Shown here: piece by piece, positions 1 through 64,000 of the stretch
Layout: each line of letters opens with the position of its first letter
Position numbering within the stretch: position 1 is the first letter of the stretch
Sequence record: MN850645.1
Reading direction: 5' to 3' (one strand)
DNA from: Escherichia phage outra
Length of the DNA: 64,000 nt
Notes under the pieces: generated by a model
What the model saw: only the letters and a program-made list of their open reading frames with translations
Database searches by the model: none
What the model was told of the DNA's origin: nothing
Position numbers and translations under genes: made by a program

Positions 1-1
1 T

Positions 2-208
2 ATGATGATACCTGGTTGTACTTCTGGTAGAGGTGTAACGAGTAAAGTATTAGTTGGTGGTGTTGATGCTCGTGAAATTGATCGTGTCAACAGTGATCCT
101 AATTCAGTAAATGGTTTAGGTGGTGTTGGTAGTGTAGATCGACACACGAGAAATATCAAGTATGCCAGAAACTATGGCCCCATTGGTTACTACAGAAGGG
201 ATAAATAA
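2..208 (+). CDS. 3' end of a gene that starts upstream of the window (probably virion-related); partial
   Basis: Open frame from the window edge to TAA at 206-208; the stop overlaps the next ATG (TAATG), indicating coupling with the structural operon. Confidence 0.35.
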   Translation: MMIPGCTSGRGVTSKVLVGGVDAREIDRVNSDPNSVNGLGGVGSVDRHTRNIKYARNYGPIGYYRRDK

Positions 209-696
209 TGAAATGTGAGATCACACGTGGCGATGATATGTCGTTAGATGAATACTTTAGTAAAATGCTGGCTCTAGATAATATAGAAATAGATGCTGGT
301 TTTCTTACTGCTGTTCGCCATCCAGAATCAGATCTCACTATCCCTGCAATTGCTGCCATACAACAGTTTGGTAATGAAACAAACAATACTCCTGCACGTC
401 CGTTTTTAACGGACGGTGCAGTCCACGCCAGTAAAGAAATACCTAAGCATTTTGATGAAGTGTTTAGAAATTATTTACTTCGTGGAAGGGGTTTAGCTGC
501 CTTTGAACCTATTGCAAAAGTTTCACGAGAATCTATTGCTAAAGCGATTGCTCTGCAACGTTATAGACCGCTATCTCCTGTGACTATTAAAATCCGTAGA
601 GATAAAGGTAACTACTCTTCTCATATTCTTATTGATACTGGACACTTAATTAACAGTATTGAATCAGAAATCAAGAAGGGTCGTTCTAAAAAATAA
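208..696 (+). CDS. hypothetical virion morphogenesis protein (head-tail joining region)
   Basis: 162 aa ORF coupled to the upstream gene, located just before neck/sheath genes; no motif recognised. Confidence 0.45.
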   Translation: MKCEITRGDDMSLDEYFSKMLALDNIEIDAGFLTAVRHPESDLTIPAIAAIQQFGNETNNTPARPFLTDGAVHASKEIPKHFDEVFRNYLLRGRGLAAFEPIAKVSRESIAKAIALQRYRPLSPVTIKIRRDKGNYSSHILIDTGHLINSIESEIKKGRSKK

Positions 697-697
697 C

Positions 698-726
698 TTG
701 CAATAAGTCTGTTTTTGATGTATACT
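698..726 (+). promoter_or_regulatory. candidate sigma70-like promoter (TTGCAA-17 nt-TATACT)
   Basis: Hexamers at 698-703 and 721-726, immediately upstream of the RBS of the gene at 741. Confidence 0.4.
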
Positions 727-740
727 AAAAAGGAGATACA

Positions 741-1157
741 ATGCTATTAGACCAATTTACTCTCCTTGATCTAACAACGTATCAGGGTCGTAAAAGAACC
801 TATGTTCAAGATCCTGATTCGCCAATTTCCAATATGGGTAATACAGTAGCATACGAAGACTTTACAATAGAGGCTGCAAGTTTGCAACCAATATCAGGTA
901 GAACACTTCAAGCACTGCCAGAAGGATACAGATCTAAGGCACAATATAGCTTCTGGACAAAAACAGAAATCAGAGGCATCCAGCAAGGATCAGATCAATT
1001 ATCTGACCAAATACTAATAGATGGACAATGGTTTTCCATTTATTCTTTGAAAGACTGGACAAGAACATCTTTCTTAAGACACACACATTGTGTTGCTATT
1101 CTAGATGACCAGAATAACACCTATTCATATTCTGAGGAGGGTGGTAATTTTGGCTAA
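741..1157 (+). CDS. hypothetical structural protein (neck / tail completion candidate)
   Basis: 138 aa ORF with RBS AAAAGGAGA 7 nt before the ATG; position upstream of the sheath gene. Confidence 0.45.
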   Translation: MLLDQFTLLDLTTYQGRKRTYVQDPDSPISNMGNTVAYEDFTIEAASLQPISGRTLQALPEGYRSKAQYSFWTKTEIRGIQQGSDQLSDQILIDGQWFSIYSLKDWTRTSFLRHTHCVAILDDQNNTYSYSEEGGNFG

Positions 1158-1806
1158 TATCTATGAACAAATTGAATTGTATGAAAATACGATATTATTA
1201 AATATCGCTAAGTTCTTACAAAGACTAGTGGGGCTTCCGGTTTATGTTATGGATAAACCATTTGTTAAACCAACAACCCCATATCTGACATTACGTATTG
1301 TATCATCTGATGATTCAGGTGGTTGGTCACAAAAATATTCTTTTAGTGAAGATGCGTTTTCATATCTAATGGACAATAAGTATGAAATAGAACTTATGGC
1401 TTTTAGAGGAAGACCAATGACACTTTTAAGTTATGTTCTTGCGGCACTTCGTGGTGCAGATGAATTAAAATACCAGTATCTTTATTCCAAAGGTATTAGC
1501 TTTCTATCTGCAACAAATGTTGCACAAGCTAACACTGTTCTGGATGGAGATAAAACTGAACAAAGAGCGAGAATATTTCTTACATTCAATACTACGATGG
1601 TTATTGAGGATTTAGTAACTACCGAAATTGAAGCAATTAATATGAACATTCATTCGTTCAGAGATGATTACGATGATCCTACTCCAATAGATCTTCCTTT
1701 GGATAAGATTTACATTGTTGCTCACAGAAGTAAAACTTATTACTTTACGACGACTGATGATGGATCATTAATTAAGTATATCCCAACGGATAATTCATTG
1801 GAATAA
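1150..1806 (+). CDS. hypothetical structural protein (tail completion / sheath-proximal candidate); probable TTG start
   Basis: The ORF track starts at ATG 1105 with no RBS; an in-frame TTG at 1150 sits 9 nt after a strong GAGGAGG (1134-1140). Overlaps the end of the previous gene. Confidence 0.4.
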   Translation: MANIYEQIELYENTILLNIAKFLQRLVGLPVYVMDKPFVKPTTPYLTLRIVSSDDSGGWSQKYSFSEDAFSYLMDNKYEIELMAFRGRPMTLLSYVLAALRGADELKYQYLYSKGISFLSATNVAQANTVLDGDKTEQRARIFLTFNTTMVIEDLVTTEIEAINMNIHSFRDDYDDPTPIDLPLDKIYIVAHRSKTYYFTTTDDGSLIKYIPTDNSLE

Positions 1807-1826
1807 AGTTTCTAACAGGAGCATAA

Positions 1827-3233
1827 ATGGCAACTTTTCGTGATAAGGTAGTTTCCGTAACCCTTACCTACGGTGCTACTTCAATTAGTGAAACACAGTT
1901 TGATATCCCTCTAATTCTTACAGGGCATAACGTTACTGGCAATCTTGTAGATTATTTCACTTCTTCAGACGCACTTCTGCAAGCAGGTTTTGGCACTGCC
2001 GATCCAGCTTATAAAATGGCAAAACTACTATTTGACGGTCTGTTCGCACCAGAACAAGTTATCGTCGGTAAGCGTGATGTTTCTAAAACAACTCTAACTC
2101 CAGTAGTTGAAGATAGTGCAACTTACGTTATCACTATTAAAGCAAATTCAAAAAGCAAGGACTTCAAGTTTGTTGCCGATGATACTGCAACTGCTCAAGA
2201 GATTGTTGTTGGTTTAACAGAAATGATCAACGCAGACGTAGTGTATAAAGAATTTTTCACTGTGTCAAACGATGGTAGTGTTATCACTGTAACCCCAGTT
2301 GCAGGTAAATACGCTACTATGGATAGTTCAGGATTCACAACTAACGTAGAATATGCAAATGATATCTTAGAAGATATTGCTAAAATTGCAGACTATGAAA
2401 ACAGTTGGTTCTGGTTACTATCTGATTCTCACGCAGAACAAGATATTATCGATCTAGCAGGTTATGTAGAAGAGCACGATAAAGTGTATTTCTTCTCTAC
2501 CTCACAACCAGGTGTTCTAACTAAAGAAGAAGATAACATTCTAGAACGCTTAGGTGATATGGGCTACAATAACACTTGTATGGCATTGTGGATGACTAAC
2601 GCTGACACAGTGTTCCCAGAGGCTGCTGTAGTTGGTTCTATCTGCTCTGCAACACCAGGTACTACTACCCTGCATGGTAAAACCCTTGTTGGTATCGAGA
2701 TTGAAAAACTTGGTCAGACAGCAGAAAACTTTATCGTTCAACAGAATGGTAATATTTACCGTAAAGAACACGGTGTTCTGTTCTACCGTGATGGCTTCAT
2801 GGTTAGTGGTTTCTATGTTGACTATGTGGTACACGCTCTGTGGTTCAAAGCTCGCGTAGAAGAATCTCTGTTCGCTCTATTCAAACAGCAATCTATGCTT
2901 GGTAGTGGTGTTAGAGCAACTTCTGCTGGTCTTGCTTTGATTCGTCAAGCTGTTACTGCAAACCCAATCCAAGTAGGTATTAACAATGGTTCTATTGCCA
3001 ATGAGGTAGTAACTTCAGAGGAAACAGGACTTCTGGTAAGCCTTAAACCTACTATCTATATCCCATCTCGTGCAGATATGACTGATGCTCAAATCAATGC
3101 ACGTTTGGTTGATGGTATGGTTATTGAATACGTATATGCTGGATTCTTCCACTATGTTAAAGTGCAGGTAAACGTTCTGACGAACCGCACTGCAAATAGC
3201 CAGAATTCCAATAGCTCTACTGTATCTTCATAA
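1827..3233 (+). CDS. tail sheath protein
   Basis: 468 aa, RBS ACAGGAG; size, composition and position directly upstream of a ~160 aa tube gene are typical of contractile-tail sheath proteins; followed by a hairpin. Confidence 0.8.
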   Translation: MATFRDKVVSVTLTYGATSISETQFDIPLILTGHNVTGNLVDYFTSSDALLQAGFGTADPAYKMAKLLFDGLFAPEQVIVGKRDVSKTTLTPVVEDSATYVITIKANSKSKDFKFVADDTATAQEIVVGLTEMINADVVYKEFFTVSNDGSVITVTPVAGKYATMDSSGFTTNVEYANDILEDIAKIADYENSWFWLLSDSHAEQDIIDLAGYVEEHDKVYFFSTSQPGVLTKEEDNILERLGDMGYNNTCMALWMTNADTVFPEAAVVGSICSATPGTTTLHGKTLVGIEIEKLGQTAENFIVQQNGNIYRKEHGVLFYRDGFMVSGFYVDYVVHALWFKARVEESLFALFKQQSMLGSGVRATSAGLALIRQAVTANPIQVGINNGSIANEVVTSEETGLLVSLKPTIYIPSRADMTDAQINARLVDGMVIEYVYAGFFHYVKVQVNVLTNRTANSQNSNSSTVSS

Positions 3234-3241
3234 TTAAAAGC

Positions 3242-3259
3242 AGCGGGGGAAACCCCGCT
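3242..3259 (+). terminator. GC hairpin after the sheath gene (AGCGGGG-GAAA-CCCCGCT); weak terminator or attenuator
   Basis: 7 bp stem with GAAA loop 9 nt after the sheath stop; poor T-tract, so likely partial termination. Confidence 0.45.
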
Positions 3260-3291
3260 TATATGAAAAGTAGTATAAAAGGAGATCCACT

Positions 3292-3771
3292 TTGGATAAA
3301 ATGCTTACTGGCGTAATGGCCTATGATCCTTCTCAAGTAATCCTGTCTTTGGGTGGTTGGGAACCTTGGGGTTTCGCCGCAGATACCAAAATTGTTATTA
3401 ACAAAACTAACGATATCATCAACCCATATTCAGGTACTGATGGTGACGTTTCCTTGGCTCTTAGTCGTAACCGTTTAGGTACGCTAACAATGTCACTGCA
3501 ACGTACTTCCCCAGCAAACGAAGTTCTTGCTGCTTATGCACAAACGATGTATTCTACTCGTCAAGTAGCATTTAGCGTATATCTAGAAGACCCTCGCGGA
3601 TATTATATCAGCACAATTGGTTGGATTCAAAGCCAACCGGACGACACTATTGGTGAAACTATTCAAGAAAACCAATGGGTAATTGGTCTTAAAGATGCAA
3701 GCCTACTTCGTTCTACTGTAGGTGTTGGTGTTAACGCACTTAACTCTATTAGTGCTCTAACTATTCAGTAA
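3292..3771 (+). CDS. tail tube protein
   Basis: 159 aa ORF immediately after the sheath gene; TTG start 7 nt after AAAAGGAGA; followed by a strong rho-independent terminator. Confidence 0.65.
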   Translation: MDKMLTGVMAYDPSQVILSLGGWEPWGFAADTKIVINKTNDIINPYSGTDGDVSLALSRNRLGTLTMSLQRTSPANEVLAAYAQTMYSTRQVAFSVYLEDPRGYYISTIGWIQSQPDDTIGETIQENQWVIGLKDASLLRSTVGVGVNALNSISALTIQ

Positions 3772-3774
3772 TAA

Positions 3775-3800
3775 AAAGGGCAGAAATGCCCTTTATTTTT
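3775..3800 (+). terminator. rho-independent terminator after the tail tube gene
   Basis: 8 bp stem AAAGGGCA-GAAA-TGCCCTTT followed by ATTTTT. Confidence 0.7.
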
Positions 3801-3814
3801 AAAGAGAGGAAATA

Positions 3815-4297
3815 ATGGAACAACAAAAAGATAATACTATTGCAAAATTTGCTCGTCCAGAAGTAATGGTTGAAATTGATCTGGATGAAGGACGCAGTGT
3901 AAAATTTAGAGTTCTCAAGTGGAGTCCAACTAAAGTTTTTGAAAGGATTCCAGAACTAGGTAGTGTACTAGCTGTTCCTATGACAATGTATAATACTGCT
4001 CTTATGTCAGCAGATGAAGATCTAGAAGCTCGTATTGCTATGGCGCTGATCCAGTTATTCAGTGGTCTGGAAGAAAAAAACTTAGCCGCATTCTTACGTA
4101 AAATTTTAGATGAAGTTTACACAGAAGCAGGTCATAGTGTTTCCGATAATTTTGATGAATTGTTTTTTGCTCACCCAGAATTAGTTGTTGATTTAGCTGC
4201 AAAAGTTCTTGAGGTGAACTATGCCCCTTTTTTCAAACGAGGTTTCGGAAAACTGTTGACCCAATTTCAAGGAATAGAGACTCTAGCGAAGAGTTAA
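3815..4297 (+). CDS. tail assembly chaperone (G-like, short product)
   Basis: 160 aa acidic protein between the tube and tape measure genes; RBS AGAGAGG; contains the slippery heptamer T_TTT_TTC at 4228-4234. Confidence 0.6.
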   Translation: MEQQKDNTIAKFARPEVMVEIDLDEGRSVKFRVLKWSPTKVFERIPELGSVLAVPMTMYNTALMSADEDLEARIAMALIQLFSGLEEKNLAAFLRKILDEVYTEAGHSVSDNFDELFFAHPELVVDLAAKVLEVNYAPFFKRGFGKLLTQFQGIETLAKS

Positions 4298-4572
4298 GTC
4301 CGGCAATTAAATCAGCAATTGAAATTGCCTCACAAACCCTTAGCTTGACATGGTATGAAGTAATTCTTTGTAAGGTAGTTAAGAATACCTCCGAAACCTT
4401 GTCCTCGTTAGATAATTACGGTGTAGATTATCTACTTAAAATTTATGAATATTTAACATTTGAAGACTATGTACAAGATCTTCACGTTAAAGATGCGGAT
4501 ATTAAACGTGGTCAACAGAGAACAATAAGAGAACTGGATACGGCTATGAAAAAATTAATTCCAGATTCATAA
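3815..4572 (+). CDS. tail assembly chaperone, predicted -1 frameshift fusion product (GT-like)
   Basis: The -1 frame is open from 4213 to 4572 and overlaps the end of the 0-frame ORF; slippery TTTTTTC at 4228-4234 lies in the overlap; conserved G/GT arrangement upstream of tape measure genes. Confidence 0.5.
4228..4234 (+). promoter_or_regulatory. putative -1 programmed ribosomal frameshift slippery site (T TTT TTC)
   Basis: X_XXY_YYZ heptamer in the 0 frame of the chaperone ORF, inside the window where the -1 frame is open. Confidence 0.5.
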
Positions 4573-4591
4573 GTAATACGGAGGATTACCC

Positions 4592-6571
4592 TTGTTAGAA
4601 ATTAACACTTCCAAGATTAAGAATACAGTAACGTTTACTGTAGATAAAGACAGTTTAAAAAATACTAAAGACGCAATTAAAAACCTTAAAACTTTTACAG
4701 AATCTATTGAACCATCTTTAAATATGACTAAAATGCGTCGTCAGTTTAAAAGTATGGAAGAGTATGCTAAAAGAATAAGGCAGCAAATGTCAGGTCTTGG
4801 CGGCGGTAATCCTCCACCAATCCCACCAACCGGAGGTTCAAGTGGTGGTGGAAAAGGAGGAAGTGGCAGAGGTGGTTCTGGATCTTCTGGAGGACGTAAG
4901 ACACCGGAGGAAAGAGCCGCAGAAGCCGCCGCTAAACGTGCAGCACTTGCTAATATGAAGCAAGACGATTTTAGTTTTAAAGCTATGCCTTTTACAAAAG
5001 CAGACAGTAGAATTCTAGAAAAATCTAAAAAGATTGTAGAAGAAACTGTTGAACTTTATCGTAAAGGCGTGATTACTAGCCAACAAATGAACAATACTTT
5101 GGCTAGACAGTTAGAAGAACTACGCAGATCTCATAGAGAGAAGAATGCACAACTTCTTGATGAAGAGAGAGCTAGACGTAGAATTGCCCGTCTGCAAGAA
5201 GCAGAAGATAAAAGAAGACAGCGTGTTCGAGAAAGAGAAAGAAAGGAGTTCGAACGTCAGCAAAGGAGGGAAAAAGAAGCAAGACAGCGAGATAGACAAC
5301 GTAAGTTATCTGGTGTAGGTAATGCTGCTATTGCTCTTAACCCTGCTATGTTTGGTGCTGCTCTTTTAGGTGCTGGTTTATATCAAGGCATAAGCAAAAT
5401 AGCTGAAAGCATCACAACTGCGGCAGAACGTATTAATATGGTTAGTAAAGGTGGTCAGAACGTACAGGTAAACCCTAATGCAATTTTAACAATGCGTACT
5501 TGGGGTGAGATGAACGGTGTAGACTCTGCCAGCATTATTAAAGCCATTGACAATATTAAAGACGTTCGTGAACGTTTAGGTAATACTGTACTCCACTCTG
5601 AATTTGATGAAAAATCAGGTAAATGGAAAGGTGGAGATAGTGGTATTAATGAAATCATGAACCAATTTGGTTGGTCGAAAGAAGATGTTGCTAAATTCCA
5701 GAACAGACCTTTAGACTTTGTTCAAGCACTTGTTAATGAAGGTCAAAAAAGAGGAATGAACTCCGCGCAAATTGGTCGTTTGATGGAAAACCTTGGTGAT
5801 GACTTAATGCACTACCAACGTATGTTTTTGGATAACGGTAAAGAGTACATGAAAGTCTTGGATATGTTAAAAAATTCAGGAGCCACTCTTAACGATGAAA
5901 ACATCAAAGCAGCACAAGATTTTGTTAAGCTAAGAGCACAAATTAGTGCAGCAGGAGAAGGTTTTACCAATAACTTACTTATAGGATTTATGGATGGTTT
6001 AAAATCTGCACCAGATTTTGCAGAGAATATGAAAACTTTCCAAGAAGCTGCTCGTGGTCTTGGTGAAATGTCTGGTAGTATTGTAAGTAGCCTTGCAAAA
6101 ATTGCGAAATATTTCCTTGATTTTTCAAATAAGGTTGGGCCAAAAAACAATACTAAAGAAGCTGTAAGAGATTATTATAATGGTACGCAGTATGGGTACG
6201 ATGCACAGGTTGGTGGTAATCCTTGGGCTTATTGGCCTATTGGAAGAGATCAACATCTGCCTGAAAATCAACCTTTAGGTAACTTTGATAGTAGTTTCTT
6301 AACTAGTGCCTTAAATCCAAGTGCTTCTAGTATTGGTTACAATAGACCTGATTTAACAGCATCTATGCTAACACCACGCCAAGGTGTTCCAGTACCGTTA
6401 AGTGTAGAGAATACGGTTGTTATCCCAGACAACGCATTCCAGATTAATGTTATTCCAGATGGCTATGGTTTTAGTAATTATCTAGATGCGACAATGAATA
6501 CCAGTTTTAGTAACTTCTCACAAGGTTTAACTCTTCAGTTAAGCAGTGGACAATCTTCTACTGGTGGTTAA
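4592..6571 (+). CDS. tail tape measure protein
   Basis: 659 aa; TTG start 6 nt after GGAGGA; Gly/Ser-rich low-complexity segment, long Arg/Glu-rich coiled coil, hydrophobic central segment; located after the chaperone frameshift pair. Confidence 0.7.
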   Translation: MLEINTSKIKNTVTFTVDKDSLKNTKDAIKNLKTFTESIEPSLNMTKMRRQFKSMEEYAKRIRQQMSGLGGGNPPPIPPTGGSSGGGKGGSGRGGSGSSGGRKTPEERAAEAAAKRAALANMKQDDFSFKAMPFTKADSRILEKSKKIVEETVELYRKGVITSQQMNNTLARQLEELRRSHREKNAQLLDEERARRRIARLQEAEDKRRQRVRERERKEFERQQRREKEARQRDRQRKLSGVGNAAIALNPAMFGAALLGAGLYQGISKIAESITTAAERINMVSKGGQNVQVNPNAILTMRTWGEMNGVDSASIIKAIDNIKDVRERLGNTVLHSEFDEKSGKWKGGDSGINEIMNQFGWSKEDVAKFQNRPLDFVQALVNEGQKRGMNSAQIGRLMENLGDDLMHYQRMFLDNGKEYMKVLDMLKNSGATLNDENIKAAQDFVKLRAQISAAGEGFTNNLLIGFMDGLKSAPDFAENMKTFQEAARGLGEMSGSIVSSLAKIAKYFLDFSNKVGPKNNTKEAVRDYYNGTQYGYDAQVGGNPWAYWPIGRDQHLPENQPLGNFDSSFLTSALNPSASSIGYNRPDLTASMLTPRQGVPVPLSVENTVVIPDNAFQINVIPDGYGFSNYLDATMNTSFSNFSQGLTLQLSSGQSSTGG

Positions 6572-6576
6572 TGCAT

Positions 6577-6606
6577 AAAGCCTCGCTTCGGCGGGGCTTT
6601 TTATTT
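6577..6606 (+). terminator. rho-independent terminator after the tape measure gene
   Basis: 10 bp stem (one G-U pair) AAAGCCTCGC-TTCG-GCGGGGCTTT followed by TTTTTATTT. Confidence 0.7.
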
Positions 6607-6609
6607 GTC

Positions 6610-6639
6610 TTGACAAAGAGTTGTTTTTCGTGATAAAAT
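6610..6639 (+). promoter_or_regulatory. sigma70-like promoter with extended -10 (TTGACA-18 nt-TGaTAAAAT)
   Basis: Perfect -35 TTGACA at 6610-6615; TGa plus TAAAAT at 6631-6639; about 45 nt upstream of the gene at 6687. Confidence 0.6.
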
Positions 6640-6686
6640 GAGTGATAAGGGAGAATGTTTCTTATCACATTAAGAGGTAAAATTAT

Positions 6687-7397
6687 ATGGCAGCAAACAC
6701 TCCAGAACAACACGTTCAAGCGGTTTATAAAGCGGAACAAGATATAAATTCTACAAAAAACACAAATAACTCTGCCTCTACTGTGAAAGGGGAGAATGGT
6801 TTTTGTATTTTAGCAAGTGTTTACAATAGTGCAAGTGATCAATATATTCAAAACTACCAAGCTATAGTTTTTGATGCTGTTCCAAATATCGGTGTAAAAC
6901 GTCAAGCAGATGTTACTAGCTATCCTGTAGAAAATGGTGCTAATGTATCGGATCACGTTCAAGTTAAGAATAATACTTTCTCTTTATCAGGAATGATTAC
7001 AGAGACACCTGTAAGATTGATGCGAGATATGCTATATAGTGCTGGTGTTAACGGTACTCGTATCAGTCAAGCAATTACTTATTTAGATAAAATATTTGAT
7101 GAAAGACAGCCTATCATCTTAATAACAGAACATAAAGTTTATGAGAATGTTATTTTGAAAGGTATTTCTTATGAATATCAAACAGAATATGCAATGCAAT
7201 TTGACTTGGAATTTGAACAAGTAAGATTAGTTTCTTACGGGGAAACAAATGCTATTGCACTTAAGACAAAACCAAATAAGAATACAGGTGTTAAAAACAA
7301 GAAAGGTACTAGTCCAGATGCTGATTTGGATGCAAGAACAGGGAAAGCAACTGGTACAGAACATCTTAGTGATCACAGTGCAGATGGTAAAAAATAA
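6687..7397 (+). CDS. hypothetical tail/baseplate protein (first gene after tape measure)
   Basis: 236 aa; RBS AAGAGG; preceded by a terminator and a sigma70-like promoter (6610-6639). Confidence 0.4.
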   Translation: MAANTPEQHVQAVYKAEQDINSTKNTNNSASTVKGENGFCILASVYNSASDQYIQNYQAIVFDAVPNIGVKRQADVTSYPVENGANVSDHVQVKNNTFSLSGMITETPVRLMRDMLYSAGVNGTRISQAITYLDKIFDERQPIILITEHKVYENVILKGISYEYQTEYAMQFDLEFEQVRLVSYGETNAIALKTKPNKNTGVKNKKGTSPDADLDARTGKATGTEHLSDHSADGKK

Positions 7398-7408
7398 GGA
7401 GAAAATTT

Positions 7409-7828
7409 TTGGCTATTTCATCTTATTCAAAGATCAGTAGAAGCACATCTAATAGTGGCTACAATGCAGTATTTATTGATCGAAATTTAGGTTATTATTC
7501 TTGGTACTTACCTACAGAACAGTACCCAGACCAAACATATACAGTAACTCTCGATGGAGTAGATTATGATATACGTTTGAGATGGAATACAAGAGATCAA
7601 GCGTGGCAAATGCAATTAGGGTTATCAGGAGACAACCCTAGTGTAACTTTTAAAGTAACCAATGGTTTAGATCTTCTAGAACCATATAAGTATATAGAAT
7701 CTGTGCCGGATGGTCAACTTTATTTGGTAGATACTGTTAAAATAAATGGTAGACCTAATTACTATGACACAGGTGTAGATAAAAGATTTGCTTTGGTTTA
7801 TATCGACGCTCTTCCATATCAAGCATGA
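7409..7828 (+). CDS. hypothetical baseplate protein
   Basis: 139 aa; TTG start 6 nt after AAGGAGAAA; within the baseplate gene run. Confidence 0.4.
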   Translation: MAISSYSKISRSTSNSGYNAVFIDRNLGYYSWYLPTEQYPDQTYTVTLDGVDYDIRLRWNTRDQAWQMQLGLSGDNPSVTFKVTNGLDLLEPYKYIESVPDGQLYLVDTVKINGRPNYYDTGVDKRFALVYIDALPYQA

Positions 7829-7844
7829 TAAAAGGAGTTTTTAA

Positions 7845-8855
7845 ATGGCAGAAGAAAGAAATTACACAAAAGCTCCTGCACCCAATCTAAACAGAGCATA
7901 CAAACTGTTAATAGGTACAGCTACTAATACTAAAGAAAAAAGGACAAAAAATTCCTCTTTCAAATCTACAGTAGACTTAGATACTAAACTAGGGGATGCT
8001 AAAAAATCAACCCCTAATTTGTATGTTATTACGGAGCACCAAATATCTTTCACAATAAGAAAAGATAATAATAAAGATCCTAATCAAGCCGAGATAACTA
8101 TTTATAACCTAAGTGATGATACTGTTAATTATATTAACAAAGGTATTCGTAACAACTTGGCTGTTGCTTTGGCAGTAGGTTATGAAGGTCAAGAGTTAAT
8201 TATGATCTTTAAGGGAACGGTGCAATGGGTGAGTGATACTTTTAACAATACAGACAGACGTACAGTGTTACATTGTCTGGATGGTGGTATTAACATCTCC
8301 GAAGCAAGGACAAGCAGAAGTTATCCGAAAGGTACAAAAGTAAGTAAGGTTGTTAAAGATTTAGTTAAAGATTTAGGTACTACAGAAGGTAATATTCACG
8401 TAGACACAGAGAAAACTTTATCATCTGCAACAGCTATGTGTGGTAACACATCACATTACTTAGAAAGTATCTGTAAAGGTATTGATCATAATGTGTCAAT
8501 ACAAGATGGATCTGTTTACGTAACACCAAGATCACAAATGTCTAGTGCAAGATGCGCATATATTAGTGCAGAAACAGGTTTAATTGGTAGTCCAGAACCT
8601 TTCCACAACGATATTAAACCGACACAAAAAGTAACTAAATCTTCTAAGAAAGCTAAAAAGCCTACTGATGGTGTTAAGTTCAGATGTGAAATGAACGGTG
8701 CTATCTTACCAGAAAAAACTGTTTGGCTCAAGAGTCATAACTATGATGGTGGTTTTAAGGTGGTGTCTGTTGTTCATACAGGAGATAGGGAAGGTAAAGA
8801 CTGGACAACTGAAGTAGAGTCTGTATCTGTATCTGCAATTATTAAGAAGGGCTAG
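7845..8855 (+). CDS. baseplate hub protein candidate (gpD / Mu gp44-like position)
   Basis: 336 aa; RBS AAAAGGAG; lies immediately upstream of the spike gene as in Mu/P2-type baseplate operons; assignment by gene order only. Confidence 0.45.
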   Translation: MAEERNYTKAPAPNLNRAYKLLIGTATNTKEKRTKNSSFKSTVDLDTKLGDAKKSTPNLYVITEHQISFTIRKDNNKDPNQAEITIYNLSDDTVNYINKGIRNNLAVALAVGYEGQELIMIFKGTVQWVSDTFNNTDRRTVLHCLDGGINISEARTSRSYPKGTKVSKVVKDLVKDLGTTEGNIHVDTEKTLSSATAMCGNTSHYLESICKGIDHNVSIQDGSVYVTPRSQMSSARCAYISAETGLIGSPEPFHNDIKPTQKVTKSSKKAKKPTDGVKFRCEMNGAILPEKTVWLKSHNYDGGFKVVSVVHTGDREGKDWTTEVESVSVSAIIKKG

Positions 8856-8857
8856 AA

Positions 8858-9595
8858 ATGGATGCTTTAAATTTTGTAACAGCAATCCGTGGATTAATCA
8901 ACGAACAAGTTGCGGAAGTACATACATCTTTACCTGTAAGGGTAATTGGTGTAGATTATGGATCTAAGACAGTAACTTTAGAATCTATCGTAAAAAATAC
9001 CAGATCTACTGAAGATGAAATAGATTACCCAACATTCCACGATGTTCCTTTTATGGTAAATGGTGGTGGTACAGGTAGAATTTCATTTCCAATTAAAGCA
9101 GGAGATATTGGTGTTGTTGTCTTTTCAGAAAGAGATCCGTCGAATGCTTTCCAGACAGACGGAGATACAGCCAGCAGCGGAACATTAATTCAACCTTGTG
9201 GTTTGTATCCAGCCTGTTTTATTCCTAAGATAGCAACAGCTACAGATTCTTCTGAAGAAGTAGACTCTGAAAAAGTTGTTATCTCAAATAATAAGCAAAC
9301 TTACGCTTCGTTTGATCCTAACGGTAATATATCTGTGTACAACACACAAGGTATGAAAATAGATATGACACCAAACAGTATCGTTCTTACTGATGCAGGA
9401 GGAGGAAAACTTACACTGCAAGGTGGGACTATGACATATAAAGGTGGTACTGTAAATTTAAACGGTTTAACAATCACACCTGACGGTCGTATGAAAGATA
9501 GTGGTGGCATTGGTTTACACACACATACACACCCTGTACGCGGTGTTGAAACTGGTGGTAGCACTGTTACTTCCGACAAACCAAATGGAGGTTAA
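8858..9595 (+). CDS. baseplate central spike protein (gpV / gp5-like)
   Basis: 245 aa; Gly-rich beta-repeat C-terminal half ending in GLHTHTHPV, an HxH metal-binding apex motif known from phage spike tips. Confidence 0.6.
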   Translation: MDALNFVTAIRGLINEQVAEVHTSLPVRVIGVDYGSKTVTLESIVKNTRSTEDEIDYPTFHDVPFMVNGGGTGRISFPIKAGDIGVVVFSERDPSNAFQTDGDTASSGTLIQPCGLYPACFIPKIATATDSSEEVDSEKVVISNNKQTYASFDPNGNISVYNTQGMKIDMTPNSIVLTDAGGGKLTLQGGTMTYKGGTVNLNGLTITPDGRMKDSGGIGLHTHTHPVRGVETGGSTVTSDKPNGG

Positions 9596-9598
9596 CAG

Positions 9599-10234
9599 AT
9601 GGGAATACCATTTGATTTAAAACTTGATGGTTCTAACGATTTAGTAATGGTGGATGGTGATTTAACACTAACCACAACTAAAAGTGAAATTGCAGCACAG
9701 ACGCTTGGAATAACACTTAGAACTTTCCGTGGAGAATGGTTCCTCAACTCTAATTTTGGGGTTCCATATCTGCAAGAGATTATTGGTGTTGCCAAGAAGA
9801 AAGAGATTGTTGATCGCATTTTCTTATCAACTATCGCAAGTAATGTTTATATAGATAATATCAATTCCTACACATCCTCTTATGATAGAGATGATAGGTA
9901 TTACTCAATGAATGTTACTGTTACAGTTGGTGAACAAGTTGTTAGTGCTCTATTCAGTACACAGCCGTCTGAAGAATATATCTATCCAGAAGCTGGTGAT
10001 GATAATGCAGCAATCACTTGTGAAGCATTTGAAATTGTTGAATCTGCAAATAGACTCTATCGCTTTATTAACATTGTTGGTCTTCCTAAAGATACTTATT
10101 CTACTTGGTGGAATGAGTGGTCTAACGAGGCATTGATTGAAAAATACCTTGTTAACGAAGCCAATAAAGGTCTTGCAACCAATTACAACTATGCTATAAC
10201 AGCAACAATGGGAGCTACAAATAATAATGGCTGA
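9599..10234 (+). CDS. baseplate wedge protein, gp25 / GPW-like N-terminal domain
   Basis: N-terminal region (DGDLTLTTTKSEIAAQTLGITLRTFRGEWFLNSNFGVPY) resembles the conserved gp25/W core; carries a ~90 aa C-terminal extension. Confidence 0.55.
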   Translation: MGIPFDLKLDGSNDLVMVDGDLTLTTTKSEIAAQTLGITLRTFRGEWFLNSNFGVPYLQEIIGVAKKKEIVDRIFLSTIASNVYIDNINSYTSSYDRDDRYYSMNVTVTVGEQVVSALFSTQPSEEYIYPEAGDDNAAITCEAFEIVESANRLYRFINIVGLPKDTYSTWWNEWSNEALIEKYLVNEANKGLATNYNYAITATMGATNNNG

Positions 10235-10700
10235 TTTAACTACAATCAAGGTGTCTGATCTACCTGTAACAACATCTGTTTCAGACACAGATTATTTTGT
10301 AACAGATCAATCAGGCATCACTAAGAAAACATCCTTACGTGTTCTTCTTGCGGGTGCTGGTGTTACACGAAATCGTCTTTCTGCAAGGGGTACTGTTACA
10401 AATACCCTAGCTTTAGATATTAGCACGGCAGAGTATTTCTCTGCCACTTTATCTAGTCCAACTTGCAGTATTTCATTTAGTAATGTTCCAGTTACAACTA
10501 ACATTGTTCAAAACTTTACGCTATCCCTACGTCAAGGCAGTGGAGCAAATAAAGTAACGTGGCCTCAATCTGTTAAATGGAGTTTTGGTCGCGCTCCTGT
10601 TTTGAGTTATAAGCAGGGAGCTACAGATATTTTTGAATTTGTTAGTTATGATAATGGAGCTACCTGGATAGGTAGTTTAGTGATGGCAGGAGTGATTTAA
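10227..10700 (+). CDS. hypothetical baseplate protein
   Basis: 157 aa ORF overlapping its neighbours by 8 nt and 1 nt. Confidence 0.4.
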   Translation: MADLTTIKVSDLPVTTSVSDTDYFVTDQSGITKKTSLRVLLAGAGVTRNRLSARGTVTNTLALDISTAEYFSATLSSPTCSISFSNVPVTTNIVQNFTLSLRQGSGANKVTWPQSVKWSFGRAPVLSYKQGATDIFEFVSYDNGATWIGSLVMAGVI

Positions 10701-13576
10701 TGTCAAGAATTAAGCACAGAATTGACAATGTTTTTCAACTGATCGATGGACATATTCAGTTCTTAGATCGTAATACAGGTTTAACTGTAGATCCTACAGT
10801 GCAACACTATGTATTAAACCCACAAAACGTTCTAGCTAATAACAGACACTTTATAAACTGGACTGCTCAAGAAGGGCAACCAAACGGGGATGCTACAACA
10901 GAAGGTCAATCCGTGCTTATTCTTGGTTGCGCTTATGCATACCTAGCTTCCGGCGATACAAAGTATTTAGACTCTGCTAAAAAATATTGGCAAGCCTATA
11001 TAGATTACTTCTTTGGTGGTCAACCTATCCCAGATCCGCCAGCAAAGTATCGCCCTAACTGGATTATTAACGGTAAAGAACCACGTCTTGCACATTATCC
11101 TCTTACAGATGATGGCTACCCTACACACGGAGGTTTTAAGGGTAGCTTAATGACGTGGACTAACGGTAGAACAGTTATTCCTCATGGTGCTCCACATTGG
11201 GGAGAATACCTTGATAAAGCATGGTTTGCTTTTAATGGTAATCTAGGATGGAACTCTGTAAACGCTACAGTATATGCTGTTAATGCAGATGGTACAACAG
11301 ATTGGTCTAAGAAGGGAGATCAATGGGATGTTGATTGGATCATTGATCGTCTAGGACGTAAAGTTGATTGGGATGGAAATATCTTAGAAGAAGGTTTTCC
11401 AACATCTCAATACGGAACAGTTCAACTAAAAAATACTTCTGTAAATGGTACATATAAATTTAACTATGCGACTTGTAACCCTGTTGAACACGGTGGTTAT
11501 TTAATGGAGCGTAACACTATGTGGCATAACAGACCAGTTAACGTTCCGGTAGAAATGGGCTTTCAGGATAATGCGTCAGATGCCGAAACTTGGTGGTGTG
11601 ATGCTAATTACCTGATGTACCAAATTACAGGAGAAAGAAAATATTGGCTATGCTGGCAGTCTTCACTGTTAGTGTGTCAAGATTATTCAAACATTGATAT
11701 GTTTGATAAATTCTTCCGTAAGTCTACATATGCAACTATCCCGTTTACAGATGGCATCTCTTACGATTATTCGTATCCATCTACAGCAATACCTAAATAT
11801 TCAAGAGATACTTTAGGTTATATTGTTATTAGACAAGATGTTGCTGCTCAAACAACATTAGAACAGCAATCTATTTGGTTTAAAGTTGATCAGAACTCTA
11901 AGTTACGAGTTCAGTTCCAAGGCGTAGATGACGCAGGACATGGTATTCTTTTCCGTCCAGAATTGGAGCTAAGTAAGACCAAAGATGAAAATAACACAGT
12001 AACTTACCGTTGTGGCTTACCATTAGGTACAGCTAATATGACAAGCATGGATATTCCATTATCCAGCTTTATGAGAAGTACCCCTCCGAATGGTGGAACA
12101 TATATTATCGCAGATCCGCGAATTATTGTTGACTGGGGTGACAATACTGTGGTACAATTTAAGTATGTAACAGGTATTGCTGGAACTAATAATGACCAGA
12201 TTGTTACTGCATCAATGGATACGGATGGTGGTGTCACTGTTGGTTTTTGGTTAACTCCTACATCAAAAGCTAATGTTAAGTCTATTACATATAGAACATA
12301 TGAAGATGACTTTAACATGACTATCACGGATGCTCAAGGTTGGAGATGGTGGGCTATGCTGCCTAAAACGCAAGGAGCATGGAGTACGAAGACTTTATCA
12401 GCTTCTGATTTTCAGTTAAGTGCTTACCAGCCTAATCATCCAGATACAGATCCTAAACCTTCAGCAATAAATCTTACTGCGGTAGATCAGGTAAATTTAG
12501 TTCTTGATACGGCTCCTGTCAATGGTTTAACAGGAACAATAGATTTCTATTGTATTAATGATGTACCTGAAAGATATTCGTCATCTTCTGGTGATGATTA
12601 TACCATGTACTTCCGTATTACTGTACAGGCTTCAAGTCCTCATACTGCTAAGTTAGGTGATTGTACTATTATTGACTATAAGTTAAATAGTCTTAATTAC
12701 ACACCAGGAATAATTCCATTCTCTAATATCAGTGACCCAAACACTGCATTATACGATGGATGGCGTGGTATTCCATACCCAGGATACCAGTATCCTTCCT
12801 TATACTGCTTCGCAGGTAGGGATATTGATTGGACACGTTTAAACAACAGTATTGATTTCTTGTATGATGCTCAAATGTGGTTTTATAACACGTTTGATCC
12901 TGTGATGCCTGGGCCTATGGCACAAGCATATGTGTGGGATCGTTGGGATGCAAGAAAATACGGTGAACCTAATACGTTTACAATGAAACACTGGAATGAA
13001 AAAGCGTGGGATGGTTATGAAGCTCGTGCATTCTACTGTGCTTGTCATGCTGTATACGAACTTGTACAAAGAGGAGAAACACCTCCTGAAAAACTAGTAA
13101 CTGTTTGTAAAAATTGGATCAACTACCTTAAATGGTTCCAAGACAATAATGATGGAAGAACACCAACTATCTTTAACCCAGATGGTACAGTTCTTGCGCC
13201 TATAGATGACTTTACTAGTCATATGTCTGCACTGTTTATGGCGGGTTGTTCAATCATGGGCTTGGCAGGTTATGATTCACAAATTCCAAACATTGGTATT
13301 GTAGCAGACAGATGTTTTGATCTGATTCAGCAAAACTATATTGTGCTCTCCCCTAACCATCCAATGAATGGTTGCTGGAGTGTTGCACCGCGTCCAGATT
13401 CAGATAACGGAATGTTCTTTGGTTTCCATGCTGGAGAACTATTACGTGGTTTTGGTTTATATGCTTTATATCGTAAACTAAATCCTCAAAACGCCTTACC
13501 AATTTTGGACAATAGTAACATACCGACACTAACTGTTCTAACTATGAATGATATTAGTGTTGATGTAACCAAATAA
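10700..13576 (+). CDS. large baseplate wedge / tail structural protein (958 aa), possibly carbohydrate-interacting
   Basis: Start coupled to the previous stop (TAATG); Trp/Tyr-rich; inserted between the W-like and J-like genes; function not recognisable by eye. Confidence 0.45.
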   Translation: MSRIKHRIDNVFQLIDGHIQFLDRNTGLTVDPTVQHYVLNPQNVLANNRHFINWTAQEGQPNGDATTEGQSVLILGCAYAYLASGDTKYLDSAKKYWQAYIDYFFGGQPIPDPPAKYRPNWIINGKEPRLAHYPLTDDGYPTHGGFKGSLMTWTNGRTVIPHGAPHWGEYLDKAWFAFNGNLGWNSVNATVYAVNADGTTDWSKKGDQWDVDWIIDRLGRKVDWDGNILEEGFPTSQYGTVQLKNTSVNGTYKFNYATCNPVEHGGYLMERNTMWHNRPVNVPVEMGFQDNASDAETWWCDANYLMYQITGERKYWLCWQSSLLVCQDYSNIDMFDKFFRKSTYATIPFTDGISYDYSYPSTAIPKYSRDTLGYIVIRQDVAAQTTLEQQSIWFKVDQNSKLRVQFQGVDDAGHGILFRPELELSKTKDENNTVTYRCGLPLGTANMTSMDIPLSSFMRSTPPNGGTYIIADPRIIVDWGDNTVVQFKYVTGIAGTNNDQIVTASMDTDGGVTVGFWLTPTSKANVKSITYRTYEDDFNMTITDAQGWRWWAMLPKTQGAWSTKTLSASDFQLSAYQPNHPDTDPKPSAINLTAVDQVNLVLDTAPVNGLTGTIDFYCINDVPERYSSSSGDDYTMYFRITVQASSPHTAKLGDCTIIDYKLNSLNYTPGIIPFSNISDPNTALYDGWRGIPYPGYQYPSLYCFAGRDIDWTRLNNSIDFLYDAQMWFYNTFDPVMPGPMAQAYVWDRWDARKYGEPNTFTMKHWNEKAWDGYEARAFYCACHAVYELVQRGETPPEKLVTVCKNWINYLKWFQDNNDGRTPTIFNPDGTVLAPIDDFTSHMSALFMAGCSIMGLAGYDSQIPNIGIVADRCFDLIQQNYIVLSPNHPMNGCWSVAPRPDSDNGMFFGFHAGELLRGFGLYALYRKLNPQNALPILDNSNIPTLTVLTMNDISVDVTK

Positions 13577-13584
13577 GGAAAATA

Positions 13585-15660
13585 ATGAAACAGGCTATTT
13601 TTACTGTAACTCGAAATACGAGAGTAAATGCCAGTTCATTCAGCTATAAGACCGTCGATGGAACGGCGGTCGCTGGTAGAGATTATGTAGCTAAACAGGG
13701 AACAGTAACGTTCCCTTCTGATGCAGATTCTGCTACTGTAGTGGTTGATGTATATGAACGTCCGGCAAACTCTTTAGATCTTTATTTTACTCTTGAGATT
13801 ACTAGCATAAGTCAAAATAACATGATGATCAACGAAGAAATTCGTTGTGTTATTACGACTGATCAATCGAATACAACCCCGCTAACTTGGCCTGTTGTGA
13901 AGTCTAGAATGTTTGATCCTAAGTTTTGGACAATAGATTCTCAAGCAACAGAAAGTTGTTCTATTATCTCTAATGGTGATTCTTTCACAGCAAGAATGGT
14001 TAATAGGACAGTGGCTGGTCTTGCTGGGATTATTTGGTCAACTTACGATAAATATGATCACAAAGGATTAGGCTACCAAGAACATTCTGACTTAAGTAAA
14101 GAGAAACTTTGGTTTAAAATGGAACTTAGTCAAGGTGTTCCTGGATTAAAAGAAGAAAAATTAATGCCATCCTTAACAGTGACACTGAAGGATGAAACAG
14201 TTCATTATGTATCTCTAAACTTTTATGCAGAAGAAGTTTCAGAGGACGGTAAAACAGCAATAATCAAATTAGATTTCTCAAATTTAAAATCTGGGCCAGA
14301 AAATGATATTGTTGTTGACACTACACAGATAGATAACATGTTCTTCTCCTTGATTTCCGCAAGGTATCAAGAAATTGAAGATGTTATACCAGTAGACAAT
14401 ATAGATCTTTCCTTTAAGTTTACCATACTAGAGCCTGATACTGGTTACAGTATGATGAATATGGGTAATTTAAATGTTCCGGCGCACACCATAAGAATGT
14501 GTACATCTTATGATGATATGTATAACCTAACACCAGAGCGAGTTATTTCTAACACCTATAGATTAGGTTATAGAGATATGATTAACCATTATAATGGTAT
14601 GTCACACTATTATCAATTTAGTTGGGATGCCGGATCTAATAAATGGGCTTTGAATAGAACAGAATATTTAAACCCAGCAACAGAAGCCTGGTTTGATAAT
14701 TTCCACGCTAATGCAAAAGCTATGGGCTACACAGTAATGAACTCCTTAAGTTTTGAACTTATGAGTACAGTGTGTCCTGTAGAATGGGTACAACATACTT
14801 GGAATGATGATCTGGCTGCTACAGGTTATGAGCCACCAAGTTATGTTTTATCTCCTTCAATTGATGAAGGGATGAATTATTTACAAGGTGTAATAAATAA
14901 GATAGCTTCTATATCCGCTGCCAATGATCTTCCTGTTATTATTCAGGTTGGTGAACCGTGGTGGTGGTATAACACAGCTACCAATCTACCGTGTATCTAT
15001 GATTATACAACCAAAGTTGCATTTAATAATGAAACTGGGTTATATGCACAAGATGTTGGTACAGTTAAGAATTATAAAACTGGTACACCATATGATGAAT
15101 ATTATGCATTCCTATCTAAAACATTAGGACTGCGTGTTGCTAAATTTGCAACAGATACTAAATTAGCCTATCCTGGAGCTAAAGTTACATTATTACCATT
15201 TGTGCCATCCATTTTAGGTAACGGTATGATGGAGTTTGTTAACTTCCCTAAAGATCATTATATCCCAGAAAACTTTGACTTTTATTGTTCAGAATGTTAT
15301 GACTGGTTGTTGGAAGGTCAGATGGAAAGATCTTTCGACGCTATCAAAATACCTAATGAGCAACTAGGTTTTAGTTATGATAAGATACATTATCTTGCAG
15401 GGTTTGTTCCAGATGCAACTCTAGCACCATTATATGGCTTTGATCCTGAATCAGACTACAGAACATATTTGTGGAAAATGATTATAGGTAATATTGTATT
15501 GAATGACCAGAAGTTTGTTGGTTTGTATCAATACATATGGGCTTATCCACAAATTATGGCAGATTCATTAACTGTTCTTAATTCAAAATCCCAAGTTTTT
15601 TATATGGGTAACGTACCTCTGAATGTCTTTTTACAAGATACAGTATATGTTTCTTCTTAA
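13585..15660 (+). CDS. large baseplate / tail structural protein (691 aa)
   Basis: RBS AAGGAAAA; long ORF in the baseplate operon; no motif recognised. Confidence 0.45.
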   Translation: MKQAIFTVTRNTRVNASSFSYKTVDGTAVAGRDYVAKQGTVTFPSDADSATVVVDVYERPANSLDLYFTLEITSISQNNMMINEEIRCVITTDQSNTTPLTWPVVKSRMFDPKFWTIDSQATESCSIISNGDSFTARMVNRTVAGLAGIIWSTYDKYDHKGLGYQEHSDLSKEKLWFKMELSQGVPGLKEEKLMPSLTVTLKDETVHYVSLNFYAEEVSEDGKTAIIKLDFSNLKSGPENDIVVDTTQIDNMFFSLISARYQEIEDVIPVDNIDLSFKFTILEPDTGYSMMNMGNLNVPAHTIRMCTSYDDMYNLTPERVISNTYRLGYRDMINHYNGMSHYYQFSWDAGSNKWALNRTEYLNPATEAWFDNFHANAKAMGYTVMNSLSFELMSTVCPVEWVQHTWNDDLAATGYEPPSYVLSPSIDEGMNYLQGVINKIASISAANDLPVIIQVGEPWWWYNTATNLPCIYDYTTKVAFNNETGLYAQDVGTVKNYKTGTPYDEYYAFLSKTLGLRVAKFATDTKLAYPGAKVTLLPFVPSILGNGMMEFVNFPKDHYIPENFDFYCSECYDWLLEGQMERSFDAIKIPNEQLGFSYDKIHYLAGFVPDATLAPLYGFDPESDYRTYLWKMIIGNIVLNDQKFVGLYQYIWAYPQIMADSLTVLNSKSQVFYMGNVPLNVFLQDTVYVSS

Positions 15661-15671
15661 GGATCTCTAGT

Positions 15672-15917
15672 ATGAGAAAATTTTTAATAGGTATGTTTTG
15701 TACATATCCTGATAATAAAGTCAGTTCTACTAAAGTTTGGAATGCTATTGGTATGATTGTTATGTCCAGTATGTTTATTTATTTGGGAATTGATAAAGAA
15801 ATTCCTGAATGGATGGGCTGGGCTTTTGTTTTTATGATCACACCATCCAGACTAATGAAGAATTTAATAGATTTACGTTGGGGCAGATCACCTGCCCCTG
15901 ATAAGGAGGATAACTAA
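15672..15917 (+). CDS. small membrane protein (two predicted TM helices)
   Basis: 81 aa with two hydrophobic stretches (IGMIVMSSMFIYLGI and WMGWAFVFMITP); its stop overlaps the J-like start (TAATG). Confidence 0.4.
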   Translation: MRKFLIGMFCTYPDNKVSSTKVWNAIGMIVMSSMFIYLGIDKEIPEWMGWAFVFMITPSRLMKNLIDLRWGRSPAPDKEDN

Positions 15918-17404
15918 TGGCAGATTATGGTTTAACAGATGCTGGTTTTGTCATTCCAACGTTTGATGATATTCTAAATAATTATATGACAGCATTGAAA
16001 AACACTTTCGGTGCAGATACAGCTACATCTGAAGATACTGTCTTTGGTCAACTGTTTCGTATTATTGCATATACAGATTACACCCTTTGGGAAGGTATGC
16101 AAGGTGTTTACAATACCCAAACCTTAGATGGTGCAGAAGGTATTTACCTTGATGAAATTTTCTCTAAGAGAGGTTTTTATCGTAAGGCAGCTTCTGCTGG
16201 TAGTGGTTATGCTTATGTTAAATCTAACAATAAGGCAGCTTGGACTTATGAACTAAGCACCGATGTTTATTTTAATGCCGATAACGATTTGACATATTAT
16301 GTCAGTGCACCAACAATGTTGAATGCTAAGATTGGAGCATATACCATTTCTAAAGCAAACGCAACAGCTTCTGGTGAAACTTCTATTACTTTCTACATTC
16401 AAAGTGCTATTGATGGTGGTCTTAACAGTAAAACACTAAGTCCTAGCAATACAAACTTTATTTTAGATCTCACGAATTTCATTAAAGCTAACGTATCAAC
16501 AACAGATCGTGCTTTAGTATGGAATGATGCCAGTAATGTTTACATGGGTTATAATCCAGAAGATAATGTTAACCCAATAGGTCTAGTAACACCAGTGAAA
16601 TTTTACGCATCTATTGCAATTGGTACAAAATGGAGTGAAATCCCAGTTACGTGTTCAGACGTTGGTTATAATCCAGTAGGTACAGAAAGTATTACAGGTA
16701 TTTCTTCAACGTTTACAGGCTTTTTAGATACAGGTAACTTCTATCCATTCTCTCCAGGTACGGATGTTGAAACAGATGCAGAATTCCGTTCTCGTTTCAA
16801 TGATAATATGGATGAAGCTAATGCTGCTACTCGTGCTGCTATTGTTAAAGCTCTGCTACTGACAGATGGTGTGACAAAGGTTAAGATTTATGATAACCCT
16901 ACACTACATGATCAGGAACATGCTCCAGCTATGACATTCCAGACTATTGTGTATGGCGGTACAGCAGAAGAAGTTGCACAGGTTATTTATAATACTAAGC
17001 CTATTAACACCTTAACCTATGGTACAACAGCAATTACTATCGTAACAGAAGATGGCGGTCAAGAAGTAATTCGTTTTTCTCCTGGTGACAATGCTGAATA
17101 TTCACTTAAACTAGTATATCAAACTGGCAATGGTAGTGTATTAAGTACAACAGAAAGAGAAAATATTGTTTCTGCTCTTTCAAATCTACAGGCTTATTTT
17201 GAGTTAGGTTCAACAGTAACTAACGATCAGATAAAAGGTGTAATTTATTCTGCACTTGCGTTCGGACGCTTGACTTCTCTCCGTGTTTATGTTAAACTTA
17301 ATACTGAGGATGACAGTAAATATAATGAGGGAGATATCACTCCAGCGTACAATGTTGTACCATCCTTTGACCTTGATAATATTTCCTACGAGTACGGAGT
17401 CTAA
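15917..17404 (+). CDS. baseplate J-like protein
   Basis: 495 aa; RBS AAGGAGGA; size and N-terminal region resemble the baseplate J (gpJ / Mu gp47 / T4 gp6-like) family; followed by I-like, fiber and assembly genes. Confidence 0.7.
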   Translation: MADYGLTDAGFVIPTFDDILNNYMTALKNTFGADTATSEDTVFGQLFRIIAYTDYTLWEGMQGVYNTQTLDGAEGIYLDEIFSKRGFYRKAASAGSGYAYVKSNNKAAWTYELSTDVYFNADNDLTYYVSAPTMLNAKIGAYTISKANATASGETSITFYIQSAIDGGLNSKTLSPSNTNFILDLTNFIKANVSTTDRALVWNDASNVYMGYNPEDNVNPIGLVTPVKFYASIAIGTKWSEIPVTCSDVGYNPVGTESITGISSTFTGFLDTGNFYPFSPGTDVETDAEFRSRFNDNMDEANAATRAAIVKALLLTDGVTKVKIYDNPTLHDQEHAPAMTFQTIVYGGTAEEVAQVIYNTKPINTLTYGTTAITIVTEDGGQEVIRFSPGDNAEYSLKLVYQTGNGSVLSTTERENIVSALSNLQAYFELGSTVTNDQIKGVIYSALAFGRLTSLRVYVKLNTEDDSKYNEGDITPAYNVVPSFDLDNISYEYGV

Positions 17405-17406
17405 AA

Positions 17407-18036
17407 ATGGCAGTGAGTGTTGACCATGTGACAACGTGGGATAGTATCAATGAAGATGTTAAAGACCTACTGATTGAAGATTTTAAATCTTCTCCGAACA
17501 TTGTCAAACTACTCTATATCATTTCTAGCGAAAAACAAAAGATAGATCAGGCAATGATCTATCTTGCCAAACACCGCTTAATCTCTACTGCAACTGGTAA
17601 GTATTTAGATCTTATTGGTGAAGAGATGGGGATGGAAAGAAATGGTGCTACAGATGAAGAGTATCGTACAATATTAAAAATCAGGGCTTATCGTGTTGCG
17701 TCTTCTGGTACGCGAGATGATATCATTGATATGTTCGCTCGTTTTACAGGAACAGAAAAAGAAACGATTAATACATACGTTGGATTAAATAAAACATTCG
17801 ACGTATTCTTTTATAATTTGTGTCTACAATCCGATCAGGCAGTAGCACAGTTACTTAACGTTTTCCCGATCCTAAGTAGTTATCGCTTAGGTGCGAAAGC
17901 GGGTGCAGCCTTTGGTTTCACTTCCTATTATGCCACAACTCCACCTCATGGTATAGGTGGTTTAGGTTCTCTTTACACAGAGGCTGAAGGAGATGATACA
18001 GGGCGAATGACTATGCTGATAGCTCAAATAGAATAA
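17407..18036 (+). CDS. baseplate / tail protein I-like
   Basis: 209 aa gene directly after the J-like gene and before the tail fiber, as in P2/Mu operons. Confidence 0.5.
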   Translation: MAVSVDHVTTWDSINEDVKDLLIEDFKSSPNIVKLLYIISSEKQKIDQAMIYLAKHRLISTATGKYLDLIGEEMGMERNGATDEEYRTILKIRAYRVASSGTRDDIIDMFARFTGTEKETINTYVGLNKTFDVFFYNLCLQSDQAVAQLLNVFPILSSYRLGAKAGAAFGFTSYYATTPPHGIGGLGSLYTEAEGDDTGRMTMLIAQIE

Positions 18037-18049
18037 GGAGTTACTCTTA

Positions 18050-19033
18050 ATGGCAAAGCCACAATACTACCCTGACTGGGCGACACAAACAGTAACCCTC
18101 CCAGGAACGGGAAACACAAACAAGATTAGACCAAAAGAAACCATCCGTAATGTTGGTATGGACTTTGGTCAGATTATGACTTGTGAAGAAATGAACTGGA
18201 TCTTAAACAATATTGGGTCTTGGATTCGCTATATGCAAGATGAATTCTTCCCAACATTGCCTACTACATATCTTCCTATAGTCGGTACTAAAATTACAAT
18301 GGCAGGTGATGCTACAGGTGAAGTCACATGGAATGGTAATGCTGCTGTAACATTATCTATTCAAGTAGTAGATAACAGCCATAATCACTTATCAGCTAAC
18401 ATTACAGACGCAACATCAAACCAAGTTGTAGGGAATGTCCTTGTTAAGCGTGATAATGGTGGTGCTATCTATGCAGGTGATATTTACACTTGTGGTACAG
18501 GTGCTACAGATCCTGCAACATTATTTTTTAGAAACTACAACGGACAAACAGTAGGTAATATGTCCTCTGAACCAGGTGCAGGTGGTCAACTCTATATTTA
18601 TAGAATGAACCCATCAACTGGAGGAACATCTTGTGCAGTCCGTTTATATGATGCAGGTTATGTTTTAATAGACAACCCTCGTTCTAATTCTGGTCAAGAT
18701 ACTGGTAATGGTAATGCTCTTGTAAGATTAGACTATCTTAACTCCAGACTAAACTCATTGCAAAGCACACTGCAAAATAATATTAACAACGTTAATAGTA
18801 ACTTGCAAGGCCAAATTAATAGCATTAACAATAGAGTTTCTTCTGTTGTGTCTGCTATCCGTCTTGGAACACGTATCCAAGCTGGTGTATCTGAGTCTCG
18901 TTTCTATGCTGGTCACGTGATCACAGGTTGGGGTTTTGGTGACAAGAAAGAACTTCGTGGTGCTTGGTATTGGTCAGCCCCGCTACAATATTATATTAAT
19001 GGTAGCTGGATAACAGTAACCAACGTTTCGTAA
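18050..19033 (+). CDS. tail fiber protein
   Basis: 327 aa; RBS AAGGAG; Gly/Asn/Thr-rich beta-type sequence; followed by a tail fiber assembly gene. Confidence 0.6.
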   Translation: MAKPQYYPDWATQTVTLPGTGNTNKIRPKETIRNVGMDFGQIMTCEEMNWILNNIGSWIRYMQDEFFPTLPTTYLPIVGTKITMAGDATGEVTWNGNAAVTLSIQVVDNSHNHLSANITDATSNQVVGNVLVKRDNGGAIYAGDIYTCGTGATDPATLFFRNYNGQTVGNMSSEPGAGGQLYIYRMNPSTGGTSCAVRLYDAGYVLIDNPRSNSGQDTGNGNALVRLDYLNSRLNSLQSTLQNNINNVNSNLQGQINSINNRVSSVVSAIRLGTRIQAGVSESRFYAGHVITGWGFGDKKELRGAWYWSAPLQYYINGSWITVTNVS

Positions 19034-19042
19034 GGAGAGTCT

Positions 19043-19594
19043 ATGAAAAAAGACGTTATTTTTACAGGTTTTGAATTGTATGAACCAGAATTAACAGAAG
19101 AAAATATTCTTTATCTTTCTGTTGGTGGTGGTTTTTTGCAAGACAAAGATGGTAACGACTGGTATCAGCTTCAAAAAACTTTGATGGTAGAATATCCCGA
19201 CGCTTATTTTATTACCTTAGATGATAATAATATTGTACGTGGTGCTACTAAAGATGTTACTACCTATTTCCCTGCCGGACAATCTATTTTAGTTACATAT
19301 AATGTACCAGATAAAATAGAAGATGAAAGTAACATTGGCTCTTGGCAATATGTTGAAGGTAAGTTTGTTCCTCACAATAATCTTGCTATTGAAGATGCTA
19401 CTCTTAAGTTAGAAAAGGAGCTAACTTGGGCTACGAATCAAGTGTCTGCGATTCAAGATTTAGAGGAATTACAAGGTTTATCTGAAGAACAAAAAGATTG
19501 GTTAGGAAAAGTTAAACTCTATCGTGCAACATTAATTCAAATTAACGTTGAAGATGCACCTAATATAACTTGGCCTACAAGACCTAAGAAATAG
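19043..19594 (+). CDS. tail fiber assembly protein (Tfa / gpG-like)
   Basis: 183 aa; C-terminal LYRATLIQINVEDAPNITWPTRP resembles the conserved Tfa-family C-terminal signature; located after the fiber gene. Confidence 0.7.
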   Translation: MKKDVIFTGFELYEPELTEENILYLSVGGGFLQDKDGNDWYQLQKTLMVEYPDAYFITLDDNNIVRGATKDVTTYFPAGQSILVTYNVPDKIEDESNIGSWQYVEGKFVPHNNLAIEDATLKLEKELTWATNQVSAIQDLEELQGLSEEQKDWLGKVKLYRATLIQINVEDAPNITWPTRPKK

Positions 19595-19603
19595 GGGCAA
19601 TGT

Positions 19604-19945
19604 ATGGAGCTAACAGAAGTATGGGATATCGCTAAAGAGGCGATTATCCCTCTTATTGGCGTAATCTGGGTGGTCTTCAAACAGAAGATAGATGATATGG
19701 CAAGTGATTTGGATAAAATGGAAGACAAATACCGCGAACTAGAAAAGAAGTTGGTGTTTGTTGAATCCACTTATGCTACCAAAGCAGAACTTGCTCAAAT
19801 GCTTAACCAGATCAACTCTACATTAATGGCAAATAATACTGCCTTAGAACAGAAGATTGAAAAAATAATGGATTTAAAAAATGCTCCTGTTCAATTAATG
19901 CTAGAGGAGATTACAAAGCGCACACAAAGTAAGGACAAAAATTAA
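19604..19945 (+). CDS. hypothetical protein with N-terminal TM segment and coiled coil
   Basis: 113 aa; hydrophobic IIPLIGVIWVVF then a heptad-rich charged region; stop overlaps the tailspike start (TAATG). Confidence 0.4.
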   Translation: MELTEVWDIAKEAIIPLIGVIWVVFKQKIDDMASDLDKMEDKYRELEKKLVFVESTYATKAELAQMLNQINSTLMANNTALEQKIEKIMDLKNAPVQLMLEEITKRTQSKDKN

Positions 19946-22359
19946 TGGCGAATTTTCCAACATATCCTGCTACGACACTAGAACAAGGTGTTGATCTGGT
20001 TATATTCTCGTCTAACCAGATGCATGATGTTATTAATGGAGATGCTACAGCAACTGTAGAAACCGAAACAGGTTTAATACCTACACTGCGTAAAGCACTT
20101 GTTGATAACTTCTTCTTTAAGAGTCCTGTTGCTTGGTCAGCAGGATCAACTGAAACTGTATTTAACCAGTTACGTTATTTTGAAAACGGTATCTTGAGTG
20201 GGTACTATTATGCCCCATCTGCCACTACTGCTAACCCTGTACCTATGCAGGGCACACCTGTAGGGGATAGTAACTGGACTCTGTACGCTCTTAAAACTGA
20301 ACAGTTAGCTTCAGATGTGTATCCTTGGTATTTTAAAGGTGCTACAGGATATGAAACAGAAATCAGTCCTCCTTATATCTTTGATAATGCTATTGTCACC
20401 ATTAACGGTGTAATTCAGATTCAAGGTGAAGCATTTACTATCAAAGATAGTAAAATTATTCTGGCAGAACCATTAGGTTTAGATCCGTCTACTGGTCTAC
20501 CTAACAAATTGTTTGCTTTTATTGGTAAAACAACAGCCTCTACTTCTTACGTAGAGAAAAACCTTTTGTCATCCACCACTGGTGCAGCAATGGTTGGTCT
20601 TCCATCTGGAGGCAACCTGTTACAAGCTCAATACTTTGTAACGCCTGAGCAGTTTGGTGCAATTGGTGATGGAGTTACCGATGATACTCAAGCAATTTTA
20701 AAAACCATTACTTTCGCTAACACGAATAACATTCAAGTACGTGCAGATAAGAATTATAGATTCACAAGCTCAATTGCTATGTCTGGTATTCGTTGGTATG
20801 GTGGTACATTCACTGGTAACGGTGGAACAATGATTTCTACTGTGTCCTGTTGGATGGAAAACGTTCGCTTTGAAAAATGTTATGTTAAGATGTTAGGTGG
20901 TGATTGCCGATTCTATCGTAATATCTTCTCCAACGCAACATCTACAGCAGCATTCTTAATGCAAGCAATGACAAGTGAAGGTACGTTGGACTTCAGTTAC
21001 AACGAAATGTATGGTTGTAAATATGCGATCCTGCAACAAGGTACTGGAGAAGTAATGACCTACGGGCGTTACTCTAACAACTATATTCACGATATTAAAG
21101 GTGATGCTATTGAACTTAACGTAGTTCAAAAACACTACACTGAAGGTTTGATTATCGAGAATAACCACATTGCTAACGTAGATGCTTCTGGACAAGGGGC
21201 AAACTGGGGTATTGGTATTGGTGTAGCAGGTAGTGGCCCATATGGTGTTGATGTTCCTGACTCACAATATGTACGTAATTTCAGTATCGTTGGGAATAGG
21301 GTTTACAATTGCCGTCAATGTCTACACGTTGAAATGGGTAAAAACTTCACAATACGTGATAACGAAGTTTATCCTAACACAGCAGTTTCAACAGGTACAG
21401 GTTTAACTACTTGTGGTGTTGCATTATACGGATGCCAAGATTTTGAAGTTGATGGTTTAACTGGTTATCTGCTTAATGATCCGTCTGTTTCAACACGCAT
21501 GGTCTTTATTGACTGGGGTGTTAACAGTGGAAGATATGCGGGGCCACCAATTAACTTTACAATTAAGAATTTGGATATTCCAGAATCTTCAATTGAGATT
21601 GCAACGGCTGGATCAGATGCCTGGGAAAACTCTACAATTGTTAGTAACATCAATTGTAATGTTTTTAAATGGCGTGGGCTACCATCTAGCTCTACCTTTA
21701 ATAATATTCGTTGCCGTAGTATTGACTTTATTGGTCAACACGGAAGCGGAGAAGGAAGTGGTGGCGGTTTCTATACTCGCAGCCAATTCACGTATATGAA
21801 GTGGGTAGGATGTACAGCACTTAGCGGAGATGAAACAACAGTTTCTTTTGCTAAAATCTACACTGATCGTTGCGATCAGGTTGGAAATAACTTTGGTGTT
21901 CCAACTGCTGTTGATGGTACAGGTCATCGTGGGCCAGTTTTAACTACTATTTCTGAACAATATTTTACAGCTTATGATGAATTCCCAGGTGGGCGTGAAT
22001 TCCCTACTGGAACAGTTATTCATTGTGCAAGCGGTAAAAAACATGTTGTTACAGTAGGTGGTGCTTTCTTTAGTGCCAACGAGAAAATAAAAGCAACTGT
22101 TACAGGTCAAACCTATCTACAGTCTAATGCTTTAAACTGGGCTAGTAATGGCTACGCTAAAGCAGCAGGTACTAAGATTGTTATTCCAGGTGCAGGTGCA
22201 AATGGCGGCGATCTTGTGACAACTATAGCACGTGCTACATACGTGACAAATAGTTTGTACACAATAGATATTGCAGATCCAATTGTAACACCTACAGCAG
22301 AGAATACACAAATTAAAGCTCTGAATCCTGTTACTTTTGTTACTGTCAATAATGCTTAA
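19945..22359 (+). CDS. tailspike protein with pectate-lyase-like beta-helix (putative polysaccharide depolymerase)
   Basis: 804 aa; PEQFGAIGDGVTDDTQAILKTI matches the N-terminal signature of pectate-lyase-fold depolymerases; Gly/Asn-rich parallel beta-helix-type sequence. Confidence 0.65.
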   Translation: MANFPTYPATTLEQGVDLVIFSSNQMHDVINGDATATVETETGLIPTLRKALVDNFFFKSPVAWSAGSTETVFNQLRYFENGILSGYYYAPSATTANPVPMQGTPVGDSNWTLYALKTEQLASDVYPWYFKGATGYETEISPPYIFDNAIVTINGVIQIQGEAFTIKDSKIILAEPLGLDPSTGLPNKLFAFIGKTTASTSYVEKNLLSSTTGAAMVGLPSGGNLLQAQYFVTPEQFGAIGDGVTDDTQAILKTITFANTNNIQVRADKNYRFTSSIAMSGIRWYGGTFTGNGGTMISTVSCWMENVRFEKCYVKMLGGDCRFYRNIFSNATSTAAFLMQAMTSEGTLDFSYNEMYGCKYAILQQGTGEVMTYGRYSNNYIHDIKGDAIELNVVQKHYTEGLIIENNHIANVDASGQGANWGIGIGVAGSGPYGVDVPDSQYVRNFSIVGNRVYNCRQCLHVEMGKNFTIRDNEVYPNTAVSTGTGLTTCGVALYGCQDFEVDGLTGYLLNDPSVSTRMVFIDWGVNSGRYAGPPINFTIKNLDIPESSIEIATAGSDAWENSTIVSNINCNVFKWRGLPSSSTFNNIRCRSIDFIGQHGSGEGSGGGFYTRSQFTYMKWVGCTALSGDETTVSFAKIYTDRCDQVGNNFGVPTAVDGTGHRGPVLTTISEQYFTAYDEFPGGREFPTGTVIHCASGKKHVVTVGGAFFSANEKIKATVTGQTYLQSNALNWASNGYAKAAGTKIVIPGAGANGGDLVTTIARATYVTNSLYTIDIADPIVTPTAENTQIKALNPVTFVTVNNA

Positions 22360-22363
22360 TTAA

Positions 22364-22383
22364 AAAGGGGCGAAAGCCCCTTT
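22364..22383 (+). terminator. terminator hairpin after the tailspike gene
   Basis: 8 bp stem AAAGGGGC-GAAA-GCCCCTTT, 5 nt after the stop; short U-tract. Confidence 0.5.
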
Positions 22384-22400
22384 ATAAAAGGAGTAGTAAA

Positions 22401-24362
22401 GTGATTTTAACACGTCCAAATAGTGCCATTGCAGACATGGTAGAGTCTCGCTATAGAAAGCGTAGAAGTTTTGCAAGTGGTTTTACCTTAAGAGATGCTC
22501 GTGAAGCATTGCTCTTTGAAACTGACGGTAACTACTATCAGTGGAAAGGTTCTCTACCTAAAGTTGTACCTGCTAACTCTACTCCTACATCTACTGGAGG
22601 TATTTCAGATACAGCTTGGAAAAATGTGGGTAATGCAGATGACATTGCTCAAATAGAATCAGAATTAGATGCTATTGAAGCTGAAATTGAAGATCTTAGA
22701 GAATCCATTCCAGAAGCTGGTAAATCAGCTTACCAGATTGCCGTAGACAATGGTTTCCAAGGTACTGAGACAGAGTGGTTGGCTTCTTTAAAAGGTGATC
22801 CAGGTGCTCCATTAAAGCTGCTAGGGACGCTATCTAATACCAACCAATTACCTACAACTGGAAACAATGCAGGAGATGCATGGATTGTAGGCGAGAATAT
22901 GTATGCTTGGGATGGTACTGCTTGGAGAAAAGTAAACTCACAGGGGCCAGAAGGTAAATCAGCTTATCAAGTTTGGCTTGCAGCAGGAAACCAAGGTACA
23001 GAACTAGATTATCTTGCTTCAATTAAAGGTGATAAAGGGGAGCCTGGCCCAGAGGGGCCACAAGGTGTACCAGGTAACAATGCTAATGGTTTTGATTACC
23101 AAGGTGCAGCTAATTCCGTTTCAGATCTTCCTTCTGCATCTCCTGGAAACACATCTCAAGCATGGAGTATTGGTACATATCTATACGTGTCAAACGGTGT
23201 AGAATGGATCAATATGGGTGCTATAGTGGGGCCAAAAGGAGATAAAGGCGACAAAGGAGATAAGGGTAACACTGGTGATTCAGCTTATCAAGTCTGGTTA
23301 AACGCTGGTAACGTTGGTACTATTGACGAATATATTGCCTCTCTGAAAGGAGAAAAAGGTGATAAGGGAGACAAGGGTGATCAAGGTGAGCAGGGTATAC
23401 AAGGCTTGACGGGGCCAACTGGTGCAGGGTTGACCATTATTGATATTCTGACTGACACTTCTGAACTACCACAAACTGGAGAAGATGGTGATGGTTATCT
23501 GATCAATAATGAACTTTGGGTTTGGTTGCAAGGAGCCACACAGTGGACAAATGTTGGTCGTTTAGCTGGTACTCCAATCACTGCAAAAGGACACGTTGCG
23601 TCTGCAAGTGCACTTCCTCCTACATCCAATTACGGTGATGCTTATCTAACGGAAGACACAGGTCATCTTTACATTTACACCTATGATGAACAAACTCAAA
23701 CTGCTGAATATGTAGATATGGGCAGTTTGAAAGGTGATAAGGGTGAGAAAGGTGACGCTGGTACTAACGGTACAGACGGTGCAACTTGGATTGTTAAAAC
23801 AACAGATCCAATCTCTAGTGATGGTAAACAAGGGGATTATGCCTTTAATATCTCCACTGGCGAGGTGTTCTTAAAAACATCTGCAACTGTCTGGACTTCT
23901 CAAGGTACACTACCTAGCATTACAGATGCACCTAGTGACGGTAAGATCTATGCTCGTAAAGATGGAGCATGGGAAGAACTCACCAGTTCTGTAGATGGTC
24001 AAGATATAGTTCCAACAAAAGTAACAACTAATTTTATAGAGGTTACAGCATATACCAACAACTCTGTTACAGGTGACTGGACACCTCCAGGAACACATAA
24101 CATGAATGTGTTGAATCTTACTGGTAACTCTACTATAAAAGCATGGCCTGGTGTCGAAGATAGCACAAAACCTAAACCATTCTCTGCAATAGTTTATCTT
24201 ATCCAAGATGCCACTGGAGGTCGTACTGTTACTTTAGATCCATCTTATAAAGTAATTGGTTCTAGTGATATTAATACAGATCCTAACGGAGTAACAATAC
24301 TACAACTAACATATTGTGGTGTTGGTGATTACGTGGATGCTATTGTTGCTAAACGCACATAA
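22401..24362 (+). CDS. tail fiber protein with phage-fibre repeats and collagen-like Gly-X-Y repeats
   Basis: 653 aa; GTG start after AAAGGAG; three copies of a SAYQ...GxQGTE...(W/Y)LASLKG repeat; several GDKGDKGDKG-type collagen-like runs. Confidence 0.7.
   Translation: MILTRPNSAIADMVESRYRKRRSFASGFTLRDAREALLFETDGNYYQWKGSLPKVVPANSTPTSTGGISDTAWKNVGNADDIAQIESELDAIEAEIEDLRESIPEAGKSAYQIAVDNGFQGTETEWLASLKGDPGAPLKLLGTLSNTNQLPTTGNNAGDAWIVGENMYAWDGTAWRKVNSQGPEGKSAYQVWLAAGNQGTELDYLASIKGDKGEPGPEGPQGVPGNNANGFDYQGAANSVSDLPSASPGNTSQAWSIGTYLYVSNGVEWINMGAIVGPKGDKGDKGDKGNTGDSAYQVWLNAGNVGTIDEYIASLKGEKGDKGDKGDQGEQGIQGLTGPTGAGLTIIDILTDTSELPQTGEDGDGYLINNELWVWLQGATQWTNVGRLAGTPITAKGHVASASALPPTSNYGDAYLTEDTGHLYIYTYDEQTQTAEYVDMGSLKGDKGEKGDAGTNGTDGATWIVKTTDPISSDGKQGDYAFNISTGEVFLKTSATVWTSQGTLPSITDAPSDGKIYARKDGAWEELTSSVDGQDIVPTKVTTNFIEVTAYTNNSVTGDWTPPGTHNMNVLNLTGNSTIKAWPGVEDSTKPKPFSAIVYLIQDATGGRTVTLDPSYKVIGSSDINTDPNGVTILQLTYCGVGDYVDAIVAKRT
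22700..23800 (+). repeat. intragenic tandem repeat region (three phage-fibre repeats and three collagen-like Gly-X-Y blocks)
   Basis: Protein repeats at about aa 108-135, 187-215 and 293-320; Gly-X-Y runs near nt 23230-23280, 23350-23410 and 23730-23780. Confidence 0.6.
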
Positions 24363-24365
24363 TCA

Positions 24366-24390
24366 AAGCCCCTTCGGGGGCTTATTGTTT
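24366..24390 (+). terminator. rho-independent terminator after the collagen-like fiber gene
   Basis: Stem AAGCCCC-TTCG-GGGGCTT followed by ATTGTTT. Confidence 0.6.
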
Positions 24391-24401
24391 AAGGAGATTA
24401 A

Positions 24402-26288
24402 ATGTATCCTATTCCTTTATTTATGTCAACAACATCAGCTTCAGTAGTAACAGCTACATCTATAACCACTTCCTCTATTGGCATTGCAATAGTTGGTAGT
24501 AAAAAACAACTGACATATACAGTTACACCCGAAGATGGTGCGTTATTTGATATAGCTTTTTCATCTTCAGATAATACCAAAATGGTTATAGATAATAATG
24601 GTATGATGGAGTTTGTTGCTGAAGGTGGTTTTGATGCAATAATGACAGCTAAAAATAATTTAGGTGCTGTCTTAACTGATCAATCTGGTGGTTATGCTTC
24701 AGAATTAAGTGTGTACACTGAAAGTCTATCGGCTATGGATGTAGGCACTACTCAACAGTTGGTTGCTACAATCAGTCCAGAAGGTGCTAAAGACCTTCCA
24801 GATATGGTAATTACATACACCACAACAGATCCAGAAGTAGCTACTGTAAGCCCTACAGGATTAATAACTGCTCTTAAAGATGGCAATTGCCGTATAGGTT
24901 GTACTGCAACGTATCAAGGAACAGTTGTGGCCTCTGATAGTTCTTATTTAGGTGTTAATGCTATTCCTGTTATTTCTAATGTAACAGCCGTGGCAAACAG
25001 TTATGGAGACGTTCGTGTTGCTTGGGATGTAACTGATCCACTAGACGGTGATACTTATACTGTAGAAGTATTAGATTTAAGTGATAATAGTGTTCAGTGG
25101 ACTACAACAACCACGAATACTTACGCTTACTTTGATATCTCTGACTCTATTCCTCTTTATGGGTTTGCTCCAACATACCTTAAAATTAGCGTTAAGAGCA
25201 CCAAAGCAGCAGCCGTTATCTTTAATAACTCAATAGCTACAGATGATTCGTTCATTAAAGAAGTTATTGTCTTTGCTGGACAAGATAACGTAAATGCACA
25301 CTTTACAGAATTATCTGGTGCAAATAAAGCAGTAATGAGTAGCACAACAACCCGTAATGCATATGCTACGCAACGTGGTTTAGCAAATGCTGAAGTTCTT
25401 CCGTTAAATACAGCTTCTGGATCATCAGCAGCAGATAAATATGCTGACGATAAAGCTGGAACAGGTACACCAGACAACTACTGGTATGATCTGGATAACA
25501 CAGCAGATGGGCCATGCTTAACTAACTTTATCACTAAAGTCACACCTTATGCAAGTAAGGTTAAAGCAATTATTTGGGGACAAGGTGAAAATGATGCTGT
25601 ATCAGCATCTTCGACTGTTGCAGGTAGGTACAGTAACACTACACGTTACCATGATGCTACGATAGCTATCTTTGATAAGATGCGTACAATAGTTCCTGCT
25701 TCTCAAGCAAAAATTGTTTGGCAGATCCTAGGACGTTCTTATTTATATGGTGTAGAAGTTAATGGTGTGGATTGGCAGAAGTACAGAAATGTACAAAGAA
25801 CCATCTCTACAGCACGTGATGATGTTATCATTGGTTCTTGGGTAGATGGTGCTGAACGTTACAGTGGTTATGTTTATGAAGAAGGTATTGATGGTCGTAT
25901 CCATTATATTTCTTCTGTATATCAAACAGCAGCTACAAAACTTGCTAAATCAGCAGCAGACGGTACAGATTTAACATCAACACCACCTGTTTGGGTTGAT
26001 ATGTCTGTTCCAACAGGAGGAGCCGCTGTAAGACAAGCTAACCAAGATGCAATTATTTCTTGGGAACCAGCAGGATATACCAAACATTACTTCCGAAATG
26101 TAAACGTCCTCACAGCAGCAATTCTTACAGAACAAACTCTTGATACTAACACTTACACATTTACTTATGCAGATCAGGTTGAACAATACGGGTTTGCAGC
26201 AGGTACAGCAGTGTTTGATGTTGCACACTATGATGCTGATAATGACGTGTTATCACCTCTTGTCAGATTTACAGTCAATGTTACATAA
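24402..26288 (+). CDS. tail fiber/spike with SGNH/SASA-type carbohydrate esterase domain
   Basis: 628 aa; RBS AAGGAGA; motifs VIVFAGQDNV, IIWGQGENDA and DGRIHY resemble the GQSN / QGExD / His blocks of sialate-O-acetylesterase-type esterases. Confidence 0.6.
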   Translation: MYPIPLFMSTTSASVVTATSITTSSIGIAIVGSKKQLTYTVTPEDGALFDIAFSSSDNTKMVIDNNGMMEFVAEGGFDAIMTAKNNLGAVLTDQSGGYASELSVYTESLSAMDVGTTQQLVATISPEGAKDLPDMVITYTTTDPEVATVSPTGLITALKDGNCRIGCTATYQGTVVASDSSYLGVNAIPVISNVTAVANSYGDVRVAWDVTDPLDGDTYTVEVLDLSDNSVQWTTTTTNTYAYFDISDSIPLYGFAPTYLKISVKSTKAAAVIFNNSIATDDSFIKEVIVFAGQDNVNAHFTELSGANKAVMSSTTTRNAYATQRGLANAEVLPLNTASGSSAADKYADDKAGTGTPDNYWYDLDNTADGPCLTNFITKVTPYASKVKAIIWGQGENDAVSASSTVAGRYSNTTRYHDATIAIFDKMRTIVPASQAKIVWQILGRSYLYGVEVNGVDWQKYRNVQRTISTARDDVIIGSWVDGAERYSGYVYEEGIDGRIHYISSVYQTAATKLAKSAADGTDLTSTPPVWVDMSVPTGGAAVRQANQDAIISWEPAGYTKHYFRNVNVLTAAILTEQTLDTNTYTFTYADQVEQYGFAAGTAVFDVAHYDADNDVLSPLVRFTVNVT

Positions 26289-26291
26289 ACA

Positions 26292-26313
26292 AAAAGGAGC
26301 CAATAGGCTCCTT
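26292..26313. terminator. bidirectional rho-independent terminator between convergent modules
   Basis: Hairpin AAAGGAGCC-AAT-AGGCTCCTTT with T-rich flanks on both strands; lies between the last + gene (ends 26288) and the last - gene (ends 26324). Confidence 0.65.
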
Positions 26314-26323
26314 TTCTTTTATC

Positions 26324-26755
26324 TTAATCAGTGAAAATTACGCTCACATCTTCTTTAGAGAAGAGTTTATGATCTTCACCTTTTGTCTCAAGAGTTTCAT
26401 ACAGGTTAAGAAGTTCTGAAACATCTTTCTCTACTAGTTTCTTCAATGTTGCAATTTTCTGTTTGCGATTTTTAATACGTTCAGCTACAACCTTACGTTG
26501 GTATCCGGCAGTACGATAACCTGAGAAAGTTACACCAGTGAGACTTGCAGTTACAGGATCGTAATGACGTTCAATCTGAAATTTATTAAAAGGTACAGCG
26601 TCATCACGAATAATCTTACCGCCATTACTTACTTGACGAAGACCAGTAACTTGTTCTAGTCGTGCCATAGAAATCTTTGGAGACAGACCAGAGTCCAGGT
26701 TCATACCGTTGTTAATCAGTGCTTTCAGGGTGATTTTGCTGTTCAGTGTACTCAT
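26324..26755 (-). CDS. hypothetical protein co-transcribed downstream of the DNA methyltransferase
   Basis: 143 aa; GGAGGA 9 nt upstream; start lies 44 nt inside the 3' end of the MTase gene; no motif recognised. Confidence 0.4.
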   Translation of the reverse strand: MSTLNSKITLKALINNGMNLDSGLSPKISMARLEQVTGLRQVSNGGKIIRDDAVPFNKFQIERHYDPVTASLTGVTFSGYRTAGYQRKVVAERIKNRKQKIATLKKLVEKDVSELLNLYETLETKGEDHKLFSKEDVSVIFTD

Positions 26756-27443
26756 TTAGTCGTTCCTCCGCTTGCTTAAAAATATTTACATCGGCTTCAC
26801 AGCCTAAGTATTCTCTACCTGTTAAAAGTGCCGCAACTTGTGTTGTTGCACTTCCAGAGAAGAAGTCTAAGACTACATCTCCTTCGTTGGTATGTATATT
26901 AATAAGGTCACAAAACAAAGTCAAGTGTTTTTGTGTCGGATGAAAACGATCTGCTCCTTGATAGATAGGATACTCAAACACACCCTTGTGGTAGGAGGCA
27001 TTGAAGGTTGGCTTAGAACCTTTAACACAAACAATAGCCATCTCTTTAGCGTTACTAAGGTAGTTAACACCACTGTTGATGGGTACAGGGTTTGTTTTAA
27101 TCCATTCAATAGTACGGAACATACGAAAACCAAGCGGTTCAAGGATTTCACGTAGCTCCTGGATCTTCCAGATATCATACCAAACTATGCAAGTACCACC
27201 TTTTCTAAGCACCCTATAGGCTTCTTTGAATACTTCTTTAAAGTAAGGAATATCTACAACATCCCAATCCCCAAAGTTGTAAGATACACGGAATCTATCT
27301 GTATCTTTTCCAGTAGGCTCTCCAGATTGAAAATTTGTGTCACGAGAAATAGCATATGGTGGGTCAGTAAGAATCAAATCTACACTATTGCTTTCGAGGG
27401 TTTGCAGGTAGTTTAACGCGGTGTTGTTTACAAATTCGCTCAT
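26712..27443 (-). CDS. DNA methyltransferase (amino-MTase, beta-class; N6-adenine or N4-cytosine)
   Basis: 243 aa; DPPY (motif IV) near the N-terminus and FFSGSATT (motif I, AdoMet binding) near the C-terminus; RBS GAAGGAG. Confidence 0.8.
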   Translation of the reverse strand: MSEFVNNTALNYLQTLESNSVDLILTDPPYAISRDTNFQSGEPTGKDTDRFRVSYNFGDWDVVDIPYFKEVFKEAYRVLRKGGTCIVWYDIWKIQELREILEPLGFRMFRTIEWIKTNPVPINSGVNYLSNAKEMAIVCVKGSKPTFNASYHKGVFEYPIYQGADRFHPTQKHLTLFCDLINIHTNEGDVVLDFFSGSATTQVAALLTGREYLGCEADVNIFKQAEERLNEYTEQQNHPESTD

Positions 27444-27455
27444 TATATCTCCTTC

Positions 27456-27481
27456 AAAGAAAAGGAGCCGTTAGGCTCCTT
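27456..27481 (-). terminator. rho-independent terminator after the SSB-like gene
   Basis: Hairpin AAGGAGCC-TAAC-GGCTCCTT followed on the minus strand by TTTCTTT; about 90% identical to the hairpin at 26292-26313. Confidence 0.6.
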
Positions 27482-27503
27482 ATATTTACACAATATTTAA
27501 CTA

Positions 27504-28451
27504 TTAGAAACAGTGCAGGAAGTTTCGACCATACTGCAAACCAATAGGAGCAAATGGGATATCATCATCGAAATCTTGAACAACAGGTTCTGGTTCTTTC
27601 GGTGCTGGCTCTTTCTTCTCTACTTTTTTAGTTTCTTTCTTAACTTCTTGTACTGGGGTAGACATTCCACGGATAGCAGCAGCTACTTTATCAGACAAAG
27701 CAAGAACTTCACGAGCAGCTTCAATAATCTCTTCTGCCGTTACAGTTTTACCTGTATGATCACGACAAGCGTTAAGAATTGCGTGTCCAACTGAAGCACC
27801 AAGATCATAGTCAGTCACATCAACGCCACGATCTTTAGCAATTTCTGCTTTCAGAGTAACAGTTGCAGATTGTACCACACCAGCCAAGTCGAAAGCATCA
27901 CCTTTCACACCAGCACGTAGAAGCTCCAGAGCGCCGTTTACAGCGTGTCCTGTTTCAATCCCTACGGTATCACGTTTTTTGTAGTTAGGCTTGCTACCTT
28001 CGTTATTAGATGGCTTATTTCCACCTTTTGAAGAAGATTGTGCTTGCTGAACACCTTCTGTTGAAAGAATAGTGATTTTACCTTTAGAGGAATTGTAGTA
28101 TGTTTTGCCATTCCATTCAGAAGGTTTAACATCCATAGTTAGTTCTACACCTTTTTCGATAGTAACCCACTTGTCACCATCTTTAACTTGCAGGTTTTCA
28201 TGTTCTGGATGCAGTTTAACTTCACCTAGGCTAACCCAAACACCTTTATCATCAGCACTAGCACCTTTCTCTTTAATAAGCAGAGATGCTTTGTGAGTTG
28301 ATTCAATTTTCTTATCTGGCTGACCTGCAACCTTAATATAAGAGACTTTCATTTCATCAAACTTATCCAGTTTGACATATTCAACGATACCTTCAGCCCA
28401 GAATGCTTCTTTTTTAGTACGACGGTCGATTTCAGAATTAATTACTGGCAT
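27504..28451 (-). CDS. single-stranded DNA-binding protein-like
   Basis: 315 aa; beta-rich N-terminal region; Lys/Glu/Pro linker and acidic DFDDDIPF motif (SSB tail signature) 15 aa before a C-terminal Phe; RBS GAGGAG. Confidence 0.55.
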   Translation of the reverse strand: MPVINSEIDRRTKKEAFWAEGIVEYVKLDKFDEMKVSYIKVAGQPDKKIESTHKASLLIKEKGASADDKGVWVSLGEVKLHPEHENLQVKDGDKWVTIEKGVELTMDVKPSEWNGKTYYNSSKGKITILSTEGVQQAQSSSKGGNKPSNNEGSKPNYKKRDTVGIETGHAVNGALELLRAGVKGDAFDLAGVVQSATVTLKAEIAKDRGVDVTDYDLGASVGHAILNACRDHTGKTVTAEEIIEAAREVLALSDKVAAAIRGMSTPVQEVKKETKKVEKKEPAPKEPEPVVQDFDDDIPFAPIGLQYGRNFLHCF

Positions 28452-28467
28452 AAATTCTCCTCTATAA

Positions 28468-28866
28468 TTACATTACTTTAACACAAAACTCTCGTAAAAG
28501 AGTAGCGTCAGTTTCTTCCAACAGGTATTTACCAAGACCAATACCAAATCCTATTTCACCACTTTCGAAATGGAGGATTTGTATCTTTTCTCCACCAAGG
28601 TTAATTACTTTTGCTTTTCCAGGATTATCCAAAACATCTCGTATTGTATCCTGTAGTAACATAAGCTCACGTTTTGTGATAGTGGTTTCAGATATCTCTT
28701 TGTTTTCTACCCGCACTGTTAAACGGTTGTATCCACCAAAGAGACATAGTATTTGAATAAAAAAGGTATTATCTTGAGGTTCAACATCTTTTTTAGTTAG
28801 CTCAAGACGGTTAGTTTCCCTACTGTAGAACGTCTCGACTAAGATTTTAGAACGATTATCTGTCAT
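28468..28866 (-). CDS. hypothetical protein
   Basis: 132 aa ORF with GAGGA RBS. Confidence 0.4.
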   Translation of the reverse strand: MTDNRSKILVETFYSRETNRLELTKKDVEPQDNTFFIQILCLFGGYNRLTVRVENKEISETTITKRELMLLQDTIRDVLDNPGKAKVINLGGEKIQILHFESGEIGFGIGLGKYLLEETDATLLREFCVKVM

Positions 28867-28909
28867 TCAAGTCCTCATAATAACACATAATTATAATGTT
28901 TGTCAACAC

Positions 28910-29503
28910 TTAAATCTTAAATTCTTCGTTGTTAAATGAATCCAGTGTACGTACTTCTGGTTCTTTGGGAATGAAAACGTCTTTTACAAAGCGGAACATA
29001 GGGAAACGTTCTGCCATTTTACGGACGTGTGCTTCCTTACCTGTGTATCGGTGATTAATAGTACAAATATTAGTTTTCAGTGCAAATTCAAAGTCTGGAT
29101 GATATACATAATTTTGACCATCCCAGTAACACAGGCAAATAGCCACATCAAAGTTCCATACGATTTCACTGCGTACACCCTCTTCCATGATCATAAAGTT
29201 AAACTTAAGATCTTTATAGTATGCTTCAAATACCCATTTCAAATGTGGTAGTTCGGCATAAGTGTGTTCTGTTTGCTTAGTAAGTTGTTTAACATTACGT
29301 GCACCAACACCCAACATCAAAAATTTCTCTACTAGTACGAGTGTATTGTGGTTAGGCATACGCAAGTAAATGTCAATATCTTGCGCAGGTTTCTCTAATC
29401 GCCAATCACGTACAGCGCCGCCAGCTACAATTGCAAACGGATCTACCAGTTGGCACATACGTAATACTTCTAAAGCTCGTACTTTTTGATCTTCAATATT
29501 CAT
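28910..29503 (-). CDS. nucleotidyltransferase, CCA-adding / poly(A) polymerase head-domain type (Pol-beta superfamily)
   Basis: IVAGGAVRDWRL...DIDIYL matches the GGAVRD-DxD catalytic signature of class II CCA/PAP enzymes; only ~197 aa. Start revised to the ATG at 29503 (AGGAGA 5 nt upstream); the track's start at 29524 is a GTG within that RBS. Confidence 0.55.
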   Translation of the reverse strand: MNIEDQKVRALEVLRMCQLVDPFAIVAGGAVRDWRLEKPAQDIDIYLRMPNHNTLVLVEKFLMLGVGARNVKQLTKQTEHTYAELPHLKWVFEAYYKDLKFNFMIMEEGVRSEIVWNFDVAICLCYWDGQNYVYHPDFEFALKTNICTINHRYTGKEAHVRKMAERFPMFRFVKDVFIPKEPEVRTLDSFNNEEFKI

Positions 29504-29537
29504 ATTTTCTCCTATCGTGTCCACTCTTTGTGTTGTT

Positions 29538-29660
29538 CTACATACTCAAGCATTTCATTATATAGTGCTTTTTCATATAATGCGGCGTTAGTTTCTTACT
29601 ACCAGGTAGCGTACTCTCGCCTTCCAAATCATTAATACCTTCACCATATACGGTAAGCAT
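29538..29660 (-). CDS. possible small ORF (40 aa) in an apparent intergenic gap
   Basis: ATG at 29660 with AAGGAG 5 nt upstream, TAG at 29540-29538; below the ORF-track size cut-off. Confidence 0.25.
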   Translation of the reverse strand: MLTVYGEGINDLEGESTLPGSKKLTPHYMKKHYIMKCLSM

Positions 29661-29687
29661 AAAAACTCCTTTAAAATCAAAGAGATG

Positions 29688-32267
29688 TCAGTGACAAGAC
29701 GCCCATGAGTTACCAACATCGTAACCAGCAGTGAGAGGTACATTAAGATTGTAATACTCACCAGCTTTATTAACAGCGATAGATGCTAATTCTCCAGCAC
29801 GACTGTAGGCTGTAAACCAACCACCTTTCGGAGATTCATGTACGTTAGCCCAAATCTTGCCAGTACGTTTCTCTTCCTCTTCTTTCCAGGCATTAACTTT
29901 ATCCAAACATTCTTTATCAATTTTCTTTTGTTCTTCTGGATCATCAACTTGAGTCCAACCTAAAGATTCTTTAGAGAACCATTTAAAATGCACCAGATCA
30001 CGAGTTACTTCAAGCTGTGCTTCATCGTGATATGCAATCATTTGTTGAACGAATGACTTATTTTTCCAGTCATCAACAAAAAAGTCAACAGCTAATCCTT
30101 CTTCTTCGATAAGATCGTCGTAGATAACCATTGCTCTTTTTGCACAAATAACACCACCACTCTGGAACAGAGAGTTAAGTATTGCGTGTGCAGATCGTGT
30201 AGGTACTTTCCTACCATCAATACCCAGAATGTATTTCTTACCTGTTTTAACCCAAAAGTCATGCAGACGTTCTTTAAGAAGCGCAAGAGGTTTTGCAGCT
30301 TCCCAGAAAGCATCGTATACAAGCTGTCCTGTATACATATCACTACCTATAGTTTTTGCTACTTTTGCAGCTTGAGCACCATAAGTAATACCATACTTAA
30401 CAGATTTAGCAGGGCTTCGTTCAAACTTACGACCAATAGTGTCAGAAATACGTCGAGCCATCATTGTATGAACGTCATTAGGTTTTTCCAATAACAGAGC
30501 ATTACAATATTCGTGTGGTTCCTGCTCGTACCGCCAACAGTAGTGTGATTCTATTTTTGCCTCAAGAGAATCAAAGTCATAACCAATTTGGAAGTATTTT
30601 GGAACTTCTACACCAAATAAGTTACGCATTTCATATCCGTACAGAGATGTTACACGTGGGATATTTGCTACTAGCCTATGTTTCATACGAGACGTAGCTG
30701 CATCACACGTTGCAGCAGGAGTTGGTATACGACCATCAGCCCTTACTGCTGCCAGATAACCTTTATCGTAATCCTCTTCATCTTCTTCCCAATCAGCACC
30801 ACCCCCTAGAATAGAGTTCCTACGGTGTTTATACGTAAGATACTGCACAATCTGCGTAGCATAAGGAAACTTTTCACCTAGTGCTTCCAAGTTAGGACAA
30901 ATATCTTTCTCTTGCCCTTTTGTAAAGGAAGGGTTCGTAAGCACTTTAACACCACGACCTTTAGCTTTAGCAATACGATCTCTTAGTTTCCATTCCAAAG
31001 TTTCTGGTGTGCACTCCAGATGATCACATCTGTCCTGGCAGAAGTTAGATGCTAATGTTTGATCAACATAGTCACGAATAGCTTTCTCCATTTGTGCTTC
31101 ATCTTTCTTAATCTTAGTGCCAGATTTAAGAGTGATATCTTTATCTTTATATTCAGATGGACTCCAACCTAAACCAACTAACCAGTTTTTAATATGTGTA
31201 GTGTCGTCTAAAGTAGCAGGTACTGTAGGATCACAAATAGGTTCTTCTGCTGGAATAGGTAGTTTAAACTCTTTACCTAATGCAAATAGCCACCAACCAT
31301 CTTCTTTTTGTACAAGTTCACCAGAATGTTTCTCTGCAAACTTTATCATGTTACTTGAAGGTTCACCATTCTTTTTAAACTGTAGTTTAGGTGGAATGAA
31401 TGATTTCAAATAACCTTTAGTAGCAGGTTTAGGAGGTAGCACAGGTTCTGCCTCTAAACGACATGCTTCCATTCGAGCATCCAGATCACGAATATTATCT
31501 TCTGCTTGTTTCATATTGAAAGCAAAGCCACGGTGCTCTTGACGTGTAATAATATCAGCTACACGTTGTTCTAAGTTAAATGGTTCAGACCACTTGTTAT
31601 AATCACCCCACTCTTCCATCAAATAACGGAACACTGCGGTGTTAGCTTTGTTATCGTAAATACAGTAATACAGCATATCTGCTGCAAATGTTTTAAATCT
31701 TTCAGTTTCAGGAATGTTTTTTCTAAAATCAATTTTAACATCCCCTCCAGCTTTCTTAGATAACTCTGCCAGACTATGACCACCGAAGCGATCAGGGTTT
31801 AGTGTCTTACTTAAGATCATAGTATCACAAATTTCAATGTTACTATTACCCCAAGTATTGTACTTAATACTGTAGTTGAGTTTAAAAAATAATTTAATTG
31901 CCAGTAAGTCAAAGTTAATGATGTTATGTCCAACTACTTTGGTAATTTTATAGTTTGAATTACCTTTAAATTTACCTGTTCCATTTACAAAATCAGGAAA
32001 ATCTTTAAGAGGGAAATGGGTATATTCTAAATGCTCATATTCCTCCAGTCGGTATTCATACTTTCCGTCAGTCTCAACATACGGACGACCATCGAAAAGA
32101 TATTTATCACCATCATGGAAAGCAATAATCTCTCCAGTATCATGACTTTCGCACACAATACAGTGCATTGCAAAACTATCTTTTAAACGATATGGACTTG
32201 CCAAGTAATCTACACTTTCGTCATTAAGCAAGTTGTTACTTTCAATGTCGAAAGTAAAAGCTCCCAT
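29688..32267 (-). CDS. DNA polymerase, family A, with 3'-5' exonuclease domain
   Basis: 859 aa; N-terminal FTFDIESNNL (Exo I DxE); motif A DFDSLEAKI, motif B RSPAKSVKYGITYG, motif C AYHDEAQLEV; RBS AAGGAGGG. Confidence 0.85.
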   Translation of the reverse strand: MGAFTFDIESNNLLNDESVDYLASPYRLKDSFAMHCIVCESHDTGEIIAFHDGDKYLFDGRPYVETDGKYEYRLEEYEHLEYTHFPLKDFPDFVNGTGKFKGNSNYKITKVVGHNIINFDLLAIKLFFKLNYSIKYNTWGNSNIEICDTMILSKTLNPDRFGGHSLAELSKKAGGDVKIDFRKNIPETERFKTFAADMLYYCIYDNKANTAVFRYLMEEWGDYNKWSEPFNLEQRVADIITRQEHRGFAFNMKQAEDNIRDLDARMEACRLEAEPVLPPKPATKGYLKSFIPPKLQFKKNGEPSSNMIKFAEKHSGELVQKEDGWWLFALGKEFKLPIPAEEPICDPTVPATLDDTTHIKNWLVGLGWSPSEYKDKDITLKSGTKIKKDEAQMEKAIRDYVDQTLASNFCQDRCDHLECTPETLEWKLRDRIAKAKGRGVKVLTNPSFTKGQEKDICPNLEALGEKFPYATQIVQYLTYKHRRNSILGGGADWEEDEEDYDKGYLAAVRADGRIPTPAATCDAATSRMKHRLVANIPRVTSLYGYEMRNLFGVEVPKYFQIGYDFDSLEAKIESHYCWRYEQEPHEYCNALLLEKPNDVHTMMARRISDTIGRKFERSPAKSVKYGITYGAQAAKVAKTIGSDMYTGQLVYDAFWEAAKPLALLKERLHDFWVKTGKKYILGIDGRKVPTRSAHAILNSLFQSGGVICAKRAMVIYDDLIEEEGLAVDFFVDDWKNKSFVQQMIAYHDEAQLEVTRDLVHFKWFSKESLGWTQVDDPEEQKKIDKECLDKVNAWKEEEEKRTGKIWANVHESPKGGWFTAYSRAGELASIAVNKAGEYYNLNVPLTAGYDVGNSWASCH

Positions 32268-32335
32268 TCTCCCTCCTTAAAATATTTCTAAAGTCTTAAT
32301 TTGTTAATACTGTACCACAAATTAATTGTTTTGTA

Positions 32336-32353
32336 AAGGGGCTTTCGCCCCTT
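32336..32353. terminator. GC-rich hairpin AAGGGGC-TTTC-GCCCCTT between two minus-strand genes
   Basis: 7 bp G/C stem; same element as the hairpin at 22364-22383 in inverted orientation; the downstream U-tract is weak on the minus strand and better on the plus strand. Confidence 0.45.
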
Positions 32354-32357
32354 CTTG

Positions 32358-32753
32358 TTATTTATTGTCAGCACTTAGTTGTACTTTAATAAGGCAATTA
32401 GGGACACCATTGGTATTTCTCAAGCCTACACGTTCAATTTTAACAGTGCCTGTCAAACCATTAAAAGTGGAAACAATGTTATTAATGTTTTCATCCTTAC
32501 TAGTGATATCAAGAATAACTTTATCACTGACATTTTTCAACATACGATCTACAAGCTCTCCCACAAAACCACTGGTAGTTTGAATGAGAAGGTATAGACA
32601 ACCATCCTCAAACCACAAATGTTCACCATAAGCATAACCGTATGGTTCTAATTCTGATCCGTCTTGAAATTTAAACTTAGCAATAGTTTTCGTATAATCA
32701 TACGCTAAAGCAGAAGGGCATACCCCATAGAGGATGTTTTCGTTGTCTTTCAT
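32358..32753 (-). CDS. hypothetical protein (start revised to internal ATG)
   Basis: The ATG at 32753 has AAGGAG 6 nt upstream and sits right after the primase-helicase stop; the longer track ORF (to 32882) would overlap that gene by 119 nt. Confidence 0.45.
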   Translation of the reverse strand: MKDNENILYGVCPSALAYDYTKTIAKFKFQDGSELEPYGYAYGEHLWFEDGCLYLLIQTTSGFVGELVDRMLKNVSDKVILDITSKDENINNIVSTFNGLTGTVKIERVGLRNTNGVPNCLIKVQLSADNK

Positions 32754-32763
32754 ATTTTTCTCC

Positions 32764-34536
32764 TTAATAAGAACCAGCAGAGATGTTCTCTGGGTTACTT
32801 GTGTATTGATCGTAATCGTGAAGTGTAGCTGTTTTAATCTCATAGAAGAAACTACCTGCTGCACCAGTCTCTGAGAACTCACGGTTCTTTAGAATGTAGC
32901 AATATGTGCGGTTACGTTCCATAGGATCTTCAGCTTGTTTATCACGCTCCAGCGCAATTGTGATACCAGCACCTTTAGCAAGGAAGCTACTACCCATTGC
33001 ATCATCTTCTACAATATGTTCATTACTATTGTTAGAAGACTTTTTAACGTGTGAAATTACAACAATGGTTATTGCATACTCTTTCATAATGCGTTTCAGC
33101 CACGTCGCAAGTTCCTCTTGTTGTGACACGTCCATACCAGAAAGCAAATCAGAATAAGGGTCGATAACAAGAATGGTTACTCCGAAATAAATAATCATTT
33201 CCAGAACCTTCTCTTTAATCACATCTACGTTAGCTCCACGATCATCACAAACATAGAAACGTGGTGTTCCATCTTCTCGTTCGTAAAAATCACGAATCTT
33301 TTCTTCATTATCTTTTAAAATCTTTTCCTTCTCTTCTTTCGTTTTACGGTGAAGAGGGATATGCAAGAATGAAGACAGTAAGTTACGAGAATACTTCTTA
33401 TACGTTGCCTCCAAAGATAAAATACCAAGAGTATGTTCTGGATGTGCAAGAATAATGTGCTTTGTAATCTCGTTAACCAACAGTGTCTTACCAATACTTG
33501 TTTTTGCAAGTATAACAGTAATTTCTTCTTCTACCAAGCCTCCACCTAACATATTAGAAGCAACACGCATGAATGGAGGAAGGGTGATCATTTTAGCTTC
33601 CAGGCATTCCAAGGCTGCTTCATACAGTACGTTAGAAGCGTAAACACCAGCAGGTGTGTACAATTTAGCTTTGAAAAAGCGATCAATAAAATGATCAATT
33701 TTTCCTTCTACTAGTGCCTGGTTAGGATCTTTAACATCCGTTAGTTCCATCACGTAAACTTTATTACGTGGTAAGATTTTAACACATTTCTCAACTGCTG
33801 CACGTCCAGCTTCATCATTATCCATACATAGAACAATCTTTTTAAATTGATCTAAGAATTTATAACGATGTTGAAGCTGCTTATGCAGAGATGTTTCGCC
33901 ACAAGTACCAGATACTACAGCAGGAACAGGATATTTACCACCCTTGTTATAATCTTTTAGCATCTGTGTTGCAGCCAGCATATCGTGTTCACCACCAACG
34001 ATTAGAATAGTACCGCTGTGGTTACGATATTTAAACTCCCCAAAAAGATCACAATCCTTTCCTGTTTCACCGATAGGATGCGAGAAATCTTTTGGATCGA
34101 TACGTTGTTTATACCCAGCAATATTGTAATCTTTAGTTGTAGGGTATAGTGTTGAAATTACTTCGCCAGTAGCTTCATCGTACATATAACGTACACCGAA
34201 AGGCTTAGAGATATCTTCACGAATACCGCGATAACCTTTTGGATTAGTTCCAGTGCTGGCTTTTAGTTTATCATGTACTTCTGGATTAAACTCACTACCC
34301 AAGATATCCTCCTCTTCAATTTCTTCGCCGTGTGCATTTAACCATTTTTGATCAGGGATAGTAAAGCCACAAGAAAAACAATGTGCGCCTCGATGGTCTT
34401 CATCGGCATCTAAGCCATATACCATCAAATTGTTTTGTGATCGATCACGCCCTCCTTTCATACAACGAGGACACCCAGTATGTCCTTCTTGACTTAGATC
34501 AATGTTATACCCATATTTATTTACAACATAAGACAC
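32764..34536 (-). CDS. DNA primase / helicase (T7 gp4-like)
   Basis: 590 aa; N-terminal zinc ribbon (CPRCMKGG...CFSCGF), central TOPRIM-like region, C-terminal DnaB-type helicase with Walker A (AKTSIGKT); GTG start after AGGAG. Confidence 0.8.
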   Translation of the reverse strand: MSYVVNKYGYNIDLSQEGHTGCPRCMKGGRDRSQNNLMVYGLDADEDHRGAHCFSCGFTIPDQKWLNAHGEEIEEEDILGSEFNPEVHDKLKASTGTNPKGYRGIREDISKPFGVRYMYDEATGEVISTLYPTTKDYNIAGYKQRIDPKDFSHPIGETGKDCDLFGEFKYRNHSGTILIVGGEHDMLAATQMLKDYNKGGKYPVPAVVSGTCGETSLHKQLQHRYKFLDQFKKIVLCMDNDEAGRAAVEKCVKILPRNKVYVMELTDVKDPNQALVEGKIDHFIDRFFKAKLYTPAGVYASNVLYEAALECLEAKMITLPPFMRVASNMLGGGLVEEEITVILAKTSIGKTLLVNEITKHIILAHPEHTLGILSLEATYKKYSRNLLSSFLHIPLHRKTKEEKEKILKDNEEKIRDFYEREDGTPRFYVCDDRGANVDVIKEKVLEMIIYFGVTILVIDPYSDLLSGMDVSQQEELATWLKRIMKEYAITIVVISHVKKSSNNSNEHIVEDDAMGSSFLAKGAGITIALERDKQAEDPMERNRTYCYILKNREFSETGAAGSFFYEIKTATLHDYDQYTSNPENISAGSY

Positions 34537-34548
34537 AGGATTCTCCTA

Positions 34549-34818
34549 CTAAAATGATTCGTTTGTCTCCATAATATATTGCATTTCCAAATCTTCCATA
34601 TGTTTCTTAAATTGGTAAACAATTTCCGATGGGGAAATATCTATATCAAAAAGTTCTTTTGTACCAGAATAAAACCTAATACCATCAACAATAAGACCAC
34701 CATAATAATCCCAATCACTTTCTCGTGAGAAAGGGTTAGGTTCTTCATAATAGTAATCTACTTCAACAATAATAGGTTCTTTATTATCTTGTTTATACTC
34801 AAAATCAAAAGTGTTCAT
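34549..34818 (-). CDS. hypothetical protein
   Basis: 89 aa acidic ORF coupled to the upstream gene (TAATG overlap). Confidence 0.4.
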   Translation of the reverse strand: MNTFDFEYKQDNKEPIIVEVDYYYEEPNPFSRESDWDYYGGLIVDGIRFYSGTKELFDIDISPSEIVYQFKKHMEDLEMQYIMETNESF

Positions 34819-35762
34819 TATAAATCCTCGATAAGCAGTCTGCGGGTTTCATTTAAATCATCAATATTGTAGTTATCTCTTACATACTTAGCAAGAGCCA
34901 ATCCTTTCTCAATACAAACATCAGGAGATTCGATTAAGTATTCTACAATATCTTTCCACTCTTTAACTGAATCAGCAAAGAAGATTAGATCTTTAAATTC
35001 TTCAGTATAATAGTTCTCTCGTGGCGAACAAACGAGTGGCAAACCTTTAGCACCAGCTTCAAGAATTTTTAAATTACTTTTGGCATTATTAAAATGATTA
35101 TTTACTAATGGAGCTATGGAGATTTGATGACCATCGTATGCTTCCATATAACACTCATAAGGACGAATACCTTCATAAACACAATCTGGTTGAATATCTT
35201 CTTTAATTTGCAACCATTGAGCACTACTTAACTCTTCGTGATCTCTACGAAATCCACATAAAGTTAAATCTTTACCAAAATCAGGAAGAATTGCTAAATC
35301 ATGTTTATGGGTTTCACTTCCCGCCCAAACCAGTGGACTTTTAGAATAACGATCTTTAGTAAGAACAAACTGTCCTTCATCAAAAGGTAGTCCGTTAGGC
35401 ACAATATGTACATTATCATTGTATTGGCTTAATTCAACCTTTAATGCCGGAGTTGTTGTAGTTACAAGATCGCTTCTTTCAAGAAACCATTTTAGGTCAT
35501 CTCGGATTTGATTTTCAAATAGTCCTTCAAGCATATGTCCTTCAGGAATAATTAAAGAATCATCCAGATCCATTACCAATTTAAACCCAAGTTGTTTAAG
35601 AGCCAGGAAACCTGGCTTTCCACGTGTTGGTACACCATTGAACACAAAAATATTATGCTTAGGATTAATGGTCAGTTTGCGTTTATATGGCAAAATGATT
35701 CTATGAAAATCACATACACTATACTTTTCATTTCCGCGTGTGTCAAGAATAATATTAGGCAT
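34818..35762 (-). CDS. glycosyltransferase-like protein, GT-B fold candidate (paralog 1)
   Basis: 314 aa; clear paralog of the next gene (shared blocks VDLDD, PxDEGQFxLTKDR, YDGHxIxIAPLVxNxFNNxKSNLKILEAGAKGLP); the last block resembles the GT-B donor-binding motif. Confidence 0.45.
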   Translation of the reverse strand: MPNIILDTRGNEKYSVCDFHRIILPYKRKLTINPKHNIFVFNGVPTRGKPGFLALKQLGFKLVMDLDDSLIIPEGHMLEGLFENQIRDDLKWFLERSDLVTTTTPALKVELSQYNDNVHIVPNGLPFDEGQFVLTKDRYSKSPLVWAGSETHKHDLAILPDFGKDLTLCGFRRDHEELSSAQWLQIKEDIQPDCVYEGIRPYECYMEAYDGHQISIAPLVNNHFNNAKSNLKILEAGAKGLPLVCSPRENYYTEEFKDLIFFADSVKEWKDIVEYLIESPDVCIEKGLALAKYVRDNYNIDDLNETRRLLIEDL

Positions 35763-35773
35763 ATAACTCCTTG

Positions 35774-36787
35774 TTAAAGACTTTCAATAACTTGACGACG
35801 CAGTTCATTGGCATCTGCAAGATTATAATTAAGACGAACGTGTTCTGCAAGCATCATACCACGATCTTCTGTGTATCTAGGGTTCCTCATTAGCTTGACA
35901 ACTTCATAATGCCAAGATGCTTTAGAGTCTGCATAGATAACAGCCTTTGCATCTACCGGATTGAAGTACGGCAGCACAGGAGAACAGATAATAGGAAGAC
36001 CCTTTGCACCTGCTTCCAAAATCTTCAAATTGCTTTTACAGTTGTTGAAGTCATTATCTACCAGGGGAGCAATTGCAATGCTGTGACCGTCATACACAGA
36101 CATATACTCACCTAAATTTTTAATAGCTGGTTTATACTGTGCATTTGGAATTTTACGTTTTATTTTAACCCACTCCGCAGTAGTTAGATACTGACTGTTA
36201 TTTCCAACAGGTGCAGAAGGATACACTTCATACCCTGCAATTGTCAATAGTGTATCATCAAATGTATTAGCTACAAGAGATAAATCAGGCTCGTGGCTTG
36301 CTCCTCCAGCCCAGATAATAGGCGTGTCAGAATTACGGTCTTTTGTCAAAGTAAATTGACCTTCGTCGTAAGGTAGTGCGTTTCTAATTACGACAACATT
36401 ACGATTTAAATGACGAATTTTGTAAGCTAGGTATTCTGTTGTTACAGTAACAACATCTGCTAACTTAACCATCTCTACAATAGTCTTTGAATGATTAGTA
36501 AATACGCCAGCCATATAATGTTCAGGATTAAGTGAATAAAAGTCATCTAAATCAACAATAATCTTAACACCTTGTGCCTTCAGGCGTTTAACCTCGTCTG
36601 CTCCACGAGAATACACTCTATTAAAAACTAAAACGTCTTTCTTAGGTTTAAACGTATTTCCAGCAAATGGCATTACAATACGATGGTAATCACAACCACT
36701 GCCTAACTTATTATCACACTTAAGTACAGGAGTATTAGGATTTACCATATTTTTGAGCCTCCTCATAAGAGATAAAAGTTTTACCAT
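35774..36787 (-). CDS. glycosyltransferase-like protein, GT-B fold candidate (paralog 2)
   Basis: 337 aa; tandem paralog of 34818-35762. Alternative in-frame starts at 36766 and 36748, the latter with a GAGGAGG RBS. Confidence 0.45.
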   Translation of the reverse strand: MVKLLSLMRRLKNMVNPNTPVLKCDNKLGSGCDYHRIVMPFAGNTFKPKKDVLVFNRVYSRGADEVKRLKAQGVKIIVDLDDFYSLNPEHYMAGVFTNHSKTIVEMVKLADVVTVTTEYLAYKIRHLNRNVVVIRNALPYDEGQFTLTKDRNSDTPIIWAGGASHEPDLSLVANTFDDTLLTIAGYEVYPSAPVGNNSQYLTTAEWVKIKRKIPNAQYKPAIKNLGEYMSVYDGHSIAIAPLVDNDFNNCKSNLKILEAGAKGLPIICSPVLPYFNPVDAKAVIYADSKASWHYEVVKLMRNPRYTEDRGMMLAEHVRLNYNLADANELRRQVIESL

Positions 36788-37421
36788 TGCGAAGATCCTC
36801 CAAGGATTGTTTATATTGTTCCCAGTTTACACCAATCCCCTGTTCTTTCTCTTCTTTTGACAGATTCGCAAAAGGTAAAGGATTGTCTCCAAATACATCA
36901 TCAGGATGGATAAACGCCATAATTCGAATAGGACATGGCACGCCTTGAATACCTCGGTTCAAACCTGCCAGTGGAACGCGATGAATCCACTCTGCATCTT
37001 CATATCCATAACCGTGGGTGTATGAGCGGAAATAGCCAGCTTTCTCAATAACTGCACGGGAATACATACCAAACTGGCACATACCTAGTTCCCAAATAAC
37101 CACTTCCCCTTCAATACCTTTTACTTTATCTTTAAAGTATTCAGGCATACCAAAGAAATCCCAACCATTTTCCTTCGCCTGTTTTACAAAATATGTTTCC
37201 CAACCTTGAACAACAGGATAGCAATCATCATCAAAAATAAACCAGTAATCATACCCTTCATCATAAAACTTTTTCATCAGTTCATTACGAGCATATGCAA
37301 CACCTTTTCGCTCCCGATCATACTGTACAACAAAAGTAGCATTAGGATCAGTCACAAGATAATCTTTAAGAGGACGCTTACCTACAGTAATAACACCAAC
37401 ACCAATTTTTGTATTTTCCAA
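36735..37421 (-). CDS. glycosyltransferase, family 2-like (GT-A fold)
   Basis: 228 aa; TTG start after AAGGAG; N-terminal IGVGVITVGKR, then RKGVAYARNELMK and DxD motif FIFDDDCYP, as in GT2 enzymes. Confidence 0.65.
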   Translation of the reverse strand: MENTKIGVGVITVGKRPLKDYLVTDPNATFVVQYDRERKGVAYARNELMKKFYDEGYDYWFIFDDDCYPVVQGWETYFVKQAKENGWDFFGMPEYFKDKVKGIEGEVVIWELGMCQFGMYSRAVIEKAGYFRSYTHGYGYEDAEWIHRVPLAGLNRGIQGVPCPIRIMAFIHPDDVFGDNPLPFANLSKEEKEQGIGVNWEQYKQSLEDLRNGKTFISYEEAQKYGKS

Positions 37422-37430
37422 AATAACTCC

Positions 37431-37994
37431 TTAAATAATTTTATTCATGTCTTGACAATGTAAAAGGTGTGAAATAGCTTTTCTAGGATCATCATTACCT
37501 AAACGGTATGTGTGAAATAAATATAACCCACGTAGTAAACCTAGCCTTTTATTGTTAGCGTGCAATGCTTTAGAGAAAATTATATCAAACTGTATTGATC
37601 TTTCCTCAAAAGGGATTTCATTCCACAGACTCTTACGAAAGAGAAGAAAGAATCCTGCTAAGATAGCATCTGTAGGTACTTCCTCTATTGAGTTTCCCCA
37701 TTCTAGATGTGCTCTTTTTGCAATCTCAATGTGGTGTAGTATATTCGGATCTTCACTTCTTTCATTATTAAATAATTGATATGTTGATCCCAATCTATTA
37801 CAAGATGCACCAAGAACATCAAAATCAGGATTTGAACGGACTATTGATTCCAGCCAAGCAGGTTGTTCTGGAAGAAGAAACATTGTATCAATGTCTCTTA
37901 GGCAAATCCAACTATCTTCTGGTAAGACACTTATTGTGTCATTGATACCTTTTCCAATATCTCCAGAAAGATAGGGAGTTATGTGAAATATCAT
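37431..37994 (-). CDS. putative glycosyltransferase (DxD-containing), first gene of the GT block
   Basis: 187 aa; contains ICLRDIDTMF; GGAGGG RBS; assignment is weak and rests mainly on context. Confidence 0.3.
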   Translation of the reverse strand: MIFHITPYLSGDIGKGINDTISVLPEDSWICLRDIDTMFLLPEQPAWLESIVRSNPDFDVLGASCNRLGSTYQLFNNERSEDPNILHHIEIAKRAHLEWGNSIEEVPTDAILAGFFLLFRKSLWNEIPFEERSIQFDIIFSKALHANNKRLGLLRGLYLFHTYRLGNDDPRKAISHLLHCQDMNKII

Positions 37995-38022
37995 ACTCCC
38001 TCCGTATTATTACTTTAGCATT

Positions 38023-38042
38023 TTTAGACTAAAAAGTCTAAA
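38023..38042. promoter_or_regulatory. 20 bp perfect palindrome TTTAGACT-AAAA-AGTCTAAA (operator or weak terminator candidate)
   Basis: Lies in the 57 nt gap between the gene ending at 38052 and the first GT-block gene starting at 37994. Confidence 0.3.
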
Positions 38043-38051
38043 TGGTTTTAC

Positions 38052-38246
38052 CTATTGATTACGTTTTGCGAGTTCCATTTGGATAGCTAAACTGTGATCT
38101 CGTGCTTCCATATACTCTTTATACGTTTCATTAAGATGATCACGACAAACATCACGCAGTTTAATCAATTTATCTGTAGGGATACCACTAAGATCATCCC
38201 AAGATTTTACAACTTCGCCAGTATCATTGATCCCAATGGTTTTCAT
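38052..38246 (-). CDS. hypothetical small protein
   Basis: 64 aa; AAGGAGG 6 nt upstream of the ATG. Confidence 0.4.
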   Translation of the reverse strand: MKTIGINDTGEVVKSWDDLSGIPTDKLIKLRDVCRDHLNETYKEYMEARDHSLAIQMELAKRNQ

Positions 38247-38454
38247 CTACAACCTCCTTAATTGCTACAGCACAGTTTTTGCAGATACACTGCCCTTTAC
38301 CTTTAGAAATCTGGATGTAAGGTTCATTTTCATTTTCGCCCTTACGTGAGTCATATATTACAGAATTGAAGCACACAACGCAAATATTTTTTAAGATTGT
38401 ATACTTATCAACTTTCTTTTTTGTTTTAAAGTTAACTTCAATAACATCAGCCAT
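38224..38454 (-). CDS. small zinc-ribbon protein (start revised)
   Basis: Two Cys pairs (CVVC ... CICKNC); the ATG at 38454 overlaps the upstream stop (ATGA), so it is preferred over the RBS-less ATG at 38502. Confidence 0.4.
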   Translation of the reverse strand: MADVIEVNFKTKKKVDKYTILKNICVVCFNSVIYDSRKGENENEPYIQISKGKGQCICKNCAVAIKEVVDENHWDQ

Positions 38455-38732
38455 CAGTGTAACACTCCCAGTATGTTGCTTTGTGACATAACCATAGAAC
38501 ATTCAACATTATCGTGACTACGTGAAAAACGTTCCCAAACATCTTCATCGACTCGTAAAGCTATACAAGGATAGACGTTATCATTGATCATTTCAATTGA
38601 ATAAACATCCATATTGTCTTCGTCTTCGATGAACATCATTGCAAACTGTTCTAAATGTTTCCTAATGTAATGTACATCCTCTTCTGTAAGACCAATAACA
38701 AGATAACTTGCAACGATAACGCCATCTTTCAT
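38454..38732 (-). CDS. hypothetical protein
   Basis: 92 aa; AAGGAGA 6 nt upstream. Confidence 0.4.
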   Translation of the reverse strand: MKDGVIVASYLVIGLTEEDVHYIRKHLEQFAMMFIEDEDNMDVYSIEMINDNVYPCIALRVDEDVWERFSRSHDNVECSMVMSQSNILGVLH

Positions 38733-38742
38733 CTATATCTCC

Positions 38743-39252
38743 TTAGCGATAGAATTGATGTTCTTTGTAGCGGTACACTAGAACCATATCTTTTTCCCAG
38801 TGTGCTCTTATTGTAGATTTTTTAAAGTATAATGCTCCTTTTGTAATATCTAATGCAATTCGTAATTCTGGAAAATGCGTATCGAGATAAAGTAGACGTT
38901 CTGCTATAGTCTTAGCTTCCTTCCACTTATCACGTTCCATAACGTTGAATGTCTTTGTGTAAGAGAATTGTCCTTTTTGAAACAAAACTTCTTTTATAGT
39001 ATCAGGGAAATATGAATCTCTAGCCCTATTCAATACTACATTACCAACAGCAGACATACCTCGCTTTCCTTGATTACGACTTTCTGCATAGATTGCACAA
39101 GCTAATAGATTTTCTTTACTATCACGCTTTGTACACTTGTGAACTACTTTAGCAGTTTTTACGTTTGCAGCTTCGGCTTGCGCCACAACAGGTGTAAATG
39201 TAAAAGCAGTTAAGGATAGTAACGCAATTGCGACAAAGGTTTTTATTGACAA
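38743..39252 (-). CDS. secreted cell-wall hydrolase, SleB / Hydrolase_2-like
   Basis: N-terminal signal peptide (FVAIALLSLTAFTFTPVVAQA); core CAIYAESRNQGKRGMSAVGNVVLNRA resembles the SleB-type hydrolase signature; TTG start after TAGGAGG. Confidence 0.55.
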   Translation of the reverse strand: MSIKTFVAIALLSLTAFTFTPVVAQAEAANVKTAKVVHKCTKRDSKENLLACAIYAESRNQGKRGMSAVGNVVLNRARDSYFPDTIKEVLFQKGQFSYTKTFNVMERDKWKEAKTIAERLLYLDTHFPELRIALDITKGALYFKKSTIRAHWEKDMVLVYRYKEHQFYR

Positions 39253-39315
39253 ACTTGCCTCCTATTTTGTTAAACGAACTTTTATTGTAACACAGAAGAG
39301 GCTGTTTTGCAAGTG

Positions 39316-39334
39316 GAGGGGGATTATCCCCCTC
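39316..39334 (-). terminator. GC-rich hairpin (GAGGGGG-ATAAT-CCCCCTC); weak terminator or processing site
   Basis: Perfect 7 bp G/C stem between minus-strand genes; no clear U-tract. Confidence 0.35.
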
Positions 39335-39344
39335 TTACACCCTG

Positions 39345-39947
39345 TTAGATGTTGTAAACCTTTGTATGAGTTACTACACCATCTTCTACAAAATCAATAC
39401 GTTCTTGATCCGTAACTAGTGCAGACAATACTTTAAATTTAATTGTTACACGTTCAAAAGCTGGTTGACCATCTTTAAGATAATTATGTTCAGTTGTTAC
39501 TGTCTTGTTTACAAAATCAACTTTTGCTTTACCGTTTTCACGCAAGTGGAATGTTTTTCCTGCTTTATACACAATTTCAACATTACCTTCGAGAGTAATT
39601 CCTTCAAAAAGTTCACCCTCTTCTTCATTTTCTTCACTTTTGAACAGACGACGAAACTCTTCCATATCAAGATAAACAACATCTTCAGAATAACTATCAG
39701 TAAGGTATGTCTTACCATCCATTAACCCGAAATATTGCCAGATCGCAGAATAAACATCACTAGTTGATCCAAGGGTTTCTCTGAGTTTAGTTCCACGGAT
39801 TACTTCATAAACTTCAAAATTGAAACCAGACTGCAAAGCATTAAACAGTACATCACTAACTTCTAAAGCATAATCTTCATTGTTGTCAATATCCACAAGA
39901 AAATTACCGCTGCGAATAAGTTTTTGACCTTCTAAAGTAATACCCAT
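39345..39947 (-). CDS. hypothetical protein
   Basis: 200 aa acidic ORF; GAGGAGA 5 nt upstream; preceded by the terminator of terD. Confidence 0.4.
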   Translation of the reverse strand: MGITLEGQKLIRSGNFLVDIDNNEDYALEVSDVLFNALQSGFNFEVYEVIRGTKLRETLGSTSDVYSAIWQYFGLMDGKTYLTDSYSEDVVYLDMEEFRRLFKSEENEEEGELFEGITLEGNVEIVYKAGKTFHLRENGKAKVDFVNKTVTTEHNYLKDGQPAFERVTIKFKVLSALVTDQERIDFVEDGVVTHTKVYNI

Positions 39948-39960
39948 TGTTTTCTCCTCT

Positions 39961-39990
39961 TCTATTTAAAATATGCGCCCCGAAGGGCGC
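39961..39990 (-). terminator. rho-independent terminator after terD
   Basis: Hairpin GCGCCC-TTCG-GGGCGC followed on the minus strand by ATATTTTAAAT. Confidence 0.6.
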
Positions 39991-39999
39991 TATGATTTA

Positions 40000-40596
40000 T
40001 TACTCGAACCAATCGTCGCCAGCGCCAAACGCTTTAACTACATCATAAATGTCAAGTCCAGCTTTACCTACACCATATGCTTTCAGTTTCCATTCGCTAT
40101 CTTCCCGCACCAGGGAGGCAACGTGGCAAATGGTATTACCTGCAAGTTCTGGAGCCAAGAAGTCAAAATCCAGCAGTTCAACGTTACGTTCATCATCGAA
40201 GATTTTAAGGAAACCTTCGGTAGCGTGACCAAGGCGTTTCTTACCCGTTTCGTCATCAATAGTGATTACGAATGCAATTTCCTGTGCTTCAGCAGAGATA
40301 TTATCCAGTGTAACATCAATCTGCTCCATTTGTCCTACACCGTCACGAACATCTTCACCTGCAAAAGTAGAACGTTCAGGATCAAATTTCTGTGCGTAGC
40401 ATACCAGGTGGCGAGGAGACAACAGTTCCGGCAGACCAGATGCATTGTGTCGGCAAATCAGAGCACTAACATCCAGATCCAGTTTTTCGTTAGATTTCCA
40501 AGAGAATTCCAGACGAATGCGTTTCAGTGCTGGTGCAATCTTTTTCAGAGAAACTTTTTCGCTAGAACCTTTTTTCAGGGAAATTTTCTGAGTCAT
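40000..40596 (-). CDS. terD: TerD-domain protein (tellurite resistance / stress protein family)
   Basis: 198 aa; alignable by eye along its length to bacterial TerD (KISLKKGSSEKVSLKK / DLDVSALI / GEDVRDGVGQMEQIDVTLDNI / SEWKLKAYGVGKAGL), including the Ca-binding-type acidic motifs; RBS AAAGGAGA. Confidence 0.8.
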   Translation of the reverse strand: MTQKISLKKGSSEKVSLKKIAPALKRIRLEFSWKSNEKLDLDVSALICRHNASGLPELLSPRHLVCYAQKFDPERSTFAGEDVRDGVGQMEQIDVTLDNISAEAQEIAFVITIDDETGKKRLGHATEGFLKIFDDERNVELLDFDFLAPELAGNTICHVASLVREDSEWKLKAYGVGKAGLDIYDVVKAFGAGDDWFE

Positions 40597-40633
40597 AATT
40601 TATTATCTCCTTTGTTGTTAATTTACGTTGTCT

Positions 40634-40661
40634 ATTTTACTAATCTTTTCTACAAAGTCAA
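40634..40661 (-). promoter_or_regulatory. sigma70-like promoter upstream of terD (TTGACT-16 nt-TAAAAT)
   Basis: On the minus strand, -35 TTGACT (40661-40656) and -10 TAAAAT (40639-40634), about 35 nt upstream of the terD start. Confidence 0.5.
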
Positions 40662-40668
40662 GCGTTTT

Positions 40669-41463
40669 TTACGCTTTTGCTCCAAATTTTTTAACCCACT
40701 CGCCAAACTCTTCGGATAGCAGTTTATCGTAAAGTTCTTCGTCAGACAAGGACAAATCTGCAATACCGATAAAATCAACGTTATCGTATTCTTTTGCCAA
40801 GTCTTTCAGGAATTTAAAGTTTGCATTACCTACACCAACCATAAACCAGTAAACAGGAGTGTTGCGGTGTTTGTTCAGCAAACTACGTACTGCTGAAGTA
40901 TCCATGTTCTCCCCGTCAGTTTGGAAGAAAATCATTGCAGGAGTACGATCAACTTGTGCATCAGTATCTACAACCTGTTCTACAACAGTACGTGTAACTT
41001 CTACACGTTCTTTTTTACCAGTTAGTTTAGCAAGGAAACCCTTAGCCGGAACTTCTTCATACTCAACGACTTCGCGTGTAATATTTTTCATAGGTACACT
41101 ACCGAAGTATGTATCATAGATCTCTTGCATTACTGGAGCATAAGCTGTACCACCATTGATGCAAACATTAGACATACAAGAGCCGACATAATCATCATAT
41201 ACATCAGCCGTTGCAGGAGGCAGTTCAAAAGAAGAACTATTGAAAGCCCACATGTCAATCTGTGCATTATCATCAAACTTCATACCAAACGGCAGTAGCT
41301 TACCTACAAAATCACTAACAGTGCCATCACGATACAGCTCACACATACTACCCGAAATATCTAAGGCGCTACCGACACGAAGAACAACATCGTTAATCTT
41401 TTTCTTACGCAGAGATACGGTAAGAGTTTCTTGACGTTTTTTAAGACTGATTTTATTGGACAT
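40669..41463 (-). CDS. vWA-domain protein (TerY-like)
   Basis: 264 aa; MIDAS motif DISGSM near the N-terminus and later FQTDGEN; basic N-terminal KISLKKRQ; adjacent to terD and telA. Confidence 0.55.
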   Translation of the reverse strand: MSNKISLKKRQETLTVSLRKKKINDVVLRVGSALDISGSMCELYRDGTVSDFVGKLLPFGMKFDDNAQIDMWAFNSSSFELPPATADVYDDYVGSCMSNVCINGGTAYAPVMQEIYDTYFGSVPMKNITREVVEYEEVPAKGFLAKLTGKKERVEVTRTVVEQVVDTDAQVDRTPAMIFFQTDGENMDTSAVRSLLNKHRNTPVYWFMVGVGNANFKFLKDLAKEYDNVDFIGIADLSLSDEELYDKLLSEEFGEWVKKFGAKA

Positions 41464-41464
41464 A

Positions 41465-41734
41465 TTATTTCTCCTTTCTGAGTGTAATGTTAGTAACTTC
41501 TAAATCCACTTCTACCATTTCTGTATCATACGAAATACAGCTAAGTTGACCTCTTTGCGAACCGTTCAGACACATTGCTTGGTTTGTATTAACTTTAATA
41601 AACACTAAGTTTCTGAACGTATCTAAACCAGAATCTTGATAGGCAACATAATATACAAATGTATCACCTACGTCAAGTTCTCCAAAACATTTAGGTTCAT
41701 CTGATTTGTCGTCTTTGATATTAAATTTAAGCAC
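41465..41734 (-). CDS. hypothetical protein (GTG start)
   Basis: 89 aa; GTG at 41734 after AAGGAGGAG; overlaps the upstream gene by 8 nt. Confidence 0.35.
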   Translation of the reverse strand: MLKFNIKDDKSDEPKCFGELDVGDTFVYYVAYQDSGLDTFRNLVFIKVNTNQAMCLNGSQRGQLSCISYDTEMVEVDLEVTNITLRKEK

Positions 41735-42290
41735 TATCTCCTCCTTTACCTACTTTCCAACCTAAATAGAAAGCCTCTCTAGTGATTTTTTGCAACTCGT
41801 TTAAAGAGATAGTTACAACTAAATCATCTTCAATTTCTAGCTTTGAGTCTTCTTCTGTCTCAATGCAAGTATTATGCACTTTGTGGTAAGGATTGTCAAC
41901 ACGTTTAAATTTATTATTTTCAGTGTTGAAGAAGCAATCTGGATCTTCTTCTCCATCACCCCAACCCTGGTTAGGATCTTCTTCAGATCTTTCTGTTGGG
42001 ATCTCACCTGTAAAGTGCTCTTCTAATACCAGAGCAATCCCATCTCCAAGATCGGAAGAGAACATCAAATTACAAACTTCTTCCCAAGGCATAGACCACT
42101 TAAATCTTTTACGATTGCCATGTTTATCTTCTTCGTTAGAGAAAACACTACCATAGCTATCATAATTCCCATACATCTCTTCGACAACCTTACCACCTTT
42201 CAAAAGAAATAGGTAGCAAGGAGAGCCATCAAAAGAGGTAGAAAGAGCAGCATTACCAGACTCTTTGCACAAGAAACTAAAACACCCCAT
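41727..42290 (-). CDS. hypothetical acidic protein
   Basis: 187 aa; start coupled to the upstream stop. Confidence 0.4.
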   Translation of the reverse strand: MGCFSFLCKESGNAALSTSFDGSPCYLFLLKGGKVVEEMYGNYDSYGSVFSNEEDKHGNRKRFKWSMPWEEVCNLMFSSDLGDGIALVLEEHFTGEIPTERSEEDPNQGWGDGEEDPDCFFNTENNKFKRVDNPYHKVHNTCIETEEDSKLEIEDDLVVTISLNELQKITREAFYLGWKVGKGGDSA

Positions 42291-42490
42291 TATACACCAG
42301 CCTTAAGATCAATTAAAGCCAAAGTTGTTTCAGAGTGTGTTTGCTCGTCTACAGGTGCAGTCATATGATAATACAAAAAATCTTCGGCATCATACCAATC
42401 TGATTCTTGACCTTGTTTCCAACCATCAATGAAAGCATCTTCCATAATGGTTTGCAATTCTTCACGAGTTAAGTGAATATCTTTACTCAT
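42290..42490 (-). CDS. hypothetical small protein
   Basis: 66 aa; translationally coupled on both sides. Confidence 0.4.
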   Translation of the reverse strand: MSKDIHLTREELQTIMEDAFIDGWKQGQESDWYDAEDFLYYHMTAPVDEQTHSETTLALIDLKAGV

Positions 42491-42696
42491 TACACATTCT
42501 CCTCTTTTACCAATTCCATCGTTGAATTGTCAAAACCATCTTTAGAAGAATAGGTATAGACAGAACGTAGTTCTCGCAGGACAGTGAATACATTAGGATC
42601 ATCTAACCAAGCATCCTGGAGGAGAACATAACGATCTTCATTATCATACTGAACAGCAATCATAGAACCAGACAGTTTGTAAATTTTAATATTCAT
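42490..42696 (-). CDS. hypothetical small protein (start revised)
   Basis: The ATG at 42696 has AAGGAGA 8 nt upstream and lies after the telA stop; the track start at 42723 is a GTG inside that RBS. Confidence 0.4.
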   Translation of the reverse strand: MNIKIYKLSGSMIAVQYDNEDRYVLLQDAWLDDPNVFTVLRELRSVYTYSSKDGFDNSTMELVKEENV

Positions 42697-42709
42697 AATA
42701 TATTTCTCC

Positions 42710-43813
42710 TTAAAGTAGACCACGTTTAACAGTTTGAATCATACCATCTTCAAGAGATTGCACTTCTTGAATGTAATCAATACGAGCAGCACGGGCTTCA
42801 GTGTTGATTCGGTTAGTTTCTTCCAACATTTTAACCAAGTTTTCTTGATCACGACGTAATGTTTCAATATCCAATACTTGACGATTAGCAAGTTGTGTAG
42901 CTTCAATTTGGTTTTGTGCAGCCAAATCACTACCCATTGCAATCGCAGCATTAAATTCATTTAGTACATTGTTCTGTGTATCGGCTGCTTTCTTCTGGCG
43001 TAGACTTTCAATATACATAGAAAAGTTTGCAGAGTAAGCAGGGATAACATTATTCACAATATTACGGGCTGATCGCATCAAACTTGCAGATACTTTCTGC
43101 ATACTTTGTACACGTGGCCCCATCTGAACACATAGTAAGCGTAAGGCTTTCAGGTCTGCAATACGAATTTCAAGCAGATCCATAGTATCACGAGTACGTT
43201 GACGCTCTTCTACCTCATTTTCAGGCAGTGTATTAAGGCGAATTTCTTCTTTTTCATAAGTAGCTGTTAGAAGCTCTATATCCCTGTTTAAACTAAGGGC
43301 ATATTTTGCAATAGCCTCTTCTAAACGTTGCAGATATCGTAAAGAATCTTCTTCTTTTTTCAAGTCTGTTTGGAGTGTCTTTACCAAACCTTCAATACGG
43401 TTATTGATGGTGTCAAATTCTCCAAACAAATCTTCTTTCATACCTAAAACTTTCTTAACTAGTTTACCTAAACCTTTAGATTGTTTAATAGAGTTAGGAT
43501 CAAGTTGCTTTGCTTGCTTAATAAGCGCAGTTAAACGTTCACTCATTTCATCTCCCTGAGATGAACGCTGGTGTTTAAGCACTTCAGCATTAAGGTTACG
43601 AAGAGTAAGTCCTGCATCAGCACCAACCTGTTCAATCTCTTCACGAGACATTGGAGGCAGCATTTGTACAGGTCGTGCAACAGCAGGGGCATATACAGGA
43701 CTTGCATCCATAGCAGTTGGAGCAAACAAAGACTTACTTTTTTCTGTTGTTGCCGTGAATACACTCATTTCAGACGGTTTGCTTTTTACGGCACTGATAA
43801 AAGGACTGGACAT
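42710..43813 (-). CDS. telA: TelA-like toxic-anion-resistance protein
   Basis: 367 aa, predominantly helical coiled-coil with the size and architecture of TelA/KlaB/YaaN-family proteins; GGAGGAAA RBS; flanked by terD/vWA and terC. Confidence 0.5.
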   Translation of the reverse strand: MSSPFISAVKSKPSEMSVFTATTEKSKSLFAPTAMDASPVYAPAVARPVQMLPPMSREEIEQVGADAGLTLRNLNAEVLKHQRSSQGDEMSERLTALIKQAKQLDPNSIKQSKGLGKLVKKVLGMKEDLFGEFDTINNRIEGLVKTLQTDLKKEEDSLRYLQRLEEAIAKYALSLNRDIELLTATYEKEEIRLNTLPENEVEERQRTRDTMDLLEIRIADLKALRLLCVQMGPRVQSMQKVSASLMRSARNIVNNVIPAYSANFSMYIESLRQKKAADTQNNVLNEFNAAIAMGSDLAAQNQIEATQLANRQVLDIETLRRDQENLVKMLEETNRINTEARAARIDYIQEVQSLEDGMIQTVKRGLL

Positions 43814-43861
43814 TCAATTTCCTCCATATTCTTTAGTAGATGGTGATACTTCTATACCACC

Positions 43862-43889
43862 ATCATAACACAAGTTAAGTATTAAACAA
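43862..43889 (-). promoter_or_regulatory. candidate sigma70-like promoter upstream of telA (TTGTTT-16 nt-TATGAT)
   Basis: -35 at 43889-43884 and -10 at 43867-43862 on the minus strand, about 45 nt upstream of the telA ATG. Confidence 0.35.
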
Positions 43890-44733
43890 ACATATCTAAA
43901 TAATTTGTAGTAATAAATGCTCCATCTGCTTCCAGATTAACATAACCCGTGGTATTAGCAGTTAAGAAATCCAGATCGAAGGACTCTTTAACACCCCGTA
44001 CCTCAACACGAGAGATATCGAATACAGGTAGTGTAACAGCCTCTTCGTGCAATACCGTACCTTTGTAGGTTGCCTTAATGATAAACTTGATATTACCCGT
44101 TCCAGCATCATACAAAACACTTTCAAACCCTTTGAGAGTATATTTATCACCAGAAGTGAAGTGCAAAGTTGCTTTGTTTACAGTACGTTTTTTACGAGGA
44201 GTTCCTTTCACACGTTTATGATCACTACGTTTTTTGTATTTAGGAATGAATACAAACGATACACTCTCAAGAAAGGTATCAACATCAAGGATTTTAATAT
44301 CCTCTGTTGCAGCAAATTTTGAAGTCGTTGCATCAAAATGCTTTTCCCTGCGATCATACATAAAGATATCAAACCGATCTTCTAAATCAAACAAATTATG
44401 TATTTTAATTTCAGAATGCTTGCGCATTGCAGCAACCTTGAACTCTTCAAAACGTGGGTGTTCTACAAGTTCTTCAAGTTTTACACCAAAGACAGTATAT
44501 TGCTTCGAAGTCTTTTCTGGTGTTGGCATTACAGAAGCATAATCACCGATTGCGCTCTTAAAGCAAAATTGTTCTTGACCTGTATTTTTACCAACGAATT
44601 TACAGTATTCGTCATTGTGCATACTTTCCTTGGTAGTACCAACAAACTCAAAACCATCTTTATTCTTCTCAAGAATTTCTTGATTAAAGATCCAACCTTC
44701 CAGGCGATACACTTTACCAACTTCTAGTTTCAT
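43882..44733 (-). CDS. hypothetical protein
   Basis: 283 aa; AAGGAGA 5 nt upstream; no motif recognised. Confidence 0.4.
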   Translation of the reverse strand: MKLEVGKVYRLEGWIFNQEILEKNKDGFEFVGTTKESMHNDEYCKFVGKNTGQEQFCFKSAIGDYASVMPTPEKTSKQYTVFGVKLEELVEHPRFEEFKVAAMRKHSEIKIHNLFDLEDRFDIFMYDRREKHFDATTSKFAATEDIKILDVDTFLESVSFVFIPKYKKRSDHKRVKGTPRKKRTVNKATLHFTSGDKYTLKGFESVLYDAGTGNIKFIIKATYKGTVLHEEAVTLPVFDISRVEVRGVKESFDLDFLTANTTGYVNLEADGAFITTNYLDMFV

Positions 44734-44768
44734 CTGTTTCTCCTTCTTATTTAATCTGTATTAAATTA

Positions 44769-45359
44769 TTAACGACGACGTGAGCTACTAAAACTACGTT
44801 TCGACGAAGAATAACTTTTCGAAGACTTACTATAAGAGCTAATAGGACTTGAGTAAGACTTACGAGCAGAGTAATCACTATTCACTTTTGTTGTTGATGG
44901 GCGTGAATACGTTTGTACACTTTGCTGCTTAATTGTGTTTTGTTTAGTGGTTGTATATGTATTCCCTTGTTTATCATAAAACCTATGCTTTTGTGTTGTA
45001 TATGCTTTACTATTAGTTGTAGGAGCAGCGTTGTTATTGATAATTGTTGTATTGCTACCGCCATCTCTATAACCACCACCGCCACTATTACCACTCAACA
45101 TATGACCAAGAAGCATACCTGTAGCAAACTCACCTACGCCAGAAGAACCACTGCCGCCTCCTTGCACAACAACTGTTGAAGGTTGTGCAGGTGCTGCTTG
45201 AACAACTTGAGGTGCAGGCTGATTTACATATTGTTCATCTACCATCTGATTTGGTGTTTGTTGGTAACGTTGATTTTGTACATTTTCAGAATCATCACAA
45301 CCTACCAGCAATGCACTACCTAAAACAACTGCAACAATAAAAGATTTAATGTTTTTCAT
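44769..45359 (-). CDS. lipoprotein with glycine-zipper motif and Ser/Tyr/Lys-rich basic C-terminus
   Basis: Start revised to the ATG at 45359 (GAGAGGG 7 nt upstream); signal peptide with lipobox LLVGC; GGGSGSSGVGEFATGMLLGHMLSGNSGGGG resembles glycine-zipper outer-membrane lipoproteins. Confidence 0.5.
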   Translation of the reverse strand: MKNIKSFIVAVVLGSALLVGCDDSENVQNQRYQQTPNQMVDEQYVNQPAPQVVQAAPAQPSTVVVQGGGSGSSGVGEFATGMLLGHMLSGNSGGGGYRDGGSNTTIINNNAAPTTNSKAYTTQKHRFYDKQGNTYTTTKQNTIKQQSVQTYSRPSTTKVNSDYSARKSYSSPISSYSKSSKSYSSSKRSFSSSRRR

Positions 45360-45552
45360 TTGTAACCCTCTCATTTAAAATCTCAACACAATTTTTAAAA
45401 TCCCTAGAGAAACAATACATCTGTTCTCCGTTCCTGTTGATAGTAATTGTATGGTTATCAATATATGTTGTCAAGATAAAAATCAAACAAAACAAACCTA
45501 GAGCAAAACAAATATTTTCAAACAGAATCCAAAGAACACGTAAAACCACCAT
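45346..45552 (-). CDS. small membrane protein
   Basis: 68 aa; one strongly hydrophobic N-terminal helix; GAGGTG RBS just downstream of the terC terminator. Confidence 0.35.
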   Translation of the reverse strand: MVVLRVLWILFENICFALGLFCLIFILTTYIDNHTITINRNGEQMYCFSRDFKNCVEILNERVTNEKH

Positions 45553-45561
45553 CAGATCACC

Positions 45562-45583
45562 TCAATAAAGCCCCCGAAGGGGC
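45562..45583 (-). terminator. rho-independent terminator after terC
   Basis: Hairpin GCCCC-TTCG-GGGGC followed on the minus strand by TTTATTG. Confidence 0.55.
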
Positions 45584-45591
45584 TTAATGAA

Positions 45592-46569
45592 TTAAGCAAC
45601 AGCCTGGTCTTCTTTTTCAGGGAAGATTAAACTTGCAAGAACACCCAGCCCAAGAGTACCTAACACAATATACATACTGATCGTCGGGTCAATGTGTGCT
45701 GGCAGGAAACTCACTTTTGCGTGCAGAGTTTCTGCAAACGGGTGATACATCAGTTTTACACCCACAAACACCAGGACTACGATAACTGCTTTCTCCAGAT
45801 GAACCAAATACTTCAGTGCAACACTAAGAACAAAGAACAGAGCACGTAAACCTAAGATTGCACAGAGCATCGAAGAGAACACCAGCAGAGGTTCTTGTGT
45901 CACTGCAATTACTGCTGGAACAGAGTCTACTGCAAAGATTACGTCAACCATTTCCATTACAAACACACAAACCAGAGCCGGAGTTGCTACACGAACACCA
46001 TTTTTGATTGTGAAGAACTTCTCACCATCCATCTGATCAGATACAGGGAACAGCTTACGAACAATGCGAGTAGCCCAGTGTTTAGAGTAATCAACTTCTG
46101 CATCATTATCTCCAGCGAATACCATTTTAGCCGCACAGAAAAGGATGACAGCACCGAAGAAGATATTAACATACCAGCCCAAACTCAACAAGTAAGTACC
46201 TACTGCTACAAACACACCTCGGAAGACAATCGCACCTGCAATACCCCAAAGTAGAATCTTGTGCTGCAAGTGTGTGCTTTTAATACCAAAACTTGCGAAT
46301 ACTGCTACAAATACTACTAAGTTATCTACAGAAAGAGATTTCTCCAACACATACCCACTCAAGAACAAGCTCGCAAAATCAGCACCGTGTTGGAAGTATA
46401 CAAAACCATAGTAGGCTAATGATACCCCAATCCAGAAAATTGACCAGCCAATTGCAGATTTAAATGAAATTTCTTTGTTTTCTCTGTGTCCAAAGAAGTC
46501 AATACAAATCGACAAGACTAAAATACCCACTAAAACAACCACATCAATAATTGGGAAACCCAGTTGCAT
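45592..46569 (-). CDS. terC: TerC-family integral membrane protein
   Basis: 325 aa; multiple TM helices; EKSLSVDNLVVFVAVF matches the TerC-family signature; RBS AAAGAGGAG. Confidence 0.75.
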   Translation of the reverse strand: MQLGFPIIDVVVLVGILVLSICIDFFGHRENKEISFKSAIGWSIFWIGVSLAYYGFVYFQHGADFASLFLSGYVLEKSLSVDNLVVFVAVFASFGIKSTHLQHKILLWGIAGAIVFRGVFVAVGTYLLSLGWYVNIFFGAVILFCAAKMVFAGDNDAEVDYSKHWATRIVRKLFPVSDQMDGEKFFTIKNGVRVATPALVCVFVMEMVDVIFAVDSVPAVIAVTQEPLLVFSSMLCAILGLRALFFVLSVALKYLVHLEKAVIVVLVFVGVKLMYHPFAETLHAKVSFLPAHIDPTISMYIVLGTLGLGVLASLIFPEKEDQAVA

Positions 46570-46587
46570 TCTTTTCTCCTCTTTAAT

Positions 46588-46606
46588 GCGGAGGACAATC
46601 CTCCGC
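46588..46606 (-). promoter_or_regulatory. stem-loop in the terC 5' leader (GCGGAGG-ATTGT-CCTCCGC)
   Basis: Perfect 7 bp G/C stem between a predicted promoter and the terC RBS; no U-tract. Confidence 0.4.
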
Positions 46607-46618
46607 TCTATGTCTTAT

Positions 46619-46646
46619 ACTATAAACTGTTTTTAAAGAAAGTCAA
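46619..46646 (-). promoter_or_regulatory. sigma70-like promoter upstream of terC (TTGACT-16 nt-TATAGT)
   Basis: -35 at 46646-46641 and -10 at 46624-46619 on the minus strand. Confidence 0.45.
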
Positions 46647-46895
46647 CTAGTTCAGTTCTGTAATTTTAAGTTTATCTTCTTTGTTAATGACAGGGAAAGC
46701 TACAGCATCACCTACGTCATCAATAAAGCAAATAGCAAGACCACCTTCCACTTTGCTGATTTGACCATTAAAGGCGTGATACGGGGCAGGAACTTGATCT
46801 CCATCTTCAAGGAGAATAGCCTCGTAAACCTTGCCGATAGTACAATCACGAGTGTTTCTAAATTTTTCAAGCACTTCAACATTTACTTTACGCAT
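46647..46895 (-). CDS. hypothetical protein
   Basis: 82 aa; GAGAGGA 8 nt upstream. Confidence 0.4.
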   Translation of the reverse strand: MRKVNVEVLEKFRNTRDCTIGKVYEAILLEDGDQVPAPYHAFNGQISKVEGGLAICFIDDVGDAVAFPVINKEDKLKITELN

Positions 46896-46909
46896 ATAAA
46901 AATCCTCTC

Positions 46910-47116
46910 TTATTTGTTAGATTGAAAGATACCACGAAGTACCGCAAGAATGAACGTCACACAGACTACACTCCAAAACGTTACAGGAACATGATGCCAG
47001 TCTAAGCCGATAATGTCAATCATATAGTTGTATGCTAAAAGCAGTAGCCAACTAGGGATTAACACAATCAAAAACACAACAATAAAACAACCTAATACTG
47101 CTAAAACACCTGCCAT
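46910..47116 (-). CDS. small membrane protein (two TM helices)
   Basis: 68 aa; AAGGAGA 5 nt upstream; two hydrophobic helices. Confidence 0.45.
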   Translation of the reverse strand: MAGVLAVLGCFIVVFLIVLIPSWLLLLAYNYMIDIIGLDWHHVPVTFWSVVCVTFILAVLRGIFQSNK

Positions 47117-47125
47117 ACTTTCTCC

Positions 47126-47842
47126 TTATTTCAGTTTGTAAACAATTACATTTAAACCTTTGTTTACTAGAGTTTCTTCGATCATAAGTTTTACAATACT
47201 CCAAGAACCTCCAGCCAAACCACAACCAAGCATTGGTAAACCTACAATTTTACCGCCTGAAGATACAACATCGTCTCCCATACTATCTAACGCATTGTAG
47301 ATAGCTTCATAATTCAGGTCACGCTTACCTTCCTCACGACGACTATAACCATATTGTCCATATAAATTATAAATTGTCAAATTGTTTTCTATATATTTGG
47401 TAAACGTACCTAATTTTTTATAATCACCATGTTTAGTGGCACAATCTGCTTTAAACGCACCAGGCCACTTGCTTTTAATTTTTGGTGCAATACCACTACC
47501 CATAGTGCAAAAACAGTTACAGCAGTGTGCTATAGCGTCTATATCGCCTCTCTCGGCTGCTGCTAAAAGATCACCGTATACCTCAATGATACCTGCCGGA
47601 TAACTTGTTACAATTTCATCTTCCCAATACATTTTCTCTACACCACCGATCAGTGCAAAGTTTTGTGTAATGCGATCATCAATATAGTTAAGACCTGAAA
47701 CATACACAGCATATTCATCCTGTGCTGTAATACCTTGTACACGAATTCTTAAGACACCATCTTTATCTGTTGCTACACGCCCAAAATCTTTTTCTGTAAT
47801 ATTGGTGATAGGATCTCCGAAAGTCATTACTTTATTAGACAT
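47126..47842 (-). CDS. macrodomain protein, TARG1/DarG-type ADP-ribosyl hydrolase candidate, with extra N-terminal domain
   Basis: C-terminal ~150 aa match TARG1-type macrodomains (GDLL...AIAHCCNCFCTMGSGIAPKIKSKWP ... LGCGLAGGSWSIVKLMIEE ... VIVYKL). Start revised to the ATG at 47842 (AAAGGGG 6 nt upstream, overlapping the upstream stop). Confidence 0.7.
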   Translation of the reverse strand: MSNKVMTFGDPITNITEKDFGRVATDKDGVLRIRVQGITAQDEYAVYVSGLNYIDDRITQNFALIGGVEKMYWEDEIVTSYPAGIIEVYGDLLAAAERGDIDAIAHCCNCFCTMGSGIAPKIKSKWPGAFKADCATKHGDYKKLGTFTKYIENNLTIYNLYGQYGYSRREEGKRDLNYEAIYNALDSMGDDVVSSGGKIVGLPMLGCGLAGGSWSIVKLMIEETLVNKGLNVIVYKLK

Positions 47843-48692
47843 AATAATCCCCTTTAACATTAGATTTGTTGATAATGTTGCTTTCAAAAAATTGACGTAG
47901 GAAATCAAAGTTCTCTTTATATTTTTCAATGTTATTGTAGCCTTCTGCAAGGCAACCAAAGAACAGTTGTTCTACATAATACAAAGGAAGCTGTGAAAGT
48001 GCAATTTTAAAATCAACTTCGCTTTGACTCATTAGATACTTAATAGGACGAACCAAACATTTAGCATCAGTTTCTTGTTTAATCATTTTAATAAAAGCTG
48101 CCAGGTTATTGATATAGTTGAAGTTAAGTGCAGCTTCGGTATTGGCTTCTGTACCTTCATACTTTGCAAAGTACAGGAAAAACGTATCGTTTTCAACACC
48201 TTCTTTGTCTAAAATTTCAATAAGTTTTTCTTCGTGCGTTCCTGTAATATTAACATCATCAATGAAAATCAGAGTTTTATTACCCCAGAAATCACGATTG
48301 ATAGAGAAAGTGTCACCATCGATCAAAGCCTTACGATCTTCTTTGCTAAGAAATCCATAATCATTGATATAGCTCACTTTACGATGAACGATATCCCACT
48401 CCACTGCTTTACCTCCTTTGATAGAGATTAGGTAGTTGAGGTGATCTACAAAATGTTCAGATAACACTGTAGCTGCATTTTTCACATAGTTATATGGAGA
48501 TGGAATAACAACAAAACTTTCATTTACCAGTCGTTCTTCATACTTGGAAAAGAAACTTTCAGCCAGAATGCGCCCCATTCTTTTTGCTGCCTGGTTACTA
48601 CCAAACTTTAGCTTGGAATAATCTGCAATGTTAAATTTTGCTTCCTTCAGGTTAGTAAAAGTATTAGCAAAATGTTGAATTTGATTACGCAT
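47835..48692 (-). CDS. phosphoribosyltransferase (PRTase type I fold) protein with C-terminal extension
   Basis: 285 aa; PRPP-binding-loop-like motif LIFIDDVNITGTHE; AAGAGGAA RBS; start overlaps the HAD gene by 8 nt. Confidence 0.55.
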   Translation of the reverse strand: MRNQIQHFANTFTNLKEAKFNIADYSKLKFGSNQAAKRMGRILAESFFSKYEERLVNESFVVIPSPYNYVKNAATVLSEHFVDHLNYLISIKGGKAVEWDIVHRKVSYINDYGFLSKEDRKALIDGDTFSINRDFWGNKTLIFIDDVNITGTHEEKLIEILDKEGVENDTFFLYFAKYEGTEANTEAALNFNYINNLAAFIKMIKQETDAKCLVRPIKYLMSQSEVDFKIALSQLPLYYVEQLFFGCLAEGYNNIEKYKENFDFLRQFFESNIINKSNVKGDYYV

Positions 48693-49341
48693 TAATAAGT
48701 TCCTCTTTTTTAAGTTTAGCCAACAAGTCTTCTGGATTAATAATATGACAGAACTTCATCCCTATGTCAACAGCTTTTCCATCATAGATCAAACTATCTC
48801 CAACGTGTAAGATCTCCTCTGGTGCGAGATCAAACGTTACCATTTCATCAAAAGAGAGTTTAAAAAACCTAGGATCTGGTTTACACAAGCAAAACTCGTC
48901 AGAAAAATGCATAAAGTCGAATGGTAATTTTGTCAAGCCAGAATATACAGCTAAAAAACTACCAGGTACAAAATTAGTATTGCTTTTAATACTCAAAGAA
49001 TAGGTTGAACTTAGCTCTTCCAACTTCTTGCAAAGTTCAGGGTTTAATGTTGGAGGATGTTTTATAAACATTGCTAAACAGTCTCTTTTTAACCCATCTA
49101 CTTTATCAAGATCAATGTTCAAACGAGCAGAAAGTGTTTCCCAAGCATTTCTAGATGTTCCACAAATGCCTTTTTCTGCTTTTAAATCCAGGAGAGTTTT
49201 TACCTCTTTATATACGGTAGCTGCTTCTACCTCAGAACAAGAGGCATACTCGGCAATAACCTTGTTGCGTTCTTCTGCATACAAAGGATTAGCAGTAATA
49301 AGAGTATTCCATACATCAAAAGAAATATGCTTAACAGTCAT
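48685..49341 (-). CDS. HAD-superfamily hydrolase (phosphatase / nucleotidase-like)
   Basis: Start revised to the ATG at 49341 (GGAGGA 6 nt upstream); motif I FDVWNTL (Asp+2 replaced by Trp) and motif IV HVGDSLIYDGKAVDIGM. Confidence 0.5.
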   Translation of the reverse strand: MTVKHISFDVWNTLITANPLYAEERNKVIAEYASCSEVEAATVYKEVKTLLDLKAEKGICGTSRNAWETLSARLNIDLDKVDGLKRDCLAMFIKHPPTLNPELCKKLEELSSTYSLSIKSNTNFVPGSFLAVYSGLTKLPFDFMHFSDEFCLCKPDPRFFKLSFDEMVTFDLAPEEILHVGDSLIYDGKAVDIGMKFCHIINPEDLLAKLKKEELINA

Positions 49342-49510
49342 TTTTAATCCTCCGTCCAAAAGAATATCATCTGCTTAATTTTATTGATCTCTTGATGTAG
49401 TAACTTTCCAGCATGTGATTGATCTTTAATATTGACAGCAAGAATTTCAAGTTCCGTTAGTTTTTCTTGGATAGCTTTATATTCATCATCTGTAAGCATT
49501 TTCTTCCCCT

Positions 49511-49702
49511 TTAGAATGGTAATCTTTGTATGTCACTTATCCCCACACCAAGAAGTCTAGCAATATCCTTATCTAAAAGCAACTCTTTTTGTTCTAAAAT
49601 GTTAATCAGATCTCCTAATACTTCTTTAATGTCACGATCATTTTTAGCAACGTGACCACCTGCGGTATCAACTTTATCTTTAAAAACAAAATAATGATCC
49701 AT
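49511..49702 (-). CDS. hypothetical small protein
   Basis: GGAGGG RBS 4-5 nt before the ATG at 49702; preceded by a terminator hairpin. Confidence 0.35.
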   Translation of the reverse strand: MDHYFVFKDKVDTAGGHVAKNDRDIKEVLGDLINILEQKELLLDKDIARLLGVGISDIQRLPF

Positions 49703-49711
49703 AATACCCTC

Positions 49712-49743
49712 CATACAAATAAAGGAGGCTTTCGCCTCCTTTT
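49712..49743 (-). terminator. rho-independent terminator after the AAA+ ATPase gene
   Basis: Hairpin AAAGGAGGC-GAAA-GCCTCCTTT followed on the minus strand by ATTTGTAT. Confidence 0.55.
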
Positions 49744-49748
49744 ATCAC

Positions 49749-50909
49749 TTAGTAAGAACGACCACCAAACACATACTCTGTGTAGTTTTTACGTTCTTTG
49801 TTTTTAATAACAACTTCAATGTTGTTACCTTTATCATCGGTGAACATAAAGTGATAACCGTCACCGCCCATTGTACGGATGTGTTTTTCATCATACGTCA
49901 GCAAGATACGGTCTACACCCCAGTAGTAGTCACCTTCTTCGTCTTTATCTTCTACGGTAACGACTCCTTCCATTTCAGGAAGATGCTCTTCTCCTAGCTT
50001 ATGGTCTACAGCTACAACATAACGATTACCGCTAAACAAACCCTGTGCTGTCATACCGTCAATATCGGTATCTGCCGAAACATCTCCTGTACGATCTACA
50101 CCGTTAACTTTCAGAAGTTTAACTTCTTTTGCAGCATAGCGGTGTTCAGTAATACTGATACCCATTAATGCAAGTGCATCAGAGAATTTGTCATTAGGGT
50201 AACGGTTAAGTTCTTCTACTAATGACTGAACAATATCAAAGTTCAAGTCCACGGACAGATTATAAAGCGTTTCAAAATCTGGTAAAAAGGCTTTGTTCTC
50301 CAGATTTTTAGCCAGATAATCATCCATAGTAGCTTTAGGTAGTTTCTTATAGCTAAAGCTGTAGAAAATACGGCTAGGGCGATTACGCAAAAATTCTGAT
50401 ACATAACCATCATTTTTAGTCAATACAAACAGCTTGTCATAGCCACCAACACCATCCAGCAGGGTAAGCAAACCATCCTGTGCATCTTTTTCAGCATACA
50501 GTTTATCAAATTCATCGATCATAATCATCACAGGTTGTGTGATTTTAGACATAAAATTGATAAAGCCTTCACCATTAAAAGCACTACCGATAGAAATAGT
50601 AGGAATACCCATTTCACGAAGAGCAGAAGACAGCATTTTAGCTTGCAAAGTTTTACCGCTACCCTTCGTACCCTCAAGGAGAACACCTGTGTTTTTACCT
50701 TTGCGGCTAAGGAACGTCTTGATAATACGTTCTGATTTATCATCAGTATCACCGTATGTTACTGAAGGGACTTCCATATCGTTTTTAGGATACAGGAAGA
50801 ACTCGCCACTTTGAGTAACACCTACACCAAAAGTTCCTGCTGGAATTTCTTCAATATCTGTACCAGACTTCTGACGCAGGAAGATTTGATTGCCGAATAC
50901 TGTAAACAT
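49749..50909 (-). CDS. AAA+ ATPase
   Basis: 386 aa; Walker A LLEGTKGSGKT and Walker B VMIMIDEFDK; GAGGAG RBS. Confidence 0.6.
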   Translation of the reverse strand: MFTVFGNQIFLRQKSGTDIEEIPAGTFGVGVTQSGEFFLYPKNDMEVPSVTYGDTDDKSERIIKTFLSRKGKNTGVLLEGTKGSGKTLQAKMLSSALREMGIPTISIGSAFNGEGFINFMSKITQPVMIMIDEFDKLYAEKDAQDGLLTLLDGVGGYDKLFVLTKNDGYVSEFLRNRPSRIFYSFSYKKLPKATMDDYLAKNLENKAFLPDFETLYNLSVDLNFDIVQSLVEELNRYPNDKFSDALALMGISITEHRYAAKEVKLLKVNGVDRTGDVSADTDIDGMTAQGLFSGNRYVVAVDHKLGEEHLPEMEGVVTVEDKDEEGDYYWGVDRILLTYDEKHIRTMGGDGYHFMFTDDKGNNIEVVIKNKERKNYTEYVFGGRSY

Positions 50910-50929
50910 AGTTTTCTCCTCTATTTAAT

Positions 50930-51400
50930 TTAGTCAGATTCCCAAATGTTGTCTTTCTTAACCCACATTCGTTGATTATCTGAACCTCTATAACGTTTCG
51001 TTGTTGGTTGAGTCATATCATACTTACCATCTATTACTATGTCAACCAGTTTTTTAATTTTCTCTGGAATTTCTTCAAAAAGATATCCTGTATATAAGAC
51101 AATATCTTTTTTGTTTCTAAAACAATCTCTTACCTTCTCAAGAACATACTCTACAGTGTCAATGTTCTCTTTGTCAAGAGGTTCACCACCTAAAACTGTT
51201 AATCCTTTAATGAAAGGTCGAGATAAATCTTTCAAGATAAGATCTAATGTTTCAGTAGTGAACTCTTGTCCGTAGTTATACGACCAGGCTTTCTGGTTAA
51301 AGCAGCCACGGCAACCGTGGCTACAACCGCTCACCCACAAAGAGCATCTTACACCATCACCGTTGAGCATGTCAACAGGTTCATATCCGGCGTAATTCAA
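50930..51400 (-). CDS. nrdG: anaerobic ribonucleotide reductase activating protein (radical SAM)
   Basis: 156 aa; CSHGCRGC radical-SAM cluster motif; N-terminus MNYAGYEPVDMLNGDGVRCSL matches T4 NrdG; TTG start overlapping the nrdD stop. Confidence 0.8.
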   Translation of the reverse strand: MNYAGYEPVDMLNGDGVRCSLWVSGCSHGCRGCFNQKAWSYNYGQEFTTETLDLILKDLSRPFIKGLTVLGGEPLDKENIDTVEYVLEKVRDCFRNKKDIVLYTGYLFEEIPEKIKKLVDIVIDGKYDMTQPTTKRYRGSDNQRMWVKKDNIWESD

Positions 51401-53196
51401 AAATGTTTCTCCCTTTCTAATACCTCTTGCATTTTACCTTTATTATAAGGGCGAGAGTTAGGGGCAGACAGGTATCCTGACACTCTTCTGATTACAGATA
51501 TAGATTCTTCCTCATGATTGCCACAACTTGGACACTCGAAGCCTTTAGCTGTTGCCTTAAATTCACCATGAAAACCACATTTGAAACACTGATCTACAGG
51601 TTGGTTCACGCCAAAATAAGGAATTTTGTTGTAGGCATAATCTACAAGGGTTTCCAGTGCTTGCAAGTTATTTTTAAGGTTTGGTGTTTCTACATAGCCT
51701 ATGTTCCCACCATTACTGATTTGTGCAAAACCTTCCTCATAATCCCACTTTTGGAACGGGGTAGTGTGCATCCACACAGGTTGATGGAAAGAGTTTGTCA
51801 AGTAGTCACGATCAATAGAACCAGGATAGCGATCATTTAATGCTTTGGCAAATTTATAACACAAGGATTCTGCTGGTGTTCCATACAAACTAAAAGCTAA
51901 ACCAGAACGTTCTTTAAATGTGCCACAGATATCCTTCATATATTGAAGGATGTTTTTACCCATTGCTTTTGGATTGGTGTTACCTGGGTATAAAATCTCC
52001 ATAGCTTCTGCTAAACCTACATAACCGATACTAATAGAGGCATAACCACCTTCGAATAGCTTACCAATCTCTTCATTAGCTTCTAGTCGAGCTAAAGCCC
52101 CTTCCATAAACAATGTAGGGTTTTGAGATGCTTTGGTATGTCTAATACGGTTAACACGTAGCATATGTGCCTTATACGCCATCTCCATATGTTGTTCCAA
52201 CAGTTCAGTAAATAAGATGCCCTTTTCACGGGACTCTGCTGCAATGATAGGTAAGTTTAAAGAAACTACGCCTAAGTTGAAACGACCATCATATTTTTCA
52301 CCTTGCTCTGTTGCATAGTATGACAAGAAGCTACGGCAACCCATGCTTGTGACGCGACCATCTGAAGATCCTGTAACTTCTTTGTTTAAAGGTACAGAGA
52401 TAAAATCAGGATAAATGCGTTCAGCACAACACTCCATTGCCAGTTGCTTCAAATCATAATTTGGATCGCCAGCTTTCATGTTAACACCATCTTCCAAGAA
52501 GAAGATAACTTTAGGAAACACAGGAGTTACCCTATCTTTTCCCAATCCTTGTTTGTGCACCATTAGGTAGTTTTTAGTGATCATTCTACCAAAAGCAGAG
52601 GTATCCAAACCTAAACTAATTGTTATAAAAGGTGACTGACCATTTACACTCATTAGAGTGTTCACCTGGTAGATTAAAGTTTGCATTGCATCATAGACCT
52701 GTTTATCTACCATACGCATAGCAATATCATAATCGCCAACATCGGCATATATTTTATTAAAACTTGCTTTAACGTATTGACTAAGCCCAGTATCAACATG
52801 TGCACAAGTTTGTCCACCATATTGGCTAGAAGCTACTGCTTGAATAATTTGAGTTAGGACAGTAGTCGCTACACCGATAGATTTTGGTTTTTCAATATGT
52901 GCATTACCAATACGGAAACCGTTCTCAAGCATATCTTGGTAATTTACCAGGCAACAATTAGTTAAAGGTGAGAGTAAATAATCTAAATCGTGAATGTGAC
53001 CATACCCACTTTTATGCCATTCTGCCAGATCTTCCGGTAAAATATGGGTCATTGCCATGTGCTTGCTTAGGATACCTGCTAGTAAGTCTCGGTGAGTATT
53101 AACAATCATTGCAGGTTTGTTTGCATTTTCACGAGTAAATTCTTCGGATGTTTGTTCGAGGAATCCGATTACATCCTCATATAGTTTTTGGGTCAT
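51397..53196 (-). CDS. nrdD: anaerobic ribonucleoside-triphosphate reductase
   Basis: Near-collinear by eye with T4 NrdD (NCCLVNYQDMLENGFRIGNAHIEKPKSIGVAT; C-terminal zinc ribbon CFKCGF...CPSCGN; glycyl-radical motif RRVSGYL). Start revised to the ATG at 53196 (GGAGGA RBS), which matches the T4 N-terminus; the track start is 53226. Confidence 0.85.
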   Translation of the reverse strand: MTQKLYEDVIGFLEQTSEEFTRENANKPAMIVNTHRDLLAGILSKHMAMTHILPEDLAEWHKSGYGHIHDLDYLLSPLTNCCLVNYQDMLENGFRIGNAHIEKPKSIGVATTVLTQIIQAVASSQYGGQTCAHVDTGLSQYVKASFNKIYADVGDYDIAMRMVDKQVYDAMQTLIYQVNTLMSVNGQSPFITISLGLDTSAFGRMITKNYLMVHKQGLGKDRVTPVFPKVIFFLEDGVNMKAGDPNYDLKQLAMECCAERIYPDFISVPLNKEVTGSSDGRVTSMGCRSFLSYYATEQGEKYDGRFNLGVVSLNLPIIAAESREKGILFTELLEQHMEMAYKAHMLRVNRIRHTKASQNPTLFMEGALARLEANEEIGKLFEGGYASISIGYVGLAEAMEILYPGNTNPKAMGKNILQYMKDICGTFKERSGLAFSLYGTPAESLCYKFAKALNDRYPGSIDRDYLTNSFHQPVWMHTTPFQKWDYEEGFAQISNGGNIGYVETPNLKNNLQALETLVDYAYNKIPYFGVNQPVDQCFKCGFHGEFKATAKGFECPSCGNHEEESISVIRRVSGYLSAPNSRPYNKGKMQEVLEREKHF

Positions 53197-53206
53197 TAAT
53201 CCTCCG

Positions 53207-53238
53207 TGGAAAATAAAAGCCAGCATTAAGCTGGCTTT
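53207..53238 (-). terminator. hairpin (AAAGCCAGC-TTAAT-GCTGGCTTT) with U-tract immediately upstream of nrdD
   Basis: Perfect 9 bp stem followed on the minus strand by TATTTTCC, then the nrdD RBS; may terminate or attenuate read-through from the upstream gene. Confidence 0.45.
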
Positions 53239-53285
53239 AGGGTGGATCTTTATTTTAAATCTTTTTCGTAAGATTGTCCTTGATC

Positions 53286-54236
53286 TTAGTCAAGGTTTTT
53301 GGTAATACGTGTACAACCATCAGAAGTCAAACCGTCAACTTGAGTTTCCCAAGTGCCATGAATATTTCGGAACAATGTTGTTACACCTTTTGGTTCATTA
53401 ATAATGATTGCCATAACAAGTTTAGGATCGATAACAGACATAATCTTTTCCTCAATACCCTCTGTAATAACATTATTACGCACAATATTAATTACATCTT
53501 CTTGTACAGAAAGGGTACTTACGTTCTTAAGAGTATATACCTGCTGCGTAGTGTAAATGATACGAACATAACTTACAGAACGAGTAGGCACAGGTTTACG
53601 CGGTCGGCGAAAACGTGGTTTTGGTGAAGATTCAGTCTTACTTTCATTTTTTGAATAATACTCCTCAAACAGTTTAGTAAATGTTTTTACATCAACTACA
53701 AACCGATCTTTCCTATATGGAGAATTCTTATGTGCACCATTAATACCACTGTTTTCATCGAAGAAAGTAATGTTTTCTTCAGTTGAATATGTTAGATAAT
53801 GGTCTGCATCTTTCCAATGTGGTTGTGGACAATGCGGATTACAAACGGAAAGCAGATAACTAATATCTTCTTCCGTTGCACTAGTATCCAGGAAACACGT
53901 ATTGTGCACAGTCAGTTGTACTTTTGCAACCATATCCATTTCTTTATCCTCGTTGGCAAGATATTCAGTACGAATAATTTCCAGAAAACCTTCAGGTGTT
54001 ACTTCCATAAATGTGTATTCAGGGTGAAGTTCCATATATTCAAATCCACAACCATCTAATTGCTGTAGGAAGTTAGGATAGAAGAACAAGTCATTAACAC
54101 TATGAATCAGATCATTGATTTCTGCTTCAGATGTGTAACCAAAACTTTTGTGAATTGCTTCATTAAGAATATGCAGGATACCCATCTCTTCTGCTGCTTT
54201 TTTAACTTCCAGTTTATTAGCGTAAAATGCAATCAT
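53286..54236 (-). CDS. hypothetical protein
   Basis: 316 aa; GAAGGAGAA 5 nt upstream; no motif recognised. Confidence 0.45.
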   Translation of the reverse strand: MIAFYANKLEVKKAAEEMGILHILNEAIHKSFGYTSEAEINDLIHSVNDLFFYPNFLQQLDGCGFEYMELHPEYTFMEVTPEGFLEIIRTEYLANEDKEMDMVAKVQLTVHNTCFLDTSATEEDISYLLSVCNPHCPQPHWKDADHYLTYSTEENITFFDENSGINGAHKNSPYRKDRFVVDVKTFTKLFEEYYSKNESKTESSPKPRFRRPRKPVPTRSVSYVRIIYTTQQVYTLKNVSTLSVQEDVINIVRNNVITEGIEEKIMSVIDPKLVMAIIINEPKGVTTLFRNIHGTWETQVDGLTSDGCTRITKNLD

Positions 54237-54253
54237 TATGTTCTCCTTCTAAA

Positions 54254-54688
54254 TTAGTTTAAAATTTCTTTGGCAATGGTAGAAGCAAGTTTTCCATCAT
54301 ATTGATTAGGATACTCTGCTTTAAGGTGTTTCATCATATCTGGCATTTTCTTGCCTGTCAAGGCAAATTCTTCAGCAATCGCTCGAAGGTCATCTTCAGA
54401 TAGCATTTCTGGCAAATATTTTTCCAGAGTGGTGATATCACGCATAGCTCGCTCACATTTGCTAATGGAAGCATTAACTTTCTTAAGTGAGTCTAGCTCC
54501 TCTTTAGCGTGTGCAATACCAATCTTAACAATGTTAATCATAATATCATCTTCTGATTTATTTAGATTTGCCTTTTGAGTACGCGCAAGGTCAAACTCAC
54601 CAATAATATTAGTTAACAAAGCAAAAGCACCCTTATCGGTTGTACGTGCTAAGATACGATCTGCTTTCATTTGTGTCACAATAGACAT
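54254..54688 (-). CDS. GatB/YqeY-domain protein
   Basis: 144 aa; resembles stand-alone YqeY proteins (LEKYLPEMLSEDDLRAIAEEFALTG...MKHLKAEYPNQYDGKLASTIAKEIL); AAGAGGAGA RBS. Confidence 0.55.
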   Translation of the reverse strand: MSIVTQMKADRILARTTDKGAFALLTNIIGEFDLARTQKANLNKSEDDIMINIVKIGIAHAKEELDSLKKVNASISKCERAMRDITTLEKYLPEMLSEDDLRAIAEEFALTGKKMPDMMKHLKAEYPNQYDGKLASTIAKEILN

Positions 54689-54700
54689 TCTATTCTCCTC

Positions 54701-55273
54701 TTATTTGCTAATGCTTTGAGTCTTGTTTACAACACGGTTTATTGCCAGTGAAGCCCTAGGCTCTGCAATACCTGTTGCATAGATATAAGGATGACCTTTT
54801 GGAGACTCCCTCATACCGAATGAACCTAATTCTAAACCATATTCATCCTCTACGTCAACCCCAATATTAGTGGGTACTAAATATGTTTTAACTCCATAAT
54901 AAGTAGAGAAGAAACAGCGCATAGAGTTAGCATACTCTTCAATTGTAGCATCAGGGTAGAACTCAATCAACTCCAATTTCAAGAAAATATTAAAATGGGT
55001 ATCATCTAAATTTTCTTCTGTGCGGTAACATGGTGTTAGTGCCATATACGGATTACCTACTGCAAATTCAAAACCATCCTTCTCCATTTGCAGGAAAGAT
55101 TGTTCTGCACTAGCTACATAGTATTTACCGTTAGGATGCCCTAATGGGCGATCCTCTTTATTTTCTGGTAGTGTATACGCCAGTATATCAGCATCCACGA
55201 GATATGGAACTTCCAACATTTGTGCAAATCGACCATAGTAATCAATAGCTTGAGCTATTACTGCAACATTCAT
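54701..55273 (-). CDS. hypothetical protein with class II aminoacyl-tRNA-synthetase-like core motifs (tentative)
   Basis: 190 aa; motif-2-like CYRTEE and motif-3-like GIAEPRASLAI; GGAGG RBS; coupled (ATGA) to the next gene. Confidence 0.3.
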   Translation of the reverse strand: MNVAVIAQAIDYYGRFAQMLEVPYLVDADILAYTLPENKEDRPLGHPNGKYYVASAEQSFLQMEKDGFEFAVGNPYMALTPCYRTEENLDDTHFNIFLKLELIEFYPDATIEEYANSMRCFFSTYYGVKTYLVPTNIGVDVEDEYGLELGSFGMRESPKGHPYIYATGIAEPRASLAINRVVNKTQSISK

Positions 55274-55521
55274 GATCGACCTCCATTGCGGAATGCACGT
55301 TTAGTAATGTTTGACATAGTGATCAAATCTTGAAGCGTCATACCAGGAAAATGCTGTTCAAGAACACCTTCAACAGCGCCTACAATATCTGATAACTCAA
55401 TAAGTTGCATCAGCTTGCAATCTTGATCAATAGCATCTTGAAGTTCATAAAGCTCTTCTTGAATCTTAGCAACAGAACCATATTCCTCTTTGCTAATCTC
55501 CTTCAAATGATACCCTGCCAC
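55270..55521 (-). CDS. small all-alpha protein, MazG/HisE-like NTP pyrophosphohydrolase candidate (tentative)
   Basis: 83 aa; acidic helical pattern KIQEELYELQDAI...IELSDIVGAVEGVL; GTG start after AAGGGGGGG. Confidence 0.3.
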   Translation of the reverse strand: MAGYHLKEISKEEYGSVAKIQEELYELQDAIDQDCKLMQLIELSDIVGAVEGVLEQHFPGMTLQDLITMSNITKRAFRNGGRS

Positions 55522-55533
55522 TTTAACCCCCCC

Positions 55534-57270
55534 TTAGTTTACCAGTTTATTTATATCTGGTAAAAGATTTATTTCACCTAAGAAATCACCTTCACCTTCC
55601 TCTAGCCAACTCTCATATGCTTGTGCATGATTATAGTTACCATCAAAAGAATCTGCAACAAATTTTTCTACAGTTTTTCGAGATGTGCCAGCGCCAAATA
55701 CACCAAGTTTAATACCATTGATCGGTAAAGTGGTACTTGTGGGTACTTTCTCTGTTGCAACACGGTTGATATCTATAATCTCCTGTACGGTTGTGTTCCA
55801 TTGTAAGCATTTAACACAACGGGTATGCGCTACATACAGTAGGTTTCGCTCTGCCTCTTCCAGTCCTACCCATTCACCAGTCTTTTTATCATAGTTGGAA
55901 GGAAAATCATTAGCAACAATAACCTGATCCCACTCCAAACCTTTAGACTTGTGTGCTGTAGTCAGTGTGACTTTTGCTGTAGGAGAATTTCTATGCGTTC
56001 TAAGTGTATGTGCTATAGTGTTTGCCTTACCAGAAACTACGATGTTTAACAAGCGTTTAGCATCTGGATCAGCCTCTGCACACTCAACAAATTCATCCCA
56101 GTCTGCGTAAGGTAATACAGTTTCATGTTTTACTTTCTCAATATCTCCTCTCCGAAGAGCATTAACACTATCTACCATAGAGATAAAATCCCTGGTATCT
56201 ACGTTAATAATAATTTCTTCCCCATCTGCAATACGATCCATTGCCTCCATAAGCAAGGTTAAATTCTTGCGAAAGATGATAGTGTAAGGTTTTGTATAGT
56301 CTACAACATCTGATTTGTAGCTACCTACTACAGTATCAAAACCTTTACCAACCAAAGGATGACGCAAAGGTTCTTTATCGCTTAAAATCATATTGGCAAT
56401 GTTTGCCACTTTGGGGCCAAAACGGAAGCAAGCAGTTAATGGAAGCTCTGCCCCATATGTAGAGGTTTCCTTCATCATATTTTGGCTTCCACGGAACTGG
56501 TAGATGCTCTGATATTCGTCACCCACCACTACTACTTGTTTTGCAGATTTAGCATTTCGCAGAATAGACAAGAATGCAGGGTTAACATCCTGGAATTCAT
56601 CACCAAAAATAATATCATAACCAAGATCAGCACCAGATAATTCAAACAATTTTACATAGGTGTCATGCGTCATCAAAGTATCTGTGTTAGGATCGATGCG
56701 CTCTCGCCACAATTGTTTTGCATACTTAACTACTTCTGTAATTAGTTTGTGTTCGTTAATACCTTTTCTTTTAATATCTGCAAGATGTACACTAGGAAAA
56801 TGTTTACGGCTGATAAAAGGATCATCCGAAAATTCAAACTTACCTACGGTTTGCTTGATCATTAAACCGATCATAGCACGAGTTAAAAGTGTTTTCCCTC
56901 GTTTATCAATAAGATTATTAATCTTAAATTTCTTTGCTATCTCACTACCTGTACCTGCAACGTTAACATACTGTCCTTCTGGTCGTGACAGTTTTGCACG
57001 TAAACGATGATCCAGGAATTGATAGCAAATAGAATGCAATGTACGGCATTCTACATTTAGTGGCATCTTACGTCGTGCTTCTTCTGCCATGCTTTTATTG
57101 AAAGCTAAGTAAAGAATGCGATCTTCTGTACTGTTAGCCAGCAAATAAAGTGTTGACGTTTTGCCTGATCCAGATTTAGCTTGGATAGTTAAAAAGCGAT
57201 GGTCTGGAAAAGCCTCCTTAATAGCTGTCTGCTCTTCTGTTGGAGTGAAGCTCAACTCTTTCTTAGCCAT
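55534..57270 (-). CDS. superfamily 1 DNA helicase (UvrD/Rep-like)
   Basis: Walker A AKSGSGKT, motif II FGDEFQDV, motif III VVGDEYQSIYQFRG; start revised to the ATG at 57270 (GAGAGG upstream); the track start is 57309. Confidence 0.75.
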   Translation of the reverse strand: MAKKELSFTPTEEQTAIKEAFPDHRFLTIQAKSGSGKTSTLYLLANSTEDRILYLAFNKSMAEEARRKMPLNVECRTLHSICYQFLDHRLRAKLSRPEGQYVNVAGTGSEIAKKFKINNLIDKRGKTLLTRAMIGLMIKQTVGKFEFSDDPFISRKHFPSVHLADIKRKGINEHKLITEVVKYAKQLWRERIDPNTDTLMTHDTYVKLFELSGADLGYDIIFGDEFQDVNPAFLSILRNAKSAKQVVVVGDEYQSIYQFRGSQNMMKETSTYGAELPLTACFRFGPKVANIANMILSDKEPLRHPLVGKGFDTVVGSYKSDVVDYTKPYTIIFRKNLTLLMEAMDRIADGEEIIINVDTRDFISMVDSVNALRRGDIEKVKHETVLPYADWDEFVECAEADPDAKRLLNIVVSGKANTIAHTLRTHRNSPTAKVTLTTAHKSKGLEWDQVIVANDFPSNYDKKTGEWVGLEEAERNLLYVAHTRCVKCLQWNTTVQEIIDINRVATEKVPTSTTLPINGIKLGVFGAGTSRKTVEKFVADSFDGNYNHAQAYESWLEEGEGDFLGEINLLPDINKLVN

Positions 57271-57271
57271 T

Positions 57272-57748
57272 TCAACCTCTCTTAATTTGTTTAACAAGCA
57301 TAGGAACAAAATCTCGTTTTAAAATTTGTTCAATAATGTGATCAGGTAGCTGTTGGAAATTATAATTAAATGCTACTGTCTCACCTTTAGGTGTTTCTAC
57401 CCGCACATATAACATGTTACGAAGTTTATCCACTTGTGCTGTATATTCTAAACCATGTAATTGATGCATTGCAAACATCAAATCATCAGTTTCAGTTTGG
57501 AATCTATCATTTGCTTGCATCAAGGACAAGGTAAAAGGTAGATTTTCCCTAAGAGCCACCTTCTTAGGAACTAGTGAAGGAAAATACTCACCAATAACTT
57601 CCTGTGTAAGCTGGATACACTCTTTTTCAAGTTGGTTTTGTTCCTTGAGTTCACAAACACTTTTTTGTAAAGTGTTAACCTCTTTTTGCAAAGCTGCTAG
57701 TTGAGCACTTAACTTTCTTTTTTGATTACGACCAAAACGTTTAGACAT
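57272..57748 (-). CDS. hypothetical protein (basic N-terminus, coiled coil)
   Basis: 158 aa; AGGGGGGAA RBS. Confidence 0.4.
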   Translation of the reverse strand: MSKRFGRNQKRKLSAQLAALQKEVNTLQKSVCELKEQNQLEKECIQLTQEVIGEYFPSLVPKKVALRENLPFTLSLMQANDRFQTETDDLMFAMHQLHGLEYTAQVDKLRNMLYVRVETPKGETVAFNYNFQQLPDHIIEQILKRDFVPMLVKQIKRG

Positions 57749-57757
57749 ATTTCCCCC

Positions 57758-58273
57758 CTAGTAAAACCCTTTAACAATCTGTATTAACTCGGCACAACGG
57801 TTGACCAACTTTTCCTCATACAATACACGTTGTGGCATATGTTGTATAATATACTCCATTTGCTCATGCCATGTCCACTTCTCTTTTTTGTCTGGGATAA
57901 CATCACTAGCACGAGAATTATCTTTTAATGTTTGTATAATCCAATTGCTTGGAAAGTGCTCTCCACCTTTCTTAAATGGTTTATAGTGGCCTAGAGTAAA
58001 TTGAGAATCCCCTGTTAGAGCACCCAATTTATTTAGATGGATAATCAAACTACGAAACACGTAGTATTCATAGATGTTATCCACCGTATAGCAAGCATAA
58101 TATTTCAAGATGCCCTTATCTCGCGGATACTTACCAACATCCAGATTGCACCAGTTAACATTTTCTGGATCATAGTGGTGTTCCTTAAGCCATATTTCTC
58201 TTTCATCAAAGTCTGGATATATTACCGCCCTGCTTACAGAGTCAACAAGTGGAGATTGAGCATCAAAAAACAT
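57758..58273 (-). CDS. hypothetical protein
   Basis: 171 aa; AAGGAAA 6 nt upstream. Confidence 0.4.
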   Translation of the reverse strand: MFFDAQSPLVDSVSRAVIYPDFDEREIWLKEHHYDPENVNWCNLDVGKYPRDKGILKYYACYTVDNIYEYYVFRSLIIHLNKLGALTGDSQFTLGHYKPFKKGGEHFPSNWIIQTLKDNSRASDVIPDKKEKWTWHEQMEYIIQHMPQRVLYEEKLVNRCAELIQIVKGFY

Positions 58274-58294
58274 TATATTTTCCTTATTGGTTTG

Positions 58295-58657
58295 TTAAAC
58301 GTTTTCTAAATCTTTTAAGGCATTACCCAACGTTAGAACAATAACATCGTTTGCTGCCTCTTCCCCATTGATATTGGTGAAATTTGGTGTGACAAAAGTA
58401 ACCATATAAAACTCGTCCACCTGGAAGACAGCAATAACACCATCCATCTTAACATCTTGACGAAAGGAAAAACCAATCATCTTCTCTTGCAAAGGCATAT
58501 CCCCTTCCTTCATTACCGCCAGGGAGTTTTCAGGAATGTTATATTTATCTGATCCGATGTAGATGTACGTAATGTTATCTTTATCGTGATGATACAGGGT
58601 TGCTTTTTCCATATCTAAACCTGACAGATCAAATACGTTAATTTCTTGTGTAGTCTT
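58295..58657 (-). CDS. hypothetical protein (start revised)
   Basis: The ATG at 58657 has GGGAGGA 4-5 nt upstream; the longer track ORF (to 58735) would overlap the upstream gene by about 100 nt. Confidence 0.4.
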   Translation of the reverse strand, partial: KTTQEINVFDLSGLDMEKATLYHHDKDNITYIYIGSDKYNIPENSLAVMKEGDMPLQEKMIGFSFRQDVKMDGVIAVFQVDEFYMVTFVTPNFTNINGEEAANDVIVLTLGNALKDLENV

Positions 58658-59048
58658 CATAAATATCCTCCCAAATCCAATAATCATCTGTGTAAGTAGG
58701 ATGCCTTTTATCCCACTCTGCTCTAGCCCAAGCAACCGCTGCTACCAACACATCACCATGACAAGGTTGAGGTGCGCAGAAGCAAACTAAGTCTTTCCCT
58801 TCTAATTCTAACAAATCCTCAAGAGTGATTTTACCACAACGAATTTGTTCCCACAACCACTCTTTATATCTTTGTATAGTTGACCCTCGTGGTTCATCAT
58901 CCTTTAACTTAAAAGGATTTGCAAACTTTGAGGCTTTTAACCCCATATGAGGCATAGCTCTGCCAATGTAAACTGCACCTTCAGGTATTACTTTACCTAA
59001 GTGGTAAAAATTTAATACTTTCATATTAACCCAAACACATCTGTGCAA
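58638..59048 (-). CDS. DUF4326-like protein
   Basis: Conserved block GKDLVCFCAPQPCHGDVL; the track start is a TTG at 59048, and an ATG at 59024 directly after the upstream stop is an alternative. Confidence 0.45.
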   Translation of the reverse strand: MHRCVWVNMKVLNFYHLGKVIPEGAVYIGRAMPHMGLKASKFANPFKLKDDEPRGSTIQRYKEWLWEQIRCGKITLEDLLELEGKDLVCFCAPQPCHGDVLVAAVAWARAEWDKRHPTYTDDYWIWEDIYEDYTRN

Positions 59049-59376
59049 TCAAGCCCTGTATAAATTTATTAGCTTCTTTACTGTCGTAGTCAGTCTCTTC
59101 TGGATATCCATCTTCATCGTACACAACTGTACCTTCAATATACCCTGCCTCAATTAAGGCGCGGATCATATCAAATTGCCAGCATGAGTTACCAAATGGA
59201 CGTTTACCATTAAAACACTCTTCTTCTCTCCATAACGTAGAGAGTAGTTGTCGGAAATATTCCCGTACAGTGACAGTACCAAGATCTGAATCCTCAAACA
59301 TAACATCCAGGGCATCAGGATTGCTTTTCTCTACGTAAGGAATATATTTAACACCATTAATAGTTACATCAAGCAT
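59026..59376 (-). CDS. hypothetical protein
   Basis: 116 aa ORF, start adjacent to the upstream stop. Confidence 0.4.
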   Translation of the reverse strand: MLDVTINGVKYIPYVEKSNPDALDVMFEDSDLGTVTVREYFRQLLSTLWREEECFNGKRPFGNSCWQFDMIRALIEAGYIEGTVVYDEDGYPEETDYDSKEANKFIQGLIAQMCLG

Positions 59377-59739
59377 TTATTTCTCCTTATCATCATATTC
59401 TAGGAACATATCTGCACGATATGCTTTACGCTCTTCAAACTTAGCAGGATCTACAACAATAAGCAATACAAGGTTAACATCTAAATACTTTTTAACAAAT
59501 AGAAATAAATCTTTTCCACAGTTAAAACCTACACCAGTATAGGCATCCCCATATTGATCTACTGATTTAATCTTCTTACTAACCGTACATTCTATGCTAT
59601 TCTTTTCTTCTTGGTATAAGGCTTTCCCACCCCAATATGTAAAGAATTTAGTACCGTCAGCACCAAGTTTAAAACCTTCTGTTGCATGTCCAGCAAATGA
59701 AAGTAAACATAACCAAGTAATCATCAGGTACTTTAGCAT
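59377..59739 (-). CDS. secreted protein with signal peptide (start revised)
   Basis: The ATG at 59739 lies 1 nt after the upstream stop; N-terminus MLKYLMITWLCLLSFAGHA looks like a cleavable signal peptide. Confidence 0.4.
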   Translation of the reverse strand: MLKYLMITWLCLLSFAGHATEGFKLGADGTKFFTYWGGKALYQEEKNSIECTVSKKIKSVDQYGDAYTGVGFNCGKDLFLFVKKYLDVNLVLLIVVDPAKFEERKAYRADMFLEYDDKEK

Positions 59740-59740
59740 T

Positions 59741-60223
59741 TTAACCACCCAATTGCAAATGTTTAGAAAGAACAATATCCCACTGATCACCACAACCATT
59801 ATCTATGCGGAACATAATGTACGTATCATCTTCTTCTACGACATATAATACCTCATAGGAATTACAACAGCCTTCCCAATTTTTAACAGCCTCTGGTGTA
59901 TGATGTGTAAGGATTTCATTACCATCATATGACCAAAACAAAGGGGTAAGGTTTTCGAAGGTCAGTGAAGTAGGGTTTACTTCATCTTTAACTGCTTCCT
60001 CATATTCTTTATGCGTTTGTACTGCTTTAGTTAGTGTACTCATGTCTATCTCCTTTTCTCCTTCTTGACTATGGAGGATAGCGAACTCTCTAAACTCCAC
60101 CTCACGCCATGTTTTCAGGTAGTGCTTTATAATTTGATCAACATCTACCTGTTCAACGTTACTTTTCAAGCAATAGTAGTCATGGTCTTCACCCATTCTA
60201 CCCCATATGCTATACATTGTCAT
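59741..60223 (-). CDS. hypothetical protein
   Basis: 160 aa; GAAGGA 8 nt upstream. Confidence 0.4.
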   Translation of the reverse strand: MTMYSIWGRMGEDHDYYCLKSNVEQVDVDQIIKHYLKTWREVEFREFAILHSQEGEKEIDMSTLTKAVQTHKEYEEAVKDEVNPTSLTFENLTPLFWSYDGNEILTHHTPEAVKNWEGCCNSYEVLYVVEEDDTYIMFRIDNGCGDQWDIVLSKHLQLGG

Positions 60224-60491
60224 CTGATTGATCCTTCACATTGTTCTTGGCATACACAGGAATAACATCATGGTGATCTTTATTACTTTCGTCTGTTAAA
60301 GCCCAAAACAACTTACCTGCCGGATGTTTAAAGATGTAAGCAATAGGTTCCTCTTCCTGTGCTTCTTTGCTACGGATGCCATCCCGCCAGGCAAGCCAAG
60401 TGTAGATCATCATCTCTTGACGTTCTTCTTCATTAGGCCACAGATGGGGTAGAAAGTTTTTATCAAACCATTGCTTAAACTCTTCAGTCAT
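60210..60491 (-). CDS. hypothetical protein
   Basis: 93 aa; AAGGAG 7 nt upstream. Confidence 0.4.
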   Translation of the reverse strand: MTEEFKQWFDKNFLPHLWPNEEERQEMMIYTWLAWRDGIRSKEAQEEEPIAYIFKHPAGKLFWALTDESNKDHHDVIPVYAKNNVKDQSDDNV

Positions 60492-60501
60492 AATCTACTC
60501 C

Positions 60502-60666
60502 TTAGCGTACAAAGTTAACTTCTGCTTCTTTCAGCTTTGACACTTCTACATAACCACCATGATCATCTTTAATCCATTCTTTTCCTTTTCGGATGATAAC
60601 AGGGTAGGTAGAGTGAGTAAGTTTAGGTACAGATCTTTTTGTTTTAGTGATAGAAATGTTTTGCAT
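60502..60666 (-). CDS. small basic protein (54 aa), not in the ORF track
   Basis: ATG at 60666 with AAGGAGA 6 nt upstream; TAA at 60504-60502; Lys-rich; fills an otherwise 235 nt gap. Confidence 0.35.
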   Translation of the reverse strand: MQNISITKTKRSVPKLTHSTYPVIIRKGKEWIKDDHGGYVEVSKLKEAEVNFVR

Positions 60667-60694
60667 AGTAGTCTCCTTAGTAAATTTTACATAG

Positions 60695-60723
60695 AATCTA
60701 GATTATTTAGTAGGTAGAGTCAA
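60695..60723 (-). promoter_or_regulatory. candidate sigma70-like promoter (TTGACT-17 nt-TAGATT)
   Basis: -35 at 60723-60718 and -10 at 60700-60695 on the minus strand, upstream of the small ORF at 60502-60666. Confidence 0.35.
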
Positions 60724-60726
60724 TAA

Positions 60727-60993
60727 CTAATTACTGTTAGATCTGTACTCTGTCTTCCATTCACAATGGTAAACTTCAACAGGTTCTAACTTCCAGTGTT
60801 CAGGAACTAGTTCAGGACAATATCTACAAAAGAGAAATAGATAGATAACTAAGACAGGTATTAAATAGTAAAATGGTATACGATCATAACCATACTTACG
60901 AGATAACATGTAGACATATAGATAGGGTATAACAATTAATCCTATAACTATAAGTAAGAAGAGAAGTATAAACCTTAGTGTAGTAACATCCAT
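60727..60993 (-). CDS. small membrane protein (two TM helices)
   Basis: 88 aa; AGGAGA 5 nt upstream; hydrophobic LRFILLFLLIVIGLIVIPYLYVYM and LIPVLVIYLFLF. Confidence 0.45.
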   Translation of the reverse strand: MDVTTLRFILLFLLIVIGLIVIPYLYVYMLSRKYGYDRIPFYYLIPVLVIYLFLFCRYCPELVPEHWKLEPVEVYHCEWKTEYRSNSN

Positions 60994-61070
60994 AGTATTC
61001 TCCTATACAGTAATATACTCTGTTCCTGCCCCTCCATGAGTGACAGGAACAATATCTATAGAGAATACTA
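60994..61070 (-). promoter_or_regulatory. nested RNA secondary structure enclosing the RBS of the downstream membrane-protein gene
   Basis: 9 nt inverted repeat AGTATTCTC (60994-61002) / GAGAATACT (61062-61070) enclosing a 7 bp hairpin GTTCCTG...CAGGAAC (61011-61039); on the mRNA the 3' arm contains the Shine-Dalgarno region. Confidence 0.35.
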
Positions 61071-61157
61071 ACTCGCTTCGCTCGTCACCTTTCAGGTTTA
61101 GGGTAGCATGTTTTTCTGAAAAAGTCAATACTCTCCACAAAACTTTACAAAATACTT

Positions 61158-61430
61158 TTACATAGGTACAACAGAGTCTGTTTTGAAGTCGTACATATGA
61201 TTTACACCTGTGATTTTTGACATAGAGATTGCACGTTTAGCACCTGCAATTACCTGGTCTGTCTTCTTAATCTCTTCACGGAACTTACGTACAGTTAAAG
61301 AGAAGAAACGATGATCCATCCATTGACGATTCACACGATCACGCTTGAAGTGACGGAAATCTTCAATCTGCTTATTGCGCAATCGGCGCAGTACATGCAA
61401 TAGTTGATAGTAAGGGTGTTTATTTTTCAT
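61158..61430 (-). CDS. hypothetical basic protein (possible nucleic-acid binding)
   Basis: 90 aa, Arg/Lys-rich; GGAGAA 6 nt upstream. Confidence 0.4.
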   Translation of the reverse strand: MKNKHPYYQLLHVLRRLRNKQIEDFRHFKRDRVNRQWMDHRFFSLTVRKFREEIKKTDQVIAGAKRAISMSKITGVNHMYDFKTDSVVPM

Positions 61431-61433
61431 AAA

Positions 61434-61862
61434 TTATTCTCCAAATCGAAAATCGTCAATATCATCAAACCATACACAATGGCGAGTCCTTTCTTTTTCT
61501 GTTGCAGACATTGTTTCAACAGCTTTAGGACTAAGCACAACAGGAGTGTAACGAATAGGTCGTTCATAATAGTAGCCATACTTTTCTGTATTAGCTGCCT
61601 CAAAGACTTTACGGCGTTCTTCAAGATCTTCTATGGTGAATCCTACCATATAGCCATCATATTTGCTACCCCATCCTTCCTCGCTTTCAACAATCGGGAT
61701 ATAAAAGCCGTTACGCGTCCCTAACGCTGGTTTTTCTTGAGCCTGAAGGCAAGCCTCCCATCCTGCTTTAAAGACGTTATAGAGCGATTTACGCACGTTA
61801 TGAGTGCCGCTTTCGCTTGCTGGATAGAGTTCATTAAATTTATCTTGGATTTGTTGTGTCAT
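61434..61862 (-). CDS. hypothetical protein
   Basis: 142 aa; AAGGGG 6 nt upstream; start overlaps the stop of the upstream small ORF (ATGA). Confidence 0.4.
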   Translation of the reverse strand: MTQQIQDKFNELYPASESGTHNVRKSLYNVFKAGWEACLQAQEKPALGTRNGFYIPIVESEEGWGSKYDGYMVGFTIEDLEERRKVFEAANTEKYGYYYERPIRYTPVVLSPKAVETMSATEKERTRHCVWFDDIDDFRFGE

Positions 61863-62005
61863 ACTCGCCCCTTAGTGATTATTTGACCAGCTAAACAAAT
61901 AGCTTGTAGTACAATAAAGAAGTAGCCTAATTTTACACTACCCAATACCCAGAATGCAATGTTTGCAAACAAACAAAAAGCAATATTAAGTCTAAAGAAT
62001 AACAT
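61859..62005 (-). CDS. small hydrophobic membrane protein (48 aa), not in the ORF track
   Basis: ATG at 62005 after AAGGGG and right after the upstream stop; translation MLFFRLNIAFCLFANIAFWVLGSVKLGYFFIVLQAICLAGQIITKGRV; its stop overlaps the next ATG (ATGA). Confidence 0.45.
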   Translation of the reverse strand: MLFFRLNIAFCLFANIAFWVLGSVKLGYFFIVLQAICLAGQIITKGRV

Positions 62006-62206
62006 TTAATCCCCTTCATATTTAGGTAAAGGCATATATGCCACAATAGGAGGGTAATCAAAGTGAAAATGATGGTTCACCACAATAATCTTACCAGACA
62101 TACTTTTATGCACTTCACAATACCCTTTTTCACCATCTTCCATTACCACCACATACTCACCTAGTGGGATATCGTATGGATCTTCTACTTTTACCCATTC
62201 TGTCAT
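62006..62206 (-). CDS. hypothetical small protein
   Basis: 66 aa; 4 nt overlap (ATGA) with the upstream gene. Confidence 0.4.
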   Translation of the reverse strand: MTEWVKVEDPYDIPLGEYVVVMEDGEKGYCEVHKSMSGKIIVVNHHFHFDYPPIVAYMPLPKYEGD

Positions 62207-62472
62207 TTTGGAAATACCTCTTGTCCATCTTCATGCATTTGTAGTAAAGTTTCACAGATTTCATACACATCTTGGTATGTTACAACTGAGAGATCAGATT
62301 CTTGATCTTCGACAAGCATAGCACAAAGAGCTTTAATGTCAATACCTTTACAATGTTCCGTAGCTACACGGTACATTTCACCATCCTCCCAAACAATTGG
62401 TTGCGGGAGCAAAACATCTGTACCATCTTCACAAGTTACAATGTAGTCTGCAATATTATCACGAATTTTCAT
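62203..62472 (-). CDS. hypothetical small acidic protein
   Basis: 89 aa; 4 nt overlaps with both neighbours. Confidence 0.4.
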   Translation of the reverse strand: MKIRDNIADYIVTCEDGTDVLLPQPIVWEDGEMYRVATEHCKGIDIKALCAMLVEDQESDLSVVTYQDVYEICETLLQMHEDGQEVFPK

Positions 62473-62726
62473 TGTACTACCCCCTTAAATCCAGATGTAC
62501 TGCCAGTTTTAACTTTTGCTTTAAGAGGTTCCAACTCTACCATAGGTGTTGCTACTTGTATAGGATTTTCCTCAACCTCATAAATATAATATTCATAATA
62601 AGCATACTTACCAATAGAGTGCAGATACTTAATTGCATGTTCAGGTGAATCTGCTTCAACATACCCCAAATCTTTTGTAGTGCGGCCTTCACAGTCGCCT
62701 TCTGTAGTTACGTGATAAAGTGTCAT
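62469..62726 (-). CDS. hypothetical small protein
   Basis: 85 aa; 4 nt overlaps with both neighbours. Confidence 0.4.
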   Translation of the reverse strand: MTLYHVTTEGDCEGRTTKDLGYVEADSPEHAIKYLHSIGKYAYYEYYIYEVEENPIQVATPMVELEPLKAKVKTGSTSGFKGVVQ

Positions 62727-63046
62727 AAAACCTCCTTCTTGTTGGCTGCTTCAATCATAGCGTTAAGAGTCTCCATACCACTGTCAACTGCTTGAGCAAT
62801 CTCTTGGAACACCGTTTTCTTAAAGATGTATAAAGATCCTGCCTGTAAGCGTTGCACACAGCATAAGATGGTTTGGTGATCCATAACAAAATCACCATAA
62901 GCACAATCAATTTTCCCTGTGATTGGGTTGTCTCGTGAGCGAGGATCGTATTCTAATGTGATATGCGTTACACCAGGTAAAGTAACAAACTGACAACGGA
63001 TATTGACACGTGGTGCAATTGACACGCTAAACAGACTGTTTGACAT
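62723..63046 (-). CDS. hypothetical protein
   Basis: 107 aa; GAGGAGG 5 nt upstream; ATG directly after the stop of the small ORF at 63047-63193. Confidence 0.4.
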   Translation of the reverse strand: MSNSLFSVSIAPRVNIRCQFVTLPGVTHITLEYDPRSRDNPITGKIDCAYGDFVMDHQTILCCVQRLQAGSLYIFKKTVFQEIAQAVDSGMETLNAMIEAANKKEVL

Positions 63047-63193
63047 TTAAACCTCCTCATAGTAAGGTAAAGCCTTGATCAGTTGTTCTGAAGTGCCATT
63101 TTGCACCCACGTAACACCATTGTCAACAGAAACATACCCTTTTTTGTCAATAAATTTACGCAGACAGCCAGTGAACTTATTTTTGTAGATCAT
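63047..63193 (-). CDS. small ORF (48 aa), not in the ORF track
   Basis: ATG at 63193 overlaps the upstream TGA (ATGA); TAA at 63049-63047 abuts the next ATG; AAGGA about 9 nt upstream. Confidence 0.35.
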   Translation of the reverse strand: MIYKNKFTGCLRKFIDKKGYVSVDNGVTWVQNGTSEQLIKALPYYEEV

Positions 63194-63357
63194 TTCTTCT
63201 TTCCTTTTTGATTACACCCCCCATCACTCCCTTGCCAAACTTCCGATCTGAATTCCATCTCAAACCACTCACCACCGCAAAAACGGTTATGTTCAACACG
63301 TCTATCTTCCTTCATTGCTTCTTTAGCTTCGATAGAAGTTAGTTCGATGTTTTGCAT
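63190..63357 (-). CDS. small protein (55 aa); first gene of the leftward small-gene operon
   Basis: The ATG at 63357 has AGGAGA 8 nt upstream and lies just downstream of a TTGACA-type promoter; the 113 aa track ORF to 63531 would run into the divergent + gene. Confidence 0.35.
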   Translation of the reverse strand: MQNIELTSIEAKEAMKEDRRVEHNRFCGGEWFEMEFRSEVWQGSDGGCNQKGKKK

Positions 63358-63388
63358 TTGTTTTTCTCCTTTCATTTGGTATGCGCTA

Positions 63389-63416
63389 ATCTTAACAAAA
63401 TAAAAATGTATGTCAA
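63389..63416 (-). promoter_or_regulatory. sigma70-like promoter for the leftward operon (TTGACA-16 nt-TAAGAT)
   Basis: Perfect -35 TTGACA (63416-63411) and -10 TAAGAT (63394-63389) on the minus strand, about 30 nt upstream of the ATG at 63357. Confidence 0.5.
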
Positions 63417-63475
63417 TACTTGATTTGAAATTAGTTTCTGGTACTCTGTGGGTATCGTAACAAAAGAGGTTAGAT

Positions 63476-63766
63476 ATGAACATCACACTAGCAACTAAGA
63501 ATATTACAGAAACTTTTGATGGTTTTGGCATTATTATTGCTGTTCATGGGCATAACGAAAAATGGTTAGCCTCTTTTGAAGAGGACAAAGAACGCAATGT
63601 ACGTTTGAATGCACCAATCAAAGTTTTACACCAGGTAGGTGAGAATAAGAAACAATGGAGATCATACAAAGAGTGGAACATTACGAACGAGTTAATACAC
63701 AAACTTGACAAAGTGATAAACATGTTCGACAATGCACCAAGCAGTGCAAAACGTGTTTTACTATAA
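63476..63766 (+). CDS. hypothetical protein (first rightward gene after the divergent region)
   Basis: 96 aa; AAAGAGG 7 nt upstream of the ATG. Confidence 0.45.
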   Translation: MNITLATKNITETFDGFGIIIAVHGHNEKWLASFEEDKERNVRLNAPIKVLHQVGENKKQWRSYKEWNITNELIHKLDKVINMFDNAPSSAKRVLL

Positions 63767-63777
63767 AGGAGAGTGAT

Positions 63778-64000
63778 ATGAAAATTGTACACGATGAAAT
63801 TCAATTTGAAGAGAGTGATCTTCTTGATCTGGATGTGACACTAAGTAAACTGATCTACAACGCACTTTCTGCATATCGTGCAAAAGTGATAGCCACAAAC
63901 AATGTTAAAATTCCTAGCGGGTTACTTCGTCGGATGTACCCACACGCTAAAGGTGACTATCTACCTTATATGGAAGAACGAGCAGCAGAACACTGGTTAG
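63778..64000 (+). CDS. hypothetical protein, 5' partial (runs off the window end)
   Basis: ATG at 63778 preceded by AAGGAGAG; the frame is open to the end of the window. Confidence 0.4.
   Translation, partial: MKIVHDEIQFEESDLLDLDVTLSKLIYNALSAYRAKVIATNNVKIPSGLLRRMYPHAKGDYLPYMEERAAEHWL

What the first reader, a model, noticed from the sequence alone, without database searches (positions are those of the whole stretch)
4213..4572. Programmed -1 frameshift in the tail assembly chaperone pair (slippery TTTTTTC at 4228-4234)
The reading frame -1 relative to the chaperone ORF is open from 4213 to 4572 and overlaps the last 28 codons of the 0-frame ORF. The heptamer T_TTT_TTC sits in the 0 frame inside this overlap. 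This is the conserved G/GT-type arrangement upstream of tape measure genes. The ORF track shows the second frame only as a separate TTG-initiated ORF at 4345-4572, which has no plausible independent RBS.
Basis: partly seen in the sequence, partly recalled or inferred. Interest (0 to 1): 0.5.

Follow-up and report, generated by a model that had tools for sequence, protein, structure and literature searches.

The report
Unannotated tail-chaperone −1 frameshift, phi92-like phage
This phi92-like E. coli phage almost certainly makes a long form of its tail assembly chaperone by a ribosome slipping back one base at TTTTTTC; this is a well-known phage trick that databases have missed in this phage group, where the second half is listed as a separate small gene.

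Summary
The window is a phi92-like myophage (99% identity). Gene order is sheath, tube, tail assembly chaperone (TAC, 3815-4297, Pfam Phage_TAC_15), a -1 frame open 4213-4572, then tape measure (4592-6571). T_TTT_TTC lies at 4228-4234 in the 0-frame phase.

- **Conservation:** every relative examined across Stephanstirmvirinae and Vequintavirinae, down to about 27-30% protein identity, keeps NNT_TTT_TTC and a -1 frame open 100-128 codons. This holds for 14 GenBank lineages, 5 metagenomic lineages and 32 IMG/VR loci. Neighbouring synonymous sites vary freely.
- **Distant homologues:** other slippery heptamers sit at the same spot, A_AAT_TTT in a Vibrio phage and G_GTT_TTT in Pseudomonas phage KPP10.
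- **Independent start:** the -1 ORF has no conserved start codon or ribosome-binding site. The annotated TTG start cuts a conserved helix.
- **Stimulators:** there is no downstream RNA structure. An upstream Shine-Dalgarno-like GAGGTGA, 10 nt 5' of the heptamer, is a plausible stimulator.
- **Prior knowledge:** the homologous site is already annotated as a joined CDS in FelixO1-like phages, but in none of the phi92/rV5-type records inspected.

Verdict: a real, ordinary G/GT-type frameshift and an annotation gap rather than new biology. No experimental proof exists.

The parts
3815..4297 (+). Short (0-frame) tail assembly chaperone, TAC-N, 160 aa; equals phi92 gp132
   Evidence: ORF list and translation. 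Pfam Phage_TAC_15 at 80.8 bits (cut-off 22) and phrog_3840 'tail assembly chaperone' at E 4e-54. phi92 annotation.
4211..4217 (+). Shine-Dalgarno-like GAGGTGA, 10 nt upstream of the heptamer; candidate dnaX-style upstream stimulator (inferred)
   Evidence: A 7-nt match to the anti-SD complement. Matches of 7 nt or more occur at 0.4% of window positions. A GGAG/GAGG core lies 9-14 nt upstream in 16 of 20 lineages and also in Moogle. It is encoded by the conserved L-E-V codons, so it is partly explained by protein conservation.
4225..4234 (+). Slippery tract C_CCT_TTT_TTC. It contains T_TTT_TTC at 4228-4234 (conserved) and the overlapping C_CCT_TTT at 4225-4231 (found in the P-F-F lineages: the Stephanstirmvirinae records and metagenomic/IMG-VR relatives)
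   Evidence: Sequence read. Phase check and conservation. Both motifs fall in the high-efficiency E. coli class H_HH.U_UU.Y (PMC4066793).
4234..4572 (+). -1 frame extension (112 codons plus stop): RFR motif, about 18-residue disordered linker, then a helical C-domain. phi92 'gp133' (4345-4572) is its 3' fragment
   Evidence: Translation. Protein conservation across 15 lineages. phrog_16039 and phrog_10409 hits, the latter starting upstream of the TTG. AlphaFold model with pLDDT 80-92 over residues 23-108, including helix 23-36 that lies before the TTG start.
3815..4572 (+). Predicted long form TAC-NC, join(3815..4234,4234..4572), 252 aa (140 + 112), junction ...VLEVNYAPFF|QTRFRK...
   Evidence: Constructed. 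A tblastn search with this fusion finds two-piece (two-frame) matches covering 80% or more of it in 290 of 368 phage records.
4234..4297 (+). Dual-coding overlap (0-frame tail of TAC-N and start of the -1 extension)
   Evidence: GGT TTC is invariant at nucleotide level because it encodes G-F in frame 0 and R-F-R in frame -1.
4592..6571 (+). Tape measure protein gene (context; TTG start with GGAGG RBS), 19 nt after the -1 frame stop
   Evidence: phrog_16051 at 1323 bits. phi92 gp134 annotation.

Best explanation
A programmed -1 ribosomal frameshift of the lambda G/GT type.

Most ribosomes translate the chaperone ORF to its stop at 4295-4297 and make the 160-aa short form (TAC-N). A minority slip back one base while decoding T_TTT_TTC (4228-4234). 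The two tRNA-Phe re-pair from UUU-UUC to UUU-UUU. In this lineage a slip on the overlapping C_CCT_TTT gives the identical product. These ribosomes continue in the -1 frame to 4572 and make a 252-aa long form (TAC-NC, junction ...NYAPFF|QTRFRK...). The long form adds a flexible linker and a helical C-domain of about 85 residues.

By analogy with lambda gpG/gpGT, the two forms together coat the tape measure protein and recruit tube subunits during tail assembly, and they are absent from virions.

- **Shown:** sequence anatomy, homology, and family-wide nucleotide-level conservation of the site and of the -1 ORF.
- **Inferred:** that slippage actually occurs, its efficiency, stimulation by the upstream SD-like GAGGTGA (there is no downstream structure), and the division of labour between the N and C domains.
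For: - **Context:** sheath, tube, TAC, -1 ORF, tape measure.
- **Heptamer phase:** correct.
- **Heptamer conservation:** NNT_TTT_TTC is invariant in 14/14 GenBank lineages of Stephanstirmvirinae and Vequintavirinae. Other invariant Phe columns of the same alignment mix TTT/TTC 7:7 and 5:9. It is also invariant in 5/5 metagenomic lineages at 34-61% identity and in 32/32 IMG/VR loci, 26 of them distinct.
- **Open -1 frame:** 96-141 codons in every locus (runs off the contig end in the shortest), whereas the +1 frame is closed.
- **Alternative heptamers at the homologous place:** A_AAT_TTT in Vibrio phage PWH3a-P1 and G_GTT_TTT in Pseudomonas phage KPP10, each followed by the same RFR motif in frame -1.
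- **-1 product conserved as protein** from the slip site onward.
- **No independent start:** no conserved start or SD. Gene callers choose at least five different starts. In Hena1 and KP12 the first start codon lies 80-84 codons into the extension.
- **Homologous annotated case:** the site in FelixO1-like Moogle (same Pfam family, hhalign probability 95.8%) is annotated as a joined CDS whose end matches the -1 frame exactly. It is widely annotated as paired chaperones in that clade.
- **Motif efficiency:** U_UU.U_UU.C and C_CC.U_UU.U are efficient shifters in E. coli (PMC4066793).
Against: - There are no experimental data for this phage group: no junction peptide, reporter assay or ribosome profiling.
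- No downstream stimulatory structure was found. Folding z-scores were -1.5 to +1.5 and RNAalifold predicted 0 pairs.
- The upstream SD-like element is missing in 4 of 20 lineages.
- No natural single-ORF fusion homologue was found.
- The IMG/VR scan was seeded on the peptide spanning the site, so only codon choice and the -1 ORF are independent evidence there.
- A single U insertion by RNA polymerase at the T6 run would give the same protein.
Confidence: 0.85

Rival explanations
1. Transcriptional slippage. RNA polymerase inserts one extra U at the T6 run (4228-4233), producing a subpopulation of mRNAs in which the two frames are fused. The protein product would be identical to the -1 frameshift product.
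For: The site is a homopolymer run, and an extra U gives exactly ...APFFQTR... (sequence). Runs of 7 or more T are absent from the + strand of the window, and only one A7 occurs. This suggests long homopolymers are costly.
Against: - T6 is shorter than the tracts of about 8-9 nt or more known to give efficient slippage with bacterial RNA polymerase (own knowledge).
- 33 other T6 runs and 29 A6 runs sit on the + strand of the window, including one inside this gene at 4163, with no sign of avoidance.
- The run is always in the X_XXY_YYZ phase (NNT TTT TTC), never NNV TTT TTT, in all 51 loci checked for codon choice.
- Distant homologues use A_AAT_TTT and G_GTT_TTT, which are ribosomal slippery heptamers but poor transcriptional slippage tracts.
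Confidence: 0.06
2. Two separate genes, as annotated in phi92 (gp132 and gp133). The -1 ORF would be translated independently from TTG 4345 as a 75-aa protein.
For: GenBank and RefSeq records annotate it this way. phrog_16039 is built from such 72-aa calls.
Against: - There is no SD match upstream of TTG 4345. Real neighbouring genes have GAGG/GGAGG.
- The start position is not conserved, and called lengths range from 64 to 84 aa with at least five start columns.
- Several records call no gene there at all.
- Protein conservation and a confidently predicted helix (residues 23-36 of the extension) lie upstream of the TTG.
- The -1 frame stays open back to the heptamer in every relative.
Confidence: 0.05
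3. The -1 ORF is a non-expressed remnant or a sequencing or assembly artefact of an originally single gene.
For: None specific. This is only the generic possibility for any frame break.
Against: The same frame break, at the same place, appears in more than 290 independently sequenced genomes. The downstream frame is conserved at protein level at 27-30% identity.
Confidence: 0.02

Closest known systems
Lambda gpG/gpGT and the conserved tail assembly chaperone frameshift of long-tailed dsDNA phages (Xu, Hendrix and Duda 2004, cited in PMC10885494; own knowledge)
   Same: Two overlapping ORFs lie immediately upstream of the tape measure gene. The second is in the -1 frame without its own start. 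[quoted passage not shown] As in lambda, no downstream structure is needed. The expected output is a major short form and a minor long form.
   Different: The heptamer differs (T_TTT_TTC here, G_GGA_AAG in lambda). The host virion is a contractile-tail myovirus. There is no detectable sequence similarity to gpG or gpT. The C-domain has no characterised structural match.
FelixO1-like phages (Mooglevirus, Felixounavirus): 'tape measure chaperone' pair annotated with a joined, frameshifted CDS, e.g. Citrobacter phage Moogle CPT_Moogle67/68
   Same: Same Pfam family (PF21822; Moogle 72.2 bits) and hhalign probability 95.8%. Same peptide context L-E-[VA]-N-[YF]-G-x-F-F, identical T_TTT_TTC heptamer and upstream GGAGG. 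The -1 extension ends exactly where the annotated join ends.
   Different: About 19% identity. The genome is smaller (88 kb) and the extension shorter (93 codons). The frameshift is annotated in many records there but in none of the phi92/rV5-type records inspected.
Vandenendeviridae and Andersonviridae TAC -1 frameshift with an invariant GTTTTT motif (Pseudomonas phage Adele paper, PMC12846349, Dec 2025)
   Same: The paper makes the same argument: a -1 frame uninterrupted across all alleles, with a conserved poly-T motif at the 3' end of TAC-N. KPP10 shows G_GTT_TTT at the homologous L-N-F-G-S-V-F position, followed by RFR in frame -1. The Vequintavirinae site TGTTTTTTC contains GTTTTT.
   Different: The frameshift passages retrieved from that paper covered only those two families. 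They name Vequintavirinae and Stephanstirmvirinae only as relatives. The heptamer here is a canonical X_XXY_YYZ. The upstream SD-like element is not at the same spacing in KPP10.
E. coli dnaX (SD-like element 10 nt upstream of A_AAA_AAG plus a downstream hairpin) and T7 gene 10A/10B (G_GUU_UUC); own knowledge, reviewed in PMC5009743
   Same: The SD-like sequence sits at a 10-nt spacing, as in dnaX. The U-rich Phe-Phe slippery site resembles that of T7 gene 10.
   Different: There is no downstream hairpin. The SD-like element is not universal among relatives. Its stimulatory role is untested.

Membership tests
G/GT-type tail assembly chaperone programmed frameshift | Two overlapping ORFs located between the major tail/tube gene and the tape measure gene | tested here: met
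   Tube 3292-3771, TAC 3815-4297, -1 ORF 4213-4572, TMP 4592-6571.
G/GT-type tail assembly chaperone programmed frameshift | Slippery sequence in the overlap, in the phase required for tandem tRNA re-pairing | tested here: met
   T_TTT_TTC at 4228-4234 and C_CCT_TTT at 4225-4231, both in phase. The motifs are efficient in E. coli (PMC4066793).
G/GT-type tail assembly chaperone programmed frameshift | Second ORF lacks its own functional translation start | tested here: met
   No SD match at TTG 4345. No conserved start among 19 lineages. Inconsistent gene calls.
G/GT-type tail assembly chaperone programmed frameshift | The arrangement (frame relation plus slippery site) is conserved among diverged relatives | tested here: met
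   All loci examined. Alternative heptamers occur in the most distant homologues.
G/GT-type tail assembly chaperone programmed frameshift | Two protein products (abundant short, rare long) made in vivo, both required for tail assembly | not testable with these tools
   No proteomic or genetic data found. The rV5 virion proteomics paper does not mention the chaperone.
Pfam PF21822 Phage_TAC_15 | HMM score above the curated gathering threshold | tested here: met
   80.8 bits against a cut-off of 22, covering residues 29-144. All 45 database homologues carry PF21822.
dnaX-type stimulated -1 frameshift | Shine-Dalgarno-like sequence about 10-14 nt upstream of the heptamer | tested here: inconclusive
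   GAGGTGA with a 10-nt spacer in the window. A GGAG/GAGG core is present in 16/20 lineages and absent in 4. It is confounded with conserved L-E-V codons.
dnaX-type stimulated -1 frameshift | Downstream stem-loop or pseudoknot 5-9 nt after the heptamer | tested here: not met
   MFE z-scores from -1.5 to +1.5 in the window and relatives. RNAalifold predicts 0 conserved pairs. No Rfam hit above threshold.
Transcriptional slippage recoding | Long homopolymeric tract (typically 8-9 nt or more) whose reading phase is irrelevant | tested here: not met
   The tract is T6. Its phase is strictly conserved. Distant homologues lack a homopolymer. The length threshold is from own knowledge.

The most novel reading that the evidence does not exclude
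The whole recoding cassette is embedded in one conserved peptide motif, L-E-V-N-Y-G-x-F-F. The cassette comprises the SD-like GGAGG/GAGGTGA, a 10-13 nt spacer and T_TTT_TTC. On this reading it has been kept as a 'frozen' unit across FelixO1-like phages, Vequintavirinae, Stephanstirmvirinae and unclassified metagenomic relatives. The upstream rRNA-mRNA pairing, rather than any downstream structure, would set the G:GT-like ratio. That would make it a natural, widely distributed dnaX-like SD-stimulated frameshift in phage tail genes.
Probability: 0.35. Interest if true: 0.4.

Novelty: new member of a known kind. Interest (0 to 1): 0.25.

Why it matters
- **Annotation:** phi92 gp133 and its counterparts in hundreds of phi92-like, phAPEC8-like and rV5-like genomes are probably not independent genes. 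These phages are widely used therapy and biocontrol candidates. The gp133-type ORF is probably the C-terminal part of a 252-aa frameshifted tail assembly chaperone. In some records the region is left as an unexplained 300-nt 'intergenic' gap.
- **Consequences of correcting it:** genome annotation and orphan-gene counts improve, and phage engineers are warned not to disturb the TTTTTTC tract or the overlap.
- **Biology:** it extends one homologous frameshift site (Phage_TAC_15 family) over several myovirus families. It does not reveal a new mechanism.

Tried and rejected
I folded 41-, 66- and 100-nt windows after the heptamer in the window and four relatives, and ran RNAalifold on 14 lineages. 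Nothing rose above shuffled controls and there were no conserved pairs.
- **Rfam scan of 3700-4700.** Only sub-threshold hits: SraG at 36 bits against 50, on the terminator hairpin, and a CRISPR-DR model at 25 bits against 35.
- **Natural single-ORF long form ('Rosetta stone').** I searched the 5.8-billion-protein database. All 45 hits are short forms of about 160 aa.
- **PDB sequence search with TAC-N.** Nothing significant.
- **AlphaFold model of the -1 extension plus Foldseek against viral structures.** Only orthologous uncharacterised ORFs matched, so there is no functional clue.
- **+1 frame alternative.** The +1 frame closes within 7-52 codons in all loci.
- **Other in-frame heptamers in the overlap.** None in the window apart from the C_CCT_TTT/T_TTT_TTC pair.
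- **Frameshift annotation in phi92/rV5-type records.** None among 18 regions opened and about 140 feature lists viewed.
- **Literature for phi92/rV5 plus frameshift.** No paper describes it.

Full report
**Identity of the window.** The region 3200-6600 is 99.0-99.5% identical to Escherichia phage phi92 and other Justusliebigvirus genomes of the Stephanstirmvirinae. The local gene order is:
- tail sheath, 1827-3233 (phrog_205);
- tail tube, 3292-3771 (phrog_280; Pfam PF11681, KPP10_Orf10);
- a 160-aa ORF, 3815-4297;
- tape measure protein, 4592-6571 (phrog_16051).

The 160-aa ORF scores 80.8 bits on Pfam PF21822 Phage_TAC_15 (cut-off 22) and E 4e-54 on phrog_3840 'tail assembly chaperone'. A terminator-like hairpin lies between tube and chaperone (3775-3794) and another follows the tape measure gene (6577-6600).

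**Check of the observation.**
- The -1 frame is closed by TGA at 4210-4212. It is open from 4213 to the stop at 4570-4572 and overlaps the chaperone ORF by 85 nt.
- TTTTTTC occupies 4228-4234. The 0-frame codons are CCT TTT TTC, so the heptamer is T_TTT_TTC in the phase needed for tandem slippage.
- A second in-phase heptamer, C_CCT_TTT (4225-4231), overlaps it. A slip on either gives the same protein...NYAPFF|QTRFRK....
- The +1 frame is closed after 7 codons.

Within this genome alone the heptamer is weak evidence. There are 91 in-frame XXXYYYZ heptamers in about 19,500 codons, which predicts about 0.13 per 28 codons. However, only this pair leads into a -1 frame that extends 30 or more codons beyond the 0-frame stop, and in-frame TTTTTTC is unique in the window.

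**Comparative evidence.** A tblastn search with the predicted 252-aa fusion found 368 phage records. In 290 of them one place covers at least 80% of the fusion, and in the rows shown such matches come as two pieces in different frames. They span Stephanstirmvirinae, Vequintavirinae (rV5, CR8, SSE121, Hena1, Klebsiella and Enterobacter phages) and a Vibrio phage, down to 27-30% identity.
- In 17 sequenced regions the -1 frame is open for 117-141 codons and overlaps the chaperone ORF by 85-160 nt.
- All 17 enterobacterial-phage regions carry in-phase TTTTTTC at the homologous position. The Vibrio phage PWH3a-P1 instead carries A_AAT_TTT three codons upstream.
- In a codon alignment of 14 lineages the two Phe codons of the heptamer are TTT (14/14) and TTC (14/14), and the preceding codon always ends in T (CCT or TGT). 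Other invariant Phe columns mix TTT/TTC 7:7 and 5:9, and nearly every other conserved residue uses two or more codons.
- Five further metagenomic lineages at 34-61% identity show the same C_CCT_TTT_TTC and an open -1 frame.
- So do 32 IMG/VR loci, 26 of them distinct. That scan was seeded on the peptide E[VIA]NY[GA][PC]FF, so only codon choice and the -1 ORF count as independent evidence there.

**The -1 product is a real protein.** Translations from the slip site align across 15 lineages. They share:
- an R-F-R motif straight after the shift, which explains the invariant GGTTTCG because it also encodes G-F in frame 0;
- a variable Gly/Ser-rich linker;
- a conserved C-domain of about 70-85 residues.

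AlphaFold (19-sequence alignment, mean pLDDT 77, 80-92 over residues 23-108) predicts a disordered stretch at residues 1-18 followed by four helices. The first helix (residues 23-36) lies upstream of the TTG that phi92 uses as the gp133 start. Foldseek against viral models returns only orthologous uncharacterised ORFs.

**Independent initiation is unlikely.** TTG 4345 has no SD match, whereas the chaperone and tape measure genes have GAGG and GGAGG. No start codon is conserved among 19 lineages. In Hena1 and KP12 the first candidate lies 80-84 codons into the extension. Database gene calls for this ORF are 64-84 aa and begin at five or more alignment columns. Several GenBank records call nothing there.

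**Stimulatory elements.**
- The 100 nt after the heptamer fold with z = -1.5 (17 of 200 shuffles fold as well).
- Shorter windows in the window and four relatives give z from -0.4 to +1.5.
- RNAalifold on 14 lineages predicts no pairs, and Rfam gives nothing above threshold.

Upstream, GAGGTGA (4211-4217) is a 7-nt match to the anti-SD complement and sits 10 nt before the heptamer, the spacing known from dnaX (own knowledge). Matches this long occur at 0.4% of window positions. A GGAG/GAGG core lies 9-14 nt upstream in 16 of 20 lineages, including the Vibrio phage, and also in Moogle. It is encoded by conserved L-E-V codons and is missing in four lineages, so its role is plausible but unproven. 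In E. coli reporter work, U_UU.U_UU.C and C_CC.U_UU.U belong to the efficient class H_HH.U_UU.Y and shift above 0.1% without stimulators (PMC4066793). Lambda G/GT also works without a required downstream structure (own knowledge).

**Relation to what is known.** The chaperone frameshift upstream of tape measure genes is a classic (Xu et al. 2004, cited in PMC10885494). More specifically:
- Citrobacter phage Moogle (FelixO1-like) has a chaperone in the same Pfam family (72.2 bits) that aligns to this family with hhalign probability 95.8%.
- Moogle carries ...LEANFGSFF... with GGAGG, 13 nt, then TTTTTTC. Its GenBank record annotates a joined CDS whose end coincides with the -1 frame stop.
- Many Felixounavirus and Mooglevirus records list 'tape measure chaperone (x2)'.
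- A December 2025 paper argues for a conserved -1 frameshift with an invariant GTTTTT motif in Vandenendeviridae and Andersonviridae. It names Vequintavirinae and Stephanstirmvirinae as relatives, and the passages I retrieved do not analyse their chaperone locus (PMC12846349).
- I confirmed that KPP10 has G_GTT_TTT at the homologous L-N-F-G-S-V-F position, followed by RFR in frame -1.
- None of the phi92-, phAPEC8- or rV5-type records I opened, nor the roughly 140 feature lists viewed, annotate the frameshift. No paper found describes it for these phages.

**Rival explanations.**
- Transcriptional slippage at T6 would give the same protein. It is disfavoured by the short tract, by 33 other T6 runs on the + strand of the window (one in the same gene at 4163), by the strictly conserved phase, and by the non-homopolymeric heptamers of distant homologues.
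- Independent initiation and pseudogene or artefact readings are disfavoured as described above.

**Verdict.** It is an unannotated member of a known, homologous recoding site. It is useful for annotation and engineering of phi92/rV5-type phages but not surprising to a specialist. Interest is 0.25. The most novel surviving idea is an SD-stimulated, structure-free cassette frozen inside the L-E-V-N-Y-G-x-F-F motif across several myovirus families.

Noticed in passing
window 4074-4081: The only A7 run on the + strand of the window lies inside the chaperone gene and forms an in-phase A_AAA_AAC heptamer (4075-4081). A -1 slip there would dead-end at TAA 4099-4101 after 6 codons, giving a truncated product. 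It is probably incidental.
   Followed up: partly
window 3775-3794 and 6577-6600: A bidirectional terminator-like hairpin lies between the tube and chaperone genes, and a strong terminator follows the tape measure gene. This suggests attenuated read-through into the chaperone/TMP pair. The phage Paula record annotates terminators at the first site and just after the tape measure gene. A sub-threshold Rfam SraG hit (36 bits against 50, minus strand 3772-3897) overlaps the first hairpin.
   Followed up: partly
GenBank MG0656xx records (e.g. MG065639.1, hits H3-H6, H59, H61, H97-H98): About 20 records labelled 'Campylobacter phage' with host C. jejuni are 99% identical to phi92-like or rV5-like coliphage sequence over this region. 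The host labels look doubtful, pointing to contamination or mislabelling.
   Followed up: no
window 2778-2870 (= L001 1079-1171): The phi92 RefSeq record annotates a 'Hypothetical tRNA' inside the tail sheath gene. ARAGORN finds no tRNA anywhere in window 1-12000, so the feature is probably spurious.
   Followed up: yes
window, whole + strand: Homopolymers appear capped. There are 33 T6 runs but no run of 7 or more T, and 29 A6 runs but only one A7. This is consistent with selection against longer slippage-prone tracts.
   Followed up: no
window 62388: An in-phase C_CCA_AAC heptamer sits in a 94-codon ORF. The -1 frame stays open for 84 codons after it, about 21 codons beyond the 0-frame stop. 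I did not examine it further. C_CC.A_AA.C is not among the efficient E. coli motifs listed in PMC4066793.
   Followed up: no
L018 830-836 (Vibrio phage PWH3a-P1); L059 1224-1230 (Pseudomonas phage KPP10): Distant homologues of the same chaperone use different slippery heptamers at or next to the homologous position: A_AAT_TTT and G_GTT_TTT. Each has an open -1 frame and neither is annotated as a frameshift.
   Followed up: partly

Follow-up and report, generated by a model that had tools for sequence, protein, structure and literature searches.

The baseplate genes of P2 and Mu are ordered V-W-J-I-H, and W and J, which the sequence-only reading described as normally adjacent, are indeed neighbours in the P2/HP1-like prophages L006 and L010. 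The phi92 proteins gp140-gp144 were reportedly placed within a multivalent adsorption apparatus by Schwarzer et al. in 2012. Phi92 gp141 and gp142 are listed as glycosidase-type tail fibres in two papers (PMC10269720, PMC5380687). A 2026 cryo-EM model of phi92 identified gp139 as the sheath initiator, built the wedge heterotrimer from gp145 and gp146 alone and located the attachment site of fibres I and III in the C-terminal domain of gp145; the arm of fibre I and the whole of fibre II carry no protein assignment, and gp141 and gp142 were not considered (PMC13450770).

Gene order between the W-like and J-like genes

We analysed a 64,000-nucleotide stretch of Escherichia phage outra (MN850645.1; the window), a phi92-like myophage of the genus Justusliebigvirus that has sequenced relatives at 99% identity. 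All features described below lie on the plus strand. The upstream boundary gene, the gp139 ortholog (9599..10234; 211 aa), encodes a gp25/W-like sheath initiator that matched PHROG 120 (baseplate wedge subunit, E 6e-22) and rV5 gp44 (25% identity, E 5e-15); the annotation of Paula and phi92 also backs this identity. The downstream boundary gene, the gp145 ortholog (15917..17404; 495 aa), encodes a J/gp6-like wedge protein matching Pfam Baseplate_J and PHROG 6. It precedes the gp146 ortholog (17407..18036), encoding an I/TssG-like second wedge protein that matched PHROG 4056 (baseplate protein) and, weakly, DUF2612. The W-like, J-like, I-like order of P2/Mu is kept.

The ORF listing confirmed the four intervening genes exactly as claimed: orthologs of gp140 (10227..10700; 157 aa), gp141 (10700..13576; 958 aa), gp142 (13585..15660; 691 aa) and gp144 (15672..15917; 81 aa). 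More than 50 sequenced phages match the four-ORF region at 98-99% identity and homologs of each product number in the hundreds, indicating that the genes are real. The gp139 and gp140 reading frames share 8 nt, and TAATG stop/start overlaps were found at gp140/gp141 and gp144/gp145. No strong terminator was found across 6600-24366; the four genes are therefore part of one late operon together with the baseplate genes.

Phi92 has the same genes in the same order with 98-99% identity, but the gp143 endosialidase gene is missing from the window and gp142 lacks a C-terminal extension of ~30 aa, a state common to ESCO32, Paula and EmilieFrey. In rV5, W is followed by gp140 and gp141 orthologs, the first two of seven genes that precede J. 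Unlike in P2/Mu, 5.7-9.4 kb of receptor-binding genes separates W and J across the rV5/phi92 supergroup. The genes are thus extra cargo, as proposed, but the interval is a conserved arrangement and not a peculiar insertion. The 5.7 kb W-J interval has been described before, as the gene block for host recognition in phi92-like E. coli phages, and is ordinary for this group. The modest new leads are an adaptor-payload pairing and a link to the unassigned phi92 fibre densities.

The large proteins and the upstream partner of gp141

Structure prediction of gp141 gave a confident model of a discontinuous, GH8-like (alpha/alpha)6 barrel (helices at residues 7-104, 293-330 and 699-927) with CBM-like beta-sandwich inserts at ~120-290 and ~350-660, a predicted glycosidase fold in place of the T4 gp7/gp10-type wedge extension that had been suggested. 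The best structural matches of the barrel were GH8 endoglucanases (E. coli BcsZ, Komagataeibacter CMCax, Listeria PssZ), and BFVD structural analogs were phage "tail fiber" proteins. The candidate catalytic residues are E68 (10901-10903; ATTEGQS motif), D294 (11579-11581; NASDAE motif) and D750 (12947-12949), whose motif is weak. E68 and D294 are invariant and each starts a barrel helix, as do TTSEGQS and SASDGD in BcsZ, where PDB entries of mutated enzyme, 3qxq (E to Q) and 7f82 (D to A), mark the catalytic residues; the motifs were matched by eye. GH8 membership received no support from any sequence method used. gp141 probably retains a catalytic acid. Its aromatic richness proved mild (W+Y+F 13.5%, W 3.4%), the total being equal to that of the 691 aa protein.

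Residues 1-46 of gp140, which matches PHROG 9017 (tail fiber protein), form a tailspike-type anchor peptide related to the N-termini of phi92 gp143 (39% identity, E 3e-8) and rV5 gp41 (E 1e-6). Residues ~50-157 (10374-10697) form a conserved C-terminal domain; the AF2 model of gp140 has a pLDDT of 43. In every unfused context checked (L007, L008, L010, L011, L012, rV5, ISAO8, BP63 and an Erwinia phage), this type of domain is the C-terminus of the ORF directly upstream of the gp141-like gene. The pairing spans myo-, sipho- and podoviruses, with 523 phage records for the gp140 C-terminal domain against 531 for gp141 and matching taxon counts. The N-terminal partner of the domain varies, examples being a T7 tail-fibre N-domain in ISAO8 gp38, Tail_spike_N in rV5 gp43 and a lambda TTP-like domain elsewhere. 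In ISAO8, no fibre-like genes other than gp38 and the gp141 homolog that follows were seen in the tail gene block. A P2-like prophage encodes a direct Tail_P2_I::gp141 fusion, the gp141 family thereby being joined to gpI, and in an HP1-like prophage a gp140/gp141-type pair follows gpI. gp140 has the look of an adaptor that carries a portable payload, gp141, which it would contact through its C-terminal domain. That domain belongs to a very large family (6800 clusters) and is in some cases present as tandem repeats; it may serve generally as a knob or lectin and not as a dedicated gp141 dock. The rV5 virion mass spectrometry list lacks gp42 and gp43, the latter being the gp140-type upstream protein. 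The Paula record carries "structural protein" labels whose source is not traceable.

gp142 contains three domains above the Pfam cut-off: Calx-beta (aa 4-91; PF03160, E 1e-9), NCTSP_N (aa 109-272; PF23844, E 5.5e-21) and a TIM barrel (aa 299-660; PF23845, E 3.7e-81). Its PDB matches, in 9lc0/9yf4, were N4 gp64 (E 1.4e-28) and gp65 (E 4.7e-12). A GMSHY motif read in the sequence (aa 338-342; 14596-14610) is the proposed binding site for the N4 glycan receptor (NGR). Phi92-like phages depend on NGR (PMC8669472) and gp142 has been named the NGR receptor-binding protein (bioRxiv 10.64898/2026.04.02.716166), making it a candidate NGR binder here; gp141 homologs also occur with hosts where NGR is not known. 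The rV5 ortholog, gp34 (42% identity), is present in virions by mass spectrometry. Both large proteins, the GH8-like gp141 with its CBM-like inserts and the N4-like gp142, bear out the proposal of carbohydrate-related tail proteins. The gp141 and gp142 genes adjoin in Justusliebig-, Phapecocta- and Seunavirus, and an SU10-like podovirus encodes both as a single-chain fusion. In rV5 the gp142 ortholog gene follows the I-like gene, away from the gp141 ortholog, so gp142 may dock on the wedge independently of gp141.

Two other readings of the large proteins were considered. That gp141 and gp142 are T4 gp7/gp10-like structural extensions, enlarging the wedge without recognising the host, is highly improbable. 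The genes do sit between two wedge/initiator genes to which they are translationally coupled, and one upstream partner, from a Gluconobacter prophage, gives a weak Gp10_C match (E 0.012, below the cut-off). However, the large proteins have no Pfam or PHROG wedge family matches, gp145 and gp146 fully account for the phi92 wedge, and the gp141 family extends to prophages of siphovirus type and to podoviruses resembling T7 and SU10, siphovirus and podovirus tails having no wedge. Alternatively, gp141 could be a catalytically dead lectin or fibre-arm scaffold and gp140 an independent short fibre with a receptor-binding C-terminal knob, their co-occurrence reflecting co-assembly on one appendage. 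The missing sequence-level GH8 signal, the widespread and sometimes repeated gp140 domain, and the C-terminal extensions and fusions borne by gp141 homologs, which suggest a scaffold role, all fit this possibility. We regard it as doubtful, as E68, D294 and D750, like many further polar residues, do not vary among homologs from distant hosts whose overall identity is 44-57%, and the ISAO8 arrangement fits an adaptor carrying a functional head.

The tailspike junction and the 81 aa membrane protein

The junction between gp142 and gp144 was defined by blastn of 15400-15950 against phi92 and PaulScherrer, together with a gp142 alignment. In the window, 15641..15676 replaces ~2.9 kb of phi92, comprising the last ~30 gp142 codons and the gp143 endosialidase gene. 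The extended gp142 C-terminus was found in 81 records, and an occupied slot of 1.9-2.7 kb follows it in each of the five records for which gp144 was also located. At least 15 records are colinear with the window, and none of these is among the 60 matches listed for the extended C-terminus. The junction is an empty tailspike slot; such a slot in phi92-like phages is also backed by PMC10269720.

The gp144 ortholog matched PHROG 1322 (membrane protein, E 5e-27) and had no match in Pfam, NCBIfam, PADLOC or PDB. Of the two transmembrane segments proposed, one is clear (residues 22-40, Kyte-Doolittle hydropathy 2.05) and the other weak (residues 47-58, ~1.1); the C-terminus is amphipathic and charged. 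Its description as the small hydrophobic odd one out of the four was supported. Homologs detected by tblastn come from 371 phage records, all rV5-like lineages, and share S18, T20, K21, F35, E46, W47, L61, R69 and G71. gp144 is a core gene of rV5-like phages, within the fibre cluster in all relatives. This conserved position and the better holin and spanin candidates that related genomes hold elsewhere (PMC7344957) disfavour a chance misplacement, as in the mis-sited lysis or exclusion gene of the sequence-only reading. Most likely, gp144 is an accessory factor and not a wedge or fibre subunit.

A role in lysis for the 81 aa protein, as a class II holin or another lysis-timing factor whose gene lies apart from that of the endolysin, seems unlikely to us. 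In favour of it, the protein is small and hydrophobic and its C-terminus is charged, the phi92/rV5-like group has no classic lysis cassette, the nearby gp149 has a weak Rz-like spanin match, and the T4 holin gene t adjoins tail-fibre genes. A protein of 81 residues appears as a holin-like candidate in the BME3 paper (PMC12210895). However, the hydrophobic stretch at 47-58 is short and weak, polar motifs outside the transmembrane helix (S-x-T-K, E-W, L-R-W-G) are kept in 30-36% identical homologs, and the gene is without exception part of the fibre cluster, with a fibre or J gene just downstream. Candidates proposed elsewhere are rV5 gp129 and, in CB7, an ORF of 65 aa with two TM segments that overlaps the gene for the SleB-like lysin, and spanins map beside the terminase gene (PMC7344957). 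A moron-type exclusion or receptor-masking membrane protein, like T5 Llp or the fibre-region genes cor and lom, is quite improbable: across the supergroup gp144 is conserved about as well as baseplate proteins whereas typical morons are sporadic, it belongs to the late operon and overlaps the J gene start, and PADLOC gave no match. This reading draws on the filing of PHROG 1322 under "moron, auxiliary metabolic gene and host takeover" and on the receptor-binding genes that adjoin gp144, exclusion genes often lying beside such genes.

Working model and comparison with known systems

We think it likely that, in this phi92-like myophage, the block encodes the proximal portion of a multivalent apparatus for host adsorption. 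The gp140 anchor peptide, of the same type as those of exchangeable tailspikes, would plug into the baseplate periphery, and its C-terminal domain would hold gp141, a conserved glycan-active payload that may cleave or grip a surface beta-glycan. Positioned beside or on gp141, gp142 would recognise NGR and let the phage bypass O-antigen; in relatives with the longer C-terminus it would carry an exchangeable tailspike (phi92 gp143), missing here. Glycan binding or processing could then allow the short fibre gp147 to engage the LPS core and trigger contraction. The 81 aa protein, a lineage-conserved, putative inner-membrane protein made alongside the fibres, may help fibres or the baseplate to assemble at the membrane, or act in exclusion or in the timing of lysis.

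The predicted gp141 barrel shares T-[ST]-E-G-Q-S and A-S-D-[GA]-[DE]-x-W with BcsZ, CMCax and PssZ at topologically equivalent helix starts but, unlike these GH8 enzymes, carries ~550 residues of beta-domain insertions, and sequence homology to them is not detectable. The N-domain, TIM barrel and GMSHY segment of gp142 are those of the N4 gp65/gp64 non-contractile sheath, and both N4 and phi92-like phages need the NGR glycan. Unlike gp65/gp64, the gp142 module belongs to a contractile-tail baseplate, forms no sheath, has a Calx-beta N-terminus and lacks D9-D10, the domains with which gp65 gates the tail plug of N4. The gp140-gp141 proposal resembles adaptor/tailspike systems (K1E/K1-5/SP6 gp37-type adaptors; the branched CBA120 and G7C tailspikes with Tail_spike_N), in which a small virion-anchored protein carries an enzyme subunit, and conserved anchor peptides followed by swapped catalytic heads are common to both. 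Unlike in known tailspike adaptors, the coupling domain would be the gp140 C-terminal domain, which belongs to no Pfam family, and the proposed payload, a single (alpha/alpha)6-barrel protein, is highly conserved, whereas known systems carry variable beta-helix trimers.

Gene order and setting of the block

The stretch between the W-like and J-like baseplate genes encodes four proteins, numbered here after their phi92 orthologs. A six-frame ORF list bore out the four reading frames proposed by the sequence-only reading, all on the plus strand: gp140 (157 aa, 10227-10700), gp141 (958 aa, 10700-13576), gp142 (691 aa, 13585-15660) and gp144 (81 aa, 15672-15917). Upstream lies W-like gp139 (211 aa, 9599-10234), which matches the PHROG 'baseplate wedge subunit', and downstream gp145 (495 aa, 15917-17404), which carries the Pfam domain Baseplate_J; a 209 aa ORF of the window corresponds to I-like phi92 gp146. 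The gp139 and gp140 genes share 8 nt and two junctions of the block are TAATG stop/start overlaps. Strong terminator-like hairpins near the block were found only at 6577-6600, 24366-24383 and 26292-26315. Since the genes overlap and no such hairpin lies inside the block, the four genes belong to one long late operon that also includes the baseplate and fibre genes. The strong hairpin just past the tape-measure gene has a 10 bp stem and a T-run, and next to it comes the region's best match to a sigma-70-like promoter (11/12; 6577-6639), marking the start of the baseplate/fibre transcription unit.

Adjacency of W and J had been taken as the usual Mu/P2-type order, and this holds in a P2-like prophage (L006) and an HP1-like prophage (L010). 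Compared with more than 50 sequenced Justusliebigvirus phages, positions 9599-17404 were 98-99% identical over 100% of their length (ESCO32 was the best match, at 99.1%), and the order gp139-gp140-gp141-gp142-(gp143)-gp144-gp145 was colinear and one-to-one with the annotated genomes of Paula, PaulScherrer and phi92. What was flagged as an insertion is thus the receptor-binding block that phi92-like phages normally carry, as already published; it is not unusual for this lineage and needs no special explanation. Some 23 GenBank records named 'Campylobacter phage' (MG0656xx) share 98.7% identity with Justusliebigvirus or Vequintavirus genomes from E. coli and look like coliphage genomes, mislabelled or contaminant.

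The GH8-like fold of gp141 and its pairing with gp140

The gp141 sequence returned no match in Pfam, NCBIfam or the PDB. Homologs are numerous and unusually well conserved: they align with gp141 along about 96% of its length at 44-57% identity, keep many polar and aromatic residues invariant, and come from Enterobacter, Pseudomonas, Stenotrophomonas, Psychrosphaera, Spongiibacter and Gluconobacter phages and prophages. Structure prediction of 10700-13576 gave a confident AlphaFold2 model (pLDDT 87.6, pTM 0.83; 66-sequence alignment) with about eleven long helices in three blocks (residues 7-104, 293-330 and 699-927), with beta-rich domains in between (about 120-290 and 350-660). The helices form an (alpha/alpha)6 barrel like that of GH8 enzymes and the inserts resemble CBM11 and CBM22 in Foldseek searches; in BFVD the fold is shared by phage proteins annotated 'tail fiber'. 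No wedge protein was among the Foldseek or BFVD matches of gp141, and neither of the two large proteins resembled wedge proteins in fold or profile, which argues against the suggested T4 gp7/gp10-type wedge extension. The other part of that proposal was upheld, in that both are carbohydrate-related tail proteins.

Whether gp141 is a GH8 enzyme was weighed by comparison with BcsZ of E. coli. Three invariant acidic residues lie in motifs that, judged by eye and helix order, resemble the GH8 catalytic motifs of that enzyme: E68 in ATTEGQS (BcsZ TTSEGQS, E55), D294 in NASDAETW (SASDGDVW, D116) and D750 in RWDARKY (SYDAIRVY, D243). By the same visual comparison, two of the three sit at the N-termini of helices topologically equivalent to those of BcsZ, whose catalytic residues are flagged by mutant constructs in the PDB (3qxq, E to Q; 7f82, D to A). 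Sequence tests for GH8 membership were negative throughout: full-length gp141 and barrel-only constructs of 8 family members against Pfam (Glyco_hydro_8 for the full-length protein), the family profile against the PDB, and hhalign against BcsZ. As these tests found no sequence link, we term gp141 GH8-like in fold, possibly active and outside the GH8 family.

Identity of gp141 between Justusliebigvirus and Seunavirus reaches 77-78% (86% similarity in the phi92 record). Its neighbours are less conserved, with about 49% identity for the gp140 C-terminal domain and 35-49% similarity for other baseplate proteins. Judged from these sequences, the high conservation of gp141 suggests lateral exchange or unusually strong constraint. 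Genes for c-di-GMP enzymes were seen near gp141-type genes at two prophage loci (GGDEF in Gluconobacter, L011 11305-12459; EAL at the edge of the Enterobacter locus, L008 11-685), and one gp140-domain match overlies a GGDEF/EAL annotation. This proximity may be coincidence, though synthesis of the N4 glycan receptor (NGR) is c-di-GMP dependent.

According to PHROG matches, many small 'tail fiber' proteins share the C-terminal ~100 residues of gp140, again as their C-terminal part; the domain family is very large, with 6800 clusters, and some members have it in tandem repeats. In the genomic contexts compared, each gp141 homolog encoded by a gene of its own is preceded directly by an ORF that ends with this domain and whose N-terminal part varies with tail type. 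Upstream proteins of this kind were found in a siphovirus-like Enterobacter prophage (560 aa with a lambda tail-tube-like domain; E 4e-30 for the gp140 domain), rV5 (gp43, with Tail_spike_N; 1e-28), an Erwinia Kolesnikvirus (244 aa 'tail fiber protein' FDI03_gp041; 7e-26), a Gluconobacter prophage (480 aa; 1e-23), a Pseudomonas HP1-like prophage, after gpI (173 aa; 4e-22), Rosemountvirus BP63 (BP63_28, 207 aa; 1e-17), an SU10-like podovirus (255 aa; 5e-17), the T7-like Yersinia phage ISAO8 (gp38, with the Pfam T7 tail-fibre N-terminal domain; 3e-16) and a Spongiibacter prophage (194 aa; 4e-14). A P2-like prophage has the gp141 body fused straight to the gpI domain, without the gp140 domain. 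The gp140 domain was found in 523 phage records and gp141 in 531, with nearly identical taxon counts.

The first 46 residues of gp140 resemble the anchor peptide of the exchangeable tailspikes of the gp143 slot, between gp142 and gp144, and of rV5 gp41; the structure model of gp140 itself is of low confidence (pLDDT 42.8, 20 homologs). The simplest reading of this distribution is that gp140 would act as an adaptor, made of a variable virion plug and a constant, putative gp141-binding domain, with gp141 as the conserved payload. Caveats to this reading are the size and occasional tandem repetition of the domain family, the low-confidence gp140 model and the absence of the rV5 orthologs from the virion mass-spectrometry table given below. 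Co-travel of the gp140 domain and gp141 behind a swapped adaptor N-half offers a simple rule for annotating and engineering receptor-binding modules.

According to tblastn and the rV5 record, gp43 and gp42 of rV5 are the orthologs of gp140 and gp141 and directly follow W-like gp44. A provisional view that rV5-like phages lack both, with MaxBurger bas54_0029 read as W, was rejected on this finding. The rV5 virion mass-spectrometry table includes gp34, gp37 and gp41; gp42 and gp43 are absent from it. Between its W-like and J-like genes, rV5 also carries gp40-gp37 (L017 4693-10100), annotated as distal tail protein, tail protein and central tail fibre J; these resemble genes of siphovirus PY54 and form a siphovirus-type tail-tip module within a myovirus baseplate operon. 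In the widespread siphovirus-like prophage of Enterobacter and E. coli (L008 8319-12823), the gp141 homolog lies between the 560 aa protein and the tail chaperone and tape-measure genes, and the gp141-type enzyme may decorate the tail tube there.

Probable receptor binding by gp142, the tailspike slot and gp144

Three Pfam domains were assigned to gp142 (13585-15660): Calx-beta at residues 4-91, well above the cut-off, NCTSP_N at 109-272 (75.1 bits against a cut-off of 27) and TIM-barrel_NCTSP at 299-660 (273.3 bits against 27). The last two define the family of the N4 gp65/gp64 non-contractile tail sheath protein. In agreement with this, gp142 matched PDB 9lc0 (chain M, E 1.4e-28; chain I, E 4.7e-12). 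GMSHY is found at residues 338-342, within N-G-M-S-H-Y at 337-342, and a 2026 preprint describes phi92 gp142 as an NGR-binding protein with the GMSHY motif conserved among NGR-targeting phages (bioRxiv 10.64898/2026.04.02.716166). The glycan, made by NfrB/WecB, is required by N4, Vequintavirinae and phi92-like phages (PMC8669472; PMC11990801); for the phi92-like phages the dependence on wecB/nfrB is known from genetics only (PMC8669472). Mass spectrometry of virions found the rV5 ortholog gp34, 42% identical end to end, with 4 peptides and 18 spectra (10.3% coverage). Within the block, the best support is for gp142 as a virion protein that binds a conserved surface glycan as receptor. N4 gp65/gp64 forms a six-fold sheath on a short non-contractile tail, whereas the tail of the window phage is contractile (sheath gene at 1827-3233). 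The last gene of the operon (24402-26288, 628 aa) encodes Ig-like repeats and a C-terminal part (residues 452-626) that matches positions 910-1086 of the N4 gp65-type PHROG 'tail sheath and receptor binding protein' (E 2e-40), making it a second N4 gp65-related module of the phage; the Paula gene at this place encodes 939 aa.

In an SU10-like podovirus a single chain of 1557 aa joins a gp141-like body to NCTSP_N and the TIM barrel, in that order, and the gp141 and gp142 genes are adjacent in Justusliebig-, Phapecocta- and Seunavirus. The rV5 gp142 ortholog, however, lies after the I-like gene, and these gene arrangements make a physical association of gp141 and gp142 plausible but not general. 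Docking of the gp142 Calx-beta domain on the disordered last 30 residues of gp141 was considered and rejected, as the Seunavirus and rV5 orthologs have no such tail.

Two forms of gp142 exist, one of 691 aa as in the window and one of 719 aa with about 30 extra residues before the C-terminus, the latter in 81 records. All five records of the long form with gp144 coordinates to hand have 1.9-2.7 kb of tailspike gene after gp142; none of the at least 15 genomes colinear with the window is among the 60 of 81 extension matches listed. The slot proteins of phi92 and PaulScherrer have a common N-terminus of 54 residues (91% identity) and then diverge completely, and 36 nt of the window (15641-15676) stand in for 2.9 kb of phi92 (regions compared: window 15560-15676, L004 9153-12095 and L002 16043-18384). 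The slot tailspike may dock at the C-terminal extension of gp142.

Of the two transmembrane segments claimed for gp144 (15672-15917), residues 22-40 form one strong hydrophobic segment, while the second (47-58) is short and weak; the C-terminus is amphipathic and of mixed charge. Homologs were found in 371 phage records, exclusively of rV5-like lineages, a distribution unlike that of gp141. Distant members are 30-36% identical and keep S18, T20, K21, F35, E46, W47, L61, R69 and G71. The gene always lies within the fibre cluster: it precedes the J-like gene in phi92-like and Phapecoctavirus phages, and in Vequinta-, Seuna- and Plateaulakevirus it lies past the I-like gene and is followed immediately by a gene for a fibre or tailspike.

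No functional match for gp144 came from NCBIfam, PADLOC, the PDB or Pfam, the last searched at E up to 10. The protein was compared with class II holins, which have two transmembrane helices in N-in/C-in topology and a charged C-terminus. A holin role is suggested by the BME3 paper, which has an 81-residue protein among its holin-like candidates (PMC12210895); against it, the gp144 gene is not adjacent to an endolysin gene, and other authors favour different small proteins as lysis candidates and place spanins beside the terminase gene (PMC7344957). We regard gp144 as a lineage-conserved membrane accessory protein, with holin, exclusion and assembly as candidate functions. A second small membrane-type protein of the fibre cluster is the gp149 ortholog (19604-19945, 113 aa), in which a hydrophobic segment at the N-terminus precedes a coiled-coil-like stretch; it matches the PHROG 'lipoprotein' and, weakly, an Rz-like spanin (E 5e-4). 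Seunavirus GAP31 has three genes of this small membrane-type kind side by side (L014 8144-9213).

Relation to the phi92 adsorption apparatus

In the phi92 cryo-EM study of August 2026 the baseplate was built from gp134-gp139, gp145 and gp146; fibre III was assigned to gp147, and of the L-shaped fibre I only the tip, to gp143. The fibre I arm attaches atop the C-terminal domain of gp145, and this arm and the whole of fibre II were left unassigned; only fibre-shaped predictions were screened, and gp141, gp142 and gp144 go unmentioned (PMC13450770). We infer that the globular gp141 and gp142, together with gp140, are natural candidates for the unassigned densities, a lead that may be useful to specialists; the two large proteins are not fibre-shaped. 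A wider proposal joins these elements: the gp140 C-terminal domain and gp141 would be a portable adaptor-payload cassette, carrying one conserved active GH8-fold enzyme on tails of three kinds, contractile, long non-contractile and short; in phi92-like phages gp140-gp141-gp142 would form the fibre I arm or fibre II, and gp141 would depolymerise the glycan bound by gp142, either NGR or another conserved beta-glycan such as cellulose. Taken as a whole, this combination is held tentatively and would have to be called rather improbable.

The block itself is already known. The modest additions made here are the gp141 fold, the obligate pairing of gp141 with the gp140 domain on tails of different types, a correlation of the gp142 extension with an occupied tailspike slot, and the fibre-density suggestion for phi92. 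Unlike the window, phi92 has the endosialidase gp143, whose absence was reported in ESCO32 as it is seen here (PMC10269720). Since 2012 the 'multivalent adsorption apparatus' of phi92 has been listed as including gp141 and gp142, both as glycosidase-type tail fibres (PMC5380687). The block thus matches the published phi92-type arrangement, and the observation is real but already described.

Follow-up and report, generated by a model that had tools for sequence, protein, structure and literature searches.

The receptor-binding gene cluster of a phi92-like Escherichia coli phage and the probably non-catalytic SGNH-fold module of its third protein

The closest described counterpart of the locus analysed here is found in phage phi92, whose 'multivalent adsorption apparatus' is known to us as later papers relay it (PMC5380687, PMC8594841, PMC11984140) from Schwarzer et al. 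(2012, J Virol 86:10384). A 2026 cryo-EM study of phi92 attributes fibre I to gp143 and fibre III to gp147 and leaves fibre II unassigned; gp150 and gp151 are candidates for it whose AlphaFold models could not be fitted to its density. Gp150 is reported to hydrolyse colanic acid (PMC13450770), and its crystallised colanidase chain is available as PDB 6E0V/6E0W; our literature search retrieved no virion proteomics paper for Justusliebigvirus, the phi92-like group. Two further systems bear on individual proteins of the locus, namely the N-terminal anchor of the CBA120 TSP1, N4 gp66 and G7C gp66 type (PF18668), and the N4 receptor-binding sheath protein gp65 (PDB 9LC0, 9YF4), a 1382-aa, ten-domain podovirus subunit with two tandem SGNH-like modules.

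The window that we analysed, a 64,000-nt stretch of Escherichia phage outra (MN850645.1), carries at positions 19945-26288 three consecutive plus-strand open reading frames, ORF1 to ORF3, that fill this span exactly, and for this cluster we establish gene identities, domain content, fold, a motif substitution and allelic mosaicism. The source locus is assigned to Justusliebigvirus, as that of a phi92-like myophage: the nucleotide match of the 6.3-kb span to phage ESCO8 is 99.9%, and 54 deposited Justusliebigvirus genomes share 97-99.9% nucleotide identity over at least 80% of it. From 15917 to 26755, each open reading frame has its counterpart at the same place in the annotations of Paula and phi92 (phi92 gp145-gp154 synteny), with amino acid identities to phi92 of 100% for gp145 and gp146, 98.2% for gp147, 99.5% for gp150 and 98.2% for gp151. 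The gp147 counterpart is the upstream fibre gene at 18050-19033, after which the Caudo_TAP chaperone gene comes next. A bidirectional terminator and a downstream methyltransferase gene are likewise common to the two loci, whereas the gp143 endosialidase gene of phi92 is absent from the window. All three proteins match phage-tail families in PHROG, namely family 6117, 'colanic acid degradation' (ORF1, E=1e-269), family 15437, 'tail fiber protein' (ORF2, over its full length, E=0), and family 32204, 'tail protein' (ORF3, E=0), and the span would represent the distal end of a phi92-like tail/baseplate operon.

The three genes are therefore the previously described receptor-binding cluster of a phi92-like E. 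coli phage, mostly ordinary and already known, and the locus as a whole is very probably best explained by genes of a phi92-like multivalent apparatus, with a non-catalytic SGNH module in the third protein and a single late transcript. ORF1-ORF3 would be three of several host-surface-recognition proteins in the published 'Swiss army knife' apparatus, and it is in this framework that we infer their virion positions and ligand identities. A preliminary description of the window had recognised three distinct receptor-binding proteins in tandem; its observation is confirmed and its interpretation partly supported. The first publication of a multivalent adsorption apparatus in this phage group dates from 2012. 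The locus is a textbook example of a phage with several receptor-binding proteins widening host range, to which it adds nothing new in kind.

ORF1 (19945..22359, plus strand, ATG start) encodes an 804-aa tailspike orthologous to the phi92 gp150 colanidase, from which it differs at 4 of 804 residues, the only substitutions from ORF1 to gp150 being I282V, S528N, A555S and A711D. The whole crystallised chain aligns to ORF1 aa 180-804 (E=0), and from this comparison no functional difference between the two proteins would be expected. The protein comprises an N-terminal anchor (~aa 1-180), within which aa 12-126 match the phiTE tail fibre chain 9cuy_g (E=9e-18), a catalytic body (~aa 180-700) and, at the C-terminus, a TSP_Ig-like domain (aa 704-792; Pfam E=2e-14). 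By analogy with its ortholog, the ORF1 tailspike would hydrolyse colanic-acid exopolysaccharide and would be attached to the virion by its own N-terminal domain. The polysaccharide-degrading tailspike that had been proposed at this position is thus upheld by near-identity to an enzyme of solved structure and published activity. Its membership of the Pectate_lyase_3 family is not, as the PF12708 match stays below the family threshold of 27 bits (15.3 bits, E=0.018) and covers only aa 236-294; a beta-helix fold may be assumed from the identity to the solved chain 6E0V and from the phi92 record, which remarks a phi29-gp12-type tailspike fold.

ORF2 (22401..24362, plus strand), the gp151 ortholog, is a fibre of 653 aa with a GTG start and a GGAG sequence 7 nt upstream. 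Its residues 11-77 (22431..22631, plus strand) form a Tail_spike_N anchor, which clears the PF18668 cut-off of 25 with 75.5 bits (E=3.6e-21), and also match several tailspikes of solved structure in their N-terminal parts (9vvr, 5w6h and 4oj5 among them). In contrast to the tailspikes of the CBA120, N4 and G7C type, what follows the anchor is a shaft of collagen-like repeats with a small knob rather than a beta-helix enzyme. The repeat region, delimited by translation and a regex scan (aa 107-462; 22719..23786, plus strand), holds a unit of ~28 aa, (K/D)SAYQ...G.GT...(W/Y)(L/I)AS(L/I)KG, in three copies at aa 109, 187 and 294, together with four runs of collagen-like G-X-Y triplets (6 triplets at aa 210-227, 6 at aa 277-294, 9 at aa 317-343 and 6 at aa 445-462), and 'LP..G.GDAW...W' beta units are scattered between the repeats. 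Pfam Collagen (PF01391) exceeds its cut-off of 27.2 with 32.5 bits (E=7.4e-8), in agreement with the collagen-like repeat fibre described earlier; the phage-fibre repeats claimed alongside it are of another kind, since Phage_fiber_2 gives no Pfam match even at E<=10 and the threefold ~28-aa unit is found instead.

The C-terminal part of ORF2 (aa 505-653; 23913..24359, plus strand) consists of a foldon-like motif, ITDAPSDGKIYARKDGAWEEL, followed by a globular domain of ~120 aa. We take this motif to resemble the T4 foldon sequence, and Pfam Fibritin_C falls slightly under its cut-off of 21 (19-19.5 bits, E=0.0011-0.0016), while aa 526-653 are matched by the C-terminus of PHROG 4549, 'tail fiber' (E=6e-39). 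ORF2 would accordingly read, from its N-terminus, as an anchor of the N4-gp66/CBA120 type, a shaft made up of collagen-like triplets together with fibre repeats, then a foldon-like clamp and finally a C-terminal knob, and would probably be trimeric, as the collagen-like, foldon-like and tailspike-anchor features suggest. The globular domain is presumed to be the binding tip, and as a knob it presumably binds a surface ligand without enzymatic activity.

Three different proteins, presumably of the virion surface, stand in tandem, and the comparison of their anchors that the preliminary description had proposed finds them unrelated: pairwise BLASTP among ORF1, ORF2 and ORF3 gives no significant similarity (best E=0.12), and we rejected a shared N-terminal adaptor on this basis. 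The branched attachment that had been envisaged for the three proteins is not supported by these data; in the 2026 cryo-EM study, the gp150 and gp151 models could not be fitted to phi92 fibre II.

ORF3 (24402..26288, plus strand, ATG start) encodes a multi-domain tail protein of 628 aa composed of two Big_2 domains (~aa 20-190; Pfam E=1.9e-13), an FN3-like domain (aa 191-282), an SGNH/SASA-fold domain (aa 283-522) and a second FN3-like domain (aa 523-628), both FN3-like labels deriving from the structure model only, with no Pfam family matched. In a first full-length AF2 model, the domains at both ends of the protein are all-beta and the middle is alpha/beta; this model, built on a shallow alignment, has pLDDT <50 in the SGNH region, and the fold search was therefore run with a model of the domain built on 22 diverse homologs (aa 283-522; 25248..25967, plus strand; pLDDT 95.8, pTM 0.92). 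In a Foldseek search of the PDB, this SASA/CE6-like model returns 93 matches at E<=0.001, with N4 gp65 ranking first (TM 0.78, E=7e-12); the best 50 of the 93 have probability 1.0 and are nearly all SGNH enzymes of the CE2, CE6, GDSL or PatB type. A BFVD search with the same model retrieves phage SGNH tailspikes. ORF3 itself scores under the gathering cut-off of Pfam SASA (PF03629; 17.2 bits against 24.8, E=0.004), and the family is matched by 17 of its 22 family members (best E=1.6e-13); the profile of the ORF3 family also matches the CE6 structures 2apj and 1zmb. The proposed SGNH/SASA-type domain is thus present in the third protein. The 'fibre' label attached to it fares less well, as Pfam finds no coiled-coil, collagen or fibre-family match beside the two Big_2 domains and the FN3-like domains seen in the model.

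At the sequence level, the match between ORF3 and N4 gp65 (9lc0_I) reaches E=2e-25 to 1.5e-27, the latter with phmmer, and E=1.5e-59 with a profile. Residues 429-603 and 744-1067 of gp65 are homologous to the SGNH-fold module of ORF3 and the beta domain that follows it, and further beta domains of gp65 match at residues 1082-1276. ORF3 would therefore resemble a beads-on-a-string, Ig-like protein with a module of the kind found twice in gp65; in contrast to the podovirus sheath subunit, it carries a single module, placed behind Big_2 domains, in a myovirus.

The gene occurs in two alleles, of 628 aa and 939 aa, and the source phage carries the short one, which is devoid of a 311-aa tip module. 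This tip has no Pfam match; in a PDB sequence search, its relatives are a phage tail-fibre protein and the head-spike fibre of RcGTA. A recombination boundary lies near aa 523, and the C-terminal 100 aa of ORF3 are a recombination hot spot with dS ~1.1 (a word-index search with the C-terminal half had found two proteins only and was superseded by an exhaustive HMMER search). In Phapecoctavirus, the same Big_2 anchor is joined to other C-terminal domains. The alleles, the boundary and these domain swaps bear out the suggested modular exchange of receptor-binding genes, and the swapping of tips could interest host-range engineers. In phi92, where ORF3 has its counterpart in a disrupted third gene, a deletion of aa 199-272 together with a frameshift has produced gp152 (aa 1-198) and gp153 (aa 335-628), and in phage ALITA the gene is split into pieces of 719 aa and 172 aa. 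These disruptions indicate that ORF3 is dispensable on laboratory hosts, and because phi92 carries a broken copy, structural and host-range conclusions based on phi92 do not cover ORF3; the intact copies of ESCO8, VEcB, Paula and alia are the right material for placing the protein in the virion and finding its ligand.

The SGNH-fold module shares its fold, block III (WxQGExD) and, in the copy analysed here, the HY of block V with SASA/CE6 hydrolases (PF03629; 2APJ, 1ZMB) and phage SGNH esterase tailspikes, its own blocks reading FAGQDN (I), SGSSA (II), WGQGENDA (III) and RIHY (V). It differs from them at the block I serine: the GAT codon at 25284..25286 (plus strand) places Asp295 at the nucleophile position of the family motif GQSN. 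Of the 61 homologous domains in the alignment, 41 have serine here, whereas the ORF3 clade reads GQDN or GGDN, with aspartate in all 32 Justusliebigvirus orthologs and in all four Av-05-like homologs (40-46% identity); at the same position, the first gp65 module reads GESQ. The block V histidine, His501, is kept in ORF3 and replaced by glutamine in two of the four distant clade members, all four of which also miss the block II glycine, and the H-3 residue of ORF3 is glycine, as in most of this phage sub-family. The clade-wide substitution of the nucleophile, together with the losses in blocks II and V, makes the ORF3 module most likely non-catalytic, and the replacement of the serine in all 36 clade sequences renders deacetylation of surface polysaccharide by the apparatus, as the preliminary description had foreseen, doubtful. 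Asp295 argues against canonical serine-esterase chemistry and falls short of proving inactivity, His501 and the GENDA block being kept. The dN/dS of ORF3, ~0.2-0.3 from few substitutions (only ~8 for the SGNH module), fits with a maintained function.

In keeping with these features, the module would most likely act as a glycan-binding, lectin-like domain rather than as a deacetylase. More specifically, we tentatively suggest that the ORF3 orthologs are a conserved pseudo-esterase whose serine was lost before the split between Justusliebigvirus and the Av-05-like phages and which has since been retained to bind, in the manner of a lectin, an O-acetylated surface glycan of E. coli; an obvious candidate ligand would be colanic acid in its O-acetylated form, which the neighbouring tailspike has as its substrate. 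The gene is broken in phi92, the one member whose structure has been studied; if the suggestion holds, wild-type virions of the genus would carry a so far unseen surface component, which might account for some of the fibre density left unassigned.

Among the alternatives, it is unlikely that ORF3 merely decorates the tail or head as a dispensable Ig-like protein, in the way of Hoc or of lambda gpV with its C-terminal domain. Such a role would leave only two true receptor-binding proteins in the span and restrict ORF3 to weak, non-specific adherence to glycans or mucus. PHROG families labelled as major tail protein and as 'structural protein with Ig domain' match its N-terminal Big_2 domains, which also share 45-50% identity with Ig domains from the major tail proteins of small myoviruses, the phi92 record remarks a lambda-V-like fold for gp152, viability is kept where the gene is broken, and we detected neither trimerisation nor fibre motifs in ORF3. 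This reading is countered by the homologous N4 modules, which sit in the binder of the receptor NfrA, and by the tail-fibre and head-spike homology of the long allele's tip, while the exchange of domains behind the Big_2 anchor in Phapecoctavirus and the C-terminal recombination hot spot are typical of host-range determinants.

ORF3 could also be conceived as an active carbohydrate O-acetyl esterase in which Asp295 or an activated water, together with His501, takes over from the serine, so that the apparatus would both depolymerise and deacetylate surface polysaccharide. Its fold and family membership, the retained histidine and block III, the GQSN motif of most, plausibly active, relatives, the label 'tail carbohydrate esterase' given to its counterpart in the GenBank record of ALITA, and the frequency of phage O-acetyl esterase tailspikes (BFVD matches; PMC11654681) would all be compatible with such an activity. 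We nevertheless regard it as improbable: aspartate stands for serine throughout the clade, the changes in blocks V and II form the pattern of a decayed active site, and ORF3 remains under the Pfam SASA cut-off that its serine-bearing relatives reach. To our knowledge, moreover, no SGNH hydrolase with an aspartate nucleophile has been characterised. Annotation pipelines and readers should not infer a deacetylase from the SGNH-like domain of ORF3.

Finally, the homology to the two gp65 regions and the reported dependence of phi92-like Justusliebigvirus phages on the N4 glycan receptor (NGR) on E. coli K-12 (PMC8669472, PMC11984140) might suggest that ORF3, too, recognises NGR. This is very improbable, because the determinant published from comparative genomics and k-mer models (bioRxiv 10.64898/2026.04.02.716166) is a gp142-type protein with a GMSHY motif that here lies at aa 338 of a separate gene (13585-15660), ORF3 shows neither this motif nor the NCTSP TIM-barrel, and ALITA was isolated on K-12 despite its split ORF3.

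With regard to expression, the three genes share a single orientation, and the gaps of 39-41 nt between them contain nothing but a hairpin and a ribosome-binding site. Promoter-like matches (34) show no excess over the shuffled expectation (30.9), and we therefore propose no internal promoters; the genes would be read from one rightward late transcript. Each of the three stop codons is followed by a GC-rich tetraloop hairpin, as had been noted, yet the reading of each as a terminator of its own holds only for the third, the sole canonical one with a full U-tract. The first hairpin, AAAGGGGC-GAAA-GCCCCTTT (22364..22383), lies directly 3' of the ORF1 stop and folds at -14.5 kcal/mol (z=-3.1) on the plus strand and -14.0 kcal/mol (z=-3.7) on the minus strand, with a weak AUAAAA tail on the former and UUUUUAAUU on the latter. 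It looks more like a terminator when read on the minus strand; the consensus terminator scan does not list it on the plus strand, and the Paula record annotates the hairpin downstream of ORF1 as an opposite-strand terminator. The second, AAGCCCC-TTCG-GGGGCTT followed by AUUGUUUAAGGAG (24366..24383, plus strand; consensus scan and reading of the sequence), folds at -13.1 kcal/mol (z=-1.8) with the ORF3 ribosome-binding site directly 3' and is a moderate terminator-like site. Both would be leaky and allow read-through, and the unit would end at the strong bidirectional intrinsic terminator (26292..26315) between ORF3 and the convergent minus-strand gene at 26324-26755, which the scan finds on both strands with 10-11-bp stems and T-runs and which folds at -16.3 and -18.1 kcal/mol (z=-5.5 on each strand). 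The same element also stands 3' of the 939-aa ORF3 allele in phage Paula.

The interval 19945-26288 contains exactly three open reading frames, all on the plus strand: ORF1 (19945-22359, 804 aa), ORF2 (22401-24362, 653 aa, with a GTG start and a GGAG sequence 7 nt upstream) and ORF3 (24402-26288, 628 aa). The earlier observation of three tandem genes is thereby confirmed at a locus that is already known, and its interpretation as an array of receptor-binding proteins degrading and deacetylating surface polysaccharide is partly supported. The genes form the end of a long rightward tail and baseplate block, which upstream of ORF1 encodes a Baseplate_J protein, a baseplate protein of the DUF2612 type and a short fibre together with its Caudo_TAP chaperone; a leftward block, whose first genes are a small unknown gene and a DNA methylase, converges on ORF3, and the GC skew changes sign where the two meet. 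The 6.3 kb span shares 99.9% identity with Escherichia phage vB_EcoM_ESCO8 and 97-99% with over 50 Justusliebigvirus genomes, the phi92-like myophages of the Stephanstirmvirinae, and the window is collinear with the Paula and phi92 loci as annotated. Protein identities to phi92 are 100% for gp145 and gp146, 98.2% for gp147, 81.4% for gp148, 99.1% for gp149, 99.5% for gp150 and 98.2% for gp151. The fibre previously placed at 18050-19033 is present and, because of its 98.2% identity, is identified as the ortholog of gp147, the downward-pointing fibre III in the 2026 phi92 cryo-EM study (PMC13450770).

Four residues separate ORF1 from phi92 gp150. The crystal structure 6E0V/6E0W ('Bacteriophage Phi92 gp150') is matched by aa 180-804 of ORF1 with E=0, and the protein also matches PHROG 6117 ('colanic acid degradation', 1e-269) and ends in a Pfam TSP_Ig-like domain; for gp150 itself, hydrolysis of colanic acid at the beta-1,4 Glc-Fuc linkage has been reported (PMC13450770). 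The pectate-lyase fold attributed to this tailspike finds no family match, as the Pfam pectate-lyase-type family PF12708 remains sub-threshold (E=0.018), but is plausible by analogy with the solved gp150 ortholog and from a note in the phi92 record. The N-terminal ~125 residues match the N-terminal part of the phiTE tail fibre 9cuy_g (E=9e-18), which is modelled within the baseplate map of that phage, and this fits with a direct attachment of ORF1 to the baseplate.

ORF2 begins with a Tail_spike_N anchor of the N4 gp66/CBA120 TSP type (aa 11-77; Pfam, E=3.6e-21), followed by a short heptad-like stretch read from the sequence. The collagen repeats expected of it are borne out by a Pfam Collagen match above threshold and by four G-X-Y runs of 6, 6, 9 and 6 triplets that alternate with 'LP..G.GDAW...W' beta units; a Pfam search for Phage_fiber_2, the other repeat family assigned to this fibre, returned no match. 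A ~28-aa unit, SAYQ...GT...LASLKG, is present in three copies at aa 109, 187 and 294, and aa 505-530 carry the motif ITDAPSDGKIYARKDGAWEEL, which we take to resemble the foldon of T4 fibritin; at 19-19.5 bits, the Fibritin_C match falls slightly short of its cut-off of 21. PHROG 4549 aligns through its C-terminus to the last ~120 residues and through its N-terminal part to ORF1, a small sign of module shuffling. The function of gp151, the phi92 counterpart, is not characterised in the phi92 literature.

Comparison of the N-terminal anchor regions, proposed with the preliminary description, reveals no pairwise similarity among the three proteins, which argues that they should dock at different sites. 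A GC-rich tetraloop hairpin follows each of the three stop codons, in keeping with the proposal that every gene has its own terminator, yet the only strong terminator is the one after ORF3 (26292-26315), which would act in both directions. The hairpin after ORF2 (24366-24383, plus strand) has a moderate U-rich tail, and that after ORF1 (22364-22383) has almost no U-tract on the plus strand and looks better on the minus strand, on which the Paula record annotates its counterpart as a terminator. Promoter-like matches across the span stay at background level, and the simplest reading is a single late transcript over ORF1-ORF3, with hairpins that would attenuate or stabilise it.

The esterase-domain assignment of ORF3 proved correct as to motifs and fold. 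Its Pfam families are limited to two Big_2 domains, and the remainder is homologous to N4 gp65 (9lc0_I, E about 1e-27), which in N4 forms the non-contractile sheath and binds the receptor. With aa 265-628 as query, an exhaustive HMMER search recovered 75 cluster representatives, and the aligned relatives yield the family blocks GQSN, GSSA, WAQGE.DA and (I/V)HY, which by sequence represent the SGNH signature in its SASA (CE6-like) form. Pfam SASA is matched by 17 of the 22 family members tested (best 1.6e-13), the window copy reaching 17.2 bits against a cut-off of 24.8, and the family profile matches the CE6 structures 2APJ and 1ZMB. A confident AlphaFold2 model of aa 283-522 (pLDDT 95.8, pTM 0.92) has N4 gp65 as its first Foldseek neighbour (TM 0.78), followed by CE2, CE6 and GDSL esterases and PatB at probability 1.0 among the best 50 of 93 PDB matches; its BFVD neighbours include phage SGNH tailspikes. 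Since family alignment, profile matches and fold neighbours agree, we consider the SGNH/SASA motifs real. The protein does not appear fibre-like, as had been described: its Pfam families include no coiled-coil, collagen or fibre-family match, and its structure model consists of globular domains only, two of them tentatively labelled FN3-like from that model.

The deacetylase activity ascribed to ORF3 is unlikely. In block I, Asp295 (FAGQDN; codon GAT, 25284-25286) occupies the column that holds Ser in 41 of 61 aligned homologous domains, and FAGQDN is found in all 32 Justusliebigvirus orthologs; four Av-05-like homologs (40-46% identity) carry FAGGDN, so that the nucleophile is replaced by Asp in all 36. 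In the Av-05-like homologs the block V His is changed to Gln in two of four and the block II Gly is lost in all four. This pattern indicates an old loss of the catalytic machinery with retention of the fold, and a lectin-like role, as a pseudo-esterase, would be our best guess; dN/dS is about 0.2-0.3, with few substitutions behind the figure.

Modular exchange, also proposed earlier, is supported by allele and domain variation in ORF3. The majority of orthologs in the databases have 939 aa, and the 628-aa allele of the window, ESCO8, VEcB and muut stops exactly where the longer one runs on (…NVT|AGT…), the downstream terminator being common to both. The additional 311 aa (18342-19274 of the Paula locus) show homology to 9occ_C, a phage tail fibre protein (E=1.4e-19), and to 6tb9, the head-spike fibre of the Rhodobacter capsulatus gene transfer agent (RcGTA; E=5e-14), and look like a binding tip. 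From about 0.03 over aa 1-522, dS between the window and Paula rises to about 1.1 over aa 523-628, placing a recombination boundary inside the gene; over these last 106 codons (25968-26285) the same rise in synonymous divergence, from ~0.03 to ~1.1, is seen against ALITA. In Phapecoctavirus, the ORF3-type Big_2 anchor (55-73% identity) is joined to different C-terminal domains, among them RCC1-type ones. The phi92 copy is interrupted: gp152 covers aa 1-198, a deletion has removed aa 199-272, and the reading frame shifts near aa 335, ahead of gp153 (aa 335-628), so that the two (NC_023693 locus, 13321-14983) are remnants of a single ORF3-type gene. The DNA coding for FAGQDN can still be read in the stretch between them. 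ALITA has the gene in two parts, of 719 aa and 172 aa; being broken in both phages, the gene is therefore dispensable on laboratory hosts.

For phi92 and its relatives, a multivalent adsorption apparatus of the 'Swiss army knife' kind has been described repeatedly (PMC5380687, PMC8594841, PMC11984140, PMC10269720, PMC13450770, all citing Schwarzer et al. 2012), and the dependence of the group on the N4 glycan receptor (NGR) has been assigned to the gp142-type protein through its GMSHY motif (bioRxiv 10.64898/2026.04.02.716166). In the window, this protein is encoded at 13585-15660 (plus strand), with Calx-beta, NCTSP_N and TIM-barrel_NCTSP domains (Pfam E=3.7e-81) and GMSHY at aa 338; the motif is absent from ORF3. 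The gp142-type product shares homology with N4 gp64 (E=1.4e-28) and with residues 340-416 of N4 gp65, and because it and ORF3 match different N4 parts, two separate genes here share different modules of the N4 sheath proteins. Neither the Ser-to-Asp substitution nor the wider homology of ORF3 to the SGNH-like modules of gp65 is noted in the papers cited here; the two concern details of an accessory protein and do not amount to a novel type of system.

Several minor features were observed nearby. The phi92 gp143 endosialidase position holds no gene at 15660-15672, the gp144 homolog beginning 11 nt after the gp142-type gene; in the genus this slot is occupied by EndoN in phi92 and reportedly by another tailspike in ESCO8, and is empty in ESCO32 (PMC10269720). 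The tail-fibre chaperone gene at 19043-19594 (plus strand), a gp148 homolog with ~81% identity to phi92 versus 98-100% in all flanking genes, is, judging by these values, a small mosaic patch. The 113-aa gp149 homolog (19604-19945, plus strand), whose stop codon overlaps the ORF1 start (ATGA), is labelled 'lipoprotein' in PHROGs and several GenBank records; it contains no cysteine and therefore no lipobox, and its sequence suggests a hydrophobic helix at the N-terminus with a coiled coil behind it. Finally, MG065639, MG065656, MG065689 and OK210077 ('Campylobacter phage A150, C3 and A110a' and 'Serratia phage KKP_3264') show 98% identity to the locus, and their host labels may reflect contamination or mislabelling.
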